Of a DNA stretch of 64,000 nt, positions 1-64,000 are shown piece by piece. Below the pieces are notes generated by a model, which saw only the letters and a program-made list of their open reading frames with translations, made no database searches and was not told where the DNA came from. Within the stretch, counting starts at the first letter, position 1. Every line of letters starts with the position of its first letter. The position numbers and the translations under genes are program-made. This DNA comes from Candidatus Foliamicus sp. (GTDB lineage: Bacteria > Pseudomonadota > Gammaproteobacteria > Steroidobacterales > Foliamicaceae), in assembly GCA_965249285.1 (NCBI GenBank), contig OZ252226.1, forward strand, positions 1,187,095 to 1,251,094, given 5' to 3'.

Positions 1-1152
1 CTCCCGCACAAATCGCTGATCCAGGTCGCGGGCGCGAACACAGCCCAGCAGGGCCAGATCTCGCTCCACTTCCTCGCGAAGAATCTGCAAGGCACGATCC
101 ACGCCGGCTTCGCCGCCGGCCCCGAGACCGTACAAGTAGCCTCGACCGGTAGAACAGGCGGTGGCGCCCAGCGCCAGCGCCTTTAGCACGTGCGTGCCCC
201 GCCGCACGCCGCCATCCACAATCACTTCGGCGTCGCCGCCGATCGTGTCGCGAACTTCCCGCACAAGATCAACCGGCGCGGGAACGCCATCCAATTGGCG
301 GCCTCCGTGATTGGAAAGCATTACCGCGCTGGCGCCGGCCTCGACCGACCGGCGGGCGTCTTCGGCGCACATGACACCCTTGATGGCGAACGGCCCGCCC
401 CACTGCTCGATCATGCGTGCGGCGTCGTCCCAGTCCACCGTCTTATCGAATTGGCGTCCGACATAGCCCATCAGGTTGGTGTCGTCGCTATCCTTTACTC
501 GGTGGGCGAAGTTAGCCATGACGGTGGCTCCTGACCGGACGTAGTGATAGGACCAAGTCAGGTGCCGGGCGACATCAAGTTGGCTCATCAGGGTAAGTTT
601 CGGAGGAACCGTCATCCCGGTGTAGTAGTCGCGCTCGCGATTGCCCCCAACCGGAACGTCCACCGTCAGACACAAGGCCGAATAGTTCGCCTCCTTGCAT
701 CGCTCGATGAACTCCCGGTTCAGCCCCGGATCCTTTAGCACATAGATCTGGAACATACGCGGCCCCTCGCTGGCGGTGGCCACGTCCTCAATGGTGGTGG
801 ACCCCAGCGTCGAAAGCGCATACATGGTGCCCGATCGATGCGCCGCGCGCACCGCACCCACCTCGCCCTCGTGGTGAAAGATTCGCGACATGCCCGTGGG
901 GGAGCAAAACAGCGGCCATTCCAGCTTCTGGCCCAGCACCGTAACGCTTGCATCCACCTTTTCCACGTTCACCAGGTAGCGCGGCAGCAATTCGTAGTTG
1001 TCGAAAGCAGCCGTGTTGTTGTGAAGCGAACGTTCGTCGTCGGCGCCGCCCCGGAGGTAGTGATACATCGGGGTAGGGAGGCGCTTGCGCGCCACCTTGC
1101 GCAGGTCCTCCAGGTTGTAGCAACGCTTGAGTTTTCGCGCCTCAAACATCAT
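1..1152 (-). CDS. FMN-dependent alpha-hydroxy acid oxidase/dehydrogenase (LldD-like); stop lies beyond window start
   Basis: Manual translation, absent from ORF track: MMFEARKLKRCYNLEDLRKVARKRLP..., catalytic SNHGGRQLDG and DGGVRRG motifs; open to base 1; start overlaps the upstream gene's stop. Confidence 0.9.
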   Translation of the reverse strand, partial: MMFEARKLKRCYNLEDLRKVARKRLPTPMYHYLRGGADDERSLHNNTAAFDNYELLPRYLVNVEKVDASVTVLGQKLEWPLFCSPTGMSRIFHHEGEVGAVRAAHRSGTMYALSTLGSTTIEDVATASEGPRMFQIYVLKDPGLNREFIERCKEANYSALCLTVDVPVGGNRERDYYTGMTVPPKLTLMSQLDVARHLTWSYHYVRSGATVMANFAHRVKDSDDTNLMGYVGRQFDKTVDWDDAARMIEQWGGPFAIKGVMCAEDARRSVEAGASAVMLSNHGGRQLDGVPAPVDLVREVRDTIGGDAEVIVDGGVRRGTHVLKALALGATACSTGRGYLYGLGAGGEAGVDRALQILREEVERDLALLGCVRARDLDQRFVRE

Positions 1153-2417
1153 CCAAACCTCGCCAGTTCGTAGTCCGCCAGCGAAAAATTCTGCTGCTCG
1201 CCGAGCAACTGCTGCGCCAGCGCCTTGCCGGTTCCCGCCGCCATCGACCATCCAAGGTGTCCGTGCCCGGTAGCCAGAGACAACCCCTCCAGCCCGCTGG
1301 CGCCGACGATGGGCACCCCGTCCGGGGAAGCCGGGCGCAGGCCGCACCAGGGGCGCATTTCTTCCACCGGGATACGCTCGGCGTGGCGTGGAAGCACTCC
1401 GGCAAGAAGATTGCGCAGGTTGGCCACCCGCTCGGGCGAGAGTTCCTGGTTGAAACCGGTGAATTCCACCGTCCCTGCAACGCGAATACGGCTTCCGCCC
1501 AACGGCACCACGCCGGCCTTGTAGCCATCATCCAGCACCGCGTGACCTAGAGGCGGTAATCCTTCGGGCATGGGGGTGGTGAGGGAGTAACCCTTGGCGG
1601 GACAAACAGGGACCCGAACACCCAGGGGCCGTACAAGCTGCGGCGTGTAACTGCCTGCGGCAACGACAACGTGATCCGCTTCAATCTCTTCGCCACTATC
1701 CAAGCGTACACCCATAACCTGCCCCCGCAGCCCCAGCATTTCCTGTGCCGTCTCCCCAAAGCGAAACACCGCGCCGTGCCGGGCCGAATGCTGCTCCAAG
1801 CTGCAACTGAACTTGTAGGCGTCGCCGACTTCATCCGCCGGAAAATAGAATCCGCCCACCAGCTTCTGCTGTATAGGAGCCAGGGCGGGCTCCAGTTCCA
1901 CCACCTCGACGGGACTCAATTCCCGGGTCGGAACCTGATCGGCGCCGAGAACTCGGGCGCGCTCCCTCCCCGTTCGCATCGAAGCTTCTTCCCGGCACAC
2001 TTCCATGACACCCGAAAGATCAGCCTCATACTCGACTGCGGTATCGGATCGTAATTCCTTCATTATTTCAATTGAATAAATACATAATCTTAAATTCTTT
2101 CTAAGATTATTCTCGTGGTATTTGGAACGGCTGTTACACAAGAACCGGTAGCCCCAGTGCAGCAGTCCGGGAAACGCGGCCGGCCTGACAAGCAGCGCAG
2201 CTTCCTTGCGGCCCAAATATTTCAGAAGCTTGAGCCACACACCCGGTGAATTCCACGGCGCCGAGAGGCTTGGCGTCAGCATGCTGGCATTGGCGAAGCT
2301 GGTTTCCAACGCCGGACCTTCCCGGCGTTCCACTACGGTTACCCGGACGCCGGCCTGGATCAGAAACCAGGCCGTGGTGACGCCAATAACGCCACAGCCG
2401 ACAATCACTACATGCAT
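1149..2417 (-). CDS. D-amino acid dehydrogenase (DadA-like FAD oxidoreductase)
   Basis: N-terminal GCGVIG Rossmann motif, ETSFANA, WCGLRP, C-terminal GHGHLGWSMAAG. Confidence 0.9.
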   Translation of the reverse strand: MHVVIVGCGVIGVTTAWFLIQAGVRVTVVERREGPALETSFANASMLTPSLSAPWNSPGVWLKLLKYLGRKEAALLVRPAAFPGLLHWGYRFLCNSRSKYHENNLRKNLRLCIYSIEIMKELRSDTAVEYEADLSGVMEVCREEASMRTGRERARVLGADQVPTRELSPVEVVELEPALAPIQQKLVGGFYFPADEVGDAYKFSCSLEQHSARHGAVFRFGETAQEMLGLRGQVMGVRLDSGEEIEADHVVVAAGSYTPQLVRPLGVRVPVCPAKGYSLTTPMPEGLPPLGHAVLDDGYKAGVVPLGGSRIRVAGTVEFTGFNQELSPERVANLRNLLAGVLPRHAERIPVEEMRPWCGLRPASPDGVPIVGASGLEGLSLATGHGHLGWSMAAGTGKALAQQLLGEQQNFSLADYELARFG

Positions 2418-2436
2418 TGCCCGACCCTAAGGCAAC

Positions 2437-3150
2437 TCAGGCAGCGATCAGACGGGCAAAACGCGAATATACGCGCCGGCCGATTTCTTCCGAGCGGGCC
2501 ATGTAAGTCACCGTGTCGGCAAGAATCCTGTCTGCGCTTATGCGTTCCTGCTTGCCCAACCAGCCGCGCGCCGCATCCCGTTGAACCCATTCCCTGATCA
2601 TCGACTCGATAATTTCAAGATGAAACTGGATTGCGTAGCCGTTCTTGCCATAGCGAAATGCCTGGTTAACGCAATCGGGAGAGGAGGCCAGGAGAACGGC
2701 CCCCGCCGGCAAATCAAAGGTATCTCCATGCCATTGCAATACCACTTCGCGTGAATCAAGCCCGGAAAACAAAGGATCTTCGGCAGCCGCATGGGTTGTT
2801 GTGAGGTCGTACCACCCTACTTCCTTCACGGGATTGGGGTATACCTCGCTGCCCAGGATCTTGCCCATGACTTGCGCCCCCAGGCAAACTCCTACCAGGG
2901 GCACCGAGCGATCCATTGCCTCTGCGCACAAGCGCTCAACCTGCAACAAATACGGAAAACGATCCGTATCGTTGGCGCCCATGGGCCCGCCCATTACTAC
3001 CAGGCCGGCATGCCCGTCAAGGCTCGGCTCAGCCGTGGCATCCTGTTGAAAATCCACGATATTGAGATCAAGCCCTGCGTCGCGAAGAAGTCCTTCGAGC
3101 ATGCCCTCGGTCTCGTAACTTACGTTGCGGATTACCAGTACTCTCTTCAT
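2437..3150 (-). CDS. Type 1 glutamine amidotransferase
   Basis: GGPMG, GVCLGAQ nucleophile elbow, QFHLE His-x-Glu. Confidence 0.9.
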   Translation of the reverse strand: MKRVLVIRNVSYETEGMLEGLLRDAGLDLNIVDFQQDATAEPSLDGHAGLVVMGGPMGANDTDRFPYLLQVERLCAEAMDRSVPLVGVCLGAQVMGKILGSEVYPNPVKEVGWYDLTTTHAAAEDPLFSGLDSREVVLQWHGDTFDLPAGAVLLASSPDCVNQAFRYGKNGYAIQFHLEIIESMIREWVQRDAARGWLGKQERISADRILADTVTYMARSEEIGRRVYSRFARLIAA

Positions 3151-3327
3151 CGTCTTGAATGCTCAATCGAGCGGACGCATTGTACTGCGGGGCGCCCCAC
3201 CAAACCGCGGCTTGCCCATCACAAATACCAACGGCAAGAATGAGGGCTCCCGAGATGAGCGACGTAAGGTTGCGATAATGCTTTGGAGCGATATTAGTCT
3301 CAGCAATGACACAAAAACAAACACCTT

Positions 3328-3378
3328 CCCCTGGGAACGAGGGCATCCTGCCCTCGCGGCGTCCCGCCCTCGCTCCAA
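3328..3378. repeat. REP-like palindromic intergenic repeat
   Basis: ctgggaacgagggcatcctgccctcg core, recurs at 7 other intergenic sites. Confidence 0.8.
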
Positions 3379-3405
3379 CCTCCTCCACGCACACCCCTAA
3401 GCCCC

Positions 3406-4080
3406 ATGAAAATCCTGCTCGTTGAAGACGAACCCGATCTGGCCACCGCCACCCAGCGTCTGCTGCGGCGCCATAACTACATCGTGGACATAGCCGAGAA
3501 CCTGTCCGTAGCGCGGTCCGCGCTGCACAACAGCCAATACGAAATTGTCCTGCTTGACCGGCGCCTGCCGGACGGCGACGGCGTAGAGTTGATCCATTTC
3601 GCGCAAGGCAACAACCTGACCTGCAAGTTCCTGGTGCTGTCCGCTCTGGGAGAGCTGCAGGAACGAATCGAAGGTCTGGACCTGGGCGCGGATGACTACA
3701 TGGTCAAGCCGTTCGAGCCGGAGGAGTTGTTAGCGCGAATGCGCGCAGCGGAACGGCGGCCGGTACCGGAAGTCGGTAAAGTTTTGGAGATAGGCGGACT
3801 GAGACTGGATTGTGATTCGCGCAATTTCGAGGTTGGAGGCGAGACGCTTGTCCTGCCCCGGCGTGAGATGGTGATCCTTGAGCAGCTCATCCATTCCGCC
3901 AACCGCGTAGTGGGCCGCGAGGTGCTGGAGAAGGCCATGTACGGCTACGATGAACAATTCGAATCCAACACGCTGGAGTCGCATATGTCGCGTTTACGCA
4001 AATCCATAGCTGACCGTGCCTGCGGCGTAAGAATCCACACGGTGCGGGGCGTTGGGTACATGTTGAGAGAAGATTCATGA
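3406..4080 (+). CDS. OmpR-family response regulator
   Basis: LLVEDE, LLDRRLPDGDG, ADDYMVKPF, C-terminal TVRGVGY winged helix. Confidence 0.95.
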   Translation: MKILLVEDEPDLATATQRLLRRHNYIVDIAENLSVARSALHNSQYEIVLLDRRLPDGDGVELIHFAQGNNLTCKFLVLSALGELQERIEGLDLGADDYMVKPFEPEELLARMRAAERRPVPEVGKVLEIGGLRLDCDSRNFEVGGETLVLPRREMVILEQLIHSANRVVGREVLEKAMYGYDEQFESNTLESHMSRLRKSIADRACGVRIHTVRGVGYMLREDS

Positions 4081-5471
4081 AGAAAACACGGCGCATTCCC
4101 CCCATATTCCGTTCGCTGGTGGGGCAAACAACATTGCTTTCCCTTGCGTTGCTACTGCTGGCGCTGGCCTATTTCGTGTTTCTGCCAATACTCACCATGG
4201 AGCGTCCCGATCCCAAACAAAGCACCCTTTACCTCGCAAGCAACAGTATGTTCCAAGTGCTGAACAACTCCGAAGAGCCCTTGAGCGCGATCGCGGACGC
4301 TGAAGATATGCGCGAAGTGATGGCGGAAAACAGCCAGTTCCGCCTCTACGTTCGGCGAGGCACCGAAGAGATGCAGATTGGAGCGCCCCCTCGCTGGTCA
4401 AGCGTTTTCTCTAATTCCGAGTTGTGGTCCAGTAAGGAAGAAGCAGCAACAAACGACTATACGCCCGCGAGTTCATTTGCCAGTTTCAACTTTAGCGAGG
4501 GCGCCGCCGTAGGCATGTCCAGTTACCGGCTGTACGAAGGGCAGGAATACTATTATGAAATCGGTGGGGTGGAATTCCCCATAGAGCGAGCGACCGGTTG
4601 GCTGGCCGGGCGGGATCCGGCCTTTTTCTGGATCTGGTCGAAGAACTTTCTGGCAGTGGGCGGCGCCATTTTGGCAGGGGTGCTTTTTCTACTCTATCTT
4701 CTGGTACGTTCGCTGCGGCGCCTGGCGAACGTTGCGCAATCGCTCGACCCGCAGGCGCCCAGCCACAGCCTGCCGGAGAAAGGGCTTCCTGCGGAAATAC
4801 TGCCGATGGTGCGTGCCATCAACAGCATGATTGGGCGAATTGACGAAGCCAACGAGGAACAGGCTTTCTTCCTTGCCGCGGCGGCGCACGAACTGCGTAC
4901 TCCGCTGGCGATTGTCCGAACTCGCCTCGAGAACCTTCCGGACGGGCCGGACAAGGAAGAACTGAAGGATGATCTCCGGCGAATGACGAGTCTGGTTGAT
5001 CAGTTACTACGCCTGATGAGCGTGCGCAACAAGGGCGCGCCTTCCCAGACGGTAGACCTGGTATCGGTTGCCAGGAATGTCGTGGCTGAACGGGCGCCGC
5101 TTGTGATCGACAAGGGTGTGGAAATCGACTTGGACGCGAACGGGGAACCAGTGCAGGTGCGTGGCGATGAACGCTTACTTAGAGTCGCATTGGCCAACCT
5201 TGTGGACAACGCGCTTTCTTTCAGCAGGTGCGGGCAGCGGCTTGAAGTGCAGGTGGGTCCGCGGAAAAAAATCACGGTCCGCGATCAGGGCCCCGGGATC
5301 CCGGACAAGGAACTGGAGAACATCTTCCGCCCCTTCGCCAAGAACCCGCCCAACCGCCGCGGGCACGGCCTGGGCCTTGCCATCACCCGTTCCATCATGG
5401 CGCTGCACGGCGGCAGCGTAAACGCCACCAACCTGAAAGGCGGCGGCGCCAGCTTCGCCCTCCAGTTCTAA
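4077..5471 (+). CDS. Sensor histidine kinase (2 TM, HAMP, HisKA, HATPase)
   Basis: AAHELRTPL H-box, NLVDNA N-box, DQGPGI, GHGLGLAI; ATGA overlap with the regulator. Confidence 0.95.
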   Translation: MKKTRRIPPIFRSLVGQTTLLSLALLLLALAYFVFLPILTMERPDPKQSTLYLASNSMFQVLNNSEEPLSAIADAEDMREVMAENSQFRLYVRRGTEEMQIGAPPRWSSVFSNSELWSSKEEAATNDYTPASSFASFNFSEGAAVGMSSYRLYEGQEYYYEIGGVEFPIERATGWLAGRDPAFFWIWSKNFLAVGGAILAGVLFLLYLLVRSLRRLANVAQSLDPQAPSHSLPEKGLPAEILPMVRAINSMIGRIDEANEEQAFFLAAAAHELRTPLAIVRTRLENLPDGPDKEELKDDLRRMTSLVDQLLRLMSVRNKGAPSQTVDLVSVARNVVAERAPLVIDKGVEIDLDANGEPVQVRGDERLLRVALANLVDNALSFSRCGQRLEVQVGPRKKITVRDQGPGIPDKELENIFRPFAKNPPNRRGHGLGLAITRSIMALHGGSVNATNLKGGGASFALQF

Positions 5472-5526
5472 CCTGGGAAAGAGGGCATCCTGCCCTCCGT
5501 CGAGGGCTGGAAGCCCTCGGTCCCAG
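5472..5526. repeat. REP-like palindromic repeat doublet
   Basis: cctgggaaagagggcatcctgccctcc...gccctcggtcccag between convergent genes. Confidence 0.8.
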
Positions 5527-5556
5527 CAAAGGCCTCGTCCCCTCCTTCGCACCTCC

Positions 5557-7512
5557 CTATTGCACCAGCACGCGAGCCACAACGGTCTCCGTTTGAGGCA
5601 GCAGGCACAAATCGTCCTTGCAGGTCTGGTAAGTAACCTCCGCGCTCACCTCATACAGCCCGGGCGATGTGCCGGCCGCAGCTTCGACCGATTGGCCCCA
5701 GGTAACGCCTTTGCCGATGTGAACGTCGTATGAGCCCTTGAAGCGAAAGGGCGGGCGCTTGACCGCGCCGGCAGCCTCCAATCCATCCGGCACGCTGAAA
5801 GTCACGCGGGTTTCTTTCATGCCCTGCTCGACATTCCGGCCGGTCGAAGCATAGACGTACCAGCCGTCCTGCATGTCGAGCTGAACATTGACGTCCGCAC
5901 TTCCACCCATCTCCAGCACTACGAGCGGGTCCGCCCGGACCGAAACCGGCGAAAATGGCTGGTCCGCTGAATCAGACTCTGCTGGATTCAGTTCCCCACT
6001 GCCCGTCCCGTTTTCGATCGTTGCGACATTGGTGGCAATCATCGGTGCTGCCTCAGCGCCCTTGCTTCCCAACATCACGTAAACGCGGCCCTGATGACGC
6101 ATCGTGAGCCAATAACCCTTGCCCATTTCATACAGTCTGCCGATTGTTTCGTCCCAGTAGGGCTGCTGCTCCACCGCAAACTGTCCCAACTCTTCGTCAC
6201 TGGGCATTTCAAAAGTCTCGCCCTCCTGCGCCCGCCGGGCGACTATTTCCGCATACATAGCACGGTATGTTTCCGCCGTCGGGCGGGGACGCGGGGGATA
6301 CAAGCCCGGGTCCTTGCCGGCGCTCTCCACCTTGTTAACCTCCTCCCATTCCCAAGACAATTCATCGCTGAATTCTCCGCCGTTGACCGTGGCCACGCTG
6401 GCGCCGATGATCAGATCGTTGACGCCATCCGCGTTCCAGTCGTCCACGTACACCCGCTGACCACTGCCCGGGATCGCTTTGGCGCCCGCTTCGGCCGGCA
6501 ACAGGTCAATGCCCGGCTCGAAACGATGCCCGTCCGGCGTCTTCACACCGCGGAAAAACGAAACCGCCCGGCTGTTCGGGCTGCGGTAGGAGTCGGTCAC
6601 CACCAAGTCAAGCACGCCGTCCTGGTCCCAATCGACGGCAAGCGGGTTGGGCTTGCCGTCGCCCGATGGCGCCAGGCTGCCTCCTGTCTGCATGTACTGC
6701 ACCTCACCTTCCGTGTACGAACGGGTTTGCAGCGGTCGCCCATTCACGTCCAGCAGTAACTTACGAACACCGAAGCTGGGATTCTTGGGTCCCCCGACGT
6801 TTTCGCTTACCCGCAAGCCACCGCTGCCACCAACGATCAGGTCGTAATCACCATCGTCGTCCAGGTCGCCGAACGTGGCAGAAGTGTATACCCAGTAGTC
6901 AAAGGTGCCGATATCGCCCGGTTCGCCATCGTAATCACGCCAACTGGGTTGACCGTTCGAGGCCGGGTCGCCTTCCTGCGGCAGCGTTTGGCCCGGCAGG
7001 AAGCCATCAGAGCTGCCTCGGAACCAGGTCACCTCGCCGGGGTGATACTGGCCGGTAATCATGTCCTTGTGGCCGTCGTCGTCCAGGTCGTAGAACATGG
7101 GCGTAAAACCGATGCAGCACCATTGCGGAATCTCCATGATGGTGTCTTCGGTATCCCTGGCCCACTCAAATTCGTCGGTGAATCTCGGTTCGGAATCAGT
7201 TCCTACGTTCAGGTATACGCGAATCGTGGAACCGTCCGCGCCCATCGGGAACTCCGGCCCCGAATTCGTCTTGAACTCGCCCACCAGCAGGTCGCGCTTG
7301 CCGTCGCCGTTCCAGTCCCACAGCGCCGGCGCCGCCAGGCCATGCTTCTCCGTTAGAACCGGCTTGTCGCCGGCCATCACCAGGAACGGTTCGCCGAGCT
7401 TTGGCGCGCCCGGAATGTCGGCCGGTTCAAGCTTCGGGAAACTCATTTCATCCGCGTATGCCGTGCTTGCGGCCAAAAGGGTTCCAATCAAAATAAGGCT
7501 GTTTCTTCGCAT
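5557..7512 (-). CDS. Secreted FG-GAP/VCBS-repeat protein with C-terminal DsbD N-terminal-like domain
   Basis: Signal peptide MRRNSLILIGTLLAASTAYA; five DxNxDGxxDL-type repeats; C-terminal GWYVY...TYQTCKDDLCLLP. Start moved from ORF-track 7881 to 7512. Confidence 0.75.
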   Translation of the reverse strand: MRRNSLILIGTLLAASTAYADEMSFPKLEPADIPGAPKLGEPFLVMAGDKPVLTEKHGLAAPALWDWNGDGKRDLLVGEFKTNSGPEFPMGADGSTIRVYLNVGTDSEPRFTDEFEWARDTEDTIMEIPQWCCIGFTPMFYDLDDDGHKDMITGQYHPGEVTWFRGSSDGFLPGQTLPQEGDPASNGQPSWRDYDGEPGDIGTFDYWVYTSATFGDLDDDGDYDLIVGGSGGLRVSENVGGPKNPSFGVRKLLLDVNGRPLQTRSYTEGEVQYMQTGGSLAPSGDGKPNPLAVDWDQDGVLDLVVTDSYRSPNSRAVSFFRGVKTPDGHRFEPGIDLLPAEAGAKAIPGSGQRVYVDDWNADGVNDLIIGASVATVNGGEFSDELSWEWEEVNKVESAGKDPGLYPPRPRPTAETYRAMYAEIVARRAQEGETFEMPSDEELGQFAVEQQPYWDETIGRLYEMGKGYWLTMRHQGRVYVMLGSKGAEAAPMIATNVATIENGTGSGELNPAESDSADQPFSPVSVRADPLVVLEMGGSADVNVQLDMQDGWYVYASTGRNVEQGMKETRVTFSVPDGLEAAGAVKRPPFRFKGSYDVHIGKGVTWGQSVEAAAGTSPGLYEVSAEVTYQTCKDDLCLLPQTETVVARVLVQ

Positions 7513-7696
7513 TCCGCATCTCTCCAAGAGCCACCTCTGATTACTATTTTCCATCATCAGGCTTACGCAATCCTTACGTCGGTGCACACGCTGAAGCGTA
7601 ATGCCCTCGTTCCCAACGTGTGCCCTGCGCGTCAGCACAGCGCCGCTCAATCTCGCAGCCAGCCGATGTCGTCGGGGCGTCGAGTAGGATGACGGA

Positions 7697-8833
7697 ATGC
7701 GAGTGGGGCTCTTGTTCGTCTGCGTTGTAACGCTGAATGGCGTGCAGGCGCAGGATGGGTCAAGCCTGGCGGAACAATACCGGCTCCCGCCCAGCCAATG
7801 GCCACCGTTTGTCGTTGACGATGGCGTGCAAGCCGAGGAAATCGGCCCCCTGCCCCCGCTACCGCCGGTCTCCTGGCACACGCCCGCTGCTGAACAGCTT
7901 GGGAAACTGCTGTTCTTCGATCCGCGTCTTTCCGGCTCAGGTCAGCTGGCCTGCGTTAGTTGTCACGACGTCCAATTGGACTGGGGTGACGGCCGCAGAG
8001 TAGCCGCCGGGCATGACCGCTTTGCAGGAAGCCGCAACGCCATGACGCTGCTCAACGCCGCTTATTTCGACCACCTTTTCTGGGACGGACGTGCCCAGGG
8101 GCTGCTGGAGCTGGCGCTACAGCCGATCCAGAGTCCGGCGGAAATGAACGCGGAAATACCGGCCATCATCTTGAAGCTCAAGGAGACGGACGGCTATCCG
8201 GATGCTTTTGGAGAGACGTTCGGGTCTCCCGGGATCACTGCGCAGCGCATAGCCGAGGCGCTTGCGTCCTACGTGCGTTCGATTGTCTGGTCCTCAAGCC
8301 GCTTCGACCGTTTCGTGCGCGGAGACTACGACCGTCTTACGGACCAGGAGATAAAAGGCCTGCATTTGTTCCGTACCCGCGCGCGCTGCATGAACTGCCA
8401 TCACGGTCCGCGCTTCTCCGATGGGCAATTCCACCATACGGGCTTGAGTTACTATGGAAGACGGTTCGAGGACCTTGGGAGGTCTGACGTCACCGGAAAA
8501 GCCGAAGACCGGGGCAAATTTCGCACCTCAACACTACGCAATGTCCATAACACCGGGCCGTGGATGCATAACGGCCTGTTTACGGACTTCACGGGCATCC
8601 TGCGTATGTATAACCATGGCATCACCTTCTCCGCCCGCCCGCGGCCCGGCGCCCCCGAGCTGTCGCCGCTGGTCCGCCCATTGGGTTTGGACAGCAGCGA
8701 ACTGGCCGCTCTCGAAGCCTTTCTCGATACCTTAAGCCGGCGCCCCTCATTTGTGGAGCCTCCCGAGCTCCCCGGATTCGATGCATCCGCCCACCGCTTG
8801 CAGACCGAATCCCAATCCAGCGCCCTGCGCTGA
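7697..8833 (+). CDS. Di-heme cytochrome c peroxidase (CCP/MauG family)
   Basis: Two heme motifs CVSCH and CMNCH, LFFDPRLS, FWDGRA, FRTSTLRN; signal peptide. Confidence 0.9.
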   Translation: MRVGLLFVCVVTLNGVQAQDGSSLAEQYRLPPSQWPPFVVDDGVQAEEIGPLPPLPPVSWHTPAAEQLGKLLFFDPRLSGSGQLACVSCHDVQLDWGDGRRVAAGHDRFAGSRNAMTLLNAAYFDHLFWDGRAQGLLELALQPIQSPAEMNAEIPAIILKLKETDGYPDAFGETFGSPGITAQRIAEALASYVRSIVWSSSRFDRFVRGDYDRLTDQEIKGLHLFRTRARCMNCHHGPRFSDGQFHHTGLSYYGRRFEDLGRSDVTGKAEDRGKFRTSTLRNVHNTGPWMHNGLFTDFTGILRMYNHGITFSARPRPGAPELSPLVRPLGLDSSELAALEAFLDTLSRRPSFVEPPELPGFDASAHRLQTESQSSALR

Positions 8834-8859
8834 GCACTTTTCCCGGGAGGGAAAGCAAC

Positions 8860-11421
8860 ATGAGCATTCATCTTCACAGATTTCCGGCCATTCTGTTGGC
8901 CTGCTTACCCTTTGCGGTCCAACCGCTCTTAGCCCAGGAACAGGATGCCCAGCAGGACGGTGACGAACAGGAAGAAGAGGCCCTGGTCGTACCTATTGAG
9001 GTAGAGGCCCCTGAGTTGCGCGTGCAGCAGGGGCGCAGCGAATACAACGCCGAGTTCATCGAGAACATGCCCACAGGACAGGGAGACTTGGCTGACTTGC
9101 TGCGGATGAATCCCGCGGTGGATTTTTCTCGCAGCTCCAATCTTGCCGTCGGCACAGCGACGCTCAGGCCTGCCGAAATCTCGATCCACGGCCAGTTGTA
9201 CTACCAGAATCTATTCCTGATCGATGGCGCGGACACGACCAGCGACATTGATCCTGCGGTTGCGGGCCGGCTCTTAAGCAGTAGTCACACAGGCGATGTC
9301 TACAGTATTCCCAGCCTGTTCGCACCGATAAATGGGAGTTCGCCGCAGGGCTACTACCTGGATGTCGAGTTGCTCGACAAAGTGGAGGTGTACGACAGCA
9401 ATATCCCGGTGGAATACGGTGGCTTTACAGGCGGCGTGGTTTCAGCCCAAGTCAAGTCATACCAGGGAGAAGATACGTTTTCCTGGCATTTCGGCATGCA
9501 GCGGGATGAGTGGGAAGAATTTCATGTCTCCGAAGACGACATCACCTCCAACGACCGGTTCAACGGCGTTTACACGCCCGATTACCAGAAAACCAACTTC
9601 GGATTCAGCATGCAACAGGGCCTTGGCGCGAATCTTGGGCTCACGCTGGGATTGACGCGGCGCCAATCCCGTTTTGCCCAAGAATATGGTGTGGGGCGCA
9701 CGGACATCGTGCGAATGGTCGAATACGAAGACCACATCGACAATCTGATGGGCCGCCTGGACACCAAGCTGGGCAATACCGATGCCGGTCTCTCCTTTCG
9801 TTACGCAACCCGCCGGCACGATGGCATAACAGGGACAAACTACACTGGTGCCTTCAAGAAGGATCACCAGGGCTACGGTTTCACCGTGGACCTGGGCAGG
9901 CCCGTCACCACAGGAATATTGGACCTGATACTCAGTCTTGATCGAACTTCCGATTCACTCGACAGCGAAACAAGTTTCTTTTCCGCCCACGAAGCCTTTG
10001 AGCGCACTGAACTTCAGTATGAGGGCGCCTTCGGGGACATGGAGCAACAACAAACCCGCATCGCTCTCAAGCCAAAATGGAGCCTTGATCCCATCAATCT
10101 CGGTGGTCGTGAACATACCGTCACAATTGGCGGTGAGTATCGCAACACACGCAGCTACTATGAGCGCCCCGAAGATATTGAATTTGAACGCTACGACTGC
10201 ATCAGAGACCTTAGGCCAGGCGATGGTTGTGTGGACCAGGACGGAAGTGGGGACAGCAATACAGGGGATGAAAGGTACGGCGCGCTTCAGTTCTTTTACG
10301 CGGGCAAGGTTGATCTGACTTACAACGAACTTTCGATCTACGCTCAAGACAATATCGACCTCGACAGCTGGCAGGTCAATCTGGGACTGCGCGGGGATTG
10401 GGGTAGTTTCCTGGAAAACTTTGACGTCTCACCGCGCGTCAGCGTGGCGTGGTCGCCCTTTGAAGACGGCAGCGGAGAACTTACCGCGGGCGCCAGCCGC
10501 TACTACGGCAGGAGCTTCTTTCGCTACCAATTGAACGAAGCGATTTGGGGCTGGCGGGAAATCTACTCGTACCTCATCCGATTTACAGGACGGCCAGGCC
10601 AGGAGATGCCTTGCTCCAGACCTGAGTTTCCGCAATGCACGCACCGTACGTATGACAATCGCAGTGGCCTTTTGGAATTGGACACACCTTATTCCGATGA
10701 GATCTCGCTAGGCTGGCGCCAAAGGATTGGCGCCTTCGAGGGTAAATTGCAGTTGCTGACCCGCGAGAGCCGCAAGAGCGTATCCCGGCGGCGCGAGGAT
10801 GACGGGCTTTACTACTACAACAACGACGGCCGTAGTTCCACGCAGAGCGCCACTTTGGAATTGACCAACAGCACACCGCTGGTCCTCGGTCCGACGGAAA
10901 CACGTTTTACGATGGGTCTGGGCTATCGCGATTCCGAAAGTAATGTCTACGACAACGATAGCTACGATGAAACGCTGGAGATCGACCTGATTTATTACAA
11001 GGATCGATTGATTCCTCCTGAAGAACTTCCTGCGTGGGACTACAACGTCCCGCTAAGCGTTCGCTTGAATTCCGTCACAGCGATTCCTGGATGGGGACTC
11101 ACCTGGTCAAATTTCTACATCATTCGTCGTGGTGGAACCGTTGCCGTGGATTTTGGCGAAGATTACGAGAGTCCGGACACCGGCGTGCGATATGACGTCT
11201 ATGAAGATCACGAGTTCGGCAGCTTGTTTACAATCAACTCGCGCATTCAATGGAGCCGTCCGTTGACCAATGGATCAGAAGTCTACGCCCGTTTCGAGAT
11301 TCAAAATTTGCTCGACCGAGTAACAGATACACAAACCCGTCCGTTTGCCGTAAGGCGAATGAGCCGGTTAAACACCCAGGGACGGCGCTTCTGGGTGGAA
11401 GTGGGAATGCGCTACTTCTAG
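8860..11421 (+). CDS. TonB-dependent outer membrane receptor
   Basis: 853 aa, signal peptide, plug region (YLDVELLDKVEVYDSNIPVEYGGFTGGVV), C-terminal GRRFWVEVGMRYF. Confidence 0.9.
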   Translation: MSIHLHRFPAILLACLPFAVQPLLAQEQDAQQDGDEQEEEALVVPIEVEAPELRVQQGRSEYNAEFIENMPTGQGDLADLLRMNPAVDFSRSSNLAVGTATLRPAEISIHGQLYYQNLFLIDGADTTSDIDPAVAGRLLSSSHTGDVYSIPSLFAPINGSSPQGYYLDVELLDKVEVYDSNIPVEYGGFTGGVVSAQVKSYQGEDTFSWHFGMQRDEWEEFHVSEDDITSNDRFNGVYTPDYQKTNFGFSMQQGLGANLGLTLGLTRRQSRFAQEYGVGRTDIVRMVEYEDHIDNLMGRLDTKLGNTDAGLSFRYATRRHDGITGTNYTGAFKKDHQGYGFTVDLGRPVTTGILDLILSLDRTSDSLDSETSFFSAHEAFERTELQYEGAFGDMEQQQTRIALKPKWSLDPINLGGREHTVTIGGEYRNTRSYYERPEDIEFERYDCIRDLRPGDGCVDQDGSGDSNTGDERYGALQFFYAGKVDLTYNELSIYAQDNIDLDSWQVNLGLRGDWGSFLENFDVSPRVSVAWSPFEDGSGELTAGASRYYGRSFFRYQLNEAIWGWREIYSYLIRFTGRPGQEMPCSRPEFPQCTHRTYDNRSGLLELDTPYSDEISLGWRQRIGAFEGKLQLLTRESRKSVSRRREDDGLYYYNNDGRSSTQSATLELTNSTPLVLGPTETRFTMGLGYRDSESNVYDNDSYDETLEIDLIYYKDRLIPPEELPAWDYNVPLSVRLNSVTAIPGWGLTWSNFYIIRRGGTVAVDFGEDYESPDTGVRYDVYEDHEFGSLFTINSRIQWSRPLTNGSEVYARFEIQNLLDRVTDTQTRPFAVRRMSRLNTQGRRFWVEVGMRYF

Positions 11422-11453
11422 CCTGCACGCCGGCGTAGACGTGATGGAACAAC

Positions 11454-11508
11454 CCTGGGAACGAGGGCGTCCCGCCCTCGACGAGGGCGGGACGCCCTCG
11501 TTCCCAGG
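11454..11508. repeat. REP-like perfect 27-bp hairpin doublet
   Basis: cctgggaacgagggcgtcccgccctcg-a-cgagggcgggacgccctcgttcccagg, 6 bp before the exbB start. Confidence 0.85.
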
Positions 11509-11514
11509 CACGCA

Positions 11515-12204
11515 ATGAACGGTTCCGATAGCCTCCTGGCGCGCATCGCGGCATTCCTGGATACAGGGGGACCGGTGGTGTGGTTGTTGCTGGCTATTTC
11601 CATCGGCGCGCTCAGCGTGGTGGTGCTGAAACTCTGGCACTTCTTCCGCTTGCGTCCCGAGCATAACGAAGAGCTGCCGCAGGCACTTTCGGCCTGGCGG
11701 CAGGGACAACACGACCAGGCATGGCAGATGCTCAAGACCGAGCGTTTCAGTTCGGACATCGTTGCGCTGGCGATGCGCGAGTTGGCGAGGGGAGATACTG
11801 ACCAGGCAACGCTAAGGGAGGAACTGGAGCGCGTGGCGCTGGCTAAACTGAAGGACTTGCGCTCCCATCTTCCGGCACTGGAGGTCATCGGCACGCTCAC
11901 CCCACTCCTTGGGCTGTTGGGCACCGTCCTGGGCATGATCACCGCCTTCCGGGGCATGGAAGCGGCCGGCAGCCAGGTTGATCCATCGGTATTGTCCGGC
12001 GGCATCTGGCAGGCATTACTGACCACGGCCATGGGCCTGTCCATTGCGATTCCGGTGATGGCCGCCTACAACTGGATGGACCGCAAGGCCCAACGTGTCT
12101 CCGAACAGATCAACGACGCCGTAACCCAGGTATTCACGCGCTACAACAGCAAGGGCGCAAGAGAAAAAGCAGGCCCTTCCACCTCTGTTCCAGATGCGGC
12201 TTGA
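11515..12204 (+). CDS. exbB: MotA/TolQ/ExbB proton channel protein
   Basis: PLLGLLGTVLGMI and ALLTTAMGLSIAIP transmembrane motifs. Confidence 0.9.
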   Translation: MNGSDSLLARIAAFLDTGGPVVWLLLAISIGALSVVVLKLWHFFRLRPEHNEELPQALSAWRQGQHDQAWQMLKTERFSSDIVALAMRELARGDTDQATLREELERVALAKLKDLRSHLPALEVIGTLTPLLGLLGTVLGMITAFRGMEAAGSQVDPSVLSGGIWQALLTTAMGLSIAIPVMAAYNWMDRKAQRVSEQINDAVTQVFTRYNSKGAREKAGPSTSVPDAA

Positions 12205-12592
12205 CCAACTGATTCGGCGGCGGCGGCGCGCCATCAGCATGGTCCCGCTGATCGATGTCGTCTTCATCCTGTTGCTGTTCTTCATGCTGTCCACCAGCCT
12301 GATTCGAGCCCGGGAGCTCCCGGTGGACTTTCCAACGCCTGATGCCGAACCTTCGGCCCAGGCGCTGAAGATTATCCGCCTGGAATCCGAAGACGGATTG
12401 ATTTCGTACCAAGGACTTCGCTACGCCTCTGGGGATTCCGAAGCGCTGCGTGAACTGATTGCTGACGATCGCCAGGCCGCTTACGCCCTTGACACGGCCC
12501 CGGGCGTCAGCACCCAGGCGCTGGTTACGCTGCTGGACCGCCTGACACTGGCCGGAGCGCAAAACCTGTCGCTTGCGGAGGCAACGCAATGA
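12194..12592 (+). CDS. exbD: Biopolymer transport protein ExbD (copy 1)
   Basis: SMVPLIDVVFILLLFFML motif. Confidence 0.9.
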   Translation: MRLDQLIRRRRRAISMVPLIDVVFILLLFFMLSTSLIRARELPVDFPTPDAEPSAQALKIIRLESEDGLISYQGLRYASGDSEALRELIADDRQAAYALDTAPGVSTQALVTLLDRLTLAGAQNLSLAEATQ

Positions 12593-13017
12593 ACCTCTAC
12601 AGGCGGCGCGAACCACCATCCCAGGACAACAGCATGATCCCACTGATCAACGTGGTCTTCCTGATGCTGGCGTTCTTCATGATGGCAGGGCAGATCCAAC
12701 GCTCGGATGCGGTCCGCATGGACCCACCGGAATCCTTGAGCCGCGCGGCACAGGGTGAATATACGGCCACCTTGCTGATTACCGCCCGCCAGTCCCTTTT
12801 CCTGAACGATACGCCGTTGCGTCGCGAACAGCTTACCGGCGAGATTCGCCGCCTGTTGGAGACAGCCGCAGACCCGCAAGGCGTTCGTGTGCTGGTCAAG
12901 GCCGACGCCTCGCTGCCGGCTACCGAACTGCGGCTGGTTCTTGCCCGTCTGCGCGCCGCCGGCCTCCTGCGGGTATCGCTGGCAACCGAGTCAATAGCAG
13001 ACGCATCCGCTGGATAG
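12589..13017 (+). CDS. exbD: Biopolymer transport protein ExbD (copy 2)
   Basis: MIPLINVVFLMLAFFM, LVKADA. Confidence 0.88.
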   Translation: MNLYRRREPPSQDNSMIPLINVVFLMLAFFMMAGQIQRSDAVRMDPPESLSRAAQGEYTATLLITARQSLFLNDTPLRREQLTGEIRRLLETAADPQGVRVLVKADASLPATELRLVLARLRAAGLLRVSLATESIADASAG

Positions 13018-13022
13018 CGCAG

Positions 13023-13799
13023 GTGCGCACCGAAACAAAGCTGTTGCAGTGGAGTGCTGCCATCTGCACGGCGGTGGCAATCCATTTTCTATTGGTAGTG
13101 GGCATGGCCGGGCTCAATCGTTACGGCGCTGCCGGAGAAGGCCAGGGAGGAATCGAAATCGGCCTTGGTCTGCTGGGAGACATGGGTGAATCGACGGAGA
13201 TCTCGGACGCGAGCGATATAGTCGAGCAGCCACCCGAACAGGCCCCGGAGCCACCACCGCCAGAGCCCCCAGAACCGCAACCCGAACCGCCTCCGCCGGA
13301 GCCGGAACCGGCTCAACAGGTAACCGAGGTGGCGGTGCAGACCGAGACCATTGAACAAACGCCGGAGCCGCCCGAAAGCGAGCCCGCAGCCGAGCTACGC
13401 GAAACGGCGCCTTCGGAAGGAGGCAGTAGCGGAGAGGACGCCGTTACGCAAAGGCGCCGGTCCTCCGGATCGGGAGATTCGCCACGCGCGGGGGGTTCCC
13501 CCGGCCGTCAGGCAGCATACAGTGCGACCCTGGCCGCACAGCTGAACCGCTACAAGCACTACCCCATGGCTGCCCGCCGCGCCCGCCAGGAAGGCACTGC
13601 CACTCTCTCGCTGCTTATCCGGCGAGACGGCAGCGTTGCCGACTTCAGTATCAGCAAAAGTTCGGGCGTGGAAGCGCTGGATGCCGCGGTCTTGCGAATG
13701 CTGGAACGCGCGCAACCCTTGCCGGCTTTCCCGGCATCAATGACGGAAGACGAATTGCGTGTCGACTTCCCCGTTTCATTTTCGCTGAGTGCTCTATAA
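13023..13799 (+). CDS. tonB: Energy transducer TonB
   Basis: N-terminal TM anchor, Pro/Glu-rich linker, YPMAARRARQEG C-terminal domain. Confidence 0.9.
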   Translation: MRTETKLLQWSAAICTAVAIHFLLVVGMAGLNRYGAAGEGQGGIEIGLGLLGDMGESTEISDASDIVEQPPEQAPEPPPPEPPEPQPEPPPPEPEPAQQVTEVAVQTETIEQTPEPPESEPAAELRETAPSEGGSSGEDAVTQRRRSSGSGDSPRAGGSPGRQAAYSATLAAQLNRYKHYPMAARRARQEGTATLSLLIRRDGSVADFSISKSSGVEALDAAVLRMLERAQPLPAFPASMTEDELRVDFPVSFSLSAL

Positions 13800-13859
13800 A
13801 GGGGAAGCCAACGCCGGAATGTTTCCGGCACAATGTAATTATCAGCAGGAGAAAGTCCT

Positions 13860-15485
13860 ATGAACGCAAGAATCCTGGCTATCGCCACTGTCCTCCTGGC
13901 GACAGCTTCCTTCAACCCGCCGGTCGTGGCAGCGCTGGAGTCCCGAATCGACGCGGTGACCGTCTACCCCCGCGGCGCCGAAGTCACCCGCGTAGCCCGC
14001 ATAACTCTTACGCCCGGTTCCAACACCGTAGTCCTCGACGGTTTTCCGGGCGATATTGGCTTGAGCCGTATTCAGGCAATGGTCAAAGAAGACTCGGTGG
14101 AAGTGCGCTCCATCCGGCTGGATATGCAGGAACAGCGCGAAGCCTACGATGCCGAAGTCCAGCGCCTGGAAGAAGCCATTACCCAAACAAAGGACGCAAT
14201 CGCCGCAATCGACGATGAGATCGCCGCGGCGGAATTGCAGTTGAAGTTCCTTGAGGGACTGGCGCAGGGCTACGCCGCCAACGAACGCAGTGAAGCGGCA
14301 ACCGGCCAGGCGGATATTGCCTCCTGGCAGCAGGCCCTGGACTCGATCGGCAAAGGCGCCAGCGGAGCCATGCAAAGGAAGCGCGACGCACGCAAGTCCC
14401 GGCGTGAAGTGCAAAAGGACCTCTCGGTACTGGAGCGGGAACTGGAGAACAAGCTTGATCGGCGCGCAGATTCAGTCCGATTGTTGGTTTCGCTGGCGTC
14501 CCCATCAGCGCTTGAGACCAACCTGCGCGTTACCTACTTTCAGCGACAAGCGAGATGGCACTCCACCTATGCCGCGTACCTGGATACCGCCTCCTCCGAA
14601 CTACGCCTCACCCACGAAGCGCAAGTCAGCCAGACAACCAGCGAAGACTGGCAGGACGTGGAACTCACGCTGTCCACCGGTAATCCCGGCGGCGCGATGC
14701 AGGCGCCCGAGCAGGACAGCGAATTTCTGGATTTGCGGGACCCCCGCTCCGCGGAAAGCGCAGCGGCCCGTGGGCGTGAGTATGAGTTCCGGCAGTCGCT
14801 GGCCTTGCAAGAAAATGTTGTCATGGCAGCCAGCGTGCGTCCGAACCGATACGCGGTGATCTACCAGGCGTCCGAGCGAGCCGACGTTGCCAACGAAGCG
14901 GATCAGGAGCAGTCCGTTCCGCTTACCAAATATCGTTTCACCGTTGCGCTTGTAACTCGCACAACACCCCGTAAGAACGCTCGCGCCTATCTCACCGCGC
15001 GGTTCACGCAGGACAGCGAAACTCCCTTGTTCAGCGGGCCAATGCGAGTATTCGTGGACGGAGCCTACGGCGGTCTTGCGGGACTCCCGGAGCTGCTTCC
15101 GGGAGCCGACGCCGTGCTGCCCATGGGCCCGGATCGCCAGGTCGAGGTGCTCGTTGTCGATAAGGGTGGAGAAAAAGGCAGCGAGGGATTCTTCGCTTCG
15201 CGCAATGCAGAGTTGACCGATTTCCTGTTTGAAATCGTCAATCGCCATTCCCGGACGACGTCAGTGGAAGTAATCGACTACTACCCAGTGCCGCGTGACG
15301 AGCGCATAGAAGTTTCCGTCCCGCGCAGCGCCTCGGCGCCGGATGAAAAGGACCTGGATGAGCGTCCCGGAGTGCTTGCCTGGCGTAAGGAACTCACGCC
15401 CGGCGAACGCTGGCGAATAGTCCACCAGTATGAAGTGAGTTACCCGGAGGACACTACGCTGGCTGGACCGCGTTATGAGTTCTAG
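13860..15485 (+). CDS. DUF4139/DUF4140 (MuiA-like) periplasmic protein
   Basis: SRIDAVTVYPRGAEVTR N-terminus, coiled coil, QTTSEDWQDVELTLST, C-terminal YEVSYP. Confidence 0.85.
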   Translation: MNARILAIATVLLATASFNPPVVAALESRIDAVTVYPRGAEVTRVARITLTPGSNTVVLDGFPGDIGLSRIQAMVKEDSVEVRSIRLDMQEQREAYDAEVQRLEEAITQTKDAIAAIDDEIAAAELQLKFLEGLAQGYAANERSEAATGQADIASWQQALDSIGKGASGAMQRKRDARKSRREVQKDLSVLERELENKLDRRADSVRLLVSLASPSALETNLRVTYFQRQARWHSTYAAYLDTASSELRLTHEAQVSQTTSEDWQDVELTLSTGNPGGAMQAPEQDSEFLDLRDPRSAESAAARGREYEFRQSLALQENVVMAASVRPNRYAVIYQASERADVANEADQEQSVPLTKYRFTVALVTRTTPRKNARAYLTARFTQDSETPLFSGPMRVFVDGAYGGLAGLPELLPGADAVLPMGPDRQVEVLVVDKGGEKGSEGFFASRNAELTDFLFEIVNRHSRTTSVEVIDYYPVPRDERIEVSVPRSASAPDEKDLDERPGVLAWRKELTPGERWRIVHQYEVSYPEDTTLAGPRYEF

Positions 15486-15558
15486 CACCGGGCGCCGCTA
15501 CGCTGACACGCAGGGAACACCCTGGAAACGAGGGGTGTTCCATGCAAGCAAGCCAGAC

Positions 15559-16218
15559 CTACGCCCCTACGCGCGCACCGTAAGAGGTCTCGGCAAAGCC
15601 CACAAGGCCGCGTCCTTCCAGCGCCGTACCCTCGGTGTTGACTTCCTTGGTGGACAGTCGCCTCAAACGGCACTCTGGTCCAAGTAATTCGCGCAGTTGC
15701 GCCGCGCCGATGGAAAATGGTGGGCCATCCATGGTGTCCGGCGGATATTCGAGGCAATTGATCAGGCCCACCGCACGGAGTGGCAAAAGGCTCAACAGCT
15801 GCCGTGTGTATTTCTTCTGCATTGCCGGTGGCATCGCTACCAGTGCTGCCCGGTCGTAGAAAGCACTGACCGGGCCGACGTCTTCCGCGGTGGCGGAAAA
15901 GAAATCGCCTTGCAGAATGCAGTAGGGTCCGGCAGTCAGGCTACGCAGTGCCCCGACTCGCGAAATGCGCGGCTTGAGCTTCAGTCCGTCAAAGAATGCC
16001 TCGCAGGCGAGCGGACTGACCTCCACGCCAACTACCGCATGCCCCTGCTCCACCAGCCAGCACATATCCAGTGACCTGCCGCACAGCGGCACCAACACCG
16101 CCCCGCCCGCCGCCGCTTCGACCTTCGGCCACCAGGCCTGCAGCGCCTCGTTGATCGACTCCTGGTGAAAGCCGGTCTCGCCCAGCTCCCACTTGTTAAG
16201 CCAAAATCCTGCTTCCAT
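15559..16218 (-). CDS. tpm: Thiopurine S-methyltransferase
   Basis: FWLNKW..GFHQ, VLVPLCGRSLDM, YDRAALVAMP. Confidence 0.9.
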   Translation of the reverse strand: MEAGFWLNKWELGETGFHQESINEALQAWWPKVEAAAGGAVLVPLCGRSLDMCWLVEQGHAVVGVEVSPLACEAFFDGLKLKPRISRVGALRSLTAGPYCILQGDFFSATAEDVGPVSAFYDRAALVAMPPAMQKKYTRQLLSLLPLRAVGLINCLEYPPDTMDGPPFSIGAAQLRELLGPECRLRRLSTKEVNTEGTALEGRGLVGFAETSYGARVGA

Positions 16219-16247
16219 AACGTCCTGGAACCTCCTCACATCCCCCC

Positions 16248-16280
16248 CTGGGAACGAGGGCGTCCCGCCCTCGTTCCCAG
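16248..16280. repeat. REP-like hairpin
   Basis: ctgggaacgagggcgtcccgccctcgttcccag. Confidence 0.85.
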
Positions 16281-16306
16281 CGTACCATTCGAAACAATTT
16301 CAGGAA

Positions 16307-18304
16307 TCAATCCGGCAGACTGTAGGCCACAACCGAGTCGCCTTTCTTGTACGGATACACCCAGTTATGCCCGCCCGTAGCCACAACCACGAACTGCTTG
16401 CCGCCGTCCATGTAGGTCATGGGCGTGGCGTTGGCGGATGTGGGGCCTTCGAACTCCCATAGCAGCTCGCCGGTCTCCGTGTCATAGGCGCGGAACCGCT
16501 CGTCAGCCGTAGCGCCGATGAAGACCAGGCCGCCGCCCGTTGCGACCGGTCCGCCGGCAAACGGCGTGCCCCAGCGAAACGGAACGGGGATCGGCGCCAG
16601 CTTGTCAATCAGACCTAAAGGAACTTCCCACTTGATCGTTCCCTCCGCCATGTCCACCGCCACCAGTTTGGCCCACGGAGGCTTGGTGCACGGCATCATG
16701 AACGGAGAGACAAGCGGCCCTTGCTCCAGGCCGTAGTCCGTCCCCTTAATGAACCCGGGCGGCCCGATCGGCAGTCCGGATGTAGGAATGCGGGCTGCTT
16801 CCGGATCGATGTCTTCGTTGGGTATCAGTCGGACCCGGTAGGGAGTCTGGCCTACGGGGGTCACCAGGATATTCCCGTCGGGATCGAAGGCGCCCCCGCC
16901 CCAGTTCATGCCGCCGCCAACGTTCGGCATCATCAGGGTAGTGGTCGTGCTGGGTGGCGTGTAGATTGGACCGTGTCGCATCGATTCGATCATTTCGCGG
17001 CACTTGTTCTTGTCGTACAGGGTGATGCCCCAGGCGTCCTCCGGCGAGATTCCCTGCCTGACCAGCGGCGGTGGCTTCACCGGAAACGGCTGCGTCGGCG
17101 ATACCTCGTCATCCGGCATTCCGTCGGTGGGCACGGGCTGTTCCTCAATCTCGAAGAAAGGCTCGCCGGTATAGCGATGGAAGGTGAACACCATGCCCTG
17201 CTTGGTCAGTTGCATTACCACCGGCACCTGTTCCCCGTCGTGCGTGATCTCGGCCAGGATGGGGCTGGTGGGCAGGTCCCAGTCCCACAGGTCGTGATGC
17301 AGGACCTGGTAGTGCCAGACAAGTTCACCCGTTGCGGCGCGAAGCACGATCAGGGAGTTCGCATACAGGTTGTTGCCGGGCCTGTTGCCGCCATAGAAAT
17401 TGGGAGCAGGACTGGCCGTTGGAATGAACACCAGGTCGTGCGCGCTGTCCCAGGTCATGTTGATCCACGCGTTGGCGCCGCCGACGTGATAAGCCGTGCT
17501 CTCCGGGTCGTCCTGCGGTTCGCGCTTCAGCGTGTCGAAGGTCCACATGTGCTCGCCGGTGCGGGCACTGAAGGCGCGCACTGCGCCGTTCATGGAACTG
17601 GCGTCCTTGAACTTGTCCGCGGTGCCGCCGACGATGATCACGCCGTTGACGACCGCGACCGGAGAGTTCAGCTGCATCGTGAGGAGCTGATTGGTCGGCT
17701 GCAACTGCATGATGACCGGGGTCACGTCGACAAAGCCGTTCTCCCCGAAGCCCGCGCAGGACGCGCCATTGCGGGCATCGATTGCCGCCAGGCGCCGGTC
17801 GTTCGTGGCCAGCAGTATGCGGTGGGCACAAGCCGCTTCTTCCGGCGCTTCCGGATCGCGCCAGTAGGTCACACCGCGGCAATTGAAACGCCCGGCATAG
17901 GGCGTGAGGTCGATCTCAGGGTCAAACTCCCACCGCTCCTGCCCGGTAGCTGGATCCAGCGCAATGATCCGGTTGAACGGATCGCACAGCACCAGATGCC
18001 TTCCTGCCTCTTCAGGCAAGAGTATGGGCGTAACCTGGAAGCCCACCGTGCCGTACAGATGCGGCGCCCGTTCCAGGTGCCCGGTGTTGTAGGTCCAGGC
18101 AATCTCGAGATCGCCCACATTGGAGCGATTGATCTGATTCAGCGGAGAATAACGCGTGCCGCCCTCCTGGCCGGCATACGTAGGCCAGCCGGGATCCTCA
18201 ACGACAGGGTACTCCTCGACCGTACGTTCGCCCCGTTTCCCGCAAGCGTTGAGCGCAACAATCAGCAAGACCAGCGGTAGCCCGCTCCTGGTTATCTTGT
18301 GCAT
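16307..18304 (-). CDS. PQQ-dependent dehydrogenase, glucose/quinate/shikimate family (probable lipoprotein)
   Basis: LNAC lipobox, RYSPLNQINRSNV, CRGV, HDLWDWD, tryptophan-docking repeats, ATPMTY. Confidence 0.9.
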   Translation of the reverse strand: MHKITRSGLPLVLLIVALNACGKRGERTVEEYPVVEDPGWPTYAGQEGGTRYSPLNQINRSNVGDLEIAWTYNTGHLERAPHLYGTVGFQVTPILLPEEAGRHLVLCDPFNRIIALDPATGQERWEFDPEIDLTPYAGRFNCRGVTYWRDPEAPEEAACAHRILLATNDRRLAAIDARNGASCAGFGENGFVDVTPVIMQLQPTNQLLTMQLNSPVAVVNGVIIVGGTADKFKDASSMNGAVRAFSARTGEHMWTFDTLKREPQDDPESTAYHVGGANAWINMTWDSAHDLVFIPTASPAPNFYGGNRPGNNLYANSLIVLRAATGELVWHYQVLHHDLWDWDLPTSPILAEITHDGEQVPVVMQLTKQGMVFTFHRYTGEPFFEIEEQPVPTDGMPDDEVSPTQPFPVKPPPLVRQGISPEDAWGITLYDKNKCREMIESMRHGPIYTPPSTTTTLMMPNVGGGMNWGGGAFDPDGNILVTPVGQTPYRVRLIPNEDIDPEAARIPTSGLPIGPPGFIKGTDYGLEQGPLVSPFMMPCTKPPWAKLVAVDMAEGTIKWEVPLGLIDKLAPIPVPFRWGTPFAGGPVATGGGLVFIGATADERFRAYDTETGELLWEFEGPTSANATPMTYMDGGKQFVVVATGGHNWVYPYKKGDSVVAYSLPD

Positions 18305-18375
18305 GGTGAATCAGTGCCGATGGCTGAGCCGATTTCGGTCCCTAAGAGATAGCGTACACATTATTCTGGCGACAT

Positions 18376-18416
18376 CCCCTTGGGAACGAGGGCGGGACGC
18401 CCTCGTTCCCAAGGGG
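18376..18416. repeat. REP-like hairpin
   Basis: ccccttgggaacgagggcgggacgccctcgttcccaagggg. Confidence 0.85.
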
Positions 18417-18420
18417 CGGT

Positions 18421-19368
18421 TCAGCCGTGGGCCGCGAAGTGTTGGGCGAGCGCTTTGAAGCGGCGCCGCAACTCCTGTTCGCCTAAACGAGTCGGTAGCC
18501 TGTCGAAGCCATGTGGCGCGCCCGGGACTTTGTGCAGGTCAACCGGCACATTGCTCGCGCGCAGGCGGCTTGCGTAATCGAGAGATTCTTCGTAGAACAG
18601 GTCCTGATCACCGATGCACAGGTAAGTTGGTGGCAGGCCATCGAGTTGTTGCGCTCTCGCCGGCGATGCGAACGGGGAGACGCTTTGAGAGAAGTCGTTG
18701 GGACTCAAATAGACATCCCATGCGAAACGGTTGTGGTCCGGGCCCCACAGCCAAAAGTCAGCAGCAGCTTCTCGCGCGGCTGTTACGTTGCGGTGATCGA
18801 GCATCGGATAAATGAGGCATTGATACGTAATGGCGCCCGGCCGTTGGTCCCGGCACCGCAAGGCCAACCCGGCCGCCAGGCCACCGCCGGCGCTGGCGCC
18901 GCCGAGTGCGAGCGATTGCGTGTTTAAGGAAAGCGCGTCGGCATTCTCGAGAATCCAGTCCAACGCAGCATCGCAGTCGTCGAGAGCCGCCGGATAAGGG
19001 TGCTCGGGCGCCAACCGATAGTCGACCGCGACAATCAGACAGCCGAGCTCATCGGCCATGCGGCACAGAAGCAACTCGTCCATCTCAGGACAACCCAGAA
19101 TGTAGCCCCCGCCGTGGATCCACAATAGACACGGCCGCAATCCGGGCGCATCGGGGCTCGAATACAGTCGAAGTCGCAGGGTCTGATTGGGGGATGGTCC
19201 AGCAATTGTCTCGTCAGCAACACTGACATGATCGTATCCCTCAATCAGGGCCGCGGCCTCCAGAGACATCCGGTTCAATTCACGTCGCGTCTGCCTGAGA
19301 TTTTCTTTCGTCAAAGCCAGCTGTGGGAATTGATCGAGAAAAGGCAACAGTTCCGGGTTTATGCTCAC
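18421..19368 (-). CDS. Alpha/beta hydrolase (HSL-family esterase/lipase)
   Basis: HGGGY oxyanion motif, GASAGG nucleophile, HGF; GTG start at 19368 with AGGAGG RBS. Confidence 0.9.
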   Translation of the reverse strand: MSINPELLPFLDQFPQLALTKENLRQTRRELNRMSLEAAALIEGYDHVSVADETIAGPSPNQTLRLRLYSSPDAPGLRPCLLWIHGGGYILGCPEMDELLLCRMADELGCLIVAVDYRLAPEHPYPAALDDCDAALDWILENADALSLNTQSLALGGASAGGGLAAGLALRCRDQRPGAITYQCLIYPMLDHRNVTAAREAAADFWLWGPDHNRFAWDVYLSPNDFSQSVSPFASPARAQQLDGLPPTYLCIGDQDLFYEESLDYASRLRASNVPVDLHKVPGAPHGFDRLPTRLGEQELRRRFKALAQHFAAHG

Positions 19369-19526
19369 TACATCAACCTCCTGGGCATCAAGATCGTAGC
19401 GGATTGACCCGCATCTTAATGTGCCTGGGCTCGAGAAACGTCTACAGGCTCGCCAAGAGTCAAGGTTCCGGTAAGGCGAGGCTGCAACAATTGCAGGAAC
19501 CGACACTCACTGATGGGATAAGTAAC

Positions 19527-20234
19527 ATGGGCAGAATTACTCGCCGTGCCGCGATTGCCATGTCCGGAAAGGCGTTACTTGCTCTCGCTGCCTCCGGGCC
19601 GCTTACTCAAGCGGTGTTGGCAAAGGAACCGGAGACGGTCAGCTGGGAGCGATTTCTCGAGTTGTGCCACGAACTATCGAAAACGCAGTTTGCGGAGCGC
19701 TGGAATCAGGAAACGTATACGGCGGACACTCAGCGTTTGGTTCGTCGATTGCGGCTGGATGACCAGAATATCGTTGATTACATCCAACGTTATGAAGACC
19801 TGAACACCCATTTCCCGGAAATCCGCTCCATGCACTACGAGCGCCAATTCATGGTGTCGATGCTGGATTTCGAACCGGGCGAAGAAATTCCCCTGCACGA
19901 TCATCCCGATATGACGGGCGTAGCCTATTGCACGACCGGTCGCGTGGCCGTCGATCACTACGACAGGCTCAAAGAAACGGCGGGGAACGGCAATCCGCTG
20001 CTCCGATTCGAGCGTCATATTGAAATGACCGCCGGAGACACTGCCGCGCTGACAGTCGACAAGGGCAATATCCATACTCTCAAAGCCAGCAGGTTCACGC
20101 GCATGATCGATCTGTTCACGCCGCCTTACGACCGTGATCGGGTGACACGAGCCAGGTACTACGCGAAGGATTCGTCCCCATACCGCGGCCGCAACGGAAT
20201 ATTCGAAGCGGAGACTTCGGTCAGCCCTTTCTAG
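19527..20234 (+). CDS. Tat-exported cupin, cysteamine dioxygenase/plant cysteine oxidase (ADO/PCO)-like
   Basis: MGRITRRAAIA...AVLA twin-arginine signal; IPLHDHPDM, GNIH, DLFTPPYD, RYY motifs. Confidence 0.75.
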   Translation: MGRITRRAAIAMSGKALLALAASGPLTQAVLAKEPETVSWERFLELCHELSKTQFAERWNQETYTADTQRLVRRLRLDDQNIVDYIQRYEDLNTHFPEIRSMHYERQFMVSMLDFEPGEEIPLHDHPDMTGVAYCTTGRVAVDHYDRLKETAGNGNPLLRFERHIEMTAGDTAALTVDKGNIHTLKASRFTRMIDLFTPPYDRDRVTRARYYAKDSSPYRGRNGIFEAETSVSPF

Positions 20235-20300
20235 TACTCAAACGAATCAGTTGGAGACATGGAAGTTGGAGATTGCAAGAACCACCACTTGAGTTCGTAT

Positions 20301-21170
20301 CTAACGGAGAAGCGCCACCGTGCTCCGGGTAAGTGTCCGGGCCACCCGGAAACCAAGGCTCGGACTGCGGTCGTCGGCGGCGCTGGCGAAGCGGACCGCG
20401 GAGCGCAGGTCATACGGAAAGTCGTCGTGGGAGCCGCCGCGCAAGACTCGCTGCGAGCAGTCGCCGCTGAGCCAGGCATCTCCATTCGAGGGGGCGCCGG
20501 AATAATTCTCGTTCCAGCAGTCCTCGACCCACTCCCATACATTGCCATGCATTTCGTGCAAGCCAAACGCATTGGCCTTGAATGATCCCACCGGGGCGGT
20601 CTGCACAAAGTCCCATTGGGTGGTACAGCCACCACAATTGGCTCTTCCCTGACCAATTTCGTTCCCCCAGGTGAATTGGGTCGTCGACCCCGCCCGGGCC
20701 GCGTATTCCCACTCGGCTTCCGTCAATAGCCGGTAGGTCTGTCCAGACTGCGACGACAACCAGGCCACGTATTCCCTGGCGTCATTCCATGACACATTGA
20801 TGATCGGCCGCCGCTCTCGCCCCCAGCCTTCGTCATCCACTTTGTCCGGATTCGCAAAGCGGTCGTAATCCTCGAACGTGATCTCATACTTCGACACGGC
20901 AAAAGGCTGCGAGAAGGATACGGTGTGTACCGGCTTCTCATCTTCGTAGCATTCCTGACCCGACACGCAGCCCATCCGGAAACTGCCGGCGGGAATCACT
21001 ACCATCTCAGGACCGCTCCCGCCCGCCTGAAGCGCGTCCGAGAAAGTATCCCCCGGCTGAGGCAGCGGAGGGCTCGAACCCTGCAACATCTCATCCGGCT
21101 GCGCCGCCGCTACCTCAGCAAGAATCATTGCGAAAGCGGCCAGAGCGAACATTGCCAAGACCTTCTTCAT
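20301..21170 (-). CDS. Secreted formylglycine-generating enzyme-like (FGE-sulfatase/SUMF1) domain protein
   Basis: EMVVIPAGSFRMG, RLLTEAEWEYAARAG, GNVWEW, RVLRGGS, GFRVAR. Confidence 0.9.
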   Translation of the reverse strand: MKKVLAMFALAAFAMILAEVAAAQPDEMLQGSSPPLPQPGDTFSDALQAGGSGPEMVVIPAGSFRMGCVSGQECYEDEKPVHTVSFSQPFAVSKYEITFEDYDRFANPDKVDDEGWGRERRPIINVSWNDAREYVAWLSSQSGQTYRLLTEAEWEYAARAGSTTQFTWGNEIGQGRANCGGCTTQWDFVQTAPVGSFKANAFGLHEMHGNVWEWVEDCWNENYSGAPSNGDAWLSGDCSQRVLRGGSHDDFPYDLRSAVRFASAADDRSPSLGFRVARTLTRSTVALLR

Positions 21171-21284
21171 GATCGAAACCCCCGGAGTCAGGTACCACCC
21201 ATGTGGTCATCGACAGATAGCCTACACAAATTCCCGGAGGCAGACACCCTCAGCCTGCGAACCACAAATGGCATCGTCGGAGCG

Positions 21285-22707
21285 TCAGAGGGCGTTGGCC
21301 AATTGCTGATATGCCCTGCGTCCTTCGTCCGCCGCCGGCCCATAGTGCTGCAGGCCATCCAGTTCGGAATGGGCAAACGCAATGCGCCCATAATTCTCCC
21401 GAAGCGTATCGCGCGGCGCCGAGCCATTTGCGCCGCCATAGAACCCGGGATACGGGACCGAGTAGGCGTGGCCCCAGCGATTGAGTATGACGCCTGCCAC
21501 ATCGACGCTCGGATCGAATCCAGCCGTGCCGAACAGTCGCAACATTTGCCGATAGATTCTTGTCTCGTACTCTGAGTAAGGGGCGCTCAGCAATTCTGCG
21601 CGGCCGAGCGTGACCTGCGCCATGGGGTCCAGCCCCGGCGAATGAAAGGGTGTATAGAAGGAAAGAACGGCCGGCTTGTTCGGGTCAAGCGGCGGCCGGT
21701 AGTCTCCCACATGCATGGGACTGCGGATGTTGCAGGTAAAGCCGAATCCGTCGCTCTGCTTGTCCCAGATTGCGGCGGTAATGCCGAGTTTGTAAAGAAA
21801 ACGCCAATTCGTTAACGCGACGTTCGCGACCAAAAATGGCGCGTGCAGAAAACTCTCGCACGCCTCGCGATAGGACGCCGGCAAATCATGAATGATGTAT
21901 CGATTGATCCAGCTCCCCGAAGCCATCACTACAGCCTTGGCTTTGATTCCGTGGTATCTCCCGTTGCGCGCATAAACCACCGACACTGAACCGGCTTCTC
22001 TCGGTGCTCCGTCGTGTGAAACATACATTGCCGTCGCACTGGCCCGCATGCGTATCGGTTGACCTGCTCGATCCAAAGCGCCGGGGTTGATCCGACGGGT
22101 AATGATGTCTTCAAAACTCGCCCCGCCTTCGATAGCGTCCGGGATCAGGCGTTTCAGAAAATACCGGACGAAGCCGGAATTTCCACCGGGAAACGAGACC
22201 CGCCGGCTGCCTTCTGGCATTGGCCCTAAAAAACCGGGCATCGGCAACTGGTAGGCGGCGTAGGCCGACACGCTGTCGCTCCCCAGCCCGCACGCGGATG
22301 CCAGGCACAAATCCGCGTAGCGTATTCCCTCGTCGCCGAGCTTCAACTCGTTGCTGCGAGAACTCAAGCGCCGCACCCAATCCCGCCATCCCCGCGCCGA
22401 CGATCACAAGATCGATTTCTTCGACCGAATCCAATTGACCAAAATCAGTCGAAGATTGTCGATCAAGAATGCGATGCGCCGTCTCGACTACTTCCGGCGA
22501 ATTGCCGTGCGAGTGACGGTACGACCCAACGCCGCCGTACCCATACCAGTCGGCTCCAAGCGATGGTTCTATTGGATTAGATGCCGTCTGGCAATAGGTG
22601 GGAATTGCGCGCGCCGTCAGGGCAGCACCGGCTCCAATCGCCATGCCATTCACGAAGTCGCGCCGCGTAATGTGCCTACCGAACCGAGGTCGCCGAGTCT
22701 TGCTCAT
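21285..22707 (-). pseudogene. Tat-exported FAD oxidoreductase (spermidine dehydrogenase-like), frameshifted and probably internally deleted
   Basis: N-part ITRRDF Tat signal, HGN, IVGAGMAG in ORF 22111-22707; C-part NRWGHAY, RIAFAHSEL in ORF 21285-22376; frames switch near 22360. Confidence 0.7.
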
Positions 22708-22849
22708 GAAAGGACGATCCTATCGCTTCTTGCGACTTTGCTAAAAACGCAAACTGCGCGCCAACTGGCGGAGAGCTCGCCGGTCCAGCAATTGCTGTAT
22801 TGCCATCCGGCTCACAGAGCAGCCCCGGCAACGTGTCCTCGCAGAACCG

Positions 22850-23227
22850 CTAAAACGCCATCTCGTTGATATCATCGGCGGTCGTCGGTTCCGGCGGCGT
22901 TCCGTCCTGGAAGGACTCGGGCCACTCCCAGTCCACATCCGGGTTCAGCACCGGAAACGGCAACGCCTCCGGAGATCCCAACAGCTTCAATCCCCAATAG
23001 GCCCAGTTGCGCCGGTCGAATAGGCCTGGTGGGGCATTTCGGTAAGCATCCCGGAACTGTTCGTCGGAAAACAGCGTGTGAGCCTCCAGAATGTCGTCGA
23101 CCGATCCACGGGCCATTGTTTCGGTCAAGAGTTGGCGGGGTTTGGCAGCCACGTCTTCCGGCGGCTCATACCAATTGACGTTGCGCGCCAAGCGGATCAG
23201 TCGGGCGTGGGAATCGGACACGGTCAA
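22850..23227 (-). CDS. Small protein coupled to the nucleotidyltransferase, putative antitoxin
   Basis: ATGA overlap with upstream NTase; 125 aa with aromatic helical motif. Confidence 0.55.
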   Translation of the reverse strand: MTVSDSHARLIRLARNVNWYEPPEDVAAKPRQLLTETMARGSVDDILEAHTLFSDEQFRDAYRNAPPGLFDRRNWAYWGLKLLGSPEALPFPVLNPDVDWEWPESFQDGTPPEPTTADDINEMAF

Positions 23228-23922
23228 GGATCGGTATCTGGATGAGCGTTGGGCATCACGGGAGCAACAAGACCGATCAGACCCCTCGGAGCCGGACAGG
23301 GAATGTTGCCCACGTCGACGGATTCAACCGCCTTTTCAAGCTGTCGCCGGTCGGCCGGGGACAACCCCTCCAGCGCCGGCGGGTAACTCAACATACGCAG
23401 AGTGATGTATGGATTGAATTGTTCCCCATAAATTGTTTTCGCAAAGCCGAGCCCCTTCGGCAGCGATAGTTCCGTTTGGCGTAAAACGGCGCAAATATCT
23501 GCCAGGTCCTTGCCGCTCTGACGCTTCTGAATTGTGGCGCACTTGCAACCGAATACGTCGCACACGTCGGCAATCCGCACGCCGGGCGCAAACTCCAGCG
23601 GGCTCTTGACGGTTCGTAACTTCAGACCCCCAAAGAAACTCACGGACACTGGGCCGTCTTCCGTGCCAACCTGCACCGTCAGAGTGTTGCGTTCTTCTTG
23701 GGTAATCTTGCTCCCGGCCAAGAAATCCAGTTGCTCACGCAGTTGCCGGGGGACGAACGGGCGCGAACTGAAGAAATCGAAATCCACGCTGCTGCGATGC
23801 CCGAGTTGCAGCGCCAACGCAGTGCCGCCATACAGCACAAAATGCTCCGGCAAACCCTCAAGCCGTGCCCAGAGGCGCTGTTGAGCCGACGGCAGAATGT
23901 TCCAATACGGAGCTTGATTCAA
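23224..23922 (-). CDS. AbiEii/AbiGii-family nucleotidyltransferase toxin
   Basis: LYGGTALALQLGHRSSVDFDFF motif, K..TI..R...KDLADI. Confidence 0.85.
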   Translation of the reverse strand: MNQAPYWNILPSAQQRLWARLEGLPEHFVLYGGTALALQLGHRSSVDFDFFSSRPFVPRQLREQLDFLAGSKITQEERNTLTVQVGTEDGPVSVSFFGGLKLRTVKSPLEFAPGVRIADVCDVFGCKCATIQKRQSGKDLADICAVLRQTELSLPKGLGFAKTIYGEQFNPYITLRMLSYPPALEGLSPADRRQLEKAVESVDVGNIPCPAPRGLIGLVAPVMPNAHPDTDP

Positions 23923-24194
23923 GTTGTTATTGTACTTCTCCTGCCAGCCGAAGACAGCATACCGTCTACATCAAATAGTGGAGCGGCTTGCCACTGCGAG
24001 CCGCACCGCGTTAACCCGGCGCATCTCGGTCTCACCTGCGCGCGAGGGAAAGCATTCCCGCACGCGTGCAAAAGTCCGGCACACATCCGGGTCCGCCTCC
24101 ATTTCCTGCTCAATACGCTGGGCCGTATATCCATGGCCTGCGCGTCTCAGCGCTGCGCTGTTGATCCCAATCCAGGTGCCACTGCCGAACTCGC

Positions 24195-25544
24195 CTAGCC
24201 TGATTCGGCAGGTCCCGACTTGAAAATTTCCAGCATTCTTACAATGCTCCTCTCGAAAGTCGGATCTGTTCCCCGTGTATCGTCGCGACTCAGCACTTCT
24301 TCGCCAACCTCAACGGCACGATCCGTTTCGCCCAGGCGACCCAAGATACCCATGTACGTCGATGCAATTTTGGCCGTCGGCTCCATCGAATACGCTTTCG
24401 CACTGAGATCAAGGGCGCGTTGTTGAATTTCGGGCGTGTCGGCCATGGAGAGGTGCATCGCGAAACTGGTGTAGTCCGACCCGGTTAAGGTATCTCCCGC
24501 AGCTGCAATCTTCTCATCCGTTTCGGCGAGCATGACGTCCCATGCTTTCGTGGCGGTGAGGTAGGAATTTCGGCCCAGTTTCTCAAGATAGGACTTGTAG
24601 AGGTAGTCATTTTCAATTTCGCTAATCTGGATTTCGTAGGCGCGCGCCAATTCGCCATCCAGTTGATCGATATAGCGGGTATAGTCGGCATCGCCTTGAC
24701 GGGATGATAGAGCGACAGAAACTTTTATGCTCTCAAGTACGAGAAAGGCTATGCGAGACTCCTCGACTACTTCCGCGTACGCATCGTAGTGTTGCACCAC
24801 AAACTCGATCCACTCATTCTCTCGAGGAACGCTCGACAGGAAACTGCTGAAAAGATCGAAATCTTCCGCATTGATAAGTGATTCTGGCTCGACGCTGTCA
24901 ACATACTCATTAAATGCTGCAGTCAGTGCTGCGCGGCGCGCCATATATTCCGGCTGCATAAAGGCAGCTGTCACCGACTCTCCCGAGAACGACTCAGTTG
25001 TTAGCACGTATCGGCCCTCTACCAGATAGTCTTTGACGAGGTCGCGATCACGATCACCGGTATCGTATTTTTTCTCAAGCGCGGCAAACACCTGGCGTTC
25101 CTCGCCCATTGCCTCTCTTGCAACCGCAATGAACAACTCGGGTTTGAACGTACCGCCAACGGAATATTGCAATGTTCCGTCAGGTTTGATGTACAAATAG
25201 GTTGGATAGGCCGAGACACCGTATATGTTCGCCAATTCCGGGCCACGTATCGAAAAATCTTCCGCGTCCAGTTTGAAATTAACAAAGTGCTCGTTGTAAT
25301 AGGCACCAACATCTGCGCGTGGAAAGACGTTCAGATCCATGAGTTTGCACGGACCGCACCAACTCGTATAGACATCGACGAAGACCAGTTTGTCTTCGGC
25401 CCCTGCCTTTTCGAGAGCGGCATCAAAAGAACCCTCAAAGAACACGATTCCTGATTCGTCAACAACTTCCGCTCTCTCGCCCGCACTGCAAGCCGCAAGA
25501 AAAACTGCAACCAGCAAAGCGGCGATTACACGCAAACCGCTCAC
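24195..25544 (-). CDS. Thioredoxin-domain lipoprotein with helical C-terminus (paralog 3)
   Basis: LAAC lipobox, VDVYTSWCGPCK, YDTGDRD motif. Confidence 0.85.
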   Translation of the reverse strand: MSGLRVIAALLVAVFLAACSAGERAEVVDESGIVFFEGSFDAALEKAGAEDKLVFVDVYTSWCGPCKLMDLNVFPRADVGAYYNEHFVNFKLDAEDFSIRGPELANIYGVSAYPTYLYIKPDGTLQYSVGGTFKPELFIAVAREAMGEERQVFAALEKKYDTGDRDRDLVKDYLVEGRYVLTTESFSGESVTAAFMQPEYMARRAALTAAFNEYVDSVEPESLINAEDFDLFSSFLSSVPRENEWIEFVVQHYDAYAEVVEESRIAFLVLESIKVSVALSSRQGDADYTRYIDQLDGELARAYEIQISEIENDYLYKSYLEKLGRNSYLTATKAWDVMLAETDEKIAAAGDTLTGSDYTSFAMHLSMADTPEIQQRALDLSAKAYSMEPTAKIASTYMGILGRLGETDRAVEVGEEVLSRDDTRGTDPTFERSIVRMLEIFKSGPAESG

Positions 25545-26884
25545 AGGCCAAGCTCCTTCATCTCTTGGGTAAATCGATCGATCATGAATTGTCCGCGGTC
25601 GCCACCCATTTCCTCAAATTCCGCGAGCGCCTGCGCGTAAAACTCGCGAGCCTTTTCTTTCTCGCCCATTGTCGCCATAAAGTGACCGTAATCTGTTGCC
25701 ACGTACGAATTGTAGAAATTCTCGTACGCGTACTTGATGAACTTCTCGGTCTCGGGGTAGAACTCCTCGCCGCCCTCCGTCATACGCAGCCGGCGATAGT
25801 AGATAAGAAACTGAGACGCACCCAGGAGTTCTTTGCCTTCCATCACAAAGTCCCAACCGTGCTTCAAGTAACCGGCGAAGTCCCCCTGCGACATCGCGTG
25901 CTCCTGTTCACCCAAAGATGTCAGGACTTTGACCGGATCAACAATGTCCGCGTCGTTGAAGGCGTACGCTTTCGCCAGCTTCGTGTCGATGTCTTTGACG
26001 TATTCTTCGAACAACTCCCGATTGCCTGCGGCGCCAGCGTCGTTAATACCCGTGTAATTGGCGTTCATCAAGAATGTGCCGAACTCCTCCTCGTTCGGGA
26101 GGACAGCGACATATTCGTCATAGTGGTCGATCATATATTCGATATATTCGTGACCTCGACTAAGTTTCAATGTAGCGCCAAGGTTGTTTTTGAGAATCTG
26201 AAAATCATCCTCAGTCACTAACTGAGACGGTGGATGGCTGTTCACGTACTCGTGCAGCGCCGCCACAATTTTTCCACCCAGGGCCTGCTCTTCCGGTATG
26301 GCGGGCAATTCGAAATTGGCCATTACTTTGGCCCCCTCGAGAATGTAGCTGCGAACCAGGTCGGCATCGCGATCTCCGGCTTCGTACCGATCCGCAACCA
26401 TCTGAAACTCAATGGCCGGATCTTCACCGAGAACAGACTTCCCAACCGCAATGAACACAGCGGGATCCATCAATCCATTGCGGCGGCGCATAAGCTCTCC
26501 GTTCTTATCCATGTACAAATAGCTCGGAAACCCGAACGCACCATACTTTTCAGCGAACGCCGGACCGTCGGAGTCCGGATCCTCGGCATCGATCTTCCAG
26601 TTAATGTAATTCGCGTTGTAGTACTCGCCGACATCGTCTCGCGAGAAAACATCGGCGACCATTACCTTGCACGGGCCACACCACTCCGTGTAAACGTCGA
26701 CGAAAATCGGAAGATCTCGTTCCTGTGCCATCGCGAGCACGTCGGCAAAATTGCCCTCGACGAACACCATTCCACCTGATGCTTCCGTCATCTGCTTGTT
26801 TTCCTGCTCGGCTCCGCAACCATTCAGAGCTAGCGAAACGATGGCACAGGTCACTATTGCCAGGTAATTGTTCTTGATATCCAT
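25541..26884 (-). CDS. Thioredoxin-domain lipoprotein with helical C-terminus (paralog 2)
   Basis: LNGC lipobox, VDVYTEWCGPCK, YEAGDRD motif; start set at MDIKNN. Confidence 0.85.
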   Translation of the reverse strand: MDIKNNYLAIVTCAIVSLALNGCGAEQENKQMTEASGGMVFVEGNFADVLAMAQERDLPIFVDVYTEWCGPCKVMVADVFSRDDVGEYYNANYINWKIDAEDPDSDGPAFAEKYGAFGFPSYLYMDKNGELMRRRNGLMDPAVFIAVGKSVLGEDPAIEFQMVADRYEAGDRDADLVRSYILEGAKVMANFELPAIPEEQALGGKIVAALHEYVNSHPPSQLVTEDDFQILKNNLGATLKLSRGHEYIEYMIDHYDEYVAVLPNEEEFGTFLMNANYTGINDAGAAGNRELFEEYVKDIDTKLAKAYAFNDADIVDPVKVLTSLGEQEHAMSQGDFAGYLKHGWDFVMEGKELLGASQFLIYYRRLRMTEGGEEFYPETEKFIKYAYENFYNSYVATDYGHFMATMGEKEKAREFYAQALAEFEEMGGDRGQFMIDRFTQEMKELGL

Positions 26885-26985
26885 AACGAATTCATTCCTC
26901 TTGCCGTAGTTCGGCACAGACGCACATATGAAGTTTCCATGTATTAAAAAGCGCACGAATACTCGACGCACGCGCTAACATCGCA

Positions 26986-28356
26986 CTACTGAATGAGCTC
27001 CGTCTCAAGCTGAAACAGCGTAAGCTCGAACAAATCCCACGCACGCTCATCAACGCCGTCGTCCAATTCCCGGCCCGCCAATATCTTGTGACCCAACTGC
27101 ACCGCAGCTTCGCCGTCTCCCGCTTGTTGCAGGTGATACATATAAGTCATCGCCACCATCGGCGCAGGTTCCAGTTCAAGGGCTTTTCTTGCGTAGTGCA
27201 TTGACTTCCGACGCCATTCGGGATCGGGCGCCCGTTCAAACTGTTGCATCGCCGCAGCATAGTCCTGAGCAGTAACCGCCTGTCCCTTCTGCGCCAGCAT
27301 TTCCTCGGTCGACGCGTACAAAGCTTCCCAATCCTGCTGGGTTGGCTCATAGTGGAGTTGACCAAGTTTCTCGAAATATTCCTTGTAAAGGTACTCATTG
27401 TGCACGGTTTCCAACTGAACGCTGTAAGCCGCTGCAAGATCGCCATCAAGTCTGGCAATATCGTCTACATAAGACGAGTCTCCCGCCTGTGCCTTTTCGG
27501 CAACCGTGCTCTTGATATCTTCGAGAAGGTAGACGGCCACGCTGGTCTCCGGGACAAACTCGACAAAGCGAGCATAGTTGTCTGTGACGAATTTGACGGT
27601 TTTCGGATCCCGCTTAGGGCCCGATTCGTACGTCCGGATTAACGCGAAGTCCTCGCGATTAATGGTATCGCTCAGATTTCGGCGGGCCTTGTACGCCTCG
27701 TAATTTTTCCCCTGTTTGAAACTGAACAGCCAGCCTTCTTTCGAGCGCTGTGTTCCGGGCACATTATTGCTGGCGAGCACCAGATAAGCGCGAACGAAAT
27801 CCAGGTCGCGCTCGCCACTTTCGTAACGCGCTGACATTTCTGCAAAAAGCGTGTCGGTTTCGCCTCGCATCTTGCGGCCGAATCTGACGAACGCATCTGG
27901 CTCAAAATAGCCGAAGCCTTTGTCAACGTGCTCACCGTTTCCATTGAGGATCAGATAGGTCGGCAGCACTTCGACGCTGTTTGGCCCCGCCAACTCGGGA
28001 CCGTCAAAAACCTCGGCTTCCTGGTCACGCTTGATGACGACGAAATTATCGTTGAAGTACGAACCTACACCGGGATCCGTAAACACATTCAGGTCCATCA
28101 TTTTGCAGGGTGCACACCAGGTCGTGTAGACGTCCACCATGACCAGCTTGTCTTCCGCCGAGGCCTTTGCAAGCGCATTTTCGTAACTGCCGTCAAATAA
28201 CTCAATCCCTTGCGCGCCGGCGACGATTCCAGGTTCGGCATCATCCCGTTCCGCACATGCGCTCAGCAAAAAAACGGCTGGCAGCGCCAACAGCACTGCC
28301 AGCCGAATCGATCTGATTCTTGCTTTGTCAGCGGCCTGCCGATTCGTCAATACCAT
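26986..28356 (-). CDS. Thioredoxin-domain lipoprotein with helical C-terminus (paralog 1)
   Basis: LSAC lipobox, VDVYTTWCAPCK, YESGERD motif. Confidence 0.85.
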   Translation of the reverse strand: MVLTNRQAADKARIRSIRLAVLLALPAVFLLSACAERDDAEPGIVAGAQGIELFDGSYENALAKASAEDKLVMVDVYTTWCAPCKMMDLNVFTDPGVGSYFNDNFVVIKRDQEAEVFDGPELAGPNSVEVLPTYLILNGNGEHVDKGFGYFEPDAFVRFGRKMRGETDTLFAEMSARYESGERDLDFVRAYLVLASNNVPGTQRSKEGWLFSFKQGKNYEAYKARRNLSDTINREDFALIRTYESGPKRDPKTVKFVTDNYARFVEFVPETSVAVYLLEDIKSTVAEKAQAGDSSYVDDIARLDGDLAAAYSVQLETVHNEYLYKEYFEKLGQLHYEPTQQDWEALYASTEEMLAQKGQAVTAQDYAAAMQQFERAPDPEWRRKSMHYARKALELEPAPMVAMTYMYHLQQAGDGEAAVQLGHKILAGRELDDGVDERAWDLFELTLFQLETELIQ

Positions 28357-28401
28357 GTCGTATCACCCTGGTGTCGTGTACTCGCGTGACACGACACTGG
28401 A

Positions 28402-31152
28402 CTAAAAGTCAAAGTCTTTGCGCAGTGTTGCGAAAATAACTCGACCACGCGTGTCGATGCGACGAAGATCGAATGGCCCGCCGAATCCAGCAGCAAACGG
28501 GAACTCACGATCGAACAGATTGCGGGCACCGACGGTAAGGTCGATTTGCGCTCGCTCAAACGTGTAGTTCGCAGAAAAGTCCCAGGTTGTATAGCTGCCA
28601 ATGGTCGGCGCTTCAGCGTAAAAAGCAGAGAACGCAACAGGTGCTTCGGTATTCCGGTAGCTGTCGGTGTGGTTTCCGAATAGTCGGACACTGTAGTTAT
28701 CACGCAGCCATTCGAAAGTGAATGTCCCCACCAGTTCGTTCGGGCTGCTACTCGTGCCAAGACGCTCCCGAGGCGTTTCGCCGGGGGCGATAATGTCTTC
28801 GAATGTTATCGTTCGAACACCATCAAGCCGAACGGAAAAATCACCGGCGCCATTGTTCCAGGAATAGCCGATCGCGAAATCGACACTTTCAACATTTCGT
28901 TGGGCCACATTGATCGGAAAGAGCGTCAGACTGACCAGATCGTTTGTCACCGGGTCGCGTGCAGCGAACCCTGGAAACAGCTGTGGGTTGGCAAGAATAA
29001 AGTCGAATCCAAATGCTGAAAGCGGGTTGGCCGTAATTCTGTCTTCGTACTCAACGTCAGAATAGTTCAAAGATATCTGCAGGCCCTGAATGGCACTGGG
29101 ACTCCAGTCGAATCCAACATTGATTGTTGTCGCAAATTCCGGCTCCAGCGACGGATTGCCGCTACGGTCGGAGAATGGGAATGCCACAGTCCCCTGAACA
29201 GGATCAAATAGCGGGAATGTACCGGGCGTGAGCGCCTGAACATATGCTCCCACCACCTGAGTCAGGTTTGGCGCCTTGAACGACTCGCCCCAGCTCGCCC
29301 GCAAGCTGAACGTCTCGGTCGCGTCCCACCTGACCGCCAGCCTCGGGCTGAAATTGCTCAAAGTCCGACCGTTAATCGGCCCACTCAGAATGGCTTCAAG
29401 TGCGGGGCTAACAGGCCTTGGCTGACCATCGAGTGGTGGCGGTGCACTGGAATCAACCTCGTATTCTTCCCATCGGCCCTGCACGACAGCATTGACAGTC
29501 TCAGCTAACGGGATTGAATTTTCGAAGAATAGCGCTGTGACGGTTTGCTTGGGTTTTGTGTCCGCAAGCGTACCATTGAGAAGACCAATCTCGTCCGCGC
29601 TTTGGTCCAGTTCTTCGCTCCGGTATTCAGCGCCAAGCACCACCTCCCATGCGCCCGCCGGAAGCTCAAATACTTCGCCGACAACGTGGCCATTAATATT
29701 GGCCAAACGCGATTTACGCGTTCGGTCGAAGACAACACCATAGGAGTCCAGCACGGCATCAATATTCTGCGCCGTACCGTTACCAAACGGGTTAATCCGG
29801 TCCGCAAGGATCGTATTGCCAAAGATGTCGTAGCCAATTGAAAGTGCTTGATTTTCGGAACTGCCGTAACCAGCGGCGACATCCAATACCCAGCCGCTAT
29901 CGCCGAGCTCTGTCAAGAAACCCGCATTGAGCGTCAGGTCCTTTGAGTCGTTTTCCGTGCCGCCGTAAGGAATCAATCCAGCATTCGTCTCGGAAAGTAG
30001 ATACGACCCAACGAACACCGGAAATCCGAGCGTATTGAGCGGATTTCCGGTCATGTTGACCGGATCCCAGGGTTGGACCAGACCGATAAAAAATGGCGCG
30101 TTTAGCTGCGACGTCGTATCGCCCTCCGATACGTAGATCTCGGTGAAAAAGCTCGACGACTCGCCGAAGCGCTGCTCAAAAAAAACGGTCAATGCCAAGC
30201 TCTCCACTTCGGCTGTCTGCTGCAATGGCACGTTGTCCGCGGGCACAATATTGAGTGGGCTCAAGTCAAAGAACGTAAAGGACGTGCCGTCGAAATCGGC
30301 CGGCAGTGAGCCAAATCCAAATACATTTCCGGGCTGCGTCAAGAACGTGTTGCGCGCGTCCGGCCCCCCCCGACTTGTGTAATCCAGGGTGGTAAAGCCC
30401 GTTTCTGCGGTGATGACCGGATCGGTTTTGCTGTGGACGACCGTGGCGGTCAGGTTACCCGTGTCCCAACCGAAACCAGCAAGCTGGCTGATCTCAAACT
30501 TGTCGGACTCCGTCGAGCTGTTTTGGTAGGACAGCGTCGTTGTGGCGCCCTCGTAGTCTTTTTTCAGAATAAAGTTGATCACGCCGCCGAGCGCATCTGA
30601 GCCGTAGGTTGCCGATGCACCATCGAGTAGCACCTCGACGCGCTCGATCGCGGCGGCGGGAATTTTCGACAAATTGACCTGCGTGCCGTTGAACCCGGCC
30701 GATCCAACCGAACGGCGCCCATTAATCAGGACCAGCGTGGCATTGCTTCCCAGCCCGCGCAGGTCGGCTGCTGCTTCGCCCTGCCCGAAACTGCCGACGG
30801 GAATTCCGTCACCGCCGACCGGTTGCGAGATACCCCGCGCCCGATTGATGGTCGAGAAGTTCTGCGGAATGCTCGCGATGATGTCCTCGGCCGTCGTAAA
30901 TCCTCGTGCATCGATGGAGTCTCGATCGATGACGATGACCGGCGAGGTCCGGTGAGCACTGGTCAGCCGACTGCCGGTAACAACTATCGGCTCAAGAGTA
31001 TCTTCGTCCGTGTCGGCCAAGGCGCTTGCATCGTCTTGTGCAATGGAAGAATACGGAGCCATACCTACCGCACACAATATTGCGGCGAAAAATAATCTGT
31101 TTTTTTGTGCTGTACGTCTTTTCGCACAGCGAATGAAGTATCGAACGTTCAT
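28402..31152 (-). CDS. TonB-dependent outer membrane receptor
   Basis: EPIVVTGSRL TonB box, IERVEVLLDGASATYGSDALGGVINFIL plug, C-terminal Phe. Confidence 0.92.
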   Translation of the reverse strand: MNVRYFIRCAKRRTAQKNRLFFAAILCAVGMAPYSSIAQDDASALADTDEDTLEPIVVTGSRLTSAHRTSPVIVIDRDSIDARGFTTAEDIIASIPQNFSTINRARGISQPVGGDGIPVGSFGQGEAAADLRGLGSNATLVLINGRRSVGSAGFNGTQVNLSKIPAAAIERVEVLLDGASATYGSDALGGVINFILKKDYEGATTTLSYQNSSTESDKFEISQLAGFGWDTGNLTATVVHSKTDPVITAETGFTTLDYTSRGGPDARNTFLTQPGNVFGFGSLPADFDGTSFTFFDLSPLNIVPADNVPLQQTAEVESLALTVFFEQRFGESSSFFTEIYVSEGDTTSQLNAPFFIGLVQPWDPVNMTGNPLNTLGFPVFVGSYLLSETNAGLIPYGGTENDSKDLTLNAGFLTELGDSGWVLDVAAGYGSSENQALSIGYDIFGNTILADRINPFGNGTAQNIDAVLDSYGVVFDRTRKSRLANINGHVVGEVFELPAGAWEVVLGAEYRSEELDQSADEIGLLNGTLADTKPKQTVTALFFENSIPLAETVNAVVQGRWEEYEVDSSAPPPLDGQPRPVSPALEAILSGPINGRTLSNFSPRLAVRWDATETFSLRASWGESFKAPNLTQVVGAYVQALTPGTFPLFDPVQGTVAFPFSDRSGNPSLEPEFATTINVGFDWSPSAIQGLQISLNYSDVEYEDRITANPLSAFGFDFILANPQLFPGFAARDPVTNDLVSLTLFPINVAQRNVESVDFAIGYSWNNGAGDFSVRLDGVRTITFEDIIAPGETPRERLGTSSSPNELVGTFTFEWLRDNYSVRLFGNHTDSYRNTEAPVAFSAFYAEAPTIGSYTTWDFSANYTFERAQIDLTVGARNLFDREFPFAAGFGGPFDLRRIDTRGRVIFATLRKDFDF

Positions 31153-31267
31153 CGGCCTCCCCAGTGAGTTTCGCAAGGTTATTGGCCCATTGACTGACCC
31201 TATCACCTGACAATCCTACGGAATGACCGTTACAGGAACCTTGAATTGCCGGACAACAAAAAAATAT

Positions 31268-32692
31268 TCAGGGATCGAGCGCATCACCAGGAAATTCGAC
31301 CTCGAATACTGCGCCTCCTTTGGGCTCGTTGTAAGCACTAACGGATCCTTTGTGAATACGCATAATTGCGGTGACGATGGCCAACCCCAGACCATGGCCG
31401 CGTTTATTGGGTGGATTCTTAAAGAATGGCTCGAATATCTGGTCCTTGTCGCCTTGCGCAACACCTGGTCCTTCATCCCTGACTGTTGCTCGGTTGCCGT
31501 CGACGCGTACGTGAATCGTCTTTCCTTTTGGTGTAAACGACAGCGCATTGTCTATGAGGTTTGCAATCACGCTCTTGATAGACTCGCGTTCGCCGAATAC
31601 AAGGGTGTTGTTGTCGGTCGACTCAAACGTCAATTCTTTGCCTGCCTGAAGTACCGCCCGGCCGCGTTCTACACAGATGTCCTCCACTACATTTGCCAGC
31701 CGGAGTTCAGTGAACTGATCTTCCAGCGTTCCGACTCTCGCGAGTGTCAATAGTTGCGTGATCATGGCCCCCATCTGCTGGACGTCCAGTGCAAGTTTTT
31801 CCTTAAGTTCCGAATCATCGAGTTCCTCGATTTTGGATCGATGAACGGCCAACGGCGTCCTAAGTTCGTGTGCTGCGGCAGCCACAAACATTGCCTGTTG
31901 CTCGCTCGCTGACTCGAGCCGACCGATGGCGCGATTGATCGCCTGGACCATTGGCGCAATCTCGATTGGCAGGTTGTTCTCGGGGAGTAAGATATGATGA
32001 CCATCGACACCAATCTGCGACGCCGCTTTGGAGACTTCTCGAACTCGGTTCATAAGCGAACCAAACAGCAGGCCGAATGCTCCGAGCATCAATACTGTCA
32101 ACAATACCAGGGGTACTGCGCGCACGGTCGCCATATCGCCTTCCAGCAAAGTCAGCTTGACTATGTCCCAGATGTGATTCCAGAACGGCACATCGGTGCG
32201 AATTCCTTGTACTTCCAGGTAGTACGCCGTGTCGCCGCAGCCGCCCATCTGGACAATCCCCGAACCAGCGTCGTCGCCAGCCCAAATTCGTACCGGCAAT
32301 ATATTGCAGCGCAACGAATCGTCGGCGCCAGATGAAAGCGCAACGTTTTGCCCAACTATTTGGTCCATGAATCGTGGATCGCCGGGCGCACTGGAATAAA
32401 CTGAATCAAAAGCACTGACGTAATACCAGGCGTCAGGGTTTCGCCGCATCATCACCTTCAACTGCGATGTCGCATCCCGTGTCATCTCCTCTGAACTATG
32501 GGGATTCGATAGCACGAGAACCGCACCAATGACACGGTTCGTTGCTTCTCTTTGAGGGTCGTGAACCAACGTATGCGAAATTATCCAAGTCCCTGTCGTG
32601 GCTACGAACGCGATGAAAAGCGTCGACACAGCTGCTAGTAGCTGAATCCGCCACCGAAGCGAGTACCATCCTTTCTTAGTTGATTGGCTCAC
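31268..32692 (-). CDS. Sensor histidine kinase
   Basis: AAHELRTPL, NLIDNA, DEGPGV, GHGLGLAI. Confidence 0.95.
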   Translation of the reverse strand: MSQSTKKGWYSLRWRIQLLAAVSTLFIAFVATTGTWIISHTLVHDPQREATNRVIGAVLVLSNPHSSEEMTRDATSQLKVMMRRNPDAWYYVSAFDSVYSSAPGDPRFMDQIVGQNVALSSGADDSLRCNILPVRIWAGDDAGSGIVQMGGCGDTAYYLEVQGIRTDVPFWNHIWDIVKLTLLEGDMATVRAVPLVLLTVLMLGAFGLLFGSLMNRVREVSKAASQIGVDGHHILLPENNLPIEIAPMVQAINRAIGRLESASEQQAMFVAAAAHELRTPLAVHRSKIEELDDSELKEKLALDVQQMGAMITQLLTLARVGTLEDQFTELRLANVVEDICVERGRAVLQAGKELTFESTDNNTLVFGERESIKSVIANLIDNALSFTPKGKTIHVRVDGNRATVRDEGPGVAQGDKDQIFEPFFKNPPNKRGHGLGLAIVTAIMRIHKGSVSAYNEPKGGAVFEVEFPGDALDP

Positions 32693-33369
32693 CCGTCGGT
32701 ATCCTCCGTAAGCATGTAGCCCAGGCCTCGTGCGGTTTTAATATATAGGCCCGCATCAGTCTCTTTGAGCCGTTTCCGAATCCGCGACACGTGCGATTCC
32801 AGCGCGTTCGACAATGGTGGCTCGTCAAAACCGTACACACGATCGATAATTTCAGACCGCCGCACAATTTGTTCCGGTTTGGTTACCAGCAGTTCAAGGA
32901 TGACAAATTCGCGCCGCCGAAGGTCAAATATTTTTCCGTTCACACGAAACAGTCGGCCCGCTCGATCATACTCAAGGCCACCAATCTCGGCGCGAGCTTG
33001 ATTGCTCGAGCGCGGAATTCTCAACATCGCCCGAATCCGCGCCAATAACTCTTTCGGCTCGAACGGCTTGACAATGTAGTCTCCCGCCCCTGAATCCAAA
33101 CCGGCGACCCGATCGTCGACATCCCCCAATGCCGAAAGCACGAGAAATCGCGGCAATTTGGTCATTGATTGCGCCTTTACGATTAGGCTTAGCCCGTCGC
33201 CATCGGGCAAACGGCGGTCCAGGAGTACGATTGAATAGTCGATTTCGCGGAGCGATGCCCAGGCAATTGATACGGATTCCGCCAGATCGACGTCGAAATC
33301 GTGCTCCCGCAAGAACTTGGCCGTGTTTTTTGCGAGCTCAATCTCATCTTCAACAAGAAGTATTCTCAT
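32689..33369 (-). CDS. OmpR-family response regulator
   Basis: LLVEDE, LLDRRLPDGDG, DYIVKPF, TARGLGY. Confidence 0.95.
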   Translation of the reverse strand: MRILLVEDEIELAKNTAKFLREHDFDVDLAESVSIAWASLREIDYSIVLLDRRLPDGDGLSLIVKAQSMTKLPRFLVLSALGDVDDRVAGLDSGAGDYIVKPFEPKELLARIRAMLRIPRSSNQARAEIGGLEYDRAGRLFRVNGKIFDLRRREFVILELLVTKPEQIVRRSEIIDRVYGFDEPPLSNALESHVSRIRKRLKETDAGLYIKTARGLGYMLTEDTDG

Positions 33370-33421
33370 TTGTCAAATTCCGCAGCAAATACCCGACGCC
33401 CATTGCAAACTCGCGCCAGGA

Positions 33422-34063
33422 GCCTGCGCCGTAGGAATTCGCGACAATAGGGATTGTATGTTGAAGGGGGAATGAGATGGCCACGACGTTTCGCTCGTAT
33501 CAGCCGGCGAACGCCCCGGCGTCCGCTTACTGATGTTGCCGGACGAGTTGAAGCGGCGGGAAGATCGGCTGAAAGCGATCGTTGAGGCCAAGGCGCAGAG
33601 CAACTTTACGGATCCGCAAAGCCGGATCATGAAGACCAGTTCGGAGAGCTTTCAGCAGTGTTACAACGCGCAGTTGGCGGTGGAAGGAGGGAACCAGTTG
33701 ATCGTGGCGGCGGAGGTGACCTCGAACGCCAGCGACCAGGGCAGATGCTGCCACGTCTTACCGAGGTTCAGGCGGATTACGGGGCCTGTCCGGAGACGGT
33801 GTTAGCGGACGCGGGGTATTGCAACAAGGCGGACCTGGCGTCTTTGGAGGAGCGTGGCGTGGACGCTTATGTGGCTTTGGGCCGAGAGGGCAACAAAGCG
33901 GTGGCGGTCAACGCCAAGGCGCATCCGGCGCGGACGCGGATGGCGGCGAAGCTGGCCACGCCGGACGGCCGGGCACGCTACGCGAAGCGCAAGTGGCTGT
34001 CGGAAGCGCCCAACGGCTGGATCAAGCAGGCGCTGGGTTTTCGCCGTTTCAGCGTGCGCGGCT
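33422..34063 (+). mobile_element. IS1182-family remnant with internal deletions, truncated at the tRNA 3' end
   Basis: Left end gcctgcgccgtag and coding pieces (QSNFTDP, QQCYNAQ, LADAGY, FRRFSVRG) collinear with the copy at 54911-56486. Confidence 0.85.
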
Positions 34064-34154
34064 TGGCGGAGAGGGTGGGATTCGAACCCACGATACGGGA
34101 ATACCGTATACCTGAACTCCAATCAGGCGCCTTCGTCCACTCGGCCACCTCTCC
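34064..34154 (-). tRNA. tRNA-Ser (GGA)
   Basis: GGAGAGG acceptor, anticodon arm CCTGA-TTGGAGT-TCAGG, long variable arm, GGTTCGAATCC, G73, encoded CCA. Confidence 0.92.
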
Positions 34155-34166
34155 CTGATGCCGCCA

Positions 34167-34445
34167 CTATCCCGATCCCGGTTTTTGGATCTCCGGCGGC
34201 TCTTCCAGGCAGGATCCATTGCTGCGCCTGGGCTGTCCTTCCTGCACTTCACCTTCGGGAATCTCAAGATTGCCAAAGGCCCACGGCGTCTCCAGGCCTT
34301 CAGCAGCGACCAGTGGATCGGAAGGCTCGGCATCCTGGTACATCTGCGGCTTTTCGCAGGGAGCAATACCGCCGCCGAACAGCGCGCAGCCATGCACCAT
34401 ACAGGCCATCGCAACTATGCCTGCCGCGGCGGTCCAGCGGTTCAC
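34167..34445 (-). CDS. Small lipoprotein downstream of dapA (BamC/NlpB-like position)
   Basis: Lipobox VHGC, overlap with the dapA stop, conserved gammaproteobacterial position. Confidence 0.6.
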   Translation of the reverse strand: MNRWTAAAGIVAMACMVHGCALFGGGIAPCEKPQMYQDAEPSDPLVAAEGLETPWAFGNLEIPEGEVQEGQPRRSNGSCLEEPPEIQKPGSG

Positions 34446-35317
34446 GACAACACTCCAGCTTGCGCCATTGCGCTCTCAACCCGGTCCCGATTGGGCTCTG
34501 ACAACCAAGTCAGCGGCAACCGGATGGCGGCTCCGATTCTGTCCATTCGATGCAATGCCCATTTTACCGGAATCGGATTGGATTCCACGAACAATTCATC
34601 ATGCAAAGCCGCCAAAGGCGCGTCCAGACTTTGGGCGCCTTCCGAATCGCCGGCCAGCGCCGCTGCGCACATGCCGGCCATCTCCCGCGGCGCCACGTTG
34701 GCGGTGACCGAAATCACGCCGTCGCCGCCGGCAAGCATGAATGCCCTTGCTGTCGCATCATCGCCACTGTACAACCCAAACTCCTCTCCGCAAAGCGCCC
34801 GCAGACGCGCCACTCTCTCGACCTCCCCGGTCGCTTCCTTGCACGCTCCGATCCCCGGGTGCTCGGCCAGCCGGCCAACGGTCTCTGGCAACAGATCCAC
34901 TCCTGTCCGCCCGGGAACATTGTAGAGGATCAGCGGCTGCTCGACGGCATCGGCAATGGCGCTGAAGTGCAGCACCATCCCCTCCTGGGTCGGCTTGTTG
35001 TAATAAGGCGTCACGATCAGGTAAGCGACGATGTCGGCGCCCGCCACGGCTTGTGAGAGCGCGATAGTCTGGGCCGTGGAATTGGAGCCGGTGCCGGCGA
35101 CAATCGGGATACGCCCGCCGGCTTGCCGGGCGGCATGGCAAATAAGCTCGGCGTGCTCGGCGCGGGTCAGGGTGGCGGCCTCACCGGTGGTGCCGGCAAT
35201 TACGAGGGCGCTGGTACCGGCCTCGACGTGCCAATCGATCAATTGATCCACGGCCGCATAGTCCACGGCGCCGTCGGCGCTCATGGGTGTCACAAGGGCT
35301 ACAAGGCTTCCACGCAT
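34442..35317 (-). CDS. dapA: 4-hydroxy-tetrahydrodipicolinate synthase
   Basis: GTTGE, PYYNKP, LYNVPGRT, CKEA, ESNPIPVK. Confidence 0.97.
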   Translation of the reverse strand: MRGSLVALVTPMSADGAVDYAAVDQLIDWHVEAGTSALVIAGTTGEAATLTRAEHAELICHAARQAGGRIPIVAGTGSNSTAQTIALSQAVAGADIVAYLIVTPYYNKPTQEGMVLHFSAIADAVEQPLILYNVPGRTGVDLLPETVGRLAEHPGIGACKEATGEVERVARLRALCGEEFGLYSGDDATARAFMLAGGDGVISVTANVAPREMAGMCAAALAGDSEGAQSLDAPLAALHDELFVESNPIPVKWALHRMDRIGAAIRLPLTWLSEPNRDRVESAMAQAGVLS

Positions 35318-35454
35318 AACGGCGCGGCATTTTATCCCGCCTGGTGTTGCAAACTTCTCCTGGCTCCGATTGCTGAGCGCCGATGTGACCGTTCGACTGA
35401 ATGCATCTCCAGTTTGCATGCCGATAGAGGGGGTTCGTGTAAGCTAGCCGGAGC

Positions 35455-35985
35455 ATGGAAAAACTACTGGCAATCTCGGCTCTGGGCGCCCTGGAAAAAG
35501 CATCCGCGCGAGAGCTGAGCGAGGTGGTCAGCGAGGCCGGCGGAGACATTCGTGACGCACGCATGACGCGGCTGGGGAACAGCTTTGGCGCCCTACTCCT
35601 GGTGCAGGGGAACTGGCATACGACCAACAAGGTGCGCTCCGCGCTGGAGCGTTTCGGCAAGCGGACAGGCTGCCACATTTCCGTCAGCGACGCCGAGCCA
35701 CGCGACGAGCAGACGCCGGCGGCGCCGTACCACGTGGAGGCGGTAGCGCTGGAGCGCGACAACCTGGTGTTGGCGCTGGTAAGCTTCTTTGCAAGACGCG
35801 AGCTGGCCGTCGCTGAGGTTCATGCGCGGCGCTACAATGCCCCAAGCACGGGTGCGGCGATGCTGGCGGTTCGCCTTGAGGTGCATGTGCCGCGGGACGT
35901 AGGCATTGCCATGCTGCGCGAAGAATTTCATGATTTCTGCGACAAGAACAACCTGGATGCCGTCATCGAGCCGATCCACGGCTAG
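35455..35985 (+). CDS. gcvR: Glycine cleavage system transcriptional repressor (two ACT domains)
   Basis: ACT-like repeats; divergent from dapA and upstream of bcp. Confidence 0.85.
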   Translation: MEKLLAISALGALEKASARELSEVVSEAGGDIRDARMTRLGNSFGALLLVQGNWHTTNKVRSALERFGKRTGCHISVSDAEPRDEQTPAAPYHVEAVALERDNLVLALVSFFARRELAVAEVHARRYNAPSTGAAMLAVRLEVHVPRDVGIAMLREEFHDFCDKNNLDAVIEPIHG

Positions 35986-36014
35986 CGGGGAATGAGAGTC
36001 TTGAGAGAAACAAA

Positions 36015-36064
36015 CTGGAACGAGGGCGTCCCGCCCTCGTCGAGGGCAGGATGCCCTTGCTCCA
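36015..36064. repeat. REP-like doublet
   Basis: ctggaacgagggcgtcccgccctcgtcgagggcaggatgcccttgctcca. Confidence 0.8.
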
Positions 36065-36116
36065 TCTGCGCGTCGGCGCAGCGCGGTCGCTTTGATTACT
36101 TGCAAGGGGGAAAGGA

Positions 36117-36584
36117 ATGAGCACGACCTGGATCGGCGCGCCGGCGCCGGACTTCGACTCCGCCACTACCAGCGGCGGACAGCAGCAACTGAGCGACCTG
36201 AAAGGGCGCAAACTGGTGCTGTATTTCTATCCCAAGGACAACACTCCGGGCTGCACGCTGGAGGGCCAGAATTTCCGCGACCTGCACGAGGAATTCAGCG
36301 CGGCCAACGCCGTGATACTGGGCGTGTCGCGCGAGTCAATCCGTTCGCACAACAATTTCCGCGGCAAGTTCGATTTCCCGTTCCATCTCCTTTCGGATCC
36401 CGATGAAACACTGTGCAACGCGTACGGCGTGATCGTGGAAAAGAGCATGTACGGGCGAAAGTACATGGGCGTCGACCGCGCTACCTTTCTGATTGACGAG
36501 GATGGCGTGCTGCGGCGCGAGTGGCGCAAGGTCAAGGTAAAAGGACATGCCGACGAAGTGCTGGAGGCCGTTCGCTCCTTGTGA
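36117..36584 (+). CDS. bcp: Thiol peroxidase Bcp/PrxQ
   Basis: YFYPKDNTPGCT, R(A)TFLID. Confidence 0.95.
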   Translation: MSTTWIGAPAPDFDSATTSGGQQQLSDLKGRKLVLYFYPKDNTPGCTLEGQNFRDLHEEFSAANAVILGVSRESIRSHNNFRGKFDFPFHLLSDPDETLCNAYGVIVEKSMYGRKYMGVDRATFLIDEDGVLRREWRKVKVKGHADEVLEAVRSL

Positions 36585-38113
36585 AGACCGCGCCGCACTC
36601 CACAGCGCAGCGCGCCGCTTGCGCGGCGATGGTGCTGCTGTTTGGTGTGCAGACCCTTCCGGCCGCGGCCCAGGGTCAGGCGGGACAGAACCTGCCGGAC
36701 ATGGGCAGCCTCGCAGACACGGCCCTGACGCGTGAGCAGGAACAGGAGATCTCGCTCAACGTAATCGAGCAGATTCGCCGCGCCGGGATGCTGGTCACCG
36801 ACCCGGAAATCAATGAATACGTCGCTGACGTAGGCAGGCGGCTGGCCTTCCGGGCCCAGGACGGCGACTACCAATTTCACTTCTTCGTGGTCAAGGATCC
36901 ATCCATCAATGCGTTCGCTCTACCCGGAGGCTATATCGGTGTTCACACGGGGCTGATCGAAGCGACCGCCAACGAGAGTGAACTGGCCGGAGTGCTGGCG
37001 CATGAAGTCGCGCACGTGACGCAGCAGCATATATCGCGCCAGATTCAGGCCATGCGCGGAACCGGAATCATGTCGATGGCGATGCTGGTCGGCGCCCTGC
37101 TGGTAGGCGGCTTGCTGGGCGGCGGCAGCGACCTGATGCAGGGTGCGCTGATGGCCAGCCAGGGAATGGCCATGCAGCAACGGATCAACTTCACGCGGGC
37201 GCACGAGCACGAGGCCGACCGAATCGGAATCGGCACCTTGTATGCCGCTGATTTCGATCCGCGCGGACTCCCGTCATTCTTCGAGACCATGTCGCGCAAG
37301 GAGTCGCTTGCGTCAGCGGCGATACCGGAGATCCTGCGCACCCACCCGGTTGGTGTGAGCCGCATCGCAGAGGCGCGTGGCCGCATAGCCCCGCACATGA
37401 TGCGGCAGGTCGACAGTAGCCTCAACTACTATCTGTCCCGGGCCCAGGCGCGATTGCTGGGCAGCGGCAGTCCTGAAGAGGCGCTGCGGCGATTCCGCGC
37501 GCAGCCCCTCACGGAGACAGCGGCCGACGCCGGCAAGTTCTATGGAGAGGCGCTGGCGCTGATTGCGGCGGGCCAGCCTGACGAGGCACTGTTGGTCCTG
37601 CGGAATCTGCTGGGGGAGTATCCGAACTCCATACCGCTTCGAATCGCGGCGGCCCGCTCCAGCGCCGCTGCCGGCAACCCGGCGGAGGCGCGGCGCGCAT
37701 TCGAGGACGCGCTGGCGCTGTTTCCGGGCAATATCAGCCTGGCCCATCGGTACGCGGAAGTGCTCATCGCGGCGGGCCAGGCGCCGCGTGCCCGGCAACT
37801 TCTAATGGAGTATCTGATCGCCGACAAGCTCAATCCCGAGACCACGCGGTTGCTCGCCCAGGCCAGCGGGGAATCAGGCCAGGTGGCCGATGGGCATTAT
37901 TTCATGGCCGAGTACGAACTGATGCGCCGCAACCTCAATGGCGCACACACACAATTGCAGCTTGCCCTGAGAGCCGCCGAACAGGCCGACCCCGTGCGCC
38001 GCAGCCGCATTGAGGCGCGCCTGGAGCAGGTTGAAATGATGGCCGAAAAAGGCAGCAAGCGCGAAAGGGAAGACGAAGAAACCGATGACGACTCATCGGA
38101 CCAGCGAGGATGA
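36581..38113 (+). CDS. bepA: M48 metalloprotease with TPRs (BepA/YfgC)
   Basis: INAFALPGG, HEVAH, EHEADRIG, THP; GTG start overlaps the bcp stop. Confidence 0.9.
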   Translation: MKTAPHSTAQRAACAAMVLLFGVQTLPAAAQGQAGQNLPDMGSLADTALTREQEQEISLNVIEQIRRAGMLVTDPEINEYVADVGRRLAFRAQDGDYQFHFFVVKDPSINAFALPGGYIGVHTGLIEATANESELAGVLAHEVAHVTQQHISRQIQAMRGTGIMSMAMLVGALLVGGLLGGGSDLMQGALMASQGMAMQQRINFTRAHEHEADRIGIGTLYAADFDPRGLPSFFETMSRKESLASAAIPEILRTHPVGVSRIAEARGRIAPHMMRQVDSSLNYYLSRAQARLLGSGSPEEALRRFRAQPLTETAADAGKFYGEALALIAAGQPDEALLVLRNLLGEYPNSIPLRIAAARSSAAAGNPAEARRAFEDALALFPGNISLAHRYAEVLIAAGQAPRARQLLMEYLIADKLNPETTRLLAQASGESGQVADGHYFMAEYELMRRNLNGAHTQLQLALRAAEQADPVRRSRIEARLEQVEMMAEKGSKREREDEETDDDSSDQRG

Positions 38114-38129
38114 GGGGGATAGCTGAGAA

Positions 38130-39440
38130 ATGATGAATCGCTGCAGGGAATGGTGGACCTTGGATCCCGAGGAGGAGCGGCGAAGCGCCGACAACCCGTT
38201 GACGCCGCTCAGCGACAGCCAGCGCCGCAACACGCTGCCGCTGCTGACACTGGCGTTCGGATGGGGTTTTCTGGTAACCGGATTGCTTACGGGCGGCGCC
38301 CTGGGCAAGGGAATGAGCTTCTGGCCGGATGCGGTGCAGGCTTCCTTTTACGGCAATCTGGCCAACTTCGCGATCGGCGCCGTAGTCGGCTACATGGGCT
38401 ACAAGACCGCCTGCAACAGCGGCCTGCTGTATCAATTGGTATATGGCCGAATCGGCGCCTATCTCCCGGTGCTGTTCATCGCCCTGCTGACTATCGGCTG
38501 GCAAGGCATCGTAGTGGGTGCGTTCGGCTTTGCCTGGGCCCAGGATTTTGATTCCCCGCAGTTCTACACGATTGCATTGCTTGCGGGCATCCTGTTTACC
38601 GCAACCACTTACTTTGGCGTCAAGGCTCTCGAATGGGTCAGCGTGCCCTCCGTGGTCATTCTGGTGGCAGTCGGTCTGTATTCGATCGATTTGAACGTGG
38701 GGCAAGCCGGCGGCTGGGATGCTTTCCTTGCCTTGTCCGCCGACAAGGCCGCAGCTTCGGAGAGCCCGATGAGCGTTCTCGACGGCGTCAACGCCGTTAT
38801 CGGCTCCTGGATCGTGGGTGCGGTGGTGATGGCGGAATACACGCGATTCGCCAAGCGCGCCTGGGTGGCAATCGCCATTCCATTCATCGTGCTGATCATC
38901 GCCCAGTGGTTCCTGCAGATCGTGGGCGCGCTGGGAAGCGTCGTTTACGGCGGCAATGGCGACTTCACTTCCTACCTTCTCGAACACGCCGGTTGGATCG
39001 CCATGCTGGGCGTCATCGGCATGAGCGTAGCGCTTTGGACCACGGGCGACGCCAACTTGTATCTTCCGGTCATTCAGACGTCGAGCATCATGCGCCGGCC
39101 AAGGCGCGTCATGACGATAATCTGCGGCCTGCTCGGAACCATCCTGGGATTGGGGATTTACGAGTATTTCCTGGCCTGGATTGGTACGCTGGCAATAATT
39201 GTTCCGCCGCTCATCGGCCCGGTCATCGCACACTACTATTTTGTCGAACGCGGCCGAATGGACTCCGGCGACGATTCCCGGCTGCCGATCGTCAATTGGG
39301 CCGCGCTACTTGCCTATCCCCTGGGATTATTGAGCTACTTCTTCGCGCCGGAATGGCTAGTGCCCGCGCTGGCCGGACTGGCCGGCTCAATAGTGGCCTA
39401 CCTGCTGCTGCACTACGCCTTCCGCGCAGCGCGAAACTAA
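38130..39440 (+). CDS. NCS1-family (CodB-like) cytosine/purine permease
   Basis: About 12 hydrophobic segments, IGWQGI, WTTGDANLY. Confidence 0.8.
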   Translation: MMNRCREWWTLDPEEERRSADNPLTPLSDSQRRNTLPLLTLAFGWGFLVTGLLTGGALGKGMSFWPDAVQASFYGNLANFAIGAVVGYMGYKTACNSGLLYQLVYGRIGAYLPVLFIALLTIGWQGIVVGAFGFAWAQDFDSPQFYTIALLAGILFTATTYFGVKALEWVSVPSVVILVAVGLYSIDLNVGQAGGWDAFLALSADKAAASESPMSVLDGVNAVIGSWIVGAVVMAEYTRFAKRAWVAIAIPFIVLIIAQWFLQIVGALGSVVYGGNGDFTSYLLEHAGWIAMLGVIGMSVALWTTGDANLYLPVIQTSSIMRRPRRVMTIICGLLGTILGLGIYEYFLAWIGTLAIIVPPLIGPVIAHYYFVERGRMDSGDDSRLPIVNWAALLAYPLGLLSYFFAPEWLVPALAGLAGSIVAYLLLHYAFRAARN

Positions 39441-39446
39441 CTGCCC

Positions 39447-39552
39447 CCCTGGGAAAGAGGGCATCTTGCCCTCCCCGGGAAAGAGGGCATCCTGCCCTCC
39501 CTGGGAAAGAGGGCGTCCCCGCCCTCGCCGAGGGCAGAATGCCCTCGCTCCT
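39447..39552. repeat. Tandem cluster of REP-like units
   Basis: Three c(c/t)gggaaagagggc...gccctc units plus an inverted unit. Confidence 0.85.
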
Positions 39553-39563
39553 TGCCCTCTTTC

Positions 39564-40580
39564 CTAAGCCGCCTCCAGCTCCGGGCGATACTCTCCGCTC
39601 CGAGCCAGGCCATTTAGCCGCGCGCGCAAACCGAAAGCACGCTGCGCATCGGCCAACTGATCCGCCCTGCCCCCCCACGCCGCCAGCGCCGGCGCCTGAA
39701 GCGCCCGCCCATAGGAGAAGGAGACCTGCCAGGGATGCGGCCCGCGCGCGTTCATCGCGCTGAGATGGGCGGTAGCATCTTCGGCTGATTGCCCTCCGGA
39801 CAGGAAGGCAATTCCCGGCACGGCCGCCGGCACATGCGCTTTGAGCACGCGCAGCGTAGCTACCGCAACTTCTTCCACGCCCGCCTGCGCGGCGCATTCG
39901 CTTCCGGAGATCACCATGTTGGGCTTGAGCACAATGCCTTCCAGCTCCACCCGATTGCGTTCCAGTTCGTCGAAAACCTGATCAAGCACCTCGTTGGTGA
40001 CCTGCTCGCAGCGGGAAATCGGATGCGGTCCGTCCATCAGCACTTCCGGCTCCACGATGGGAACCAGGCCGCGCTCCTGACACAGGGCCGCGTAGCGGGC
40101 CAACGCGTGGGCGTTGGCATGCACGCAGCAATCGCTGGGTGCGCCCTCGCCAATGGCGATTACCGCCCGCCACTTGGCGAATTGCGCGCCCAGACCCCGG
40201 TACTCGGCGAGCCGCTCGCGCAATCCGTCGAGTCCCTCGGTCACCTTCTCGCCCGGGCACCCGGCCAGCGGCTTGGCGCCCTTGTCCACCTTGATTCCCG
40301 GAATCATTCCGCGATCCGCCAGGTATTGCGGGATCGGCTGTCCGTTGGGCATGGATTGGCGCAAGGTTTCGTCAAACAGGATCACCCCGCTGATGTACTG
40401 GTCCGCCGATGGCTCGGAAAAAAGCATTGCGCGGTAGTCGCGCCGCAGCGATTCAGTTGATTGCACGCCTATGCCCGCAAACCGTTTGCCAATCGTGGGC
40501 GTGCTCTCGTCGGCCGCCAGGATGCCCTTGCCCGGCGCGACCATGGCTTGTGCCACTGCAGCAAGATTTGCGTTCGTCAT
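39564..40580 (-). CDS. Fructose-bisphosphate aldolase class I
   Basis: GKGILAADES, GIKVDKG, AKWRAV, VEPEVL, LKPNMV, SFSYGRALQ. Confidence 0.97.
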   Translation of the reverse strand: MTNANLAAVAQAMVAPGKGILAADESTPTIGKRFAGIGVQSTESLRRDYRAMLFSEPSADQYISGVILFDETLRQSMPNGQPIPQYLADRGMIPGIKVDKGAKPLAGCPGEKVTEGLDGLRERLAEYRGLGAQFAKWRAVIAIGEGAPSDCCVHANAHALARYAALCQERGLVPIVEPEVLMDGPHPISRCEQVTNEVLDQVFDELERNRVELEGIVLKPNMVISGSECAAQAGVEEVAVATLRVLKAHVPAAVPGIAFLSGGQSAEDATAHLSAMNARGPHPWQVSFSYGRALQAPALAAWGGRADQLADAQRAFGLRARLNGLARSGEYRPELEAA

Positions 40581-40671
40581 TGGCGAATCTCCCAATCTCC
40601 AGTTTTCAATCCGGCGTAGTGTATTCCTTCCCCAAAAAACCCGCCACCATCCCCGCTCCCACGAAACAAAA

Positions 40672-40776
40672 CCGGGAACGAGAGCACCCCGCCCTCCCTG
40701 GGAACGAGGGCATCCTGCCCTCCCTGGGATGGCGGGCATCCTGCCCTCCGCCGAGGGCAACATGCGCTCGCTCCAA
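40672..40776. repeat. Tandem cluster of REP-like units
   Basis: Repeated ctgggaacgagggcatcctgccctc units. Confidence 0.8.
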
Positions 40777-40856
40777 CCCCGAATACGCCTAGGCGATAAT
40801 CTGCACTTCCGGCGATAGCCCGAGACCCGTCTCAATTCCTGCCAAGAGTATTTCTT

Positions 40857-42095
40857 ATGAGCATTACCGTATTTGACAACTGCCGAATATTCGATGGCCA
40901 CGGCCCGGATTACATCGAAGACCACCGGGTGGTAATTGAAGACGGCCGAATCAAGGCTCTGGCGCCAATGAGCGGCAAACCGCCCAACGCTGCACAGGTC
41001 ATTGACTGCGGTTCACGGGTGCTGATGCCCGGACTGATCGATTGCCATTTTCATGCCTACGGCGTGAGTTTCAGCTTCTACGAACTCGACCGGATGCCGC
41101 GCGAGTTGCTGGCCCAACACGGCGCTAAGACGATGCGCGACACCCTACATAGAGGCTTTACCACCATTCGAGATGCGGCTGGCGGCGATATCGGGCTGTG
41201 GATGGCGCTGGAGCAGGGATTGATTGAAGGGCCGCGCCTGTTCTACCCGGGGCGCGCCCTGTCGCAAACCGGCGGTCACGGCGACATGCGCCCCGGCGAC
41301 CAGATCGAAGCCTCGGCCTGTGCTTGCGCCTACATGGGCAGCCTCACCGTCACCGCCGACGGCCCCGACGAAGTACGCAAGGCGGTGCGCGAAGAGCTGC
41401 GCAAGGGCGCGCACCAGATCAAGATCTTCATCTCCGGCGGCGTGGTCTCACCCACCGATCCCTTATGGATGCCGCAATACTCCGACGAAGAGGTCCGCGC
41501 GGCGGTCGAAGAAGCCGCCTCGCGCCGCACCTACGTAATGGCGCACTGCCACACCGACGACGGCGCCCGCCGCTGCGCGGACCTGGGCGTGCGAACCATC
41601 GAACACGGCTCCGAAATCCTCGACGACACGGCAAAGGCCATCATCGATGCCGGCGCCTACGTAGTGCCTACGCTGTCGGTGATGCACGTCATCCGCGACT
41701 ACTCCGATCAGCTCGGCCTGCCGCCCAGCAGCTACGGCAAGATTCTTCGGGTGCACGAAACAATGCTCAGCGCCATGGAGACCTGCGCCCGCCACGGCGT
41801 AAAGCTGGGCCTAGGATCGGACCTGCTGGGACACGAGTACATGAAACTCCAGGGCTCGGAACTGGAATACCGCGGCGAAGTCCACTCCCCACTTGAGGTG
41901 CTGCGCTCAGCCACGTCGATCAACGCCGAGATTCTGCGCGAGGAAGGTAATCTCGGCTGCATCGCGCCCGGCGCGCATGCCGACCTCCTGGTGCTCGACG
42001 ACGACCCGCTCAAGAACCTGGGCCTGTTCCGCGACGTCAACAACATCCCCGTCATCATGAAAGCCGGCGAATTCGTCCGCCGCACCCCTTTCTAA
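40857..42095 (+). CDS. Metal-dependent amidohydrolase (prolidase-like subgroup)
   Basis: PGLIDCHFH, IKIF, MAHCH, TIEHG, LGSD. Confidence 0.9.
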   Translation: MSITVFDNCRIFDGHGPDYIEDHRVVIEDGRIKALAPMSGKPPNAAQVIDCGSRVLMPGLIDCHFHAYGVSFSFYELDRMPRELLAQHGAKTMRDTLHRGFTTIRDAAGGDIGLWMALEQGLIEGPRLFYPGRALSQTGGHGDMRPGDQIEASACACAYMGSLTVTADGPDEVRKAVREELRKGAHQIKIFISGGVVSPTDPLWMPQYSDEEVRAAVEEAASRRTYVMAHCHTDDGARRCADLGVRTIEHGSEILDDTAKAIIDAGAYVVPTLSVMHVIRDYSDQLGLPPSSYGKILRVHETMLSAMETCARHGVKLGLGSDLLGHEYMKLQGSELEYRGEVHSPLEVLRSATSINAEILREEGNLGCIAPGAHADLLVLDDDPLKNLGLFRDVNNIPVIMKAGEFVRRTPF

Positions 42096-42110
42096 CCTGG
42101 TGTCCAACTA

Positions 42111-42595
42111 GCGCGCATATTGCATGAGCAAGGTGGGCAAGGTGTTATCTTCTCGATATAATTCAGTGTGTTACAGCACTTTCGAGAGGCACCTTGCCCG
42201 TGACAGATTGTATCCAAGAACAGTTCTCGTTTCCACGCTGTAAGGGACGACGGGTGGAAGCCCGTTTTTCCGGCGGCGACATCACCTCCAATGGCGGCGT
42301 TTTGCTATTCCGTCAAGCCGACCGGATGTTGGGGTTAACCGAGCGGGTGGCCCAGGCGCTTATTGATCCGCGCCGCCGGGCCAGTTGCCGCCACGATGCC
42401 TTGGCGATTGTTCGCCAGCGGGACTATGCGCTGGCGCTGGGGTATGAGGACCTGAACGATCACGACGAGTTGCGCCAAGATTTGGCGCTGCAGACGGCGG
42501 TGGACAAAGATCGGGTACTGGCGAGCGCCTCCACCCTGTGCCGATTTGAGAAGCGGGCCGGCCGGGAGGAAGCGGTTCGCCTGCACGAGATGTTA
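42111..42595 (+). mobile_element. IS1380-family 5' fragment
   Basis: Left IR gcgcgcatattgcatgag; FSGGDITSNGG, LGYEDLNDHD match the copy at 45259; sequence diverges at about 42595. Confidence 0.88.
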
Positions 42596-42686
42596 GAAAA
42601 GTCAAGCCGCCTGAGGACAGCCGCCTGAGGCCGCAATTCCTTTTTGCTGGATAATCGCCCTCTTTTGTGTCGCCGAGGAGACAAGA

Positions 42687-43088
42687 ATGCAAAAATTGAT
42701 GGGATGGCTGACGGTTGCCGACCGTGTGGCCAACGCCTCCTGTTCGTGGGCCGCGCAGACGGTTCACGCACATGGTTGGGAATTGACAGACCGAGTTTTC
42801 AAGTTGCTGGCGTGGATCGTGGCGGCGAGTTACATTAAAACGATAGCCCACGAAAAGGATGACCTGTTCTTGGAGTTTGTCGCTATGGCTCTCGCTGGCC
42901 TGTTTGTCTTGGCTGTCCTGTCGCAGAGCACGAGGCTCCTGGTCCCTTTACAGGACCGCATCATTGCCCACACTAAATCACCTGTTATTCGATGGTTCCT
43001 GGGCGGCTTGCTTACGAGCGGTCTGCTGTTGCTGATTATTGCCGCAACGGTTTATTTGTCTGGGGAGATTAGCGCGCGCGTCAGCTAG
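42687..43088 (+). CDS. Hypothetical membrane protein
   Basis: Three hydrophobic segments; no recognised family. Confidence 0.45.
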   Translation: MQKLMGWLTVADRVANASCSWAAQTVHAHGWELTDRVFKLLAWIVAASYIKTIAHEKDDLFLEFVAMALAGLFVLAVLSQSTRLLVPLQDRIIAHTKSPVIRWFLGGLLTSGLLLLIIAATVYLSGEISARVS

Positions 43089-43674
43089 CCCGGTCGGCGG
43101 CGCGTTTGGCGCGTTCGGCTTCTTTCTCGGCCTTCTCTGCGTACTTAGCGGCCCGCTTGGCTTGGCTCGCTGCATGCTCGGCGGCTCTGGTAGCGCTCTC
43201 CGCTGCATCTTTAGCGTCGTGTGCTGCCTTGCGGGCAAACTCGGTTTTTGCCCTGAATGCCCAATTATCGGCATCCGACGCGCTTAGATCAACGAGAAGC
43301 GCGTAGCCGGAAGCCAGTTCTGCGTTCTCCGCTGCGTCATTGGCTTGCTTGGCTGCGAGTTCTGCGTATTTGGCAGCGTATTCCGCCATCTCTGCTATCA
43401 GAGCATATGAGCCGGGCCTTTCAGCCGCCTCGCGAGATTCAGATGCCTTCAAATAGGACTCCCCCGCACTGTTTGCGTTTTCCCAAGCAAGTCTGCTCTG
43501 TTCCCACGCGTCATCCGACATGTGTTCGGCCTTGTGCGCCTCCACATAAGCCCGAAATTCGTCCTCTTCCAGAGCGAGACCGGGGACGGCCAGCGCCAGC
43601 GACGCGGTCAGCGCCAGCGCGGCAGGCCAAACGCGCCCCAAGCTCTCCGGGCCGACTTCGTTTCGGTCAGTCAT
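43081..43674 (-). CDS. Hypothetical secreted Ala/Glu-rich coiled-coil protein
   Basis: Signal-like WPAALALTASLALA; AAE/AAK periodic repeats. Confidence 0.55.
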   Translation of the reverse strand: MTDRNEVGPESLGRVWPAALALTASLALAVPGLALEEDEFRAYVEAHKAEHMSDDAWEQSRLAWENANSAGESYLKASESREAAERPGSYALIAEMAEYAAKYAELAAKQANDAAENAELASGYALLVDLSASDADNWAFRAKTEFARKAAHDAKDAAESATRAAEHAASQAKRAAKYAEKAEKEAERAKRAADRAS

Positions 43675-43980
43675 GGTTGCGTTTTCTCCGTTTCGGTCTG
43701 GCGGAATACGCGGCTAAGGCAGCCTGATATAGTGTTTTTCCCTCAGCTCAGGTGGACCGATTCCGGGGAGAATATCACGGCCTAACAGAGAAAACCACTG
43801 ATTTTGCACCGGAAGTCGGTGTTCTATTCACATTCTGATTATCGTTGTGAAGTGGAGCCCAAAATTTGTACCTCCACTGCTCTAAAGTTTGTTTACAGGT
43901 TTCAGCTTCCTGCTAGCCTATTATGATCCATCAAATACCGCGAAGGTAAATTAACATTTGAGTCGCCATCTCATTCCCTC

Positions 43981-44253
43981 TCAGAACAAATCCAAGCCAT
44001 TGCTGGGGACTCTAGGGCATTCTTTCCCGTTTGCCCTTTGCTGATTGAGCCAAGAAGTCAGTCGCTCCCTGTTGTCATCGTCCCAAGTGTCCGCCTCTCT
44101 TCGGTTGCGGATCAAATCCCGCCCCCTTCGGTCAATTGAGTATTTTCCTCCGGCTCGTGGAGAATCAAAATACTCAATGTTGCCATCCGAGGCGGGTTGA
44201 GATTTGATGTGGGTTGCTGGCGCACCCCATATTGGACATTTTGGTTGAGACAT
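43981..44253 (-). CDS. Small hypothetical protein in an AT-rich patch
   Basis: MSQPKCPIWGAPA...SPRAGGKY; no family assigned. Confidence 0.4.
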   Translation of the reverse strand: MSQPKCPIWGAPATHIKSQPASDGNIEYFDSPRAGGKYSIDRRGRDLIRNRREADTWDDDNRERLTSWLNQQRANGKECPRVPSNGLDLF

Positions 44254-44344
44254 AGAAACTTGAACCATCCCGGAATTTTCGGAGACTCTTTGTTGTGAGT
44301 CAGGCCACCTTGGCCCACTCTTGATTTTGATCATACTTCAGTTC

Positions 44345-44590
44345 TTTCTCGGGCCGGCGGCATGTCGCCGATCGGTTCGAACAGGCGCCGATGATTGAAC
44401 CAGTCGACCCATTTCAGCGTGGCCAACTCGACCGCCTCAAGATGGCGCCAGGGGCCGCGCAGGCGGATGACTTCGGCCTTGTATAACCCCGATGATCGTC
44501 TCGGCCAGTGCGTTGTCATACGAGTCCCCGACGCTTCTGACCGAGGGCTCGATGCCGGCCTCGGCCAACCGCTCCGTATAACGGATCGAA
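44345..44590 (-). mobile_element. IS3-family transposase C-terminal fragment
   Basis: GDSYDNALAETIIG(L)YKAE, WVDWFNHRRL. Confidence 0.85.
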
Positions 44591-44599
44591 AGATTCGGC

Positions 44600-44899
44600 T
44601 TCCACGTGCGCTTCCCACGCCGAGAAGAACGTCTCGTCCATCGCGGCCAGATCACGGAAAGGCCGGTTGCAATACTCGATGATGTTGGCATGGCCGAGGT
44701 GCTGATCCGACCACACCCACGGATCGATCCCCTCCGGCAGATGCCCGGACCGCCATCGGGGCAGGCCCTGCGCCAAGGACTTGACGGACCGCGGAACGCC
44801 CCGCCGCTTACCGGCATCATCCACGCGCGGCGCAACGAGCTCGCGCGCGTAGGCTCTGCGCAAGTCCTTGTATGTCGGCATGTGCTGCGGGTTTGTCAT
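44600..44899 (-). pseudogene. Calcineurin-like metallophosphoesterase N-terminal fragment, cut by the IS3 remnant
   Basis: WSDQHLGHANIIEYCNRPF motif, then fusion to IS3 sequence. Confidence 0.7.
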
Positions 44900-45258
44900 G
44901 GGCGGAAATTGTACTTTTCGGTCTGTGCCGGTTGGGCTATGTCCAGTCGCGCGGCGAGGCCGGAAACACCCTTTGCAGGGGCGTTCCCTTGGCGCCGAGC
45001 GTTTCCGGCGGCCAGGAACGGTCGGGATCGGGAGTGGCGCGAACCGCGTCTATGGCCTTGCGGATCCACCGCTCGCGTTCGCCATTCGCAAACCGGATCC
45101 TCGCGCATCGCCGTTTTCCTGTGTTCCGCCGGGCCGCTGCTGCCAATTGGCAAAGCCCTTGCGGCCTTAGCCCGGATAATGCATAAGTAAAGAGGGCAAG
45201 GCCTTTGATATTCGATATAATTCAGTTAGTTACGCTGATATCGAAAGAGACCTTGCCC

Positions 45259-46572
45259 ATGACAGATTGTATCCAAGAACGGCTGCCGTTTCCACGCTGT
45301 AAAGGACGCCGGGTCGAGGCCTGTTTTTCCGGCGGCGACATCACCTCCAATGGCGGCGTTTTGCTATTGCGTCAAGCCGACCGGATGTTGGGGTTAACCA
45401 AGCGGGTGGCCCAGGCGCTTTCCGATCCGCGCCGCTTAGCCAGTTGCTGCCACGATGCCTTGGCGATCGTTCGCCAGCGGGTCTACTCTTTGGCGCTGGG
45501 CTATGAGGACCTGAACGATCACGATCAGTTGCGCCGGCATTTGGCGTTACAGACGGCGGTGGAGAAGGATCGGGTATTGGCCAGCGCCTCGACCCTGTGC
45601 CGGTTTGAGAAGCGGGCTGGCCGGGAACAAGCGGTTCGCCTGCACGAGGTTCTGTTGGAGCAGTTCATCGCGTCCTACCCGCGCCCGCCGCGGCGTTTGG
45701 TATTGGACTTTGACGCCACCGATGATCGGGTGCATGGGCAGCAGGAGAGGCGGTTTTATCACGGCTATTACGACGCCTACTGTTTTCTTCCCTTGTATGT
45801 GTTTTGCGGCGACCGGCTGCTGGTGAGCTACTTACGGCCGAGCAAGATCGATGGGGCCAAGCATGCCTGGGCGGTATTGGCCTTGCTGGTCAAGCGGCTT
45901 CGGCGGGCCTGGCCGAAGGTCAAGATCGTGTTCCGCGGCGACAGTGGCTTTTGCCGCTGGCGGATGCTTCGCTGGTGTGAGCGTCATGGGGTGGGCTACA
46001 TCGTCGGGATCGCCCGCAACAAGCGCCTGAACGCGCTGTCCAAGCCCTTGCGGAACCAGGCTCACGATGAGTTTGAGCAAAGCGGAGACAAGCAACGCCT
46101 GTTTGATGAGTTCTTCTATGCCGCCCAGACCTGGGAGAAGCGGCGGCGGGTGATCGTCAAGGCCGAGCACACCGCCCGGGGATCCAACCCGCGCTACATC
46201 GTCACCAACTTGGCGGGATCGCCGCAGCACTTATACGATGCGGTGTATTGCGCCCGCGGCGACATGGAGAACCGGATCAAAGAGCAGCAGCTGCATCTGT
46301 TCGCCGACCGCACCAGCTGCCACCAGTGGTGGCCCAACCAATATCGGGTGTTGTTGTCGGCCTTGGCCTATGTGCTGTTGAATACCATCCGCCGGATCGC
46401 ACTGGCCGGCACCGAACTGGCCCGCGCCTATGTCGGCACCATCCGCCTTAAGCTGCTGAAGATCGGCGCCGTGGTGCTGCGCAATACCCGACGCGTTCAG
46501 TTGTTGCTGTCCAGCGCCCATCCGTATCAGGAGTTGTTCTTCCTGGCCGCTGCCCGGCTCAAGCCCGGATAA
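45259..46572 (+). CDS. IS1380-family DDE transposase
   Basis: LDFDATDD, RGDSGF, RGDMENRIKE. Confidence 0.95.
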   Translation: MTDCIQERLPFPRCKGRRVEACFSGGDITSNGGVLLLRQADRMLGLTKRVAQALSDPRRLASCCHDALAIVRQRVYSLALGYEDLNDHDQLRRHLALQTAVEKDRVLASASTLCRFEKRAGREQAVRLHEVLLEQFIASYPRPPRRLVLDFDATDDRVHGQQERRFYHGYYDAYCFLPLYVFCGDRLLVSYLRPSKIDGAKHAWAVLALLVKRLRRAWPKVKIVFRGDSGFCRWRMLRWCERHGVGYIVGIARNKRLNALSKPLRNQAHDEFEQSGDKQRLFDEFFYAAQTWEKRRRVIVKAEHTARGSNPRYIVTNLAGSPQHLYDAVYCARGDMENRIKEQQLHLFADRTSCHQWWPNQYRVLLSALAYVLLNTIRRIALAGTELARAYVGTIRLKLLKIGAVVLRNTRRVQLLLSSAHPYQELFFLAAARLKPG

Positions 46573-46768
46573 CAACGTATCCAGTCCGTCTGTCGCCGAG
46601 CTTGCTCCAAGCTCTCGGTTCGCTCGCCCCGATGCCGCACAACGGCCTCATCCCGAGGAAAAACACAACGATCCAGCGCCTCTCGCGCCCTGCTCAAGAC
46701 GTCTCCGGACTCGTCCCGCCCAGGTAGCGCCGAAAAACCCCTTCTTCCGCGCGCCCTCAGCGCGCTCA

Positions 46769-48756
46769 GTAGAGTCGGGGGCTGGCGCGCCAGTGTTAGG
46801 GTCCGGTGGCTGTTCCATCGCTTTCGCTCTGGGCCTCAGTCCGGCTCCCATAACCGCGTTTCCAGGCCCCCGCTCATCAAACCGGACGTGCGGTTTTCCC
46901 GCATCCGGCTTTCCGACGAGATCATGCCTTCGCCCACGGAAGGCCCTTGGTCGTTGGCCCAAGGCGGATAAGGCCGTAGTGCGCCCACAGCCGTTCGTTC
47001 GGAAAGCGCACATACTTCCCGCTCCTCACCTTGTGCTTCCGACACAGCCATTGTCGCAGCCGCTTCGTCGCGTGAGCATCGACCGCGCAATACGCCCGGC
47101 TGACCTGGCCAAGCCGAAAATACTGGGCCCAACCGGATAGCATCCGGTTCAGCCTCTCTACGACTTGCTCCGGGTCCTTCAGACCATGGCGCGATTCGGT
47201 TTGCTCACTGATCTTGCGGCAGATGCTTCGGATGCTGGCCTGGCTCGGCCGAGTGCCGATATAGGCCCCACCGCCGTTCGGACGGTAGTTCCATCCAAAA
47301 CGGTAGCCGAGGAACTCCATGGGTTCCGCCGGACATCGTAAGCATCGGGTCTTTTGCGCGTTGATCGGAAGCTTCAGCCTTTCCATGAGACGGGCGACAC
47401 GCGGCAGCATTTCCGCCGCCGGAGCCTTACCCAATACACAAAAGTCATCCGCATAGGACACGACCTCCGCGCACAAGCGCGGGGCAAAACCCCGCTGCTC
47501 CCAACCCAGTATGAAGCGCCGCATGTAGAGGTTGCTCAGCAGCGGTGATACCGGAGAACCCTGGGGGGTCCCCTTCCGTTGCTTGCGCGACCGGTGGGTC
47601 AGGCGCTTGCCGCCTTTCCCATCGTCCTCTTCAACCGCCATCTCCAACCACGCCTTGATGAGTCCGAGCATCTTGCCGTCGCTCACGCGACGCGCGACAC
47701 TCCTCATCAGTTCCGCATGGGGGATCTCGCCGAAGTAGTTGGACAAATCGCCATCTACCACCTCATGGTAGCCCCTGTTCAGGAGCCGGTGAATGCGCTT
47801 GACCGCATCCAGGGCGCTTCGTTCCGGCCGATATCCGTATTGCTCCGGTCGCAGGTCCGCTTCGAATATCGGCGCCAGCACAAGCAGGGCCGAAGTCTGT
47901 GCCACCCGGTCCCGGATCGTCGGGATACCCAAAGGCCGAAACTTGCCAGGTTGCTTCTTCGGGATCAGTACCTGTCGTACCGCTGCCGGTGCGTAGGTTC
48001 CGTCCCTCAGATCCCGCGACAGTTCCCCAAGCCACCGCTCCACGCCCTGCGACTCAATGTCCAGGAAACGCTCCCCGTCGATGCCAGGCCGACCGCCATT
48101 ACGGCGCGCCATAACCCAGGCCTCCAACAGAAAGTCCTTCCGCCAGACCTTGTCATACAAGGCGTGAAAGCGACGCTCGGGTTCTTCCTTCGCTTTCGCA
48201 TGTAAAACGATCTGGAGGTTCCGAACCCGTTGTGACCCTGTTAGGCTCGCGCCAGTGGCCATGCCTTGTCTCCTTACCGTTTCCCTCTCGAAGTCAGGCC
48301 CCTTTCCTCAACCGGCATTACCCGGCGTCCTCAGTCCTACGGGCCTGTCCGCCACCCTGCCGGCCCGGCCTGCCCCTCACGAGGGTCCGGTGGGTGCGTG
48401 CACACCTCCGACAGGGTTTCCCGTGTTGCTACGTCTTCCCTCTTCCGCACATGCCAGCGCCACTACCCCGGCGGGTACGTCCCGGTGCGCGCGTCGCTTT
48501 GCTTCCCGGTCCGTCATCGGCCTTCCCCTTATTGCAGGAGGGTCGGCTCCCGCATCGCCCTTTTCGAGGCCTGCTCAGCGTTCACTCGCGTTCCGGCCTG
48601 TACGGTCGCTGAGCTGCTCAATGCAGCCCTTTGTCACCGAAGTGCTTCAGTCCATGTCGTTACCTCCATGTCCCGCTCCGGCTGCTACCAACCGAAAACG
48701 ACAATGGTTGGGCGGGATTCGCACCCACCAGGAAAACGCGCCTTTCCACGGCGCAC
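46769..48756 (-). mobile_element. Group II intron (copy 1)
   Basis: 5' GTGCG at 48756; domain V GAAAGCCGGATGCGGGAAAACCGCACGTCCGGTTTG; 3' end ...CTCTAC at 46769. Confidence 0.92.
46922..48262 (-). CDS. ltrA: Group II intron reverse transcriptase/maturase, no endonuclease domain
   Basis: RPLGIPTIRDR, GTPQGSPVSPLLSNLY, YADD, domain X GWAQYF; ends at 446 aa. Confidence 0.95.
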   Translation of the reverse strand: MATGASLTGSQRVRNLQIVLHAKAKEEPERRFHALYDKVWRKDFLLEAWVMARRNGGRPGIDGERFLDIESQGVERWLGELSRDLRDGTYAPAAVRQVLIPKKQPGKFRPLGIPTIRDRVAQTSALLVLAPIFEADLRPEQYGYRPERSALDAVKRIHRLLNRGYHEVVDGDLSNYFGEIPHAELMRSVARRVSDGKMLGLIKAWLEMAVEEDDGKGGKRLTHRSRKQRKGTPQGSPVSPLLSNLYMRRFILGWEQRGFAPRLCAEVVSYADDFCVLGKAPAAEMLPRVARLMERLKLPINAQKTRCLRCPAEPMEFLGYRFGWNYRPNGGGAYIGTRPSQASIRSICRKISEQTESRHGLKDPEQVVERLNRMLSGWAQYFRLGQVSRAYCAVDAHATKRLRQWLCRKHKVRSGKYVRFPNERLWAHYGLIRLGPTTKGLPWAKA

Positions 48757-48769
48757 TGCATTATCCGGG

Positions 48770-64000: not shown

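Follow-up and report, generated by a model that had tools for sequence, protein, structure and literature searches.

A FusA/YddB-family receptor, a His/Tyr di-heme enzyme and a dedicated Ton motor form a candidate import cassette in Candidatus Foliamicus sp.

To our knowledge, Fus-type receptors offer bacteria their only way to import whole proteins for nutrition. Receptors of the FusA/YddB type take in whole small proteins, such as ferredoxin, and the best-described examples, Fus of Pectobacterium (FusA receptor, FusB TonB homologue, FusC M16 protease, FusD ABC transporter) and YddB/PqqL of E. coli, are known as protease-associated import systems. The family also holds a peroxidase-associated branch, of which we know no member that has been studied experimentally. 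On the enzyme side, MauG takes part in TTQ biosynthesis. MbnH has MbnP as its substrate and is encoded in methanobactin operons, where its neighbour is reportedly the TonB-dependent receptor MbnT. Both enzymes modify partner proteins (PMC11892367). Grinter 2019 (PMC6793856) described FusA homologues that lack FusC and neighbour cytochrome c peroxidase genes, for instance in an Achromobacter/Bordetella cluster; the partner was taken there to be a generic redox-active peroxidase, perhaps one that reduces the cargo.

The receptor-peroxidase pairing is thus already in print (Grinter 2019), and the locus of Candidatus Foliamicus sp. that we describe on contig OZ252226.1 is another case of that variant. 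All positions are coordinates of the window, meaning the whole 64,000-nt stretch of DNA that was analysed. A sequence-only reading had described seven co-oriented genes with short gaps or overlaps, and the ORF list agrees with it at every coordinate: the seven ORFs lie on the + strand, and at their junctions they overlap by up to 11 bp or leave gaps of up to 93 bp. The core of the locus is a six-gene import cassette (7697-13799) that comprises the enzyme, the receptor, ExbB, two ExbD and TonB. The features referred to below are as follows.

3406..4080, + strand, OmpR/PhoB-family response regulator (Pfam)
4077..5471, + strand, sensor kinase (Pfam)
5557..7512, - strand, exported FG-GAP propeller protein with a C-terminal DsbD_N-like domain (Pfam; start codon from sequence)
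7562..7578, + strand, direct repeat CTTACG-N5-CTTACG in the divergent promoter region (promoter comparison)
7697..8833, + strand, di-heme cytochrome c peroxidase-family enzyme, 378 aa (Pfam CCP_MauG, 161 bits)
8860..11421, + strand, FusA/YddB-family TonB-dependent transporter, 853 aa, family assigned by similarity (PDB matches 6OFR, 4ZGV)
9113..11200, + strand, recombinant tract within the receptor gene (sliding-window DNA identity, protein identities, GC profile)
11515..12204, + strand, ExbB (MotA_ExbB PF01618, 108 bits)
12194..12592, + strand, ExbD copy 1 (PF02472, 62 bits)
12589..13017, + strand, ExbD copy 2 (PF02472, 73 bits)
13023..13799, + strand, TonB, 258 aa (TonB_C, 62 bits)
13860..15485, + strand, DUF4140/DUF4139 (MuiA-family) exported protein (Pfam, TIGR02231)

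The six genes keep their order in six genomes of the same genus, in G355, a genome from another family in which housekeeping genes flank the full cassette, and on the metagenome contigs L050 and L051; since it recurs across this range, the arrangement goes beyond chance. Like Fus, the cassette has a receptor of the FusA/YddB family, a dedicated TonB encoded alongside (as FusB) and the gene of a processing-type periplasmic enzyme next to the receptor. Unlike Fus, it has no M16 protease (FusC/PqqL) and a His/Tyr di-heme enzyme instead, neither the cassette nor its G355 copy includes an ABC transporter (FusD), a full ExbB-ExbD-ExbD set is added, and the cassette lacks both an STN domain on its receptor and an ECF sigma/FecR pair. 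With the variant of Grinter 2019 it shares the gene pairing and the missing FusC, whereas its partner enzyme has a MauG-type Tyr ligand and falls in a clade of its own, and in the sub-branch found here the enzyme gene leads and a private Ton motor is included.

The receptor has a signal peptide and lacks an STN signalling domain; its N-terminus is acidic and contains the TonB-box-like stretch ALVVPIEVEA. Only two PDB chains match it at E<=1, namely 6OFR (1e-68, in two stretches spanning 51-852), which was identified as YddB by its fit to the description in Grinter 2019 (PMC6793856), and 4ZGV (FusA; 4e-52, spanning 29-849). In Pfam it yields a weak Plug match alone (27 bits), and the generic barrel model misses it, unlike the ordinary receptors that were scanned. 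Judged by this full-length similarity, the receptor belongs to the FusA/YddB family.

The enzyme carries a signal peptide and two CXXCH motifs (residues 86 and 231), and its Tyr305 aligns with the MauG ligand Tyr294 (3L4M) and with the Tyr of MbnH (6E1C alignment); two such motifs together with a Tyr at this position mark it as a predicted enzyme of the MauG His/Tyr type. Tyr occupies the ligand position in 54/54 receptor-linked homologues and Met in 12/12 canonical references. When placed among the CCP clades in a tree made by a quick search, the linked enzymes, which had been gathered by their linkage to the receptor, form one clade (SH-aLRT 98) apart from the canonical (Met), MauG-like and MbnH enzymes. 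The MbnH side of this tree is made of 8 members scoring over the TIGR04039 cutoff, and the "MauG-like" references are the best-scoring proteins and no more than that, because no MauG equivalog over the NCBIfam cutoff occurred in the 301 sampled genomes. The expectation of the sequence-only reading that the peroxidase would differ from a canonical CcpA is therefore upheld by the Tyr and the separate clade, and its suggestion of a MauG or MbnH enzyme is not: the score is 204 bits for MauG (TIGR03791, cutoff 443.85) and 176 bits for MbnH (TIGR04039, cutoff 362.85). MauG proper was accordingly rejected, there being also no methylamine dehydrogenase context (no mau-type genes among the scanned window ORFs), and so was the MbnH family, there being no MbnP-like gene beside the enzyme, whose gap to the receptor is only 26 bp. 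What the enzyme has in common with MauG and MbnH are the two c-type hemes, the Tyr and His246, a residue common to the Tyr-type groups, while its predicted fold is nearer to the canonical bCCPs.

Overall likeness is indeed greatest to canonical CcpA (N. europaea 1IQC, P. aeruginosa 1EB7/2VHD). The best sequence match is 1IQC (161 bits), in PDB alignments that stop short of the Tyr305 segment, and the AF2 model (pLDDT 82) finds canonical bCCPs as its top fold matches (TM 0.86). The enzyme keeps the canonical distal His (H106, heme-His+16), Trp129 and Glu149, which we take to be the equivalents of the corresponding residues in P. aeruginosa numbering. It is set apart from canonical CcpA, which was likewise rejected as an assignment, by the Tyr in place of the Met on the electron-transfer heme, by the separate clade and by a clade-specific N-terminal extension. 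One might thus argue for a protective periplasmic H2O2 scavenger, co-expressed with an iron importer against Fenton damage and not acting on any cargo: the closest sequence and fold, the conserved peroxidatic pocket and the fact that the only other CCP gene of the genome is a short form without the axial-ligand loop would all suit such a role. We consider this unlikely given that the Met of the electron-transfer heme is replaced in every linked homologue by a Tyr, a ligand which the literature ties to MauG proteins (PMC7567364), and enzymes of the MauG type are described as having weak peroxidase activity, with H2O2 serving as an oxidant and an Fe(IV)Fe(IV)=O state being formed (PMC11892367); the separation from the canonical enzymes, and the linkage to one receptor family with the enzyme in the position of the protease, speak against it as well. 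The invariant Tyr and the separate clade together would predict an oxidant-generating enzyme, and not one that acts as a reductase or simply scavenges H2O2.

The conserved linkage between peroxidase and receptor, on which the sequence-only reading depended, is borne out among metagenome relatives of the receptor. The enzyme gene is adjacent on the same strand in 46/74 receptor loci, that is 46/63 evaluable loci; the remaining 28 include 11 too short to judge and 13 of Fus type with an M16 protease. Many of the receptor relatives found in this way thus have the di-heme enzyme in place of the protease. The classic Fus-type loci of the same scan carry TonB, ECF sigma, FecR, an STN-receptor, an ABC transporter and the M16 protease (L064, for example, has both of the latter two), and they form a separate receptor clade in a FastTree receptor tree. 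Viewed from the enzyme side, 6 of 400 genomes of the class, sampled without bias, have homologues of at least 43% identity, and in only 3 of those 6 genomes do they neighbour a receptor of this kind.

The trees of enzyme and receptor have their major groups in common, and there is no other conserved partner gene. Both observations would fit a maturation factor that modifies the receptor or the dedicated TonB, instead of the cargo, in the manner of MauG with pre-MADH and MbnH with MbnP; the two enzymes do modify partner proteins (PMC11892367), and a clade-specific N-terminal motif (Y28, W35, P36) could serve as a docking element. Nevertheless, the Fus-type relatives pair the same receptor family with an M16 protease and not with a di-heme enzyme (PMC6793856), and the enzyme clade includes members with no link to such a receptor, which leaves us with little confidence in a maturation role.

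The private Ton motor proposed from the sequence has held up. The ExbB, ExbD and TonB domains all score above their Pfam cutoffs, and in the predicted energising complex the first ExbD has the membrane-helix Asp (PLIDVVF), the second having Asn at this place (PLINVVF); this pattern is kept in the six genus orthologues and in L051, and the L046 locus has Asp in both copies. The ExbB is 55% identical to that of the G355 cassette and at most 40%, over partial stretches, to the other ExbB/TolQ of its own genome. Similarly, the TonB, which has a Pro/Glu-rich linker, finds no better than E=0.33 among the other TonBs of the genome, against 8e-39 for the TonB of the G355 cassette, 8e-14 for that of a Fus-type locus and 4e-12 for that of a locus with receptor then enzyme. 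By these similarities, the motor is inherited together with the cassette and is distant from the other Ton genes of its host. Fourteen enzyme-type loci likewise carry a separate TonB gene.

Considering these data, we favour, as rather probable, that 7697-13799 is a self-contained Fus-like import cassette in which the di-heme enzyme oxidatively releases a nutrient from a bulky cargo; the most likely function would be the import of a bulky, probably iron-bearing cargo and its oxidative processing in the periplasm. The receptor, energised by the ExbB-ExbD-ExbD-TonB motor, would bind the cargo, probably an iron-carrying protein or peptide, and the dedicated TonB would pull the plug and let it pass into the periplasm. 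There the di-heme enzyme, which takes the position held by the M16 protease FusC in classic Fus loci, would be activated by H2O2 to a high-valent heme state and oxidise the cargo or its cofactor, and the nutrient would be freed without proteolysis. Hints of iron come from a Fur box in the orthologous cassette of L051 (16/19, 72-90 bp upstream), from a Fur-like core in L046 and from the FecR and ECF sigma genes that occur in 10 and 8 enzyme-type loci, respectively. Several observations count against cargo import or processing: the cassette has no inner-membrane transporter, the sequence and predicted fold of the enzyme are closest to canonical H2O2-reducing peroxidases, the cassette promoter of the window has no Fur box (best 11/19) and the linkage seen from the enzyme side is not universal. 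A bolder proposal, which we put forward only tentatively, is that the monophyletic His/Tyr di-heme clade at large is the periplasmic cargo processor of protein-importing FusA-type receptors and strips a nutrient, probably iron, from an imported protein by MauG-like high-valent heme chemistry in place of proteolysis, as an "oxidase-associated import system" that in the present sub-branch has a Ton motor of its own. The invariant MauG-type Tyr and the distinct enzyme clade make the function of the cassette testable, and an oxidant-generating enzyme, if true, would extend bis-Fe(IV) heme chemistry to a new physiological role and reveal a novel means of nutrient extraction.

The seventh gene calls for a different conclusion. 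The exported 13860-15485 product is a clear member of the MuiA (PA1494)/TIGR02231 family (268 bits, cutoff 112.6; DUF4140 69 bits and DUF4139 140 bits in Pfam), for which we know of no mechanism. Its model shows beta-sandwich domains and a long coiled-coil hairpin, and a fold search returned only ribophorin I and the hairpin of MacA as weak matches (TM <= 0.16). The sequence-only reading made it an uptake accessory within one functional operon of all seven genes. The gene is co-oriented, begins 60 bp past tonB with no convincing terminator between, and the seven-gene arrangement is kept in six genus genomes. Besides, 4/13 loci that lack the cassette and come from other lineages have a non-Fus-type TonB-dependent receptor no more than two genes away from the DUF4139 homologue, a weak signal against about 0.9 expected given 31-88 receptors per genome, and in two others a TonB_C/TPR gene stands upstream of the homologue. 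The loci behind this signal are, however, partly related and differ in arrangement. The same-genus loci L025-L028 moreover keep DUF4139 at the same chromosomal site, in the order GATase / DUF4139 / TPMT / PQQ-DH, without the cassette, and share with the window the proximal ~45 bp upstream of the gene, which has thus retained its own upstream sequence. DUF4139 is present without the cassette in L020-L040, the cassettes of G355 and L051 have no DUF4139, and it lies within 10 kb of the receptor in 0/74 receptor-family loci. The supposed co-occurrence of peroxidase, receptor and DUF4139 therefore stands for the first two (46/63) and fails for the third, and a single seven-gene operon is, to our mind, very improbable. 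DUF4139 is not part of the cassette; it is a resident chromosomal neighbour, beside which a block of ~10.6 kb was inserted or, in relatives, lost, and its adjacency reflects a lineage-specific gene order, which removes a false lead. The idea that the PerR-controlled TonB/ExbD/ExbD/ExbB, receptor and LipL48 cluster of Leptospira (PMC7567364) is the same system, with LipL48 as the DUF4139 protein, found no support in the papers searched and was dropped.

The ~10.6-kb indel block also holds the genes upstream of the cassette. The response regulator and sensor kinase (3406-5471) are candidate local regulators of the cassette; their best NCBIfam matches are PmrA/RppA and a heavy-metal sensor kinase, all below cutoff. 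The FG-GAP protein gene (5557-7512) points away from the peroxidase gene, and synteny shows no counterpart of it next to the cassettes of other lineages. In the promoter region between the two, the CTTACG-N5-CTTACG site, which occurs once in the window, has a recognisable version in all seven genus orthologues and less conserved surroundings; a looser form of the repeat gave no genome-wide regulon signal, with 4 sites versus 6 in the control. Lastly, the tract 9113-11200 inside the receptor gene is recombinant: the window is 88-96% identical there to L016/L019 and 61-86% to L014/L015 in sliding-window DNA comparison, whereas the flanks show the reverse pattern and are closer to L014/L015; the tract coincides with a dip in GC to 0.55.

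The seven genes that the sequence-only reading had taken for a single uptake operon lie on a 3.2-Mb single-contig genome, and their coordinates proved exact: all are on the + strand, and neighbouring genes overlap by up to 11 bp or stand up to 93 bp apart. Domain identification of the seven ORFs with Pfam and NCBIfam gave the following content, in which the first six genes (7697-13799) are referred to as the cassette:

7697-8833, +, di-heme protein of the CCP_MauG family (378 aa)
8860-11421, +, receptor, with a weak Plug domain only (853 aa)
between the receptor and DUF4139 genes, +, ExbB, then two ExbD, then TonB
13860-15485, +, last of the seven ORFs, DUF4140+DUF4139 protein (Pfam; TIGR02231, 268 bits)

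When all PDB sequences were searched, the receptor matched at E<=1 only 6OFR (1e-68), taken as YddB following Grinter et al. 2019, and 4ZGV, the ferredoxin receptor FusA (4e-52, residues 29-849). YddB is described as a FusA-like transporter whose family stands as far apart from the ordinary TonB-dependent type as SusC does (Grinter et al. 2019, PMC6793856); this description, together with the limitation of the PDB matches to these two proteins, leads us to assign the 853-aa protein, as judged from its sequence, to the FusA/YddB family. An STN signalling domain is absent from its N-terminus, and the receptor family is rare, with a match in 4 of 400 genomes evenly sampled within the class. Most of the receptor gene (9113-11200) is a recombinant tract, in which identity is 88-96% with the L016/L019 species but only 61-86% with those of L014/L015, whereas in DUF4139 and in the cassette genes on either side of the tract the relation is reversed, with 88-98% to L014/L015 in most 300-bp windows versus 55-83% to L016/L019; GC falls to about 0.55 across the tract. 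This pattern suggests that a surface-exposed receptor allele was exchanged between species.

A receptor-anchored metagenome scan by receptor alignment returned 74 loci, in 46 of which an enzyme homologue (39-60% identity) directly adjoins the receptor on the same strand, the enzyme gene being upstream, as in the window, in the near clade (5 loci) and downstream in more distant clades (41 loci). The remaining 28 comprise 11 whose flank is too short to judge, 13 of the classic Fus type, with TonB upstream and no enzyme gene, and 4 of other kinds; the scanned Fus-type L064 encodes TonB, an ECF sigma factor, FecR, an STN-receptor, an ABC transporter and an M16 protease. Partner type follows the clades of a FastTree phylogeny of the receptors, with the same structure as the enzyme tree. 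Approached from the enzyme, the same unbiased 400 genomes of the class contain homologues of at least 43% identity in six, beside such a receptor in three (G355, G224, G436) and unlinked in three others (G231, G188 and G389, the last with a receptor homologue on another contig), and two unlinked enzymes cluster with a linked one (support 99). Both samples taken together, the receptor-enzyme pairing is frequent and old, yet not obligatory. The co-occurrence of peroxidase, receptor and DUF4139, which the sequence-only reading had named as a check, held for the first two, while DUF4139 was found within 10 kb in none of the 74 receptor-family loci. FusA homologues without FusC often accompany cytochrome c peroxidase genes, for which a redox role on the cargo has been proposed (Grinter et al. 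2019, PMC6793856), and our locus belongs to this published, uncharacterised variant of FusA-type loci. What is new here is the invariant Tyr of the linked enzymes, their separate clade, a sub-branch that brings a motor of its own, the finding that DUF4139 does not belong to the system, and the recombinant receptor allele.

The di-heme enzyme carries CXXCH at residues 86 and 231. Its first 300 residues are closest to canonical peroxidases (1IQC, 161 bits; the alignments end before the C-terminal segment) and its AF2 model (pLDDT 82) fits canonical enzymes best (TM 0.86, against 0.73 for MbnH and 0.67 for MauG), so that the scaffold is canonical-like, with Trp129, Glu149 and the His at heme-His+16 retained; we take these three to be Trp94, Glu114 and His71 of the P. 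aeruginosa enzyme. This scaffold is the ground on which a rival explanation, a protective peroxidase role, might be argued. The C-terminal segment, searched alone, has MbnH (6E1C) and MauG as its top matches and aligns Tyr305 with MauG Tyr294, a heme ligand that is kept in MauGs and is Met or His in peroxidases (PMC7567364). Despite the canonical-like scaffold, the electron-transfer heme has, by this alignment, the MauG-type ligand, and Tyr occurs in 54 of 54 receptor-linked enzymes versus Met in 12 of 12 canonical references. In trees built with the IQ-TREE quick search, the linked enzymes, 51 of them distinct, group in a single clade (SH-aLRT 98), apart from canonical enzymes (99), from the best MauG-like proteins (95), all of which score below the equivalog cutoff, and from MbnH-family proteins over cutoff (100); the enzyme itself scores under the cutoffs of both the MauG and the MbnH NCBIfam models. 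By its Tyr305 and by this separate placement it is not a canonical CcpA. Its N-terminal Y-x6-WP motif (residues 28, 35-36) is specific to the receptor-linked clade and missing in canonical and MauG-like references; His106 and Arg226, also among the clade-specific residues, are invariant or nearly so there. The sole other CCP_MauG gene of the genome lies outside the window (2423666-2424502, minus strand) and encodes a 278-aa protein with both CXXCH but missing the ~70-residue segment with the axial Met/Tyr ligand, so that the genome is without an intact canonical CcpA.

The reading with most support is that of a Fus-like importer in which a MauG-type, oxidant-generating enzyme stands in for the protease. 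The Fus-like receptor would import a cargo with a putative link to iron, on which the enzyme, replacing the protease, would perform an oxidative step; in MauG-type enzymes H2O2 serves as the oxidant and an Fe(IV)Fe(IV)=O state arises (PMC11892367). In a rival explanation, the enzyme would instead mature the receptor or TonB.

For the importer reading, the motor genes are informative. Besides the cassette, the genome has further clusters of Exb/TonB genes and what is probably a TolQ locus; identity of the cassette ExbB to these copies does not exceed 40%, over partial stretches, and none of the genome's other TonBs matches the cassette TonB better than E=0.33. By contrast, the counterparts in G355, a genome of another family in which the six genes keep their order and are flanked by AFG1/malate dehydrogenase genes on one side and a convergent hydrolase gene on the other, reach 55% identity (ExbB) and E=8e-39 (TonB). 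The cassette TonB also resembles TonBs of Fus-type and receptor-then-enzyme loci. Since these genes are far from the host copies and close to cassette-linked ones, "private Ton motor" is a fair description. The dedicated TonB parallels FusB (PMC13253070), and a separate TonB gene is present in 14 enzyme-type loci. All six cassette genes are found in L050 and five of six, by tblastn, in L051 (ExbD1 unmatched), where both ExbD membrane-helix motifs were found. The membrane-helix Asp of ExbD1 (12194-12592, PLIDVVF) is Asn in ExbD2 (12589-13017, PLINVVF), a pattern kept in six genus orthologues and L051, with Asp in both L046 copies; the difference implies a putatively asymmetric ExbD pair.

The rival in which all seven genes form one operon, DUF4139 included, can be weighed at the chromosomal site. 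Among 27 loci from species-representative genomes recovered by a DUF4139-anchored search, a cassette upstream of DUF4139 is confined to the closest relatives, whose DUF4139 is at least 69% identical. The same-genus loci L025-L028 read DadA-like, GATase, DUF4139, TPMT, PQQ dehydrogenase, with the cassette absent, so that window ~3200-13815 represents a ~10.6-kb indel between GATase and DUF4139, comprising a two-component pair, a FG-GAP/DsbD_N gene and the cassette. As these relatives also have in common with the window the ~45 bp directly before the DUF4139 start, and no receptor locus holds DUF4139, we regard it as a resident neighbour, and its membership of the system had to be abandoned. In L022 (G020, same genus, 7025-8335) the cassette is decayed to an N-terminal enzyme-gene fragment, an ExbD2 scrap and tonB; receptor, ExbB and ExbD1 are lost and the DUF4139 gene is apparently split. 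Among 13 loci of other lineages in which the cassette is absent, 4 (L024, L029, L033, L040) have an ordinary TonB-dependent receptor no more than two genes away from the DUF4139 homologue, against ~0.9 expected from 31-88 receptors per genome with relatedness ignored, which is a weak signal; a TonB_C/TPR gene is directly upstream in two loci (L023/L024). The AF2 model of DUF4139 (pLDDT 80) shows a long coiled-coil hairpin with beta-sandwich domains around it, and a fold search with it gave no informative match. A single case in another gammaproteobacterial MAG (L030:3728-11614) has a response regulator and kinase immediately 5' of the DUF4139 gene, in the order LysR, Tyr-type di-heme enzyme of another lineage, metallophosphatase, hypothetical gene, response regulator, kinase, DUF4139, with the receptor absent.

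As to regulation, two orthologous cassettes have Fur-box-like sites within 64-90 bp of the enzyme gene, on its upstream side: one of 16/19 at L051:8657-8675, at 72-90 bp, and one of 12/19 (core AATGATAATTATT) at L046:8491-8509, at about the same distance; throughout the window no Fur box exceeds 13/19, and its own promoter reaches 11/19. FecR genes accompany 10 enzyme-type loci and ECF sigma genes 8. A direct repeat, CTTACG-N5-CTTACG (7562-7578), stands between the FG-GAP/DsbD_N and enzyme genes and is recognisable in 7 of 7 genus promoters; the nearby response regulator is of the OmpR family (best match PmrA/RppA, below cutoff), and the layout of the repeat is presumably similar to that of a PmrA box. 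What the repeat controls is uncertain, since the closer of its two neighbours is the divergently oriented FG-GAP gene and L022, with its decayed cassette, has kept the repeat. The two-component pair (3406-5471) has a paralogue at 31292-33369 (regulator 52%, kinase 45% identical), which adjoins the window's other TonB-receptor cassette.

Follow-up and report, generated by a model that had tools for sequence, protein, structure and literature searches.

The gene at positions 19527 to 20234 (+ strand) of the window, by which the whole 64-kb stretch of Candidatus Foliamicus DNA analysed here is meant, encodes a homologue of the thiol dioxygenases PCO and ADO that carries a conserved twin-arginine export signal. 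The explanation that fits best, to which a probability of roughly 0.6 was assigned, is that the product is a periplasmic Fe(II) thiol dioxygenase which is exported via the Tat system and oxidises a small aminothiol to the sulfinate. The assignment to the PCO_ADO family, and not to CDO or another cupin family, is supported by both sequence and predicted fold. The coding sequence and the cupin core of its product are located as follows:

19527-20234, + strand: coding sequence of the putatively exported PCO/ADO-family thiol dioxygenase homologue, based on the ORF and its translation, Pfam, the AF2 model and fold matches in the PDB
19818-20171, + strand: cupin beta-barrel core, about residues 98-215, based on the Pfam stretch, the strands of the model and HMM alignments to PCO4/5 and ADO

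In the Pfam search of the window protein, PCO_ADO was matched at residues 99-215 with 65.2 bits (E=7.3e-18; gathering score 27). Cupin_2 (17 bits) and Cupin_1 (11.7 bits) came next, each under its own cutoff, no other cupin family scored better, and CDO_I (PF05995) gave no match at E<=10. None of the NCBIfam naming models matches the window protein, and PF07847 is present in 71/71 homologues. A phmmer search against the PDB retrieved ADO (1e-9) and PCO4/5 (4e-9), while the family profile matched PCO4 at 3e-17 and ADO at 2e-16, with bacterial CDO reaching only 2.6e-5. The AF2 model of the window protein (pLDDT 85.5, pTM 0.79) consists of a cupin barrel with an N-terminal helical extension; its strands run from E98 to E198, residues 1-23 are disordered, and the nearest folds are the solved PCO and ADO structures. 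With Foldseek against the PDB the best 22 matches were without exception PCO4/5/2 or ADO (E from about 4e-14 to about 4e-11, TM ~0.6), and CDO, MDO and ergothioneine dioxygenase came later at E ~1e-9 or weaker. The identity of the clade to ADO and PCO is only ~20%; judged from the sequence, the motif match of the window protein to PCO/ADO is far beyond chance. The proposal of the preliminary description that the gene encodes an ADO/PCO homologue was thus borne out by the Pfam score, the phmmer matches and the order of the fold matches, and the motifs that it had named were all found in place when the translation was checked.

For the analysis of the active site, conservation was counted over 69 species-level relatives with 28-90% identity, and residues were numbered on the window protein and aligned to human ADO:

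19887-19913, + strand: I121-P-L-H124-D-H126-P-D-M129, the first two metal-binding His (human ADO H112 and H114), based on the ADO alignment
20064-20075, + strand: G180-N-I-H183, the third metal-binding His (human ADO H193), based on the ADO alignment
20109-20129, + strand: D195-L-F-T-P-P-Y201, the catalytic Asp (ADO D206) and the substrate-contacting Tyr (ADO Y212), based on alignment
20151-20162, + strand: A209-R-Y211-Y212, with Ala at the ADO Cys220 position and Tyr211 equivalent to ADO Tyr222, based on alignment
19863-19865, + strand: Leu113, at the position of ADO Phe101, based on the alignment to ADO, PCO4 and PCO5
19929-19931, + strand: Cys135, specific to the clade (Val in ADO, Leu in PCO4), based on the alignments

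The three His residues H124, H126 and H183 are invariant (69/69), as are N181, D195 and Y201. In the translation, the D195-L-F-T-P-P-Y201 stretch is followed by a further Asp, and R210 precedes Y211-Y212. For ADO it has been shown experimentally that H112, H114, H193, D206 and Y212 matter in catalysis, D206 being essential and Y212 forming a hydrogen bond to the substrate, and that D206 and Y212 are in contact with the amine of the substrate, with the hydroxyl that mimics its thiol and with the O2 site (PMC12098869). Position 113 is aliphatic throughout the clade (51 Leu, 12 Val and 6 Ile in 69 relatives), with Phe at this position in ADO, PCO4 and PCO5. In ADO, F101 pi-stacks on the substrate amide, that is on the first peptide bond, and changes of F101 increased the KD of peptides by as much as 80-113-fold (PMC12098869). 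The aromatic amide-stacking residue, which is a feature of the peptide-oxidising members and not of the fold, is therefore absent from the clade.

At position 209, Ser predominates (47 of 69, with 13 Ala, 3 Thr and 2 Cys), and position 211 is Trp in 37 and Tyr in 31 of the relatives. As already noted in the preliminary description, the Cys of the human CHYY cross-link is missing: the window protein has Ala209 where ADO has Cys220, so that no Cys-Tyr cross-link can form in it. The C220-Y222 cross-link pair is peculiar to ADO and not a defining feature of the family. Further hallmarks of the clade are Cys135, which is kept in 68/69 relatives, as well as Trp40 and Trp59. Neither ADO nor PCO has a counterpart of Cys135, which may indicate chemistry that differs from the template.

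These hallmarks, together with the aliphatic residue at the ADO F101 position and the ~20% identity to ADO and PCO, would also be consistent with a dioxygenase for a thiol without the 2-aminothiol arrangement, or with a cupin oxygenase that uses the PCO/ADO scaffold for a non-thiol. Candidate substrates among the other thiols are 3-mercaptopropionate, mercaptosuccinate, glutathione, homocysteine and a thiohistidine. Bacterial members of the sister CDO family diversified to 3-mercaptopropionate, and ergothioneine dioxygenase is among the fold matches. However, Asp195 and Tyr201, whose equivalents in ADO make the contacts to substrate and O2 site described above, do not vary in the clade, and no Arg is invariant over the full clade (Arg192 is Arg in 34 and Gln in 33, Arg208 is Arg in 39 and Lys in 15 of the 69 relatives) that could bind a carboxylate as in CDO and MDO, and such a divergent substrate is considered rather unlikely.

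The proposed localisation of the enzyme depends on its N-terminus, for which the preliminary description had claimed a Tat-type signal:

19527-19622, + strand: Tat-type signal peptide, residues 1-32, with T5-R6-R7, a hydrophobic region A16-A32 and a likely cleavage site V30-L31-A32/K33, based on reading of the sequence

The N-region of the window protein reads T5-R6-R7-A-A-I-A and is followed by the hydrophobic stretch, behind which signal-peptidase cleavage between A32 and K33 is likely, as predicted by inspection. Of the 69 species-level relatives 68 retain the RR pair, with free variation in the remainder of the signal, and a strict Tat-like rule was satisfied by 59/69 family members (86%) versus 35/554 neighbour ORFs (6%), which upheld the claim. 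In 8 of the 10 family members that missed this rule the hydrophobic region is interrupted by a single Lys or Arg. The motif takes the form [ST]RRxx[IL]xxS in Gammaproteobacteria and DRRxFI[KR]TS in Verrucomicrobiota, and RR plus a lipobox-like Cys in Planctomycetota, Lentisphaerae and Myxococcota; a lipobox-like site was found in 15/156 members. Since the RR pair is almost invariant, a hydrophobic stretch follows and a lipobox-like Cys occurs in some phyla, export is regarded as characteristic of the clade. A second Tat-type N-terminus is found in the product of a gene 2 kb away (22707-21285), and no tat genes were found within the 64-kb window.

The start codon is supported in three ways by comparison of the sequences. 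Homologues of several phyla start with this Met, about 5 residues before the RR pair, the RefSeq gene calls of four cultured species that carry the gene (Rubritalea tangerina WP_377087956.1, Endozoicomonas numazuensis WP_081869617.1, Roseibacillus ishigakijimensis WP_200391477.1 and Oceaniferula spumae WP_435893196.1) have the same N-terminus, and nucleotide conservation among relatives ends about 70 nt upstream of the ATG of the ORF, which is translated into 235 amino acids plus stop. These three lines agree on a start that leaves the Tat signal intact. This bears on the alternative that the protein is cytoplasmic, either because the signal is an artefact of the start codon or because a membrane anchor leaves the enzyme on the cytoplasmic side of the membrane. 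Cytoplasmic forms do exist in the family, as a minority of distant bacterial members of about 190 aa start at the first helix and lack a signal. Against a cytoplasmic location of the window protein stand the Met-x3-4-RR start, which is kept across phyla and matches the RefSeq calls, the position of the sole in-frame alternative start between the RR pair and the first conserved helix, Met12, inside the signal itself, the strong constraint on the RR pair compared with the freely varying remainder, and the AxA-like or lipobox-like cleavage motifs that follow the hydrophobic stretch in the family alignment. This alternative is therefore considered extremely improbable.

The end of nucleotide conservation upstream of the gene delimits a short block with the following features:

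19458-19526, + strand: conserved upstream block, putative promoter and 5' UTR, based on conservation among Foliamicus and related MAGs
19483-19491, + strand: TGCAACAAT, an extended -10-like element, identified by conservation only
19515-19518, + strand: GGGA, Shine-Dalgarno-like, within the conserved block

Beyond this block of ~70 nt both sequence and synteny diverge among Foliamicus and related MAGs, and it is possible that the conserved block represents the gene's own promoter. The consensus scan yielded neither a canonical sigma-70 site nor an intrinsic terminator, and a riboswitch or known RNA upstream of the gene was rejected, as there was no Rfam match.

The genomic context was surveyed by inspection of six gene neighbourhoods, all-against-all clustering of ORFs in 81 loci and a Pfam scan of 118 flanking genes. 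The gene stands alone and has no conserved neighbour. A conserved operon or partner gene was rejected, as only synteny between close relatives was observed and the commonest neighbour family occurred in 10/81 loci. No transporter or catabolic gene for taurine or hypotaurine adjoins the gene in the window and the 80 other loci. In the window, the gene is adjoined by an FGE-sulfatase-domain gene, which is PvdO-like according to NCBIfam; a link to sulfatase maturation was dismissed, since only 2/118 flanking genes belong to this family and it is absent from the locus of a congener (L009).

In one gammaproteobacterial clade (6 loci) the gene is adjoined by znuA-znuCB, and in one genome it comes after genes for a Fur-family regulator, a CobW GTPase and PRA-CH. 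These neighbours would fit a non-enzymatic, metal-binding periplasmic cupin that serves metal homeostasis by buffering or delivering zinc, manganese or iron, and Tat-exported cupins that bind metal do occur: MncA of Synechocystis, a manganese cupin, reportedly acquires its metal in the cytoplasm before export by Tat. The adjacency to zinc genes is restricted to one syntenic clade, in which znuA is convergent and not co-transcribed, and a general link to zinc or Zur (znuABC and Fur/CobW neighbours, loci L002 and L005) was therefore rejected. Moreover, Asp195 and Tyr201 are not metal ligands and are as invariant as the ligands among the 69 relatives, although a mere metal binder would need neither of them. 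Such a role is accordingly regarded as very unlikely.

For the favoured periplasmic aminothiol dioxygenase, the following course of events can be envisaged. The protein would be a PCO/ADO-type thiol dioxygenase (N-terminal cysteine oxidase type) with a mononuclear non-haem iron site. After synthesis with a twin-arginine signal peptide it would fold in the cytoplasm and reach the periplasm in the folded state via Tat. An Fe(II) enzyme in the oxidising periplasm is chemically awkward. The Tat system transports folded, cofactor-loaded proteins, and because the folded cupin would be exported in the same manner as MncA, the Fe(II) site could be filled beforehand, so that iron loading would precede export. 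Anchoring as a lipoprotein after export is probable in some other phyla. Given the export signal, thiols are probably oxidised outside the cytoplasm. A substrate that carries a thiol and a free amine on neighbouring carbons would most likely be bound, in a bidentate manner, by the Fe of the His124, His126 and His183 site. Asp195 and Tyr201 would act as Asp206 and Tyr212 do in ADO, and the thiol would be turned into the sulfinate with O2. The likeliest substrates would be small, namely cysteamine, which would give hypotaurine, or short peptides with N-terminal Cys such as Cys-Gly. The sulfinate could be imported and used as a source of carbon, nitrogen, sulfur or energy; alternatively, the reaction might simply serve to rid an oxidising compartment of reactive thiols. 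An enzyme that works alone on a diffusible compound is not expected to have a conserved partner gene, and none was found.

The replacement of the amide-stacking Phe by Leu, Val or Ile argues weakly for a small molecule over a protein as substrate. ADO keeps this Phe and yet oxidises cysteamine. A rival reading is that of a true, O2-dependent N-terminal cysteine oxidase of exported envelope proteins or secreted peptides, an extracytoplasmic counterpart of ADO and PCO whose targets might be bacterial or host proteins and peptides and in which Cys135 might serve as a redox or cross-link feature of the clade. The family and the catalytic residues are the same as in the protein-modifying ADO and PCO, the periplasm is where signal peptidases create mature N-termini, and the maintenance of export across phyla suggests a dedicated extracytoplasmic role. 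On the other hand, the Phe that stacks on the peptide bond in ADO, PCO4 and PCO5 is replaced in 69/69 relatives, no candidate substrate gene is conserved nearby, the N-terminal Cys thiols of lipoproteins are already blocked by acylation, and no periplasmic pathway is known to read an N-terminal Cys sulfinate. A protein-directed N-terminal cysteine oxidase is thus judged improbable.

The clade spans Gammaproteobacteria, Verrucomicrobiota, Planctomycetota, Lentisphaerae and Myxococcota. The nearest relatives are encoded by Candidatus Foliamicus MAGs and by MAGs that, judged by their isolate names, look like bins from sponge metagenomes. A modelling study takes hypotaurine as a key substrate that sponge symbionts obtain from the host (PMC11685487). 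The gene is found equally in lake, river and sediment MAGs of Verrucomicrobiota, Planctomycetota and Myxococcota, and for this reason a link to sponges and hypotaurine cannot be general and the host origin of the substrate, which the preliminary description had considered possible, is optional. A search of the literature on 'Candidatus Foliamicus' returned nothing relevant.

In the literature found, thiol dioxygenases are treated as intracellular throughout, and no description of an extracytoplasmic location was found. For CDO, MDO, ADO, PCO and the mercaptosuccinate and ergothioneine dioxygenases this literature mentions neither export nor a signal peptide, bacterial relatives of ADO and PCO were not met in it, and no prior description of bacterial, periplasmic or Tat-exported PCO/ADO enzymes was found. 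A Tat-exported clade conserved across the groups named above would place thiol-to-sulfinate chemistry in the periplasm. This bears on the processing of aminothiols by bacteria, including sponge symbionts, and on the supply of the hypotaurine/taurine pool, on the metal supply and activity of an Fe(II) oxygenase outside the cytoplasm, and on how the eukaryotic oxygen sensors ADO and PCO arose in evolution. With the gene present in four cultured species, the proposal is open to direct test.

Among known systems, human and mouse ADO (PDB 7REI, 8U9J, 9DXB, 7LVZ) belong to the same Pfam family and are matched by Foldseek with E about 4e-13 and TM about 0.6. They share the 3-His site as well as D206, Y212 and Y222, corresponding to D195, Y201 and Y211. 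Differences are the sequence identity of ~20%, the exchanges of Cys220 for Ala209 and of Phe101 for Leu113, the extra Cys135 of the clade, and the length, which is ~203 aa for the predicted mature protein compared with 270 aa for ADO. Moreover, ADO is a protein of eukaryotic cells without signal peptide, in contrast to the conserved Tat signal observed here. The best matches by both profile (3e-17) and structure (4e-14) are Arabidopsis PCO4, PCO5 and PCO2 (PDB 6S0P, 7CHJ, 6SBP, 7CHI, 7CXZ), with which the motifs H-x-H-P-x-M-T, N-I-H, D-x-x-x-P-P-Y and Y-[YF] are common. In PCO4 and PCO5 the Phe of ADO F101 is retained and the position of ADO C220 is a Cys, whereas the clade is without both. 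Inside plant cells, PCOs oxidise the N-terminal Cys of ERF-VII transcription factors, which leads into the N-degron pathway; a pathway of the N-degron type is not known in the bacterial periplasm. The bacterial CDO and MDO enzymes (PF05995; PDB 4QM9, 6XB9, 4TLF) are likewise cupins that bind Fe(II) by three His and convert a thiol to the sulfinate, but they belong to another Pfam family, appear as second-tier fold matches (E ~1e-9) and have a profile E-value 12 orders of magnitude weaker than that of PCO4. In enzymes of the CDO type a Ser-His-Tyr triad is used and the carboxylate of the substrate is bound by an Arg (PMC10966181); in their place the window protein has the NCO-type Asp and Tyr. 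MncA, finally, is a bicupin with Mn and without the thiol dioxygenase motifs, and its resemblance to the exported PCO/ADO homologue is one of principle only.

The open reading frame at 19527-20234 (+) comprises 235 codons, begins MGRITRRAAIAMSGKALLALAASGPLTQAVLAKE and encodes a thiol dioxygenase homologue of the family that contains cysteamine dioxygenase (ADO) and the plant cysteine oxidases (PCO). Pfam assigned the protein to PCO_ADO (PF07847) with 65.2 bits (E=7.3e-18, gathering score 27); Cupin_2 and Cupin_1 were sub-threshold and CDO_I, the cysteine dioxygenase (CDO) model, gave no match even at E<=10. The preliminary description had recognised the family by the motifs IPLHDHPDM (residues 121-129), GNIH (180-183), DLFTPPYD (195-202) and RARYY (208-212), all of which are present, and the comparison of PCO_ADO against CDO agreed with it. 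None of the NCBIfam naming models matches the protein. The best matches among PDB sequences were human and mouse ADO (1e-9), with Arabidopsis PCO4, PCO5 and PCO2 also among the top matches (4e-9 to 8e-7), and a profile of 29 homologues reached PCO4 at 3e-17, ADO at 2e-16 and bacterial CDO only at 3e-5. Family members are publicly named 'hypothetical protein' or 'cupin domain-containing protein' (NCBI), automatically 'Cysteine dioxygenase' (UniRef), or 'cysteamine dioxygenase' (JGI).

The AlphaFold2 model, for which a 29-sequence alignment was used as input, has a mean pLDDT of 85.5 and a pTM of 0.79, and its disorder is confined to residues 1-23, the signal peptide. The fold is that of the family: PCO4/5/2 or ADO make up each of the top 22 Foldseek matches in the PDB (E about 4e-14 to 4e-11, TM about 0.6, 200-229 alignment columns). 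The next tier, at E-values of about 1e-9 and weaker, consisted of CDO, 3-mercaptopropionate dioxygenase and ergothioneine dioxygenase. That the enzyme uses some other thiol, or a substrate that is no thiol, is considered less likely than a small aminothiol.

ADO residue numbers were transferred to the protein via the HMMER alignment; the roles are those described for ADO (PMC12098869).

H124, H126 and H183: ADO H112, H114 and H193, which bind the metal
D195: ADO D206, essential for catalysis, hydrogen-bonding both the amine of the substrate and the O2-site water
Y201: ADO Y212, hydrogen-bonding the substrate hydroxyl/thiol
Y211: ADO Y222, the second Tyr near the substrate
A209: ADO C220, the Cys of the Cys-Tyr cross-link pair
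L113: ADO F101, which pi-stacks on the substrate amide

H124, H126, H183, D195 and Y201 are invariant in 69 of 69 full-length relatives (one per species, 28-90% identity). With D195 and Y201 kept alongside the three ligands, a non-catalytic cupin that only binds metal is the less likely reading.

The proposed twin-arginine signal was likewise borne out. The R6-R7 pair is kept in 68 of the 69 relatives, while the first 35 residues are otherwise freely variable. Gammaproteobacterial members share the motif [ST]-R-R-x-x-[IL]-x-x-S and verrucomicrobial members D-R-R-x-F-I-[KR]-T-S, the latter being close to the textbook Tat motif S-R-R-x-F-L-K; in members from Planctomycetota, Lentisphaerae and Myxococcota, the RR and a hydrophobic stretch are followed by a lipobox-like L-x-G-C. 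A strict Tat-like rule (RR followed within 8 residues by 13 or more uncharged residues, at least 45% of them hydrophobic) was satisfied by 59/69 family members compared with 35/554 neighbouring ORFs, and in 8 of the 10 misses the hydrophobic stretch is broken by a single Lys or Arg. By inspection, a putative cleavage site V-L-A|K-E was read after residue 32. That the protein is cytoplasmic and its N-terminus mis-read is less likely: the same N-terminus was found in RefSeq gene calls of four cultured species. Of 147 cluster representatives (50% identity), most of the full-length ones carry the signal; a minority, of about 190 aa, begin right at the first helix, and therefore cytoplasmic bacterial forms exist too.

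The following features surround the gene.

15559-16239 (-), thiopurine S-methyltransferase-family (TPMT) gene
16307-18304 (-), PQQ-dependent dehydrogenase with a lipoprotein-like N-terminus
18421-19506 (-), Abhydrolase_3 esterase, divergent neighbour
19483-19491 (+), TGCAACAAT, inside the conserved upstream block
20301-21170 (-), FGE-sulfatase-domain protein with a signal peptide, convergent neighbour
21285-22707 (-), Tat-type flavoprotein, split into two overlapping ORFs by the loss of about 509 bp within the gene
22850-23227 (-), 125-aa ORF with no Pfam match, 4-nt overlap with the AbiEii gene
23224-23922 (-), AbiEii-family nucleotidyltransferase toxin gene
24195-28356, 28402-31206 and 31268-33369 (-), tandem array of three paralogous thioredoxin-like proteins (DsbH / Thioredoxin_7 type, about 450-476 aa each) and neighbours
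46922-48262 and 62599-63939 (-), two ORFs of 446 aa each with identical N-terminal sequence

The dioxygenase gene stands alone. No conserved neighbour was found in 81 loci, the commonest neighbour family occurring in 10/81, and the 118 immediate neighbours, with 145 Pfam families, have no common theme. Nucleotide similarity among relatives starts at 19458, 69 nt 5' of the ATG; within this block, TGCAACAAT is kept as TG[CT]AACAAT in metagenome-assembled genomes (MAGs) with sponge-type names, and GGGA lies 9-12 nt upstream of the ATG. The block is read as a putative extended -10 promoter with the ribosome-binding site of a monocistronic gene. A consensus scan scored no canonical promoter or terminator, and no Rfam family matches the upstream region. 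An indel of about 190 bp between the window (19450-19457) and the closest relative, L020 (5739-5931), coincides exactly with the block's upstream edge, and the congener L009 has in common on this side only the 781-bp unit 19458-20238 of promoter and gene. Therefore, the gene and its short upstream region behave as a unit amid reshuffled surroundings.

Zinc uptake was considered as a family-wide neighbourhood and rejected, being limited to one gammaproteobacterial clade with znuA convergent. In L025-L030 and L033 (about 6749-7720, -), znuA lies tail to tail with the dioxygenase homologue, beside znuC and znuB; in L002 (1-5735), znuBC, a Fur-family regulator, PRA-CH, CobW and a WD40 protein precede it.

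The TPMT and PQQ-dependent dehydrogenase genes lie 1.2-4 kb upstream and are syntenic in L020 only. The FGE-sulfatase-domain protein scored best with a PvdO-like NCBIfam model (209 bits against a cutoff of 500); its gene separates the dioxygenase and flavoprotein genes in the window and L020, and is absent from L009, where the two abut tail to tail. There the flavoprotein is intact (6714-8651, -; 645 aa), with the Tat-type N-terminus MSKTRRPRFGRHITRRDFVNG followed by DLVIVGAGMAGLG, and no NCBIfam model comes near cutoff. The deletion in the window is not a multiple of 3, and a different 227-bp piece is missing in L020 (about 8019-9388); these lesions look like independent decay or assembly errors. 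The two ORFs in the window gave no Pfam match at E<=1e-5.

The 125-aa ORF, downstream of the AbiEii gene and kept in three Foliamicus-related loci, may form a type IV toxin-antitoxin pair with it. The thioredoxin-like paralogues have signal- or lipoprotein-like N-termini and adjoin a TonB-dependent receptor; next come two ORFs with N-termini resembling those of a sensor kinase and of a response regulator. In L020 the initial 2 kb of this envelope thiol-redox cluster (to 26146) is present as well, and L004 has a DsbD-type fusion upstream of its dioxygenase homologue. ORF 46922-48262 encodes a group II intron reverse transcriptase/maturase (RVT_1 and GIIM), and mobile elements may account for several of the ORFs at 51-60 kb.

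The locus is syntenic with Candidatus Foliamicus sp. MAG OZ253475.1 at 93-97% nucleotide identity; NCBI taxonomy places Candidatus Foliamicus in Gammaproteobacteria, order Candidatus Foliamicales. Further close relatives come from MAGs whose isolate names (SB06xx, COS, RHO and IRC, for example) resemble those of sponge-metagenome bins. Ankyrin-repeat, sulfatase and sulfotransferase genes abound on their contigs. Members of the family are also found in Woeseiaceae, Azotimanducaceae, Endozoicomonas numazuensis, many Akkermansiaceae and other Verrucomicrobiota (lake and river MAGs included), Planctomycetota, Lentisphaera and Myxococcota. An exhaustive search yielded 84 clusters at E<=1e-30 and 582 at E<=1e-10.

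The protein would fold and bind Fe(II) in the cytoplasm, be exported by Tat, and oxidise a thiol to the sulfinate with O2 in the periplasm. By analogy with ADO, we favour a small aminothiol as substrate, either cysteamine, which would yield hypotaurine, or a short peptide with N-terminal Cys, for example Cys-Gly, because the residues by which ADO holds amine and thiol bidentately at the metal are retained and the residue gripping the peptide bond is lost: ADO, PCO4 and PCO5 have Phe at the F101 position, whereas this clade has Leu, Val or Ile in 69/69 relatives. A periplasmic N-terminal cysteine oxidase that modifies proteins is less likely; protein substrates or an oxygen-sensing role, if found, would raise the interest of the family. 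In a genome-scale modelling study, hypotaurine serves gammaproteobacterial symbionts as a key source of carbon, energy and sulfur derived from the sponge (PMC11685487). Cysteamine goes unmentioned in that study and no transporter or catabolic gene lies beside the dioxygenase gene; therefore, the purpose may be either the conversion of a nutrient or the detoxification of thiols.

The literature covered, phylogenetic papers on the family included, makes no mention of PCO/ADO members that are bacterial, periplasmic or exported by Tat, but it mostly excludes subscription journals, and absence is not proof. We rate the enzyme family and its chemistry as known and the predicted compartment as new, together with active-site differences specific to the clade. 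The cross-link Cys of ADO, which the preliminary description had already found missing, is replaced by A209; at this position the clade has Ser, Ala or Thr in 63/69 relatives and Cys in 2/69. Cys135 (19929-19931, +), nine residues past the second metal His and a candidate for a cross-link, a second-sphere residue or a redox switch, is kept in 68/69 relatives across phyla, whereas ADO has Val and PCO4 has Leu there.

What the first reader, a model, noticed from the sequence alone, without database searches (positions are those of the whole stretch)
24195..33369. TCS, TonB receptor and three tandem thioredoxin lipoproteins in one cassette
Seen: six co-oriented genes. Each of the three 450-aa lipoproteins has a WC(G/A)PC thioredoxin domain, a shared YExG(D/E)RD motif and a long helical tail, and they are highly diverged from each other. 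Inference: the architecture recalls Bacteroidota thioredoxin-fold proteins; here it may form a regulated import system that reduces disulfide-bonded cargo, with the helical domains setting substrate specificity.
Basis: partly seen in the sequence, partly recalled or inferred. Interest (0 to 1): 0.7.

Follow-up and report, generated by a model that had tools for sequence, protein, structure and literature searches.

The report
TonB receptor operon with periplasmic thioredoxin lipoproteins
An uncultured gammaproteobacterium carries an operon-like cassette (two-component regulator, outer-membrane TonB-dependent importer, three diverged thioredoxin-plus-helical-solenoid lipoproteins) of an uncharacterised but widespread locus type that probably reduces disulfide-bonded cargo, likely peptides, after import.

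Summary
Six co-oriented minus-strand genes at 24195-33369 encode an OmpR-type response regulator, a histidine kinase, a 934-aa TonB-dependent receptor (TBDR) and three paralogous lipoproteins (24-37% identical). Each lipoprotein has a canonical WC[GA]PCK thioredoxin (Trx) domain and a roughly 290-aa TPR-like solenoid with no Pfam family and no solved relative.

The cassette is one instance of a recurrent, uncharacterised locus type.
- In 11 of 13 runs of these genes in related high-GC metagenome contigs and in Porticoccaceae bacterium LTM1, the run follows a TBDR, and runs hold 1-4 copies.
- The window's TBDR and first lipoprotein have co-inherited orthologues (55% and 50% identity).
- In Bacteroidota the same Trx-solenoid family sits in ECF sigma/anti-sigma/SusC/SusD operons. 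Neighbours there include TlpA-like reductases, sometimes a full DsbD, DsbD-alpha fusions and M16, S9 or S8 peptidases.

Best reading: import coupled to DsbD-fed periplasmic disulfide reduction, with cargo probably a disulfide-rich peptide or protein. Gene linkage and active-site integrity are shown. Reductase activity, cargo, topology and control by the two-component system are inferred.

What is particular here is a two-component system in place of ECF/FecR/STN signalling, three lipidated paralogues, and a lower-GC island-like setting beside tRNA-Ser.

The parts
32689..33369 (-). OmpR/PhoB-type response regulator (226 aa)
   Evidence: Pfam Response_reg + Trans_reg_C. NCBIfam best matches are RppA/PmrA/TctD-like, all below their cut-offs. 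The gene overlaps the HK gene by 4 bp.
31268..32692 (-). Sensor histidine kinase (474 aa) with two transmembrane segments and a roughly 150-aa periplasmic domain holding Cys129 and Cys152
   Evidence: Pfam HisKA + HATPase_c, weak HAMP. The cytoplasmic half is 42% identical to the second HK of the window (4077-5471), while the sensor domains are unrelated.
28402..31206 (-). TonB-dependent receptor (934 aa; probable start at Met19 = 31152). It has no STN domain and no cysteine in the mature protein.
   Evidence: Pfam Plug + barrel. It reaches no NCBIfam cut-off, and PDB matches cover the plug only. It is 55% identical to the STN-bearing TBDR of L085/L086 and 48% to that of Porticoccaceae LTM1 (L171); both of those precede Trx-solenoid genes.
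26986..28356 (-). Trx-solenoid lipoprotein A (456 aa; lipobox LSAC, WCAPCK)
   Evidence: It is 45-50% identical to P0003-P0010, most of which lie directly after a TBDR.
25541..26971 (-). Trx-solenoid lipoprotein B (probably 447 aa from the ATG at 26884; LNGC, WCGPCK). It is the most diverged paralogue.
   Evidence: It equals database protein P0002. Its nearest outside relative is P0179, which lies in a four-copy run after a TBDR.
24195..25544 (-). Trx-solenoid lipoprotein C (449 aa; LAAC, WCGPCK)
   Evidence: The AlphaFold2 model has pLDDT 85 and pTM 0.74: Trx fold at residues 30-145, about 15 helices at 150-445. Its nearest outside relative is P0178, WIO73978.1 of Porticoccaceae bacterium LTM1.
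33533..34154 (.). Probable island boundary: a frameshifted transposase remnant (33533-34060, +) abutting the 3' end of tRNA-Ser(GGA) (34064-34154, -)
   Evidence: ARAGORN and Rfam find the tRNA; the ORFs are. GC is 53-56% across 24-34 kb against 59-64% in the flanks. No att-like direct repeat was found.
5557..7881 (-). Possibly associated: a secreted FG-GAP beta-propeller fused to a DsbD-alpha-like domain, with C-terminal motif YQTCKDDLCLLP
   Evidence: Pfam FG-GAP_3 + DsbD_N. The motif aligns with the E. coli DsbD-alpha catalytic Cys region. It is homologous over its full length to proteins encoded next to Trx-solenoid genes in Maribacter (L003) and Marinifilum (L004). The link to the cassette is inferred only.
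11515..13799 (+). Possibly associated: ExbB-ExbD-ExbD-TonB energising system, downstream of a second TBDR (8860-11421)
   Evidence: Pfam MotA_ExbB, ExbD x2, TonB_C. Any TBDR needs such a system. That this one serves the cassette is inferred.

Best explanation
The cassette is a TonB-dependent import module coupled to periplasmic disulfide reduction.

The proposed sequence of events is:
1. The kinase and regulator switch on the operon.
2. The Cys-free 934-aa receptor, energised by TonB-ExbBD, brings a disulfide-containing substrate across the outer membrane. The substrate is most probably a disulfide-rich peptide or small protein.
3. Three thioredoxin-type reductases, tethered to the inner face of the outer membrane by a lipid anchor and a disordered acidic linker of about 10-15 residues, capture the substrate with their diverged TPR-like solenoids.
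4. Their WC[GA]PCK sites reduce its disulfides.
5. The oxidised enzymes are recycled by a DsbD/CcdA-type electron supply, possibly through the DsbD-alpha-like fusion protein in the same window.
6. The reduced, unfolded cargo becomes a substrate for peptidases and inner-membrane uptake.

Shown:
- The gene order and the domain content.
- The intact catalytic residues and the predicted two-domain fold.
- Conserved genetic linkage to TBDR or SusC in two phyla.
- Co-inheritance of the TBDR and lipoprotein A.
- Recurrent DsbD, TlpA-like and peptidase neighbours.

Inferred:
- Reductase activity and its direction.
- Periplasmic topology.
- Cargo identity.
- Any docking to the receptor.
- Control by the two-component system.
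For: 1. Active site. All three paralogues and all close relatives keep W-C-[GA]-P-C-K. They also keep the Asp six residues before the first Cys (VDVYT) and the cis-Pro position (P114 in C). These are invariant columns. From general knowledge, this is the E. coli TrxA-type reducing site.

2. Fold. The Trx domain matches 2KUC (TM 0.86, 42% identity), DsbH and DsbD-gamma. The C-terminal domain is a confident all-helical solenoid (pLDDT 91) with only generic TPR resemblance.

3. Linkage outside Bacteroidota. A TBDR lies directly upstream, or upstream via a TlpA-like gene, in the window, L001, L083, L084 (twice), L085-87, L088/89, L090, L171, L172 and L173. L002 stands alone.

4. Co-inheritance. 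The window TBDR is 55% identical to the L085 TBDR, and lipoprotein A is 50% identical to P0009. The TBDR is 48% identical to that of Porticoccaceae LTM1.

5. Bacteroidota. Of 46 long family members, 17 sit in SusC/SusD operons, against 0 of 12 Trx-only relatives. The same holds in metagenome loci.

6. Functional guild.
- A full DsbD plus an M16 peptidase in L148/L153.
- M16 in L001, S8 in L090, and S9 in L076/L154/L161/L163/L164, each directly downstream of the Trx-solenoid gene.
- TlpA-like reductases in many loci.
- DsbD_N proteins in L003, L004, L172 and the window.

7. Cysteine content. The mature cognate TBDRs in the window, L084b, L171a, L172b and L173a contain no cysteine (L085 has one outside its signal region, Cys74), so the receptor itself is not the redox substrate.

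8. Domain divergence. The solenoid diverges faster than the Trx domain. The three paralogues are ancient lineages, each with its own outside relatives.

9. Transcription. A few near-identical contigs from putative RNA runs lie on the C, B, TBDR and HK genes, and one spans the HK-TBDR junction. This is weak evidence.
Against: - There is no biochemical or genetic evidence for any family member. Literature searches found only a 2026 preprint hypothesising oxidative-stress or iron roles for Trx lipoproteins near TBDTs in Muribaculaceae.
- The window's operon contains no peptidase, no DsbD and no inner-membrane transporter.
- No DsbD or CcdA membrane domain was identified in the window.
- About 60% of the long Bacteroidota family members are not next to a SusC within 9 kb, and L002 stands alone.
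- ECF/FecR/STN signalling in relatives is classically tied to iron uptake.
- Topology is inferred from the lipobox and the absence of Asp at +2, not tested.
- Peptidase neighbours occur in only about 9 of roughly 170 fetched loci, many of which are short contigs.
Confidence: 0.55

Rival explanations
1. Envelope redox defence or iron acquisition. The Trx-solenoid lipoproteins act as periplasmic chaperedoxin- or TlpA-like repair enzymes. They would protect envelope proteins from oxidants, or assist reductive release of iron from an imported chelate or iron protein. The TBDR would be an iron, heme or siderophore receptor, and the kinase would sense redox or metal stress.
For: - The Trx+TPR architecture resembles the chaperedoxin CnoX (general knowledge).
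- The kinase has two periplasmic cysteines.
- Relatives use ECF/FecR/STN cell-surface signalling, which is classic for ferric-siderophore systems.
- The best NCBIfam match of the TBDR's C-terminal half is the heme/hemoglobin receptor subfamily, though far below its cut-off.
- A 2026 preprint proposes ROS or iron roles for Trx lipoproteins next to TBDTs and cites iron-deprivation induction of DUF4369 proteins.
Against: - No Fur-box-like site lies upstream of the regulator or receptor genes (best 10-11 of 19 matches, which is background).
- No siderophore, heme or NCBIfam iron-receptor cut-off is reached.
- Peptidases and a full DsbD in the same operons in relatives, and SusD partners in Bacteroidota, point to a macromolecular nutrient.
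- CnoX is cytoplasmic and was not recovered by fold search.
- A general defence role does not explain the tight one-to-one pairing and co-inheritance with a specific TBDR.
Confidence: 0.2
2. SusD-like role. In Proteobacteria, which lack SusD, the lipidated Trx-solenoid proteins are surface-exposed lids or substrate-binding partners of the TBDR. They would capture cargo outside the cell, and the CxxC would act in mixed-disulfide capture rather than in catalytic turnover.
For: - The gene sits exactly where susD sits, 3-45 bp after the TBDR stop.
- Several gammaproteobacterial and related non-Bacteroidota members carry a lipobox (others, for example L171_T1, L172_T1 and L173_T3, keep ordinary signal peptides), whereas Bacteroidota members have ordinary signal peptides.
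- The linker after the lipid-modified Cys is acidic.
- The solenoid is TPR-like, as is the SusD core (general knowledge).
Against: - There is no Pfam SusD match.
- No SusD structure appears among the top 50 Foldseek hits for either model, despite many SusD entries in the PDB.
- In Bacteroidota the family coexists with a true SusD and is not lipidated.
- No surface-lipoprotein export machinery or signal was identified.
- A surface thioredoxin has no known electron donor.
- DsbD, DsbD-alpha and TlpA-like neighbours argue for the periplasm.
Confidence: 0.08
3. Metal (copper) handling. The kinase and regulator form a CusS/CopS-like metal sensor, the TBDR imports a metal or metallophore, and the Trx lipoproteins act like ScsC, TlpA or Sco-type proteins in metal delivery or detoxification.
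For: The best NCBIfam match of the kinase is the heavy-metal sensor kinase subfamily (130 bits). The regulator matches CopR/CztR-type families. TlpA and Scs proteins link thioredoxin folds to copper (reviews listed).
Against: - All those NCBIfam scores are far below their cut-offs (130 against 293 bits).
- The sensor domain is unrelated even to the paralogous kinase in the window.
- The Cys-free receptor lacks any obvious metal site.
- Relatives use ECF/FecR and carry peptidases.
Confidence: 0.05

Closest known systems
Bacteroidota ECF-sigma / anti-sigma / SusC / SusD loci carrying thioredoxin-fold genes (annotated only; function unknown)
   Same: - The same Trx-solenoid protein family: full-length matches at 25-35% identity, with WCGPC conserved.
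- Downstream position in a TonB-dependent transporter operon.
- Tandem paralogues (L004, L055, L138).
- TlpA-like, DsbD and peptidase neighbours.
   Different: The window has no SusD, no ECF/anti-sigma pair, and no STN or CarboxypepD_reg extension on the receptor. Its proteins are lipoproteins, whereas the Bacteroidota ones have ordinary cleaved signals. The host is a gammaproteobacterium.
ECF/FecR/STN-TBDR + Trx-solenoid operons of marine Gammaproteobacteria (Porticoccaceae bacterium LTM1, CP127080.1) and of related unclassified metagenome contigs
   Same: These are the closest relatives. TBDR identity is 48-55% and Trx-solenoid identity 40-50%. Gene order is the same, runs hold 1-4 Trx-solenoid genes, and the receptors are Cys-free.
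   Different: Regulation is by cell-surface signalling (ECF sigma, FecR, STN domain) instead of a two-component system. Many of these loci add TlpA-like reductases, a stand-alone DsbD_N protein or peptidases that the window's operon lacks.
DsbD-dependent periplasmic reductases (DsbD-gamma, DsbH, TlpA/ResA/CcmG)
   Same: A Trx fold of the Thioredoxin_7/DsbH type, an extracytoplasmic location, and a reducing-type CxxC. The best structural matches include DsbH and DsbD-gamma.
   Different: The window proteins carry an extra solenoid of about 290 aa, a lipid anchor and TBDR linkage. They do not match the Redoxin/AhpC-TSA families that define TlpA and ResA. No cytochrome c maturation context is present.
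CnoX (YbbN) chaperedoxin: thioredoxin + TPR
   Same: The two-domain logic: an N-terminal Trx fold followed by a C-terminal TPR-like substrate-binding domain.
   Different: CnoX is cytoplasmic, whereas these proteins are exported. No sequence or fold-search match to CnoX was recovered. The resemblance is one of design only.
Protease-associated import systems (FusA/FusC, YddB/PqqL; PMC6793856)
   Same: A large TBDR imports a protein that is then processed in the periplasm. M16 peptidases sit directly after the Trx-solenoid gene in L001, L148 and L153.
   Different: The window has no M16 gene, no FusB-like TonB and no ABC transporter in the operon. The L001 M16 matches PqqL and FusC only at family level (E about 1e-17). 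The PAIS paper does not mention thioredoxins.

Membership tests
Thioredoxin superfamily, Thioredoxin_7 / DsbH / DsbD-gamma-like | Pfam match above the gathering score | tested here: met
   PF13899, PF03190, PF13098 and PF00085 are all above their cut-offs in all three proteins.
Thioredoxin superfamily, Thioredoxin_7 / DsbH / DsbD-gamma-like | Trx fold with a CxxC at the N-terminus of helix 1 and a conserved cis-Pro loop | tested here: met
   The AlphaFold2 model superposes on 2KUC with TM 0.86 and rmsd 2.0. W-C-x-P-C-K, the Asp at -6 and Pro114 are invariant columns.
Thioredoxin superfamily, Thioredoxin_7 / DsbH / DsbD-gamma-like | Disulfide reductase activity | not testable with these tools
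   This needs an insulin or DTNB assay and a redox potential measurement.
Bacterial lipoprotein (Lgt/LspA substrate) | Signal peptide ending in the lipobox [LVI][ASTVI][GAS]C | tested here: met
   A has LSAC and C has LAAC, both canonical. B has LNGC, with an atypical Asn at -2. Residue +2 is Ala, Gly or Ser rather than Asp, so outer-membrane sorting is inferred from the E. coli rule.
TonB-dependent receptor | Plug domain, 22-strand barrel domain, N-terminal signal and TonB box | tested here: met
   PF07715 (64 bits) and PF00593 (132 bits). A signal peptide and the stretch EPIVVTGSR are seen in the sequence.
TonB-dependent transducer (cell-surface signalling) | N-terminal STN domain with adjacent ECF sigma and FecR genes | tested here: not met
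   There is no STN match and no ECF or FecR genes in the window. The orthologous TBDRs in L085, L088 and L171 have all three.
SusD/RagB | SusD_RagB or SusD-like_3 domain or fold, in a lipoprotein encoded after the TBDR gene | tested here: not met
   The position and the lipobox are met. There is no Pfam SusD match and no SusD structure in the top 50 Foldseek hits of either model.
CnoX/YbbN chaperedoxin | Cytoplasmic Trx+TPR protein homologous to YbbN | tested here: not met
   The proteins are exported (lipobox). There was no YbbN hit in the PDB sequence or fold searches.
TlpA/ResA/CcmG (Redoxin/AhpC-TSA type) | Match to PF08534 or PF00578, or to the NCBIfam ResA model | tested here: not met
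   There is no Redoxin or AhpC-TSA match. ResA scores 16-19 bits against a cut-off of 170. Separate TlpA-like genes do accompany the family in relatives.
Protease-associated import system (Fus/PqqL type) | TBDR together with a periplasmic M16 protease (plus a TonB homologue and an ABC transporter) | tested here: not met
   There is no M16 gene in the cassette or its flanks. M16 is present in the related loci L001, L148 and L153.
OmpR/EnvZ-class two-component system | RR with receiver + winged-helix domains; HK with HisKA + HATPase_c and two transmembrane segments | tested here: met
   No equivalog cut-off is reached, so the signal is unknown.
tRNA-linked genomic island | Compositional shift, tRNA boundary, mobility genes and flanking direct repeats | tested here: inconclusive
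   GC is 53-56% against 59-64%. A tRNA-Ser lies next to a transposase remnant on one side and an AbiE toxin-antitoxin pair on the other. No att-like repeat and no integrase were found.

The most novel reading that the evidence does not exclude
The Trx-solenoid proteins are dedicated, receptor-docked 'reductive ratchets'. Each paralogue would bind the periplasmic face of its Cys-free TBDR and reduce the disulfides of a folded, disulfide-rich protein or peptide as it emerges. Reduction and unfolding would then drive or gate translocation and hand the chain to peptidases.

Examples of such cargo could be host defence peptides, toxins or extracellular matrix domains.

This would define a new class of reduction-coupled protein import shared by Bacteroidota, including human-gut species, and by marine Gammaproteobacteria. 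The split DsbD-alpha-like fusion proteins would serve as its electron relay.
Probability: 0.15. Interest if true: 0.85.

Novelty: new variant of a known kind. Interest (0 to 1): 0.55.

Why it matters
TonB-dependent transporters are known to import siderophores, vitamins, glycans and a few proteins. How imported disulfide-bonded material is handled in the oxidising periplasm has not been addressed.

This cassette belongs to a recurrent locus type found in marine Gammaproteobacteria and in many Bacteroidota, gut species included. That locus type pairs a transporter with dedicated thioredoxin-fold proteins and, in relatives, with DsbD and peptidases.

If the model is right, it defines a reduction step as an accessory function of outer-membrane import. 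It also names a function for a helical domain that has no Pfam family and no solved structure. It would point to disulfide-rich peptides or proteins as a nutrient or signal class for these bacteria.

A named genome, Porticoccaceae bacterium LTM1, and genetically tractable Bacteroidota carry the same module, so the hypothesis can be tested directly.

Tried and rejected
- **Island ends.** I searched for a direct repeat of the tRNA-Ser 3' end to mark the island ends. Only 13-mers matching IS copies turned up.
- **Promoters and terminators.** The consensus scan gave fewer hits than shuffled sequence and was uninformative.
- **Fur box.** Scans upstream of the regulator, receptor and Trx genes gave background scores only, so Fur control is not supported.
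- **SusC detection.** jackhmmer seeded with the window's TBDR did not detect Bacteroidota SusC genes. I first read that as absence of linkage. Gene sizes and Pfam then showed SusC/SusD, so I re-did the search with a SusC seed.
- **Fold and sequence searches.** These were run on the whole protein and on the solenoid alone, looking for SusD, CnoX or any specific relative. Only generic TPR arrays came back, at E >= 0.01 and TM <= 0.36.
- **Metagenome scan.** A scan with lipoprotein A for more close relatives returned only distant Bacteroidota homologues, mostly from human gut.
- **Literature.** Searches for any characterised TBDR-thioredoxin system found none. The only related item is a hypothesis in a 2026 preprint.
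- **DsbD seed.** A jackhmmer seed from a full DsbD was too promiscuous, because its Trx domain pulls in everything. I used it only to identify the three full-length DsbD genes.
- **Recent duplication.** The idea that the three paralogues are recent tandem duplicates is rejected. Each groups with different outside relatives.

Full report
**1. Observation.**

ORF listing shows six co-oriented minus-strand genes exactly at 24195-33369.

- The response regulator (33369..32689) overlaps the histidine kinase (32692..31268) by 4 bp.
- After a 61-bp gap comes a 934-aa TonB-dependent receptor (TBDR; 31206..28402). The gap is 115 bp if the receptor starts at Met19.
- After 45 bp come three genes of about 450 codons: A 28356..26986, B 26971/26884..25541 and C 25544..24195. 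B and C overlap by 4 bp.

Pfam confirms the domains. The regulator has Response_reg + Trans_reg_C. The kinase has HisKA + HATPase_c. The receptor has Plug + barrel and no STN domain. Each of the three proteins matches Thioredoxin_7, Thioredox_DsbH, Thioredoxin_2 and Thioredoxin on roughly residues 40-160 only, which leaves about 290 C-terminal residues with no Pfam family.

The three are full-length paralogues at 37, 30 and 28% identity, with E-values from 1e-91 to 1e-34. WCAPC or WCGPC and Y[ED]xG[DE]RD are present in all three. Lipoboxes LSAC, LNGC and LAAC precede a short acidic linker.

**2. What the proteins are.**

AlphaFold2 models lipoprotein C as three parts (mean pLDDT 85, pTM 0.74):

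- a disordered tether, residues 18-29;
- a thioredoxin fold, residues 30-145;
- a bundle or solenoid of about 15 helices, residues 150-445.

Modelled alone, the helical domain reaches pLDDT 91.

Foldseek places the thioredoxin (Trx) domain next to 2KUC, a Bacteroides thetaiotaomicron 'putative disulphide-isomerase' (42% identity, TM 0.86). Chlamydial DsbH and DsbD-gamma follow, in agreement with the PDB sequence search.

The helical domain has only generic TPR-superhelix resemblance (best E 0.01, TM <= 0.36) and no sequence relative in the PDB. No SusD and no CnoX/YbbN structure was recovered.

The invariant columns are W-C-x-P-C-K, an Asp six residues before the first Cys, and the cis-Pro position. 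From general knowledge of E. coli TrxA (..VDFWAEWCGPCKM..), these are the hallmarks of a reducing thioredoxin rather than a DsbA-like oxidase.

The Trx domains are 36-48% identical between paralogues and the solenoids only 18-33%. This fits a conserved catalytic head and diverged binding bodies.

**3. Host and setting.**

DapA encoded next to the cassette is about 81% identical to proteins from 'Chromatiales bacterium' and 'Gammaproteobacteria bacterium' MAGs. The neighbouring dapA, gcvR-like, bcp and M48-TPR peptidase genes resemble the enterobacterial arrangement. The host is therefore an uncultured gammaproteobacterium with contigs of 2.3-3.9 Mb.

The cassette lies in a GC trough: 53-56% against 59-64% in the flanks. 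On one side a transposase remnant abuts tRNA-Ser. On the other lies an AbiEii toxin gene with a small upstream partner. No att repeat or integrase was found, so an island origin is plausible but unproven.

The cassette sequence occurs in sequencing runs labelled with at least seven different organisms, including a Hi-C genome project. This suggests, weakly, a host-associated lifestyle.

**4. Relatives outside Bacteroidota.**

A profile search of 5.8 billion proteins found only about ten full-length clusters at 45-50% identity to lipoprotein A. A word-index-free scan of 1.84 billion representatives with the solenoid alone found 145 clusters at E <= 1e-3. Most are 400-480 aa with the domain at positions 140-430. 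The family is therefore small and its architecture is fixed.

The neighbourhoods are strikingly uniform.

| Locus | Gene order |
|---|---|
| L085-87, L088/89 | ECF sigma, FecR, STN-TBDR, Trx-solenoid, with a 3-bp gap |
| L084 | Two such units |
| L083, L090 | The unit plus a TlpA-like reductase; L090 also has a second TBDR and an S8 peptidase |
| L001 | ECF, FecR, TBDR, TlpA-like, Trx-solenoid, M16 peptidase |
| L171 (Porticoccaceae bacterium LTM1, CP127080.1) | ECF, FecR, STN-TBDR followed by two Trx-solenoid genes |
| L172 (same genome) | A second large cluster with two more Trx-solenoid genes, several TlpA-like genes and a stand-alone DsbD_N protein |
| L173 | TBDR, TlpA-like, then four Trx-solenoid genes |
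| L002 | Trx-solenoid gene stands alone |

TBDR and Trx-solenoid are inherited together. The window's receptor is 55% identical to that of L085 and 48% to that of L171. Lipoprotein A is 50% identical to the L085 partner.

A rough NJ tree puts A, B and C in different sub-clades, each with its own outside relatives (A with P0003-P0010, C with Porticoccaceae P0178, B with P0179). They are old lineages, not recent duplicates.

**5. Relatives in Bacteroidota.**

The best 80 genome loci found with the family pattern are almost all Bacteroidota.

I called ORFs locally and labelled them with jackhmmer seeds verified by Pfam. Many long members (320 aa or more, Trx plus helical) end operons of the form ECF sigma, FecR-type anti-sigma, SusC (STN + CarboxypepD_reg + Plug), SusD. 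These operons optionally add DUF4369-AhpC/TSA (TlpA-like) genes or DUF4843 and PKD-like lipoproteins.

- Of 46 long members with at least 5 kb of upstream sequence, 17 are so linked.
- None of 12 short Trx-only relatives is linked.
- Metagenome loci, many from human gut, repeat the pattern.
- Tandem copies occur in L004 (x3), L055 (x3) and several pairs.

Bacteroidota members carry ordinary cleavable signals (..AQ|G) rather than lipoboxes. They are thus predicted to be soluble periplasmic proteins, which argues that the family works in the periplasm.

**6. The functional guild.**

- In L148 and L153 the operon reads ECF, FecR, SusC, SusD, Trx-solenoid, TlpA-like, full-length DsbD (DsbD_N + DsbD_TM + Thioredoxin_7), M16 peptidase.
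- In L076, L154, L161, L163 and L164 the gene after the Trx-solenoid is a 900-930-aa S9 peptidase.
- Together with M16 in L001 and S8 in L090, peptidases of three clans recur directly downstream.
- In Maribacter (L003) and Marinifilum (L004) the Trx-solenoid genes sit beside FG-GAP propeller proteins that end in a DsbD_N domain.

The window itself encodes a full-length homologue of those proteins at 5557-7881. Its C-terminal YQTCKDDLCLLP aligns with the catalytic Cys pair region of E. coli DsbD-alpha. In DsbD the gamma domain, a Thioredoxin_7 fold, exchanges electrons with the alpha domain. A free gamma-like lipoprotein plus a free alpha-like fusion in one genome therefore suggests a periplasmic electron relay. 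This is an inference.

**7. Mechanism proposed.**

Shown:

- the gene order and domains;
- an intact reducing-type active site;
- the two-domain fold;
- conserved linkage to TBDR or SusC in two phyla;
- co-inheritance of the TBDR and lipoprotein A;
- recurrent DsbD, TlpA-like and peptidase neighbours;
- no cysteine in the mature receptors of the window, L084b, L171a, L172b and L173a (L085 has one, Cys74, outside its signal region), so the receptor is not the redox target.

Inferred: the kinase and regulator induce the operon. The receptor, powered by a TonB-ExbBD system such as the one at 11515-13799, imports a disulfide-bonded substrate. The three outer-membrane-tethered, periplasm-facing reductases bind it through their diverged solenoids and reduce it, and are recycled by a DsbD-type supply. 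The unfolded product goes to peptidases and inner-membrane transport.

The peptidase neighbours make a disulfide-rich peptide or protein the most likely cargo.

A few near-identical contigs from putative RNA runs lie on genes C, B, the TBDR and the HK, and one spans the HK-TBDR junction. That is weak evidence of expression and read-through.

**8. Rivals.**

- *Envelope redox defence or iron acquisition.* Points in favour are the CnoX-like design, the periplasmic Cys pair of the kinase, the iron-typical ECF/FecR/STN logic in relatives, and a 2026 preprint's hypothesis. Points against are the absence of a Fur box, the failure to reach any iron-receptor family cut-off, and the SusD and peptidase partners.
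- *SusD-like surface role.* It fits the gene position and the gain of a lipobox. It conflicts with the lack of any SusD fold match, with coexistence with true SusD in Bacteroidota, and with the DsbD-type neighbours.
- *Copper or other metal role.* It rests only on sub-threshold family matches.

**9. Comparison and novelty.**

The cassette works like a TBDR nutrient locus with accessory periplasmic enzymes, as do polysaccharide utilisation loci and protease-associated import systems (PMC6793856). It is not a member of either. It has no SusD, no CAZymes and no M16 gene, and that paper does not mention thioredoxins.

Its Trx domains belong to the Thioredoxin_7/DsbH/DsbD-gamma group. The solenoid is an undescribed domain.

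Seven literature searches found no characterised member. This instance is therefore an ordinary member of a recurrent but uncharacterised locus type.

Its own peculiarities are:

- the replacement of ECF/FecR/STN signalling by a two-component system;
- three lipidated paralogues;
- the lower-GC setting.

I rate it a new variant of a known kind, of moderate-to-good interest. The cassette is not unique. Its value is that the comparative evidence assembled here makes a specific hypothesis, reduction-coupled TonB-dependent import, directly testable in available strains.

**10. Limits.**

- Taxon labels of most related contigs are unknown.
- ORF calling in loci was mechanical.
- The linkage counts include related genomes.
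- No complex prediction was possible.
- Activity, topology, cargo and regulation remain untested.

Noticed in passing
window 5557-7881 (-): A secreted FG-GAP propeller protein ends in a DsbD-alpha-like domain (YQTCKDDLCLLP). It lies between a second two-component system (3406-5471) and a second TBDR (8860-11421). Full-length homologues sit beside Trx-solenoid genes in Maribacter (L003) and Marinifilum (L004).
   Followed up: partly
window 19515-20234 (+); L001 14701-15420: A PCO_ADO-family thiol dioxygenase has a twin-arginine-like N-terminus. It is 74% identical to a gene lying one gene beyond the TBDR/TlpA/Trx-solenoid/M16 cluster of L001, which is much higher than the identity of the Trx (49%) or TBDR (26%) genes there. 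This could be a conserved chromosomal neighbour or a functional partner.
   Followed up: partly
window 15559-16239, 20301-21170, 21285-22707: Other thiol- or sulfur-related genes lie between the two TBDR clusters: a thiopurine/thiol S-methyltransferase, a secreted FGE-sulfatase-domain protein, and an apparently frameshifted gene with a twin-arginine (Tat-type) signal peptide; Pfam found no family for either fragment. This may be coincidence.
   Followed up: no
window 28402-31206; L171, L172, L173, L084, L085: The TBDRs that directly precede Trx-solenoid genes contain no cysteine in the mature protein in most cases (L085 has a single one, Cys74). Neighbouring TBDRs without such partners (window 8860-11421, L173 15335-18586) have 4-7. 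L001's TBDR, which has four, is an exception.
   Followed up: partly
window 31268-32692 (residues 129 and 152 of the kinase): The periplasmic sensor domain of the cassette's histidine kinase holds two cysteines. The paralogous kinase at 4077-5471 has none in its sensor domain. This could be a redox-sensitive disulfide.
   Followed up: no
window 22850-23922 (-): An AbiEii-family nucleotidyltransferase toxin gene, with a small upstream partner overlapping it by 4 bp, lies directly downstream of the last Trx gene. It looks like a type IV toxin-antitoxin pair at the edge of the low-GC segment.
   Followed up: no
window 33533-34154: A frameshifted IS-type transposase remnant abuts the 3' end of tRNA-Ser(GGA). 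Short matches to it recur near 55.2 kb, where related transposase ORFs lie.
   Followed up: partly
window 46769-48730 and 62446-63939 (-): There are two group II intron copies. Rfam finds Intron_gpII twice and the D1-D4-4 family once, each copy with a 446-aa ORF that has the same N-terminus. The 44-64 kb part of the window is rich in transposase-like ORFs.
   Followed up: no
L172 (Porticoccaceae bacterium LTM1, CP127080.1 2752115-2771377): A redox 'super-locus' holds two TBDRs, an ECF/FecR pair, four TlpA-like genes, two Trx-solenoid genes and a stand-alone DsbD_N protein within 19 kb. It is a promising experimental entry point in a named genome.
   Followed up: partly
window 34167-34445 (-): A small lipoprotein-like ORF (92 aa, ..MVHGC..) lies directly downstream of dapA, where bamC sits in enterobacteria. 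It may be a truncated or divergent BamC, and its end lies close to the tRNA/IS junction.
   Followed up: no
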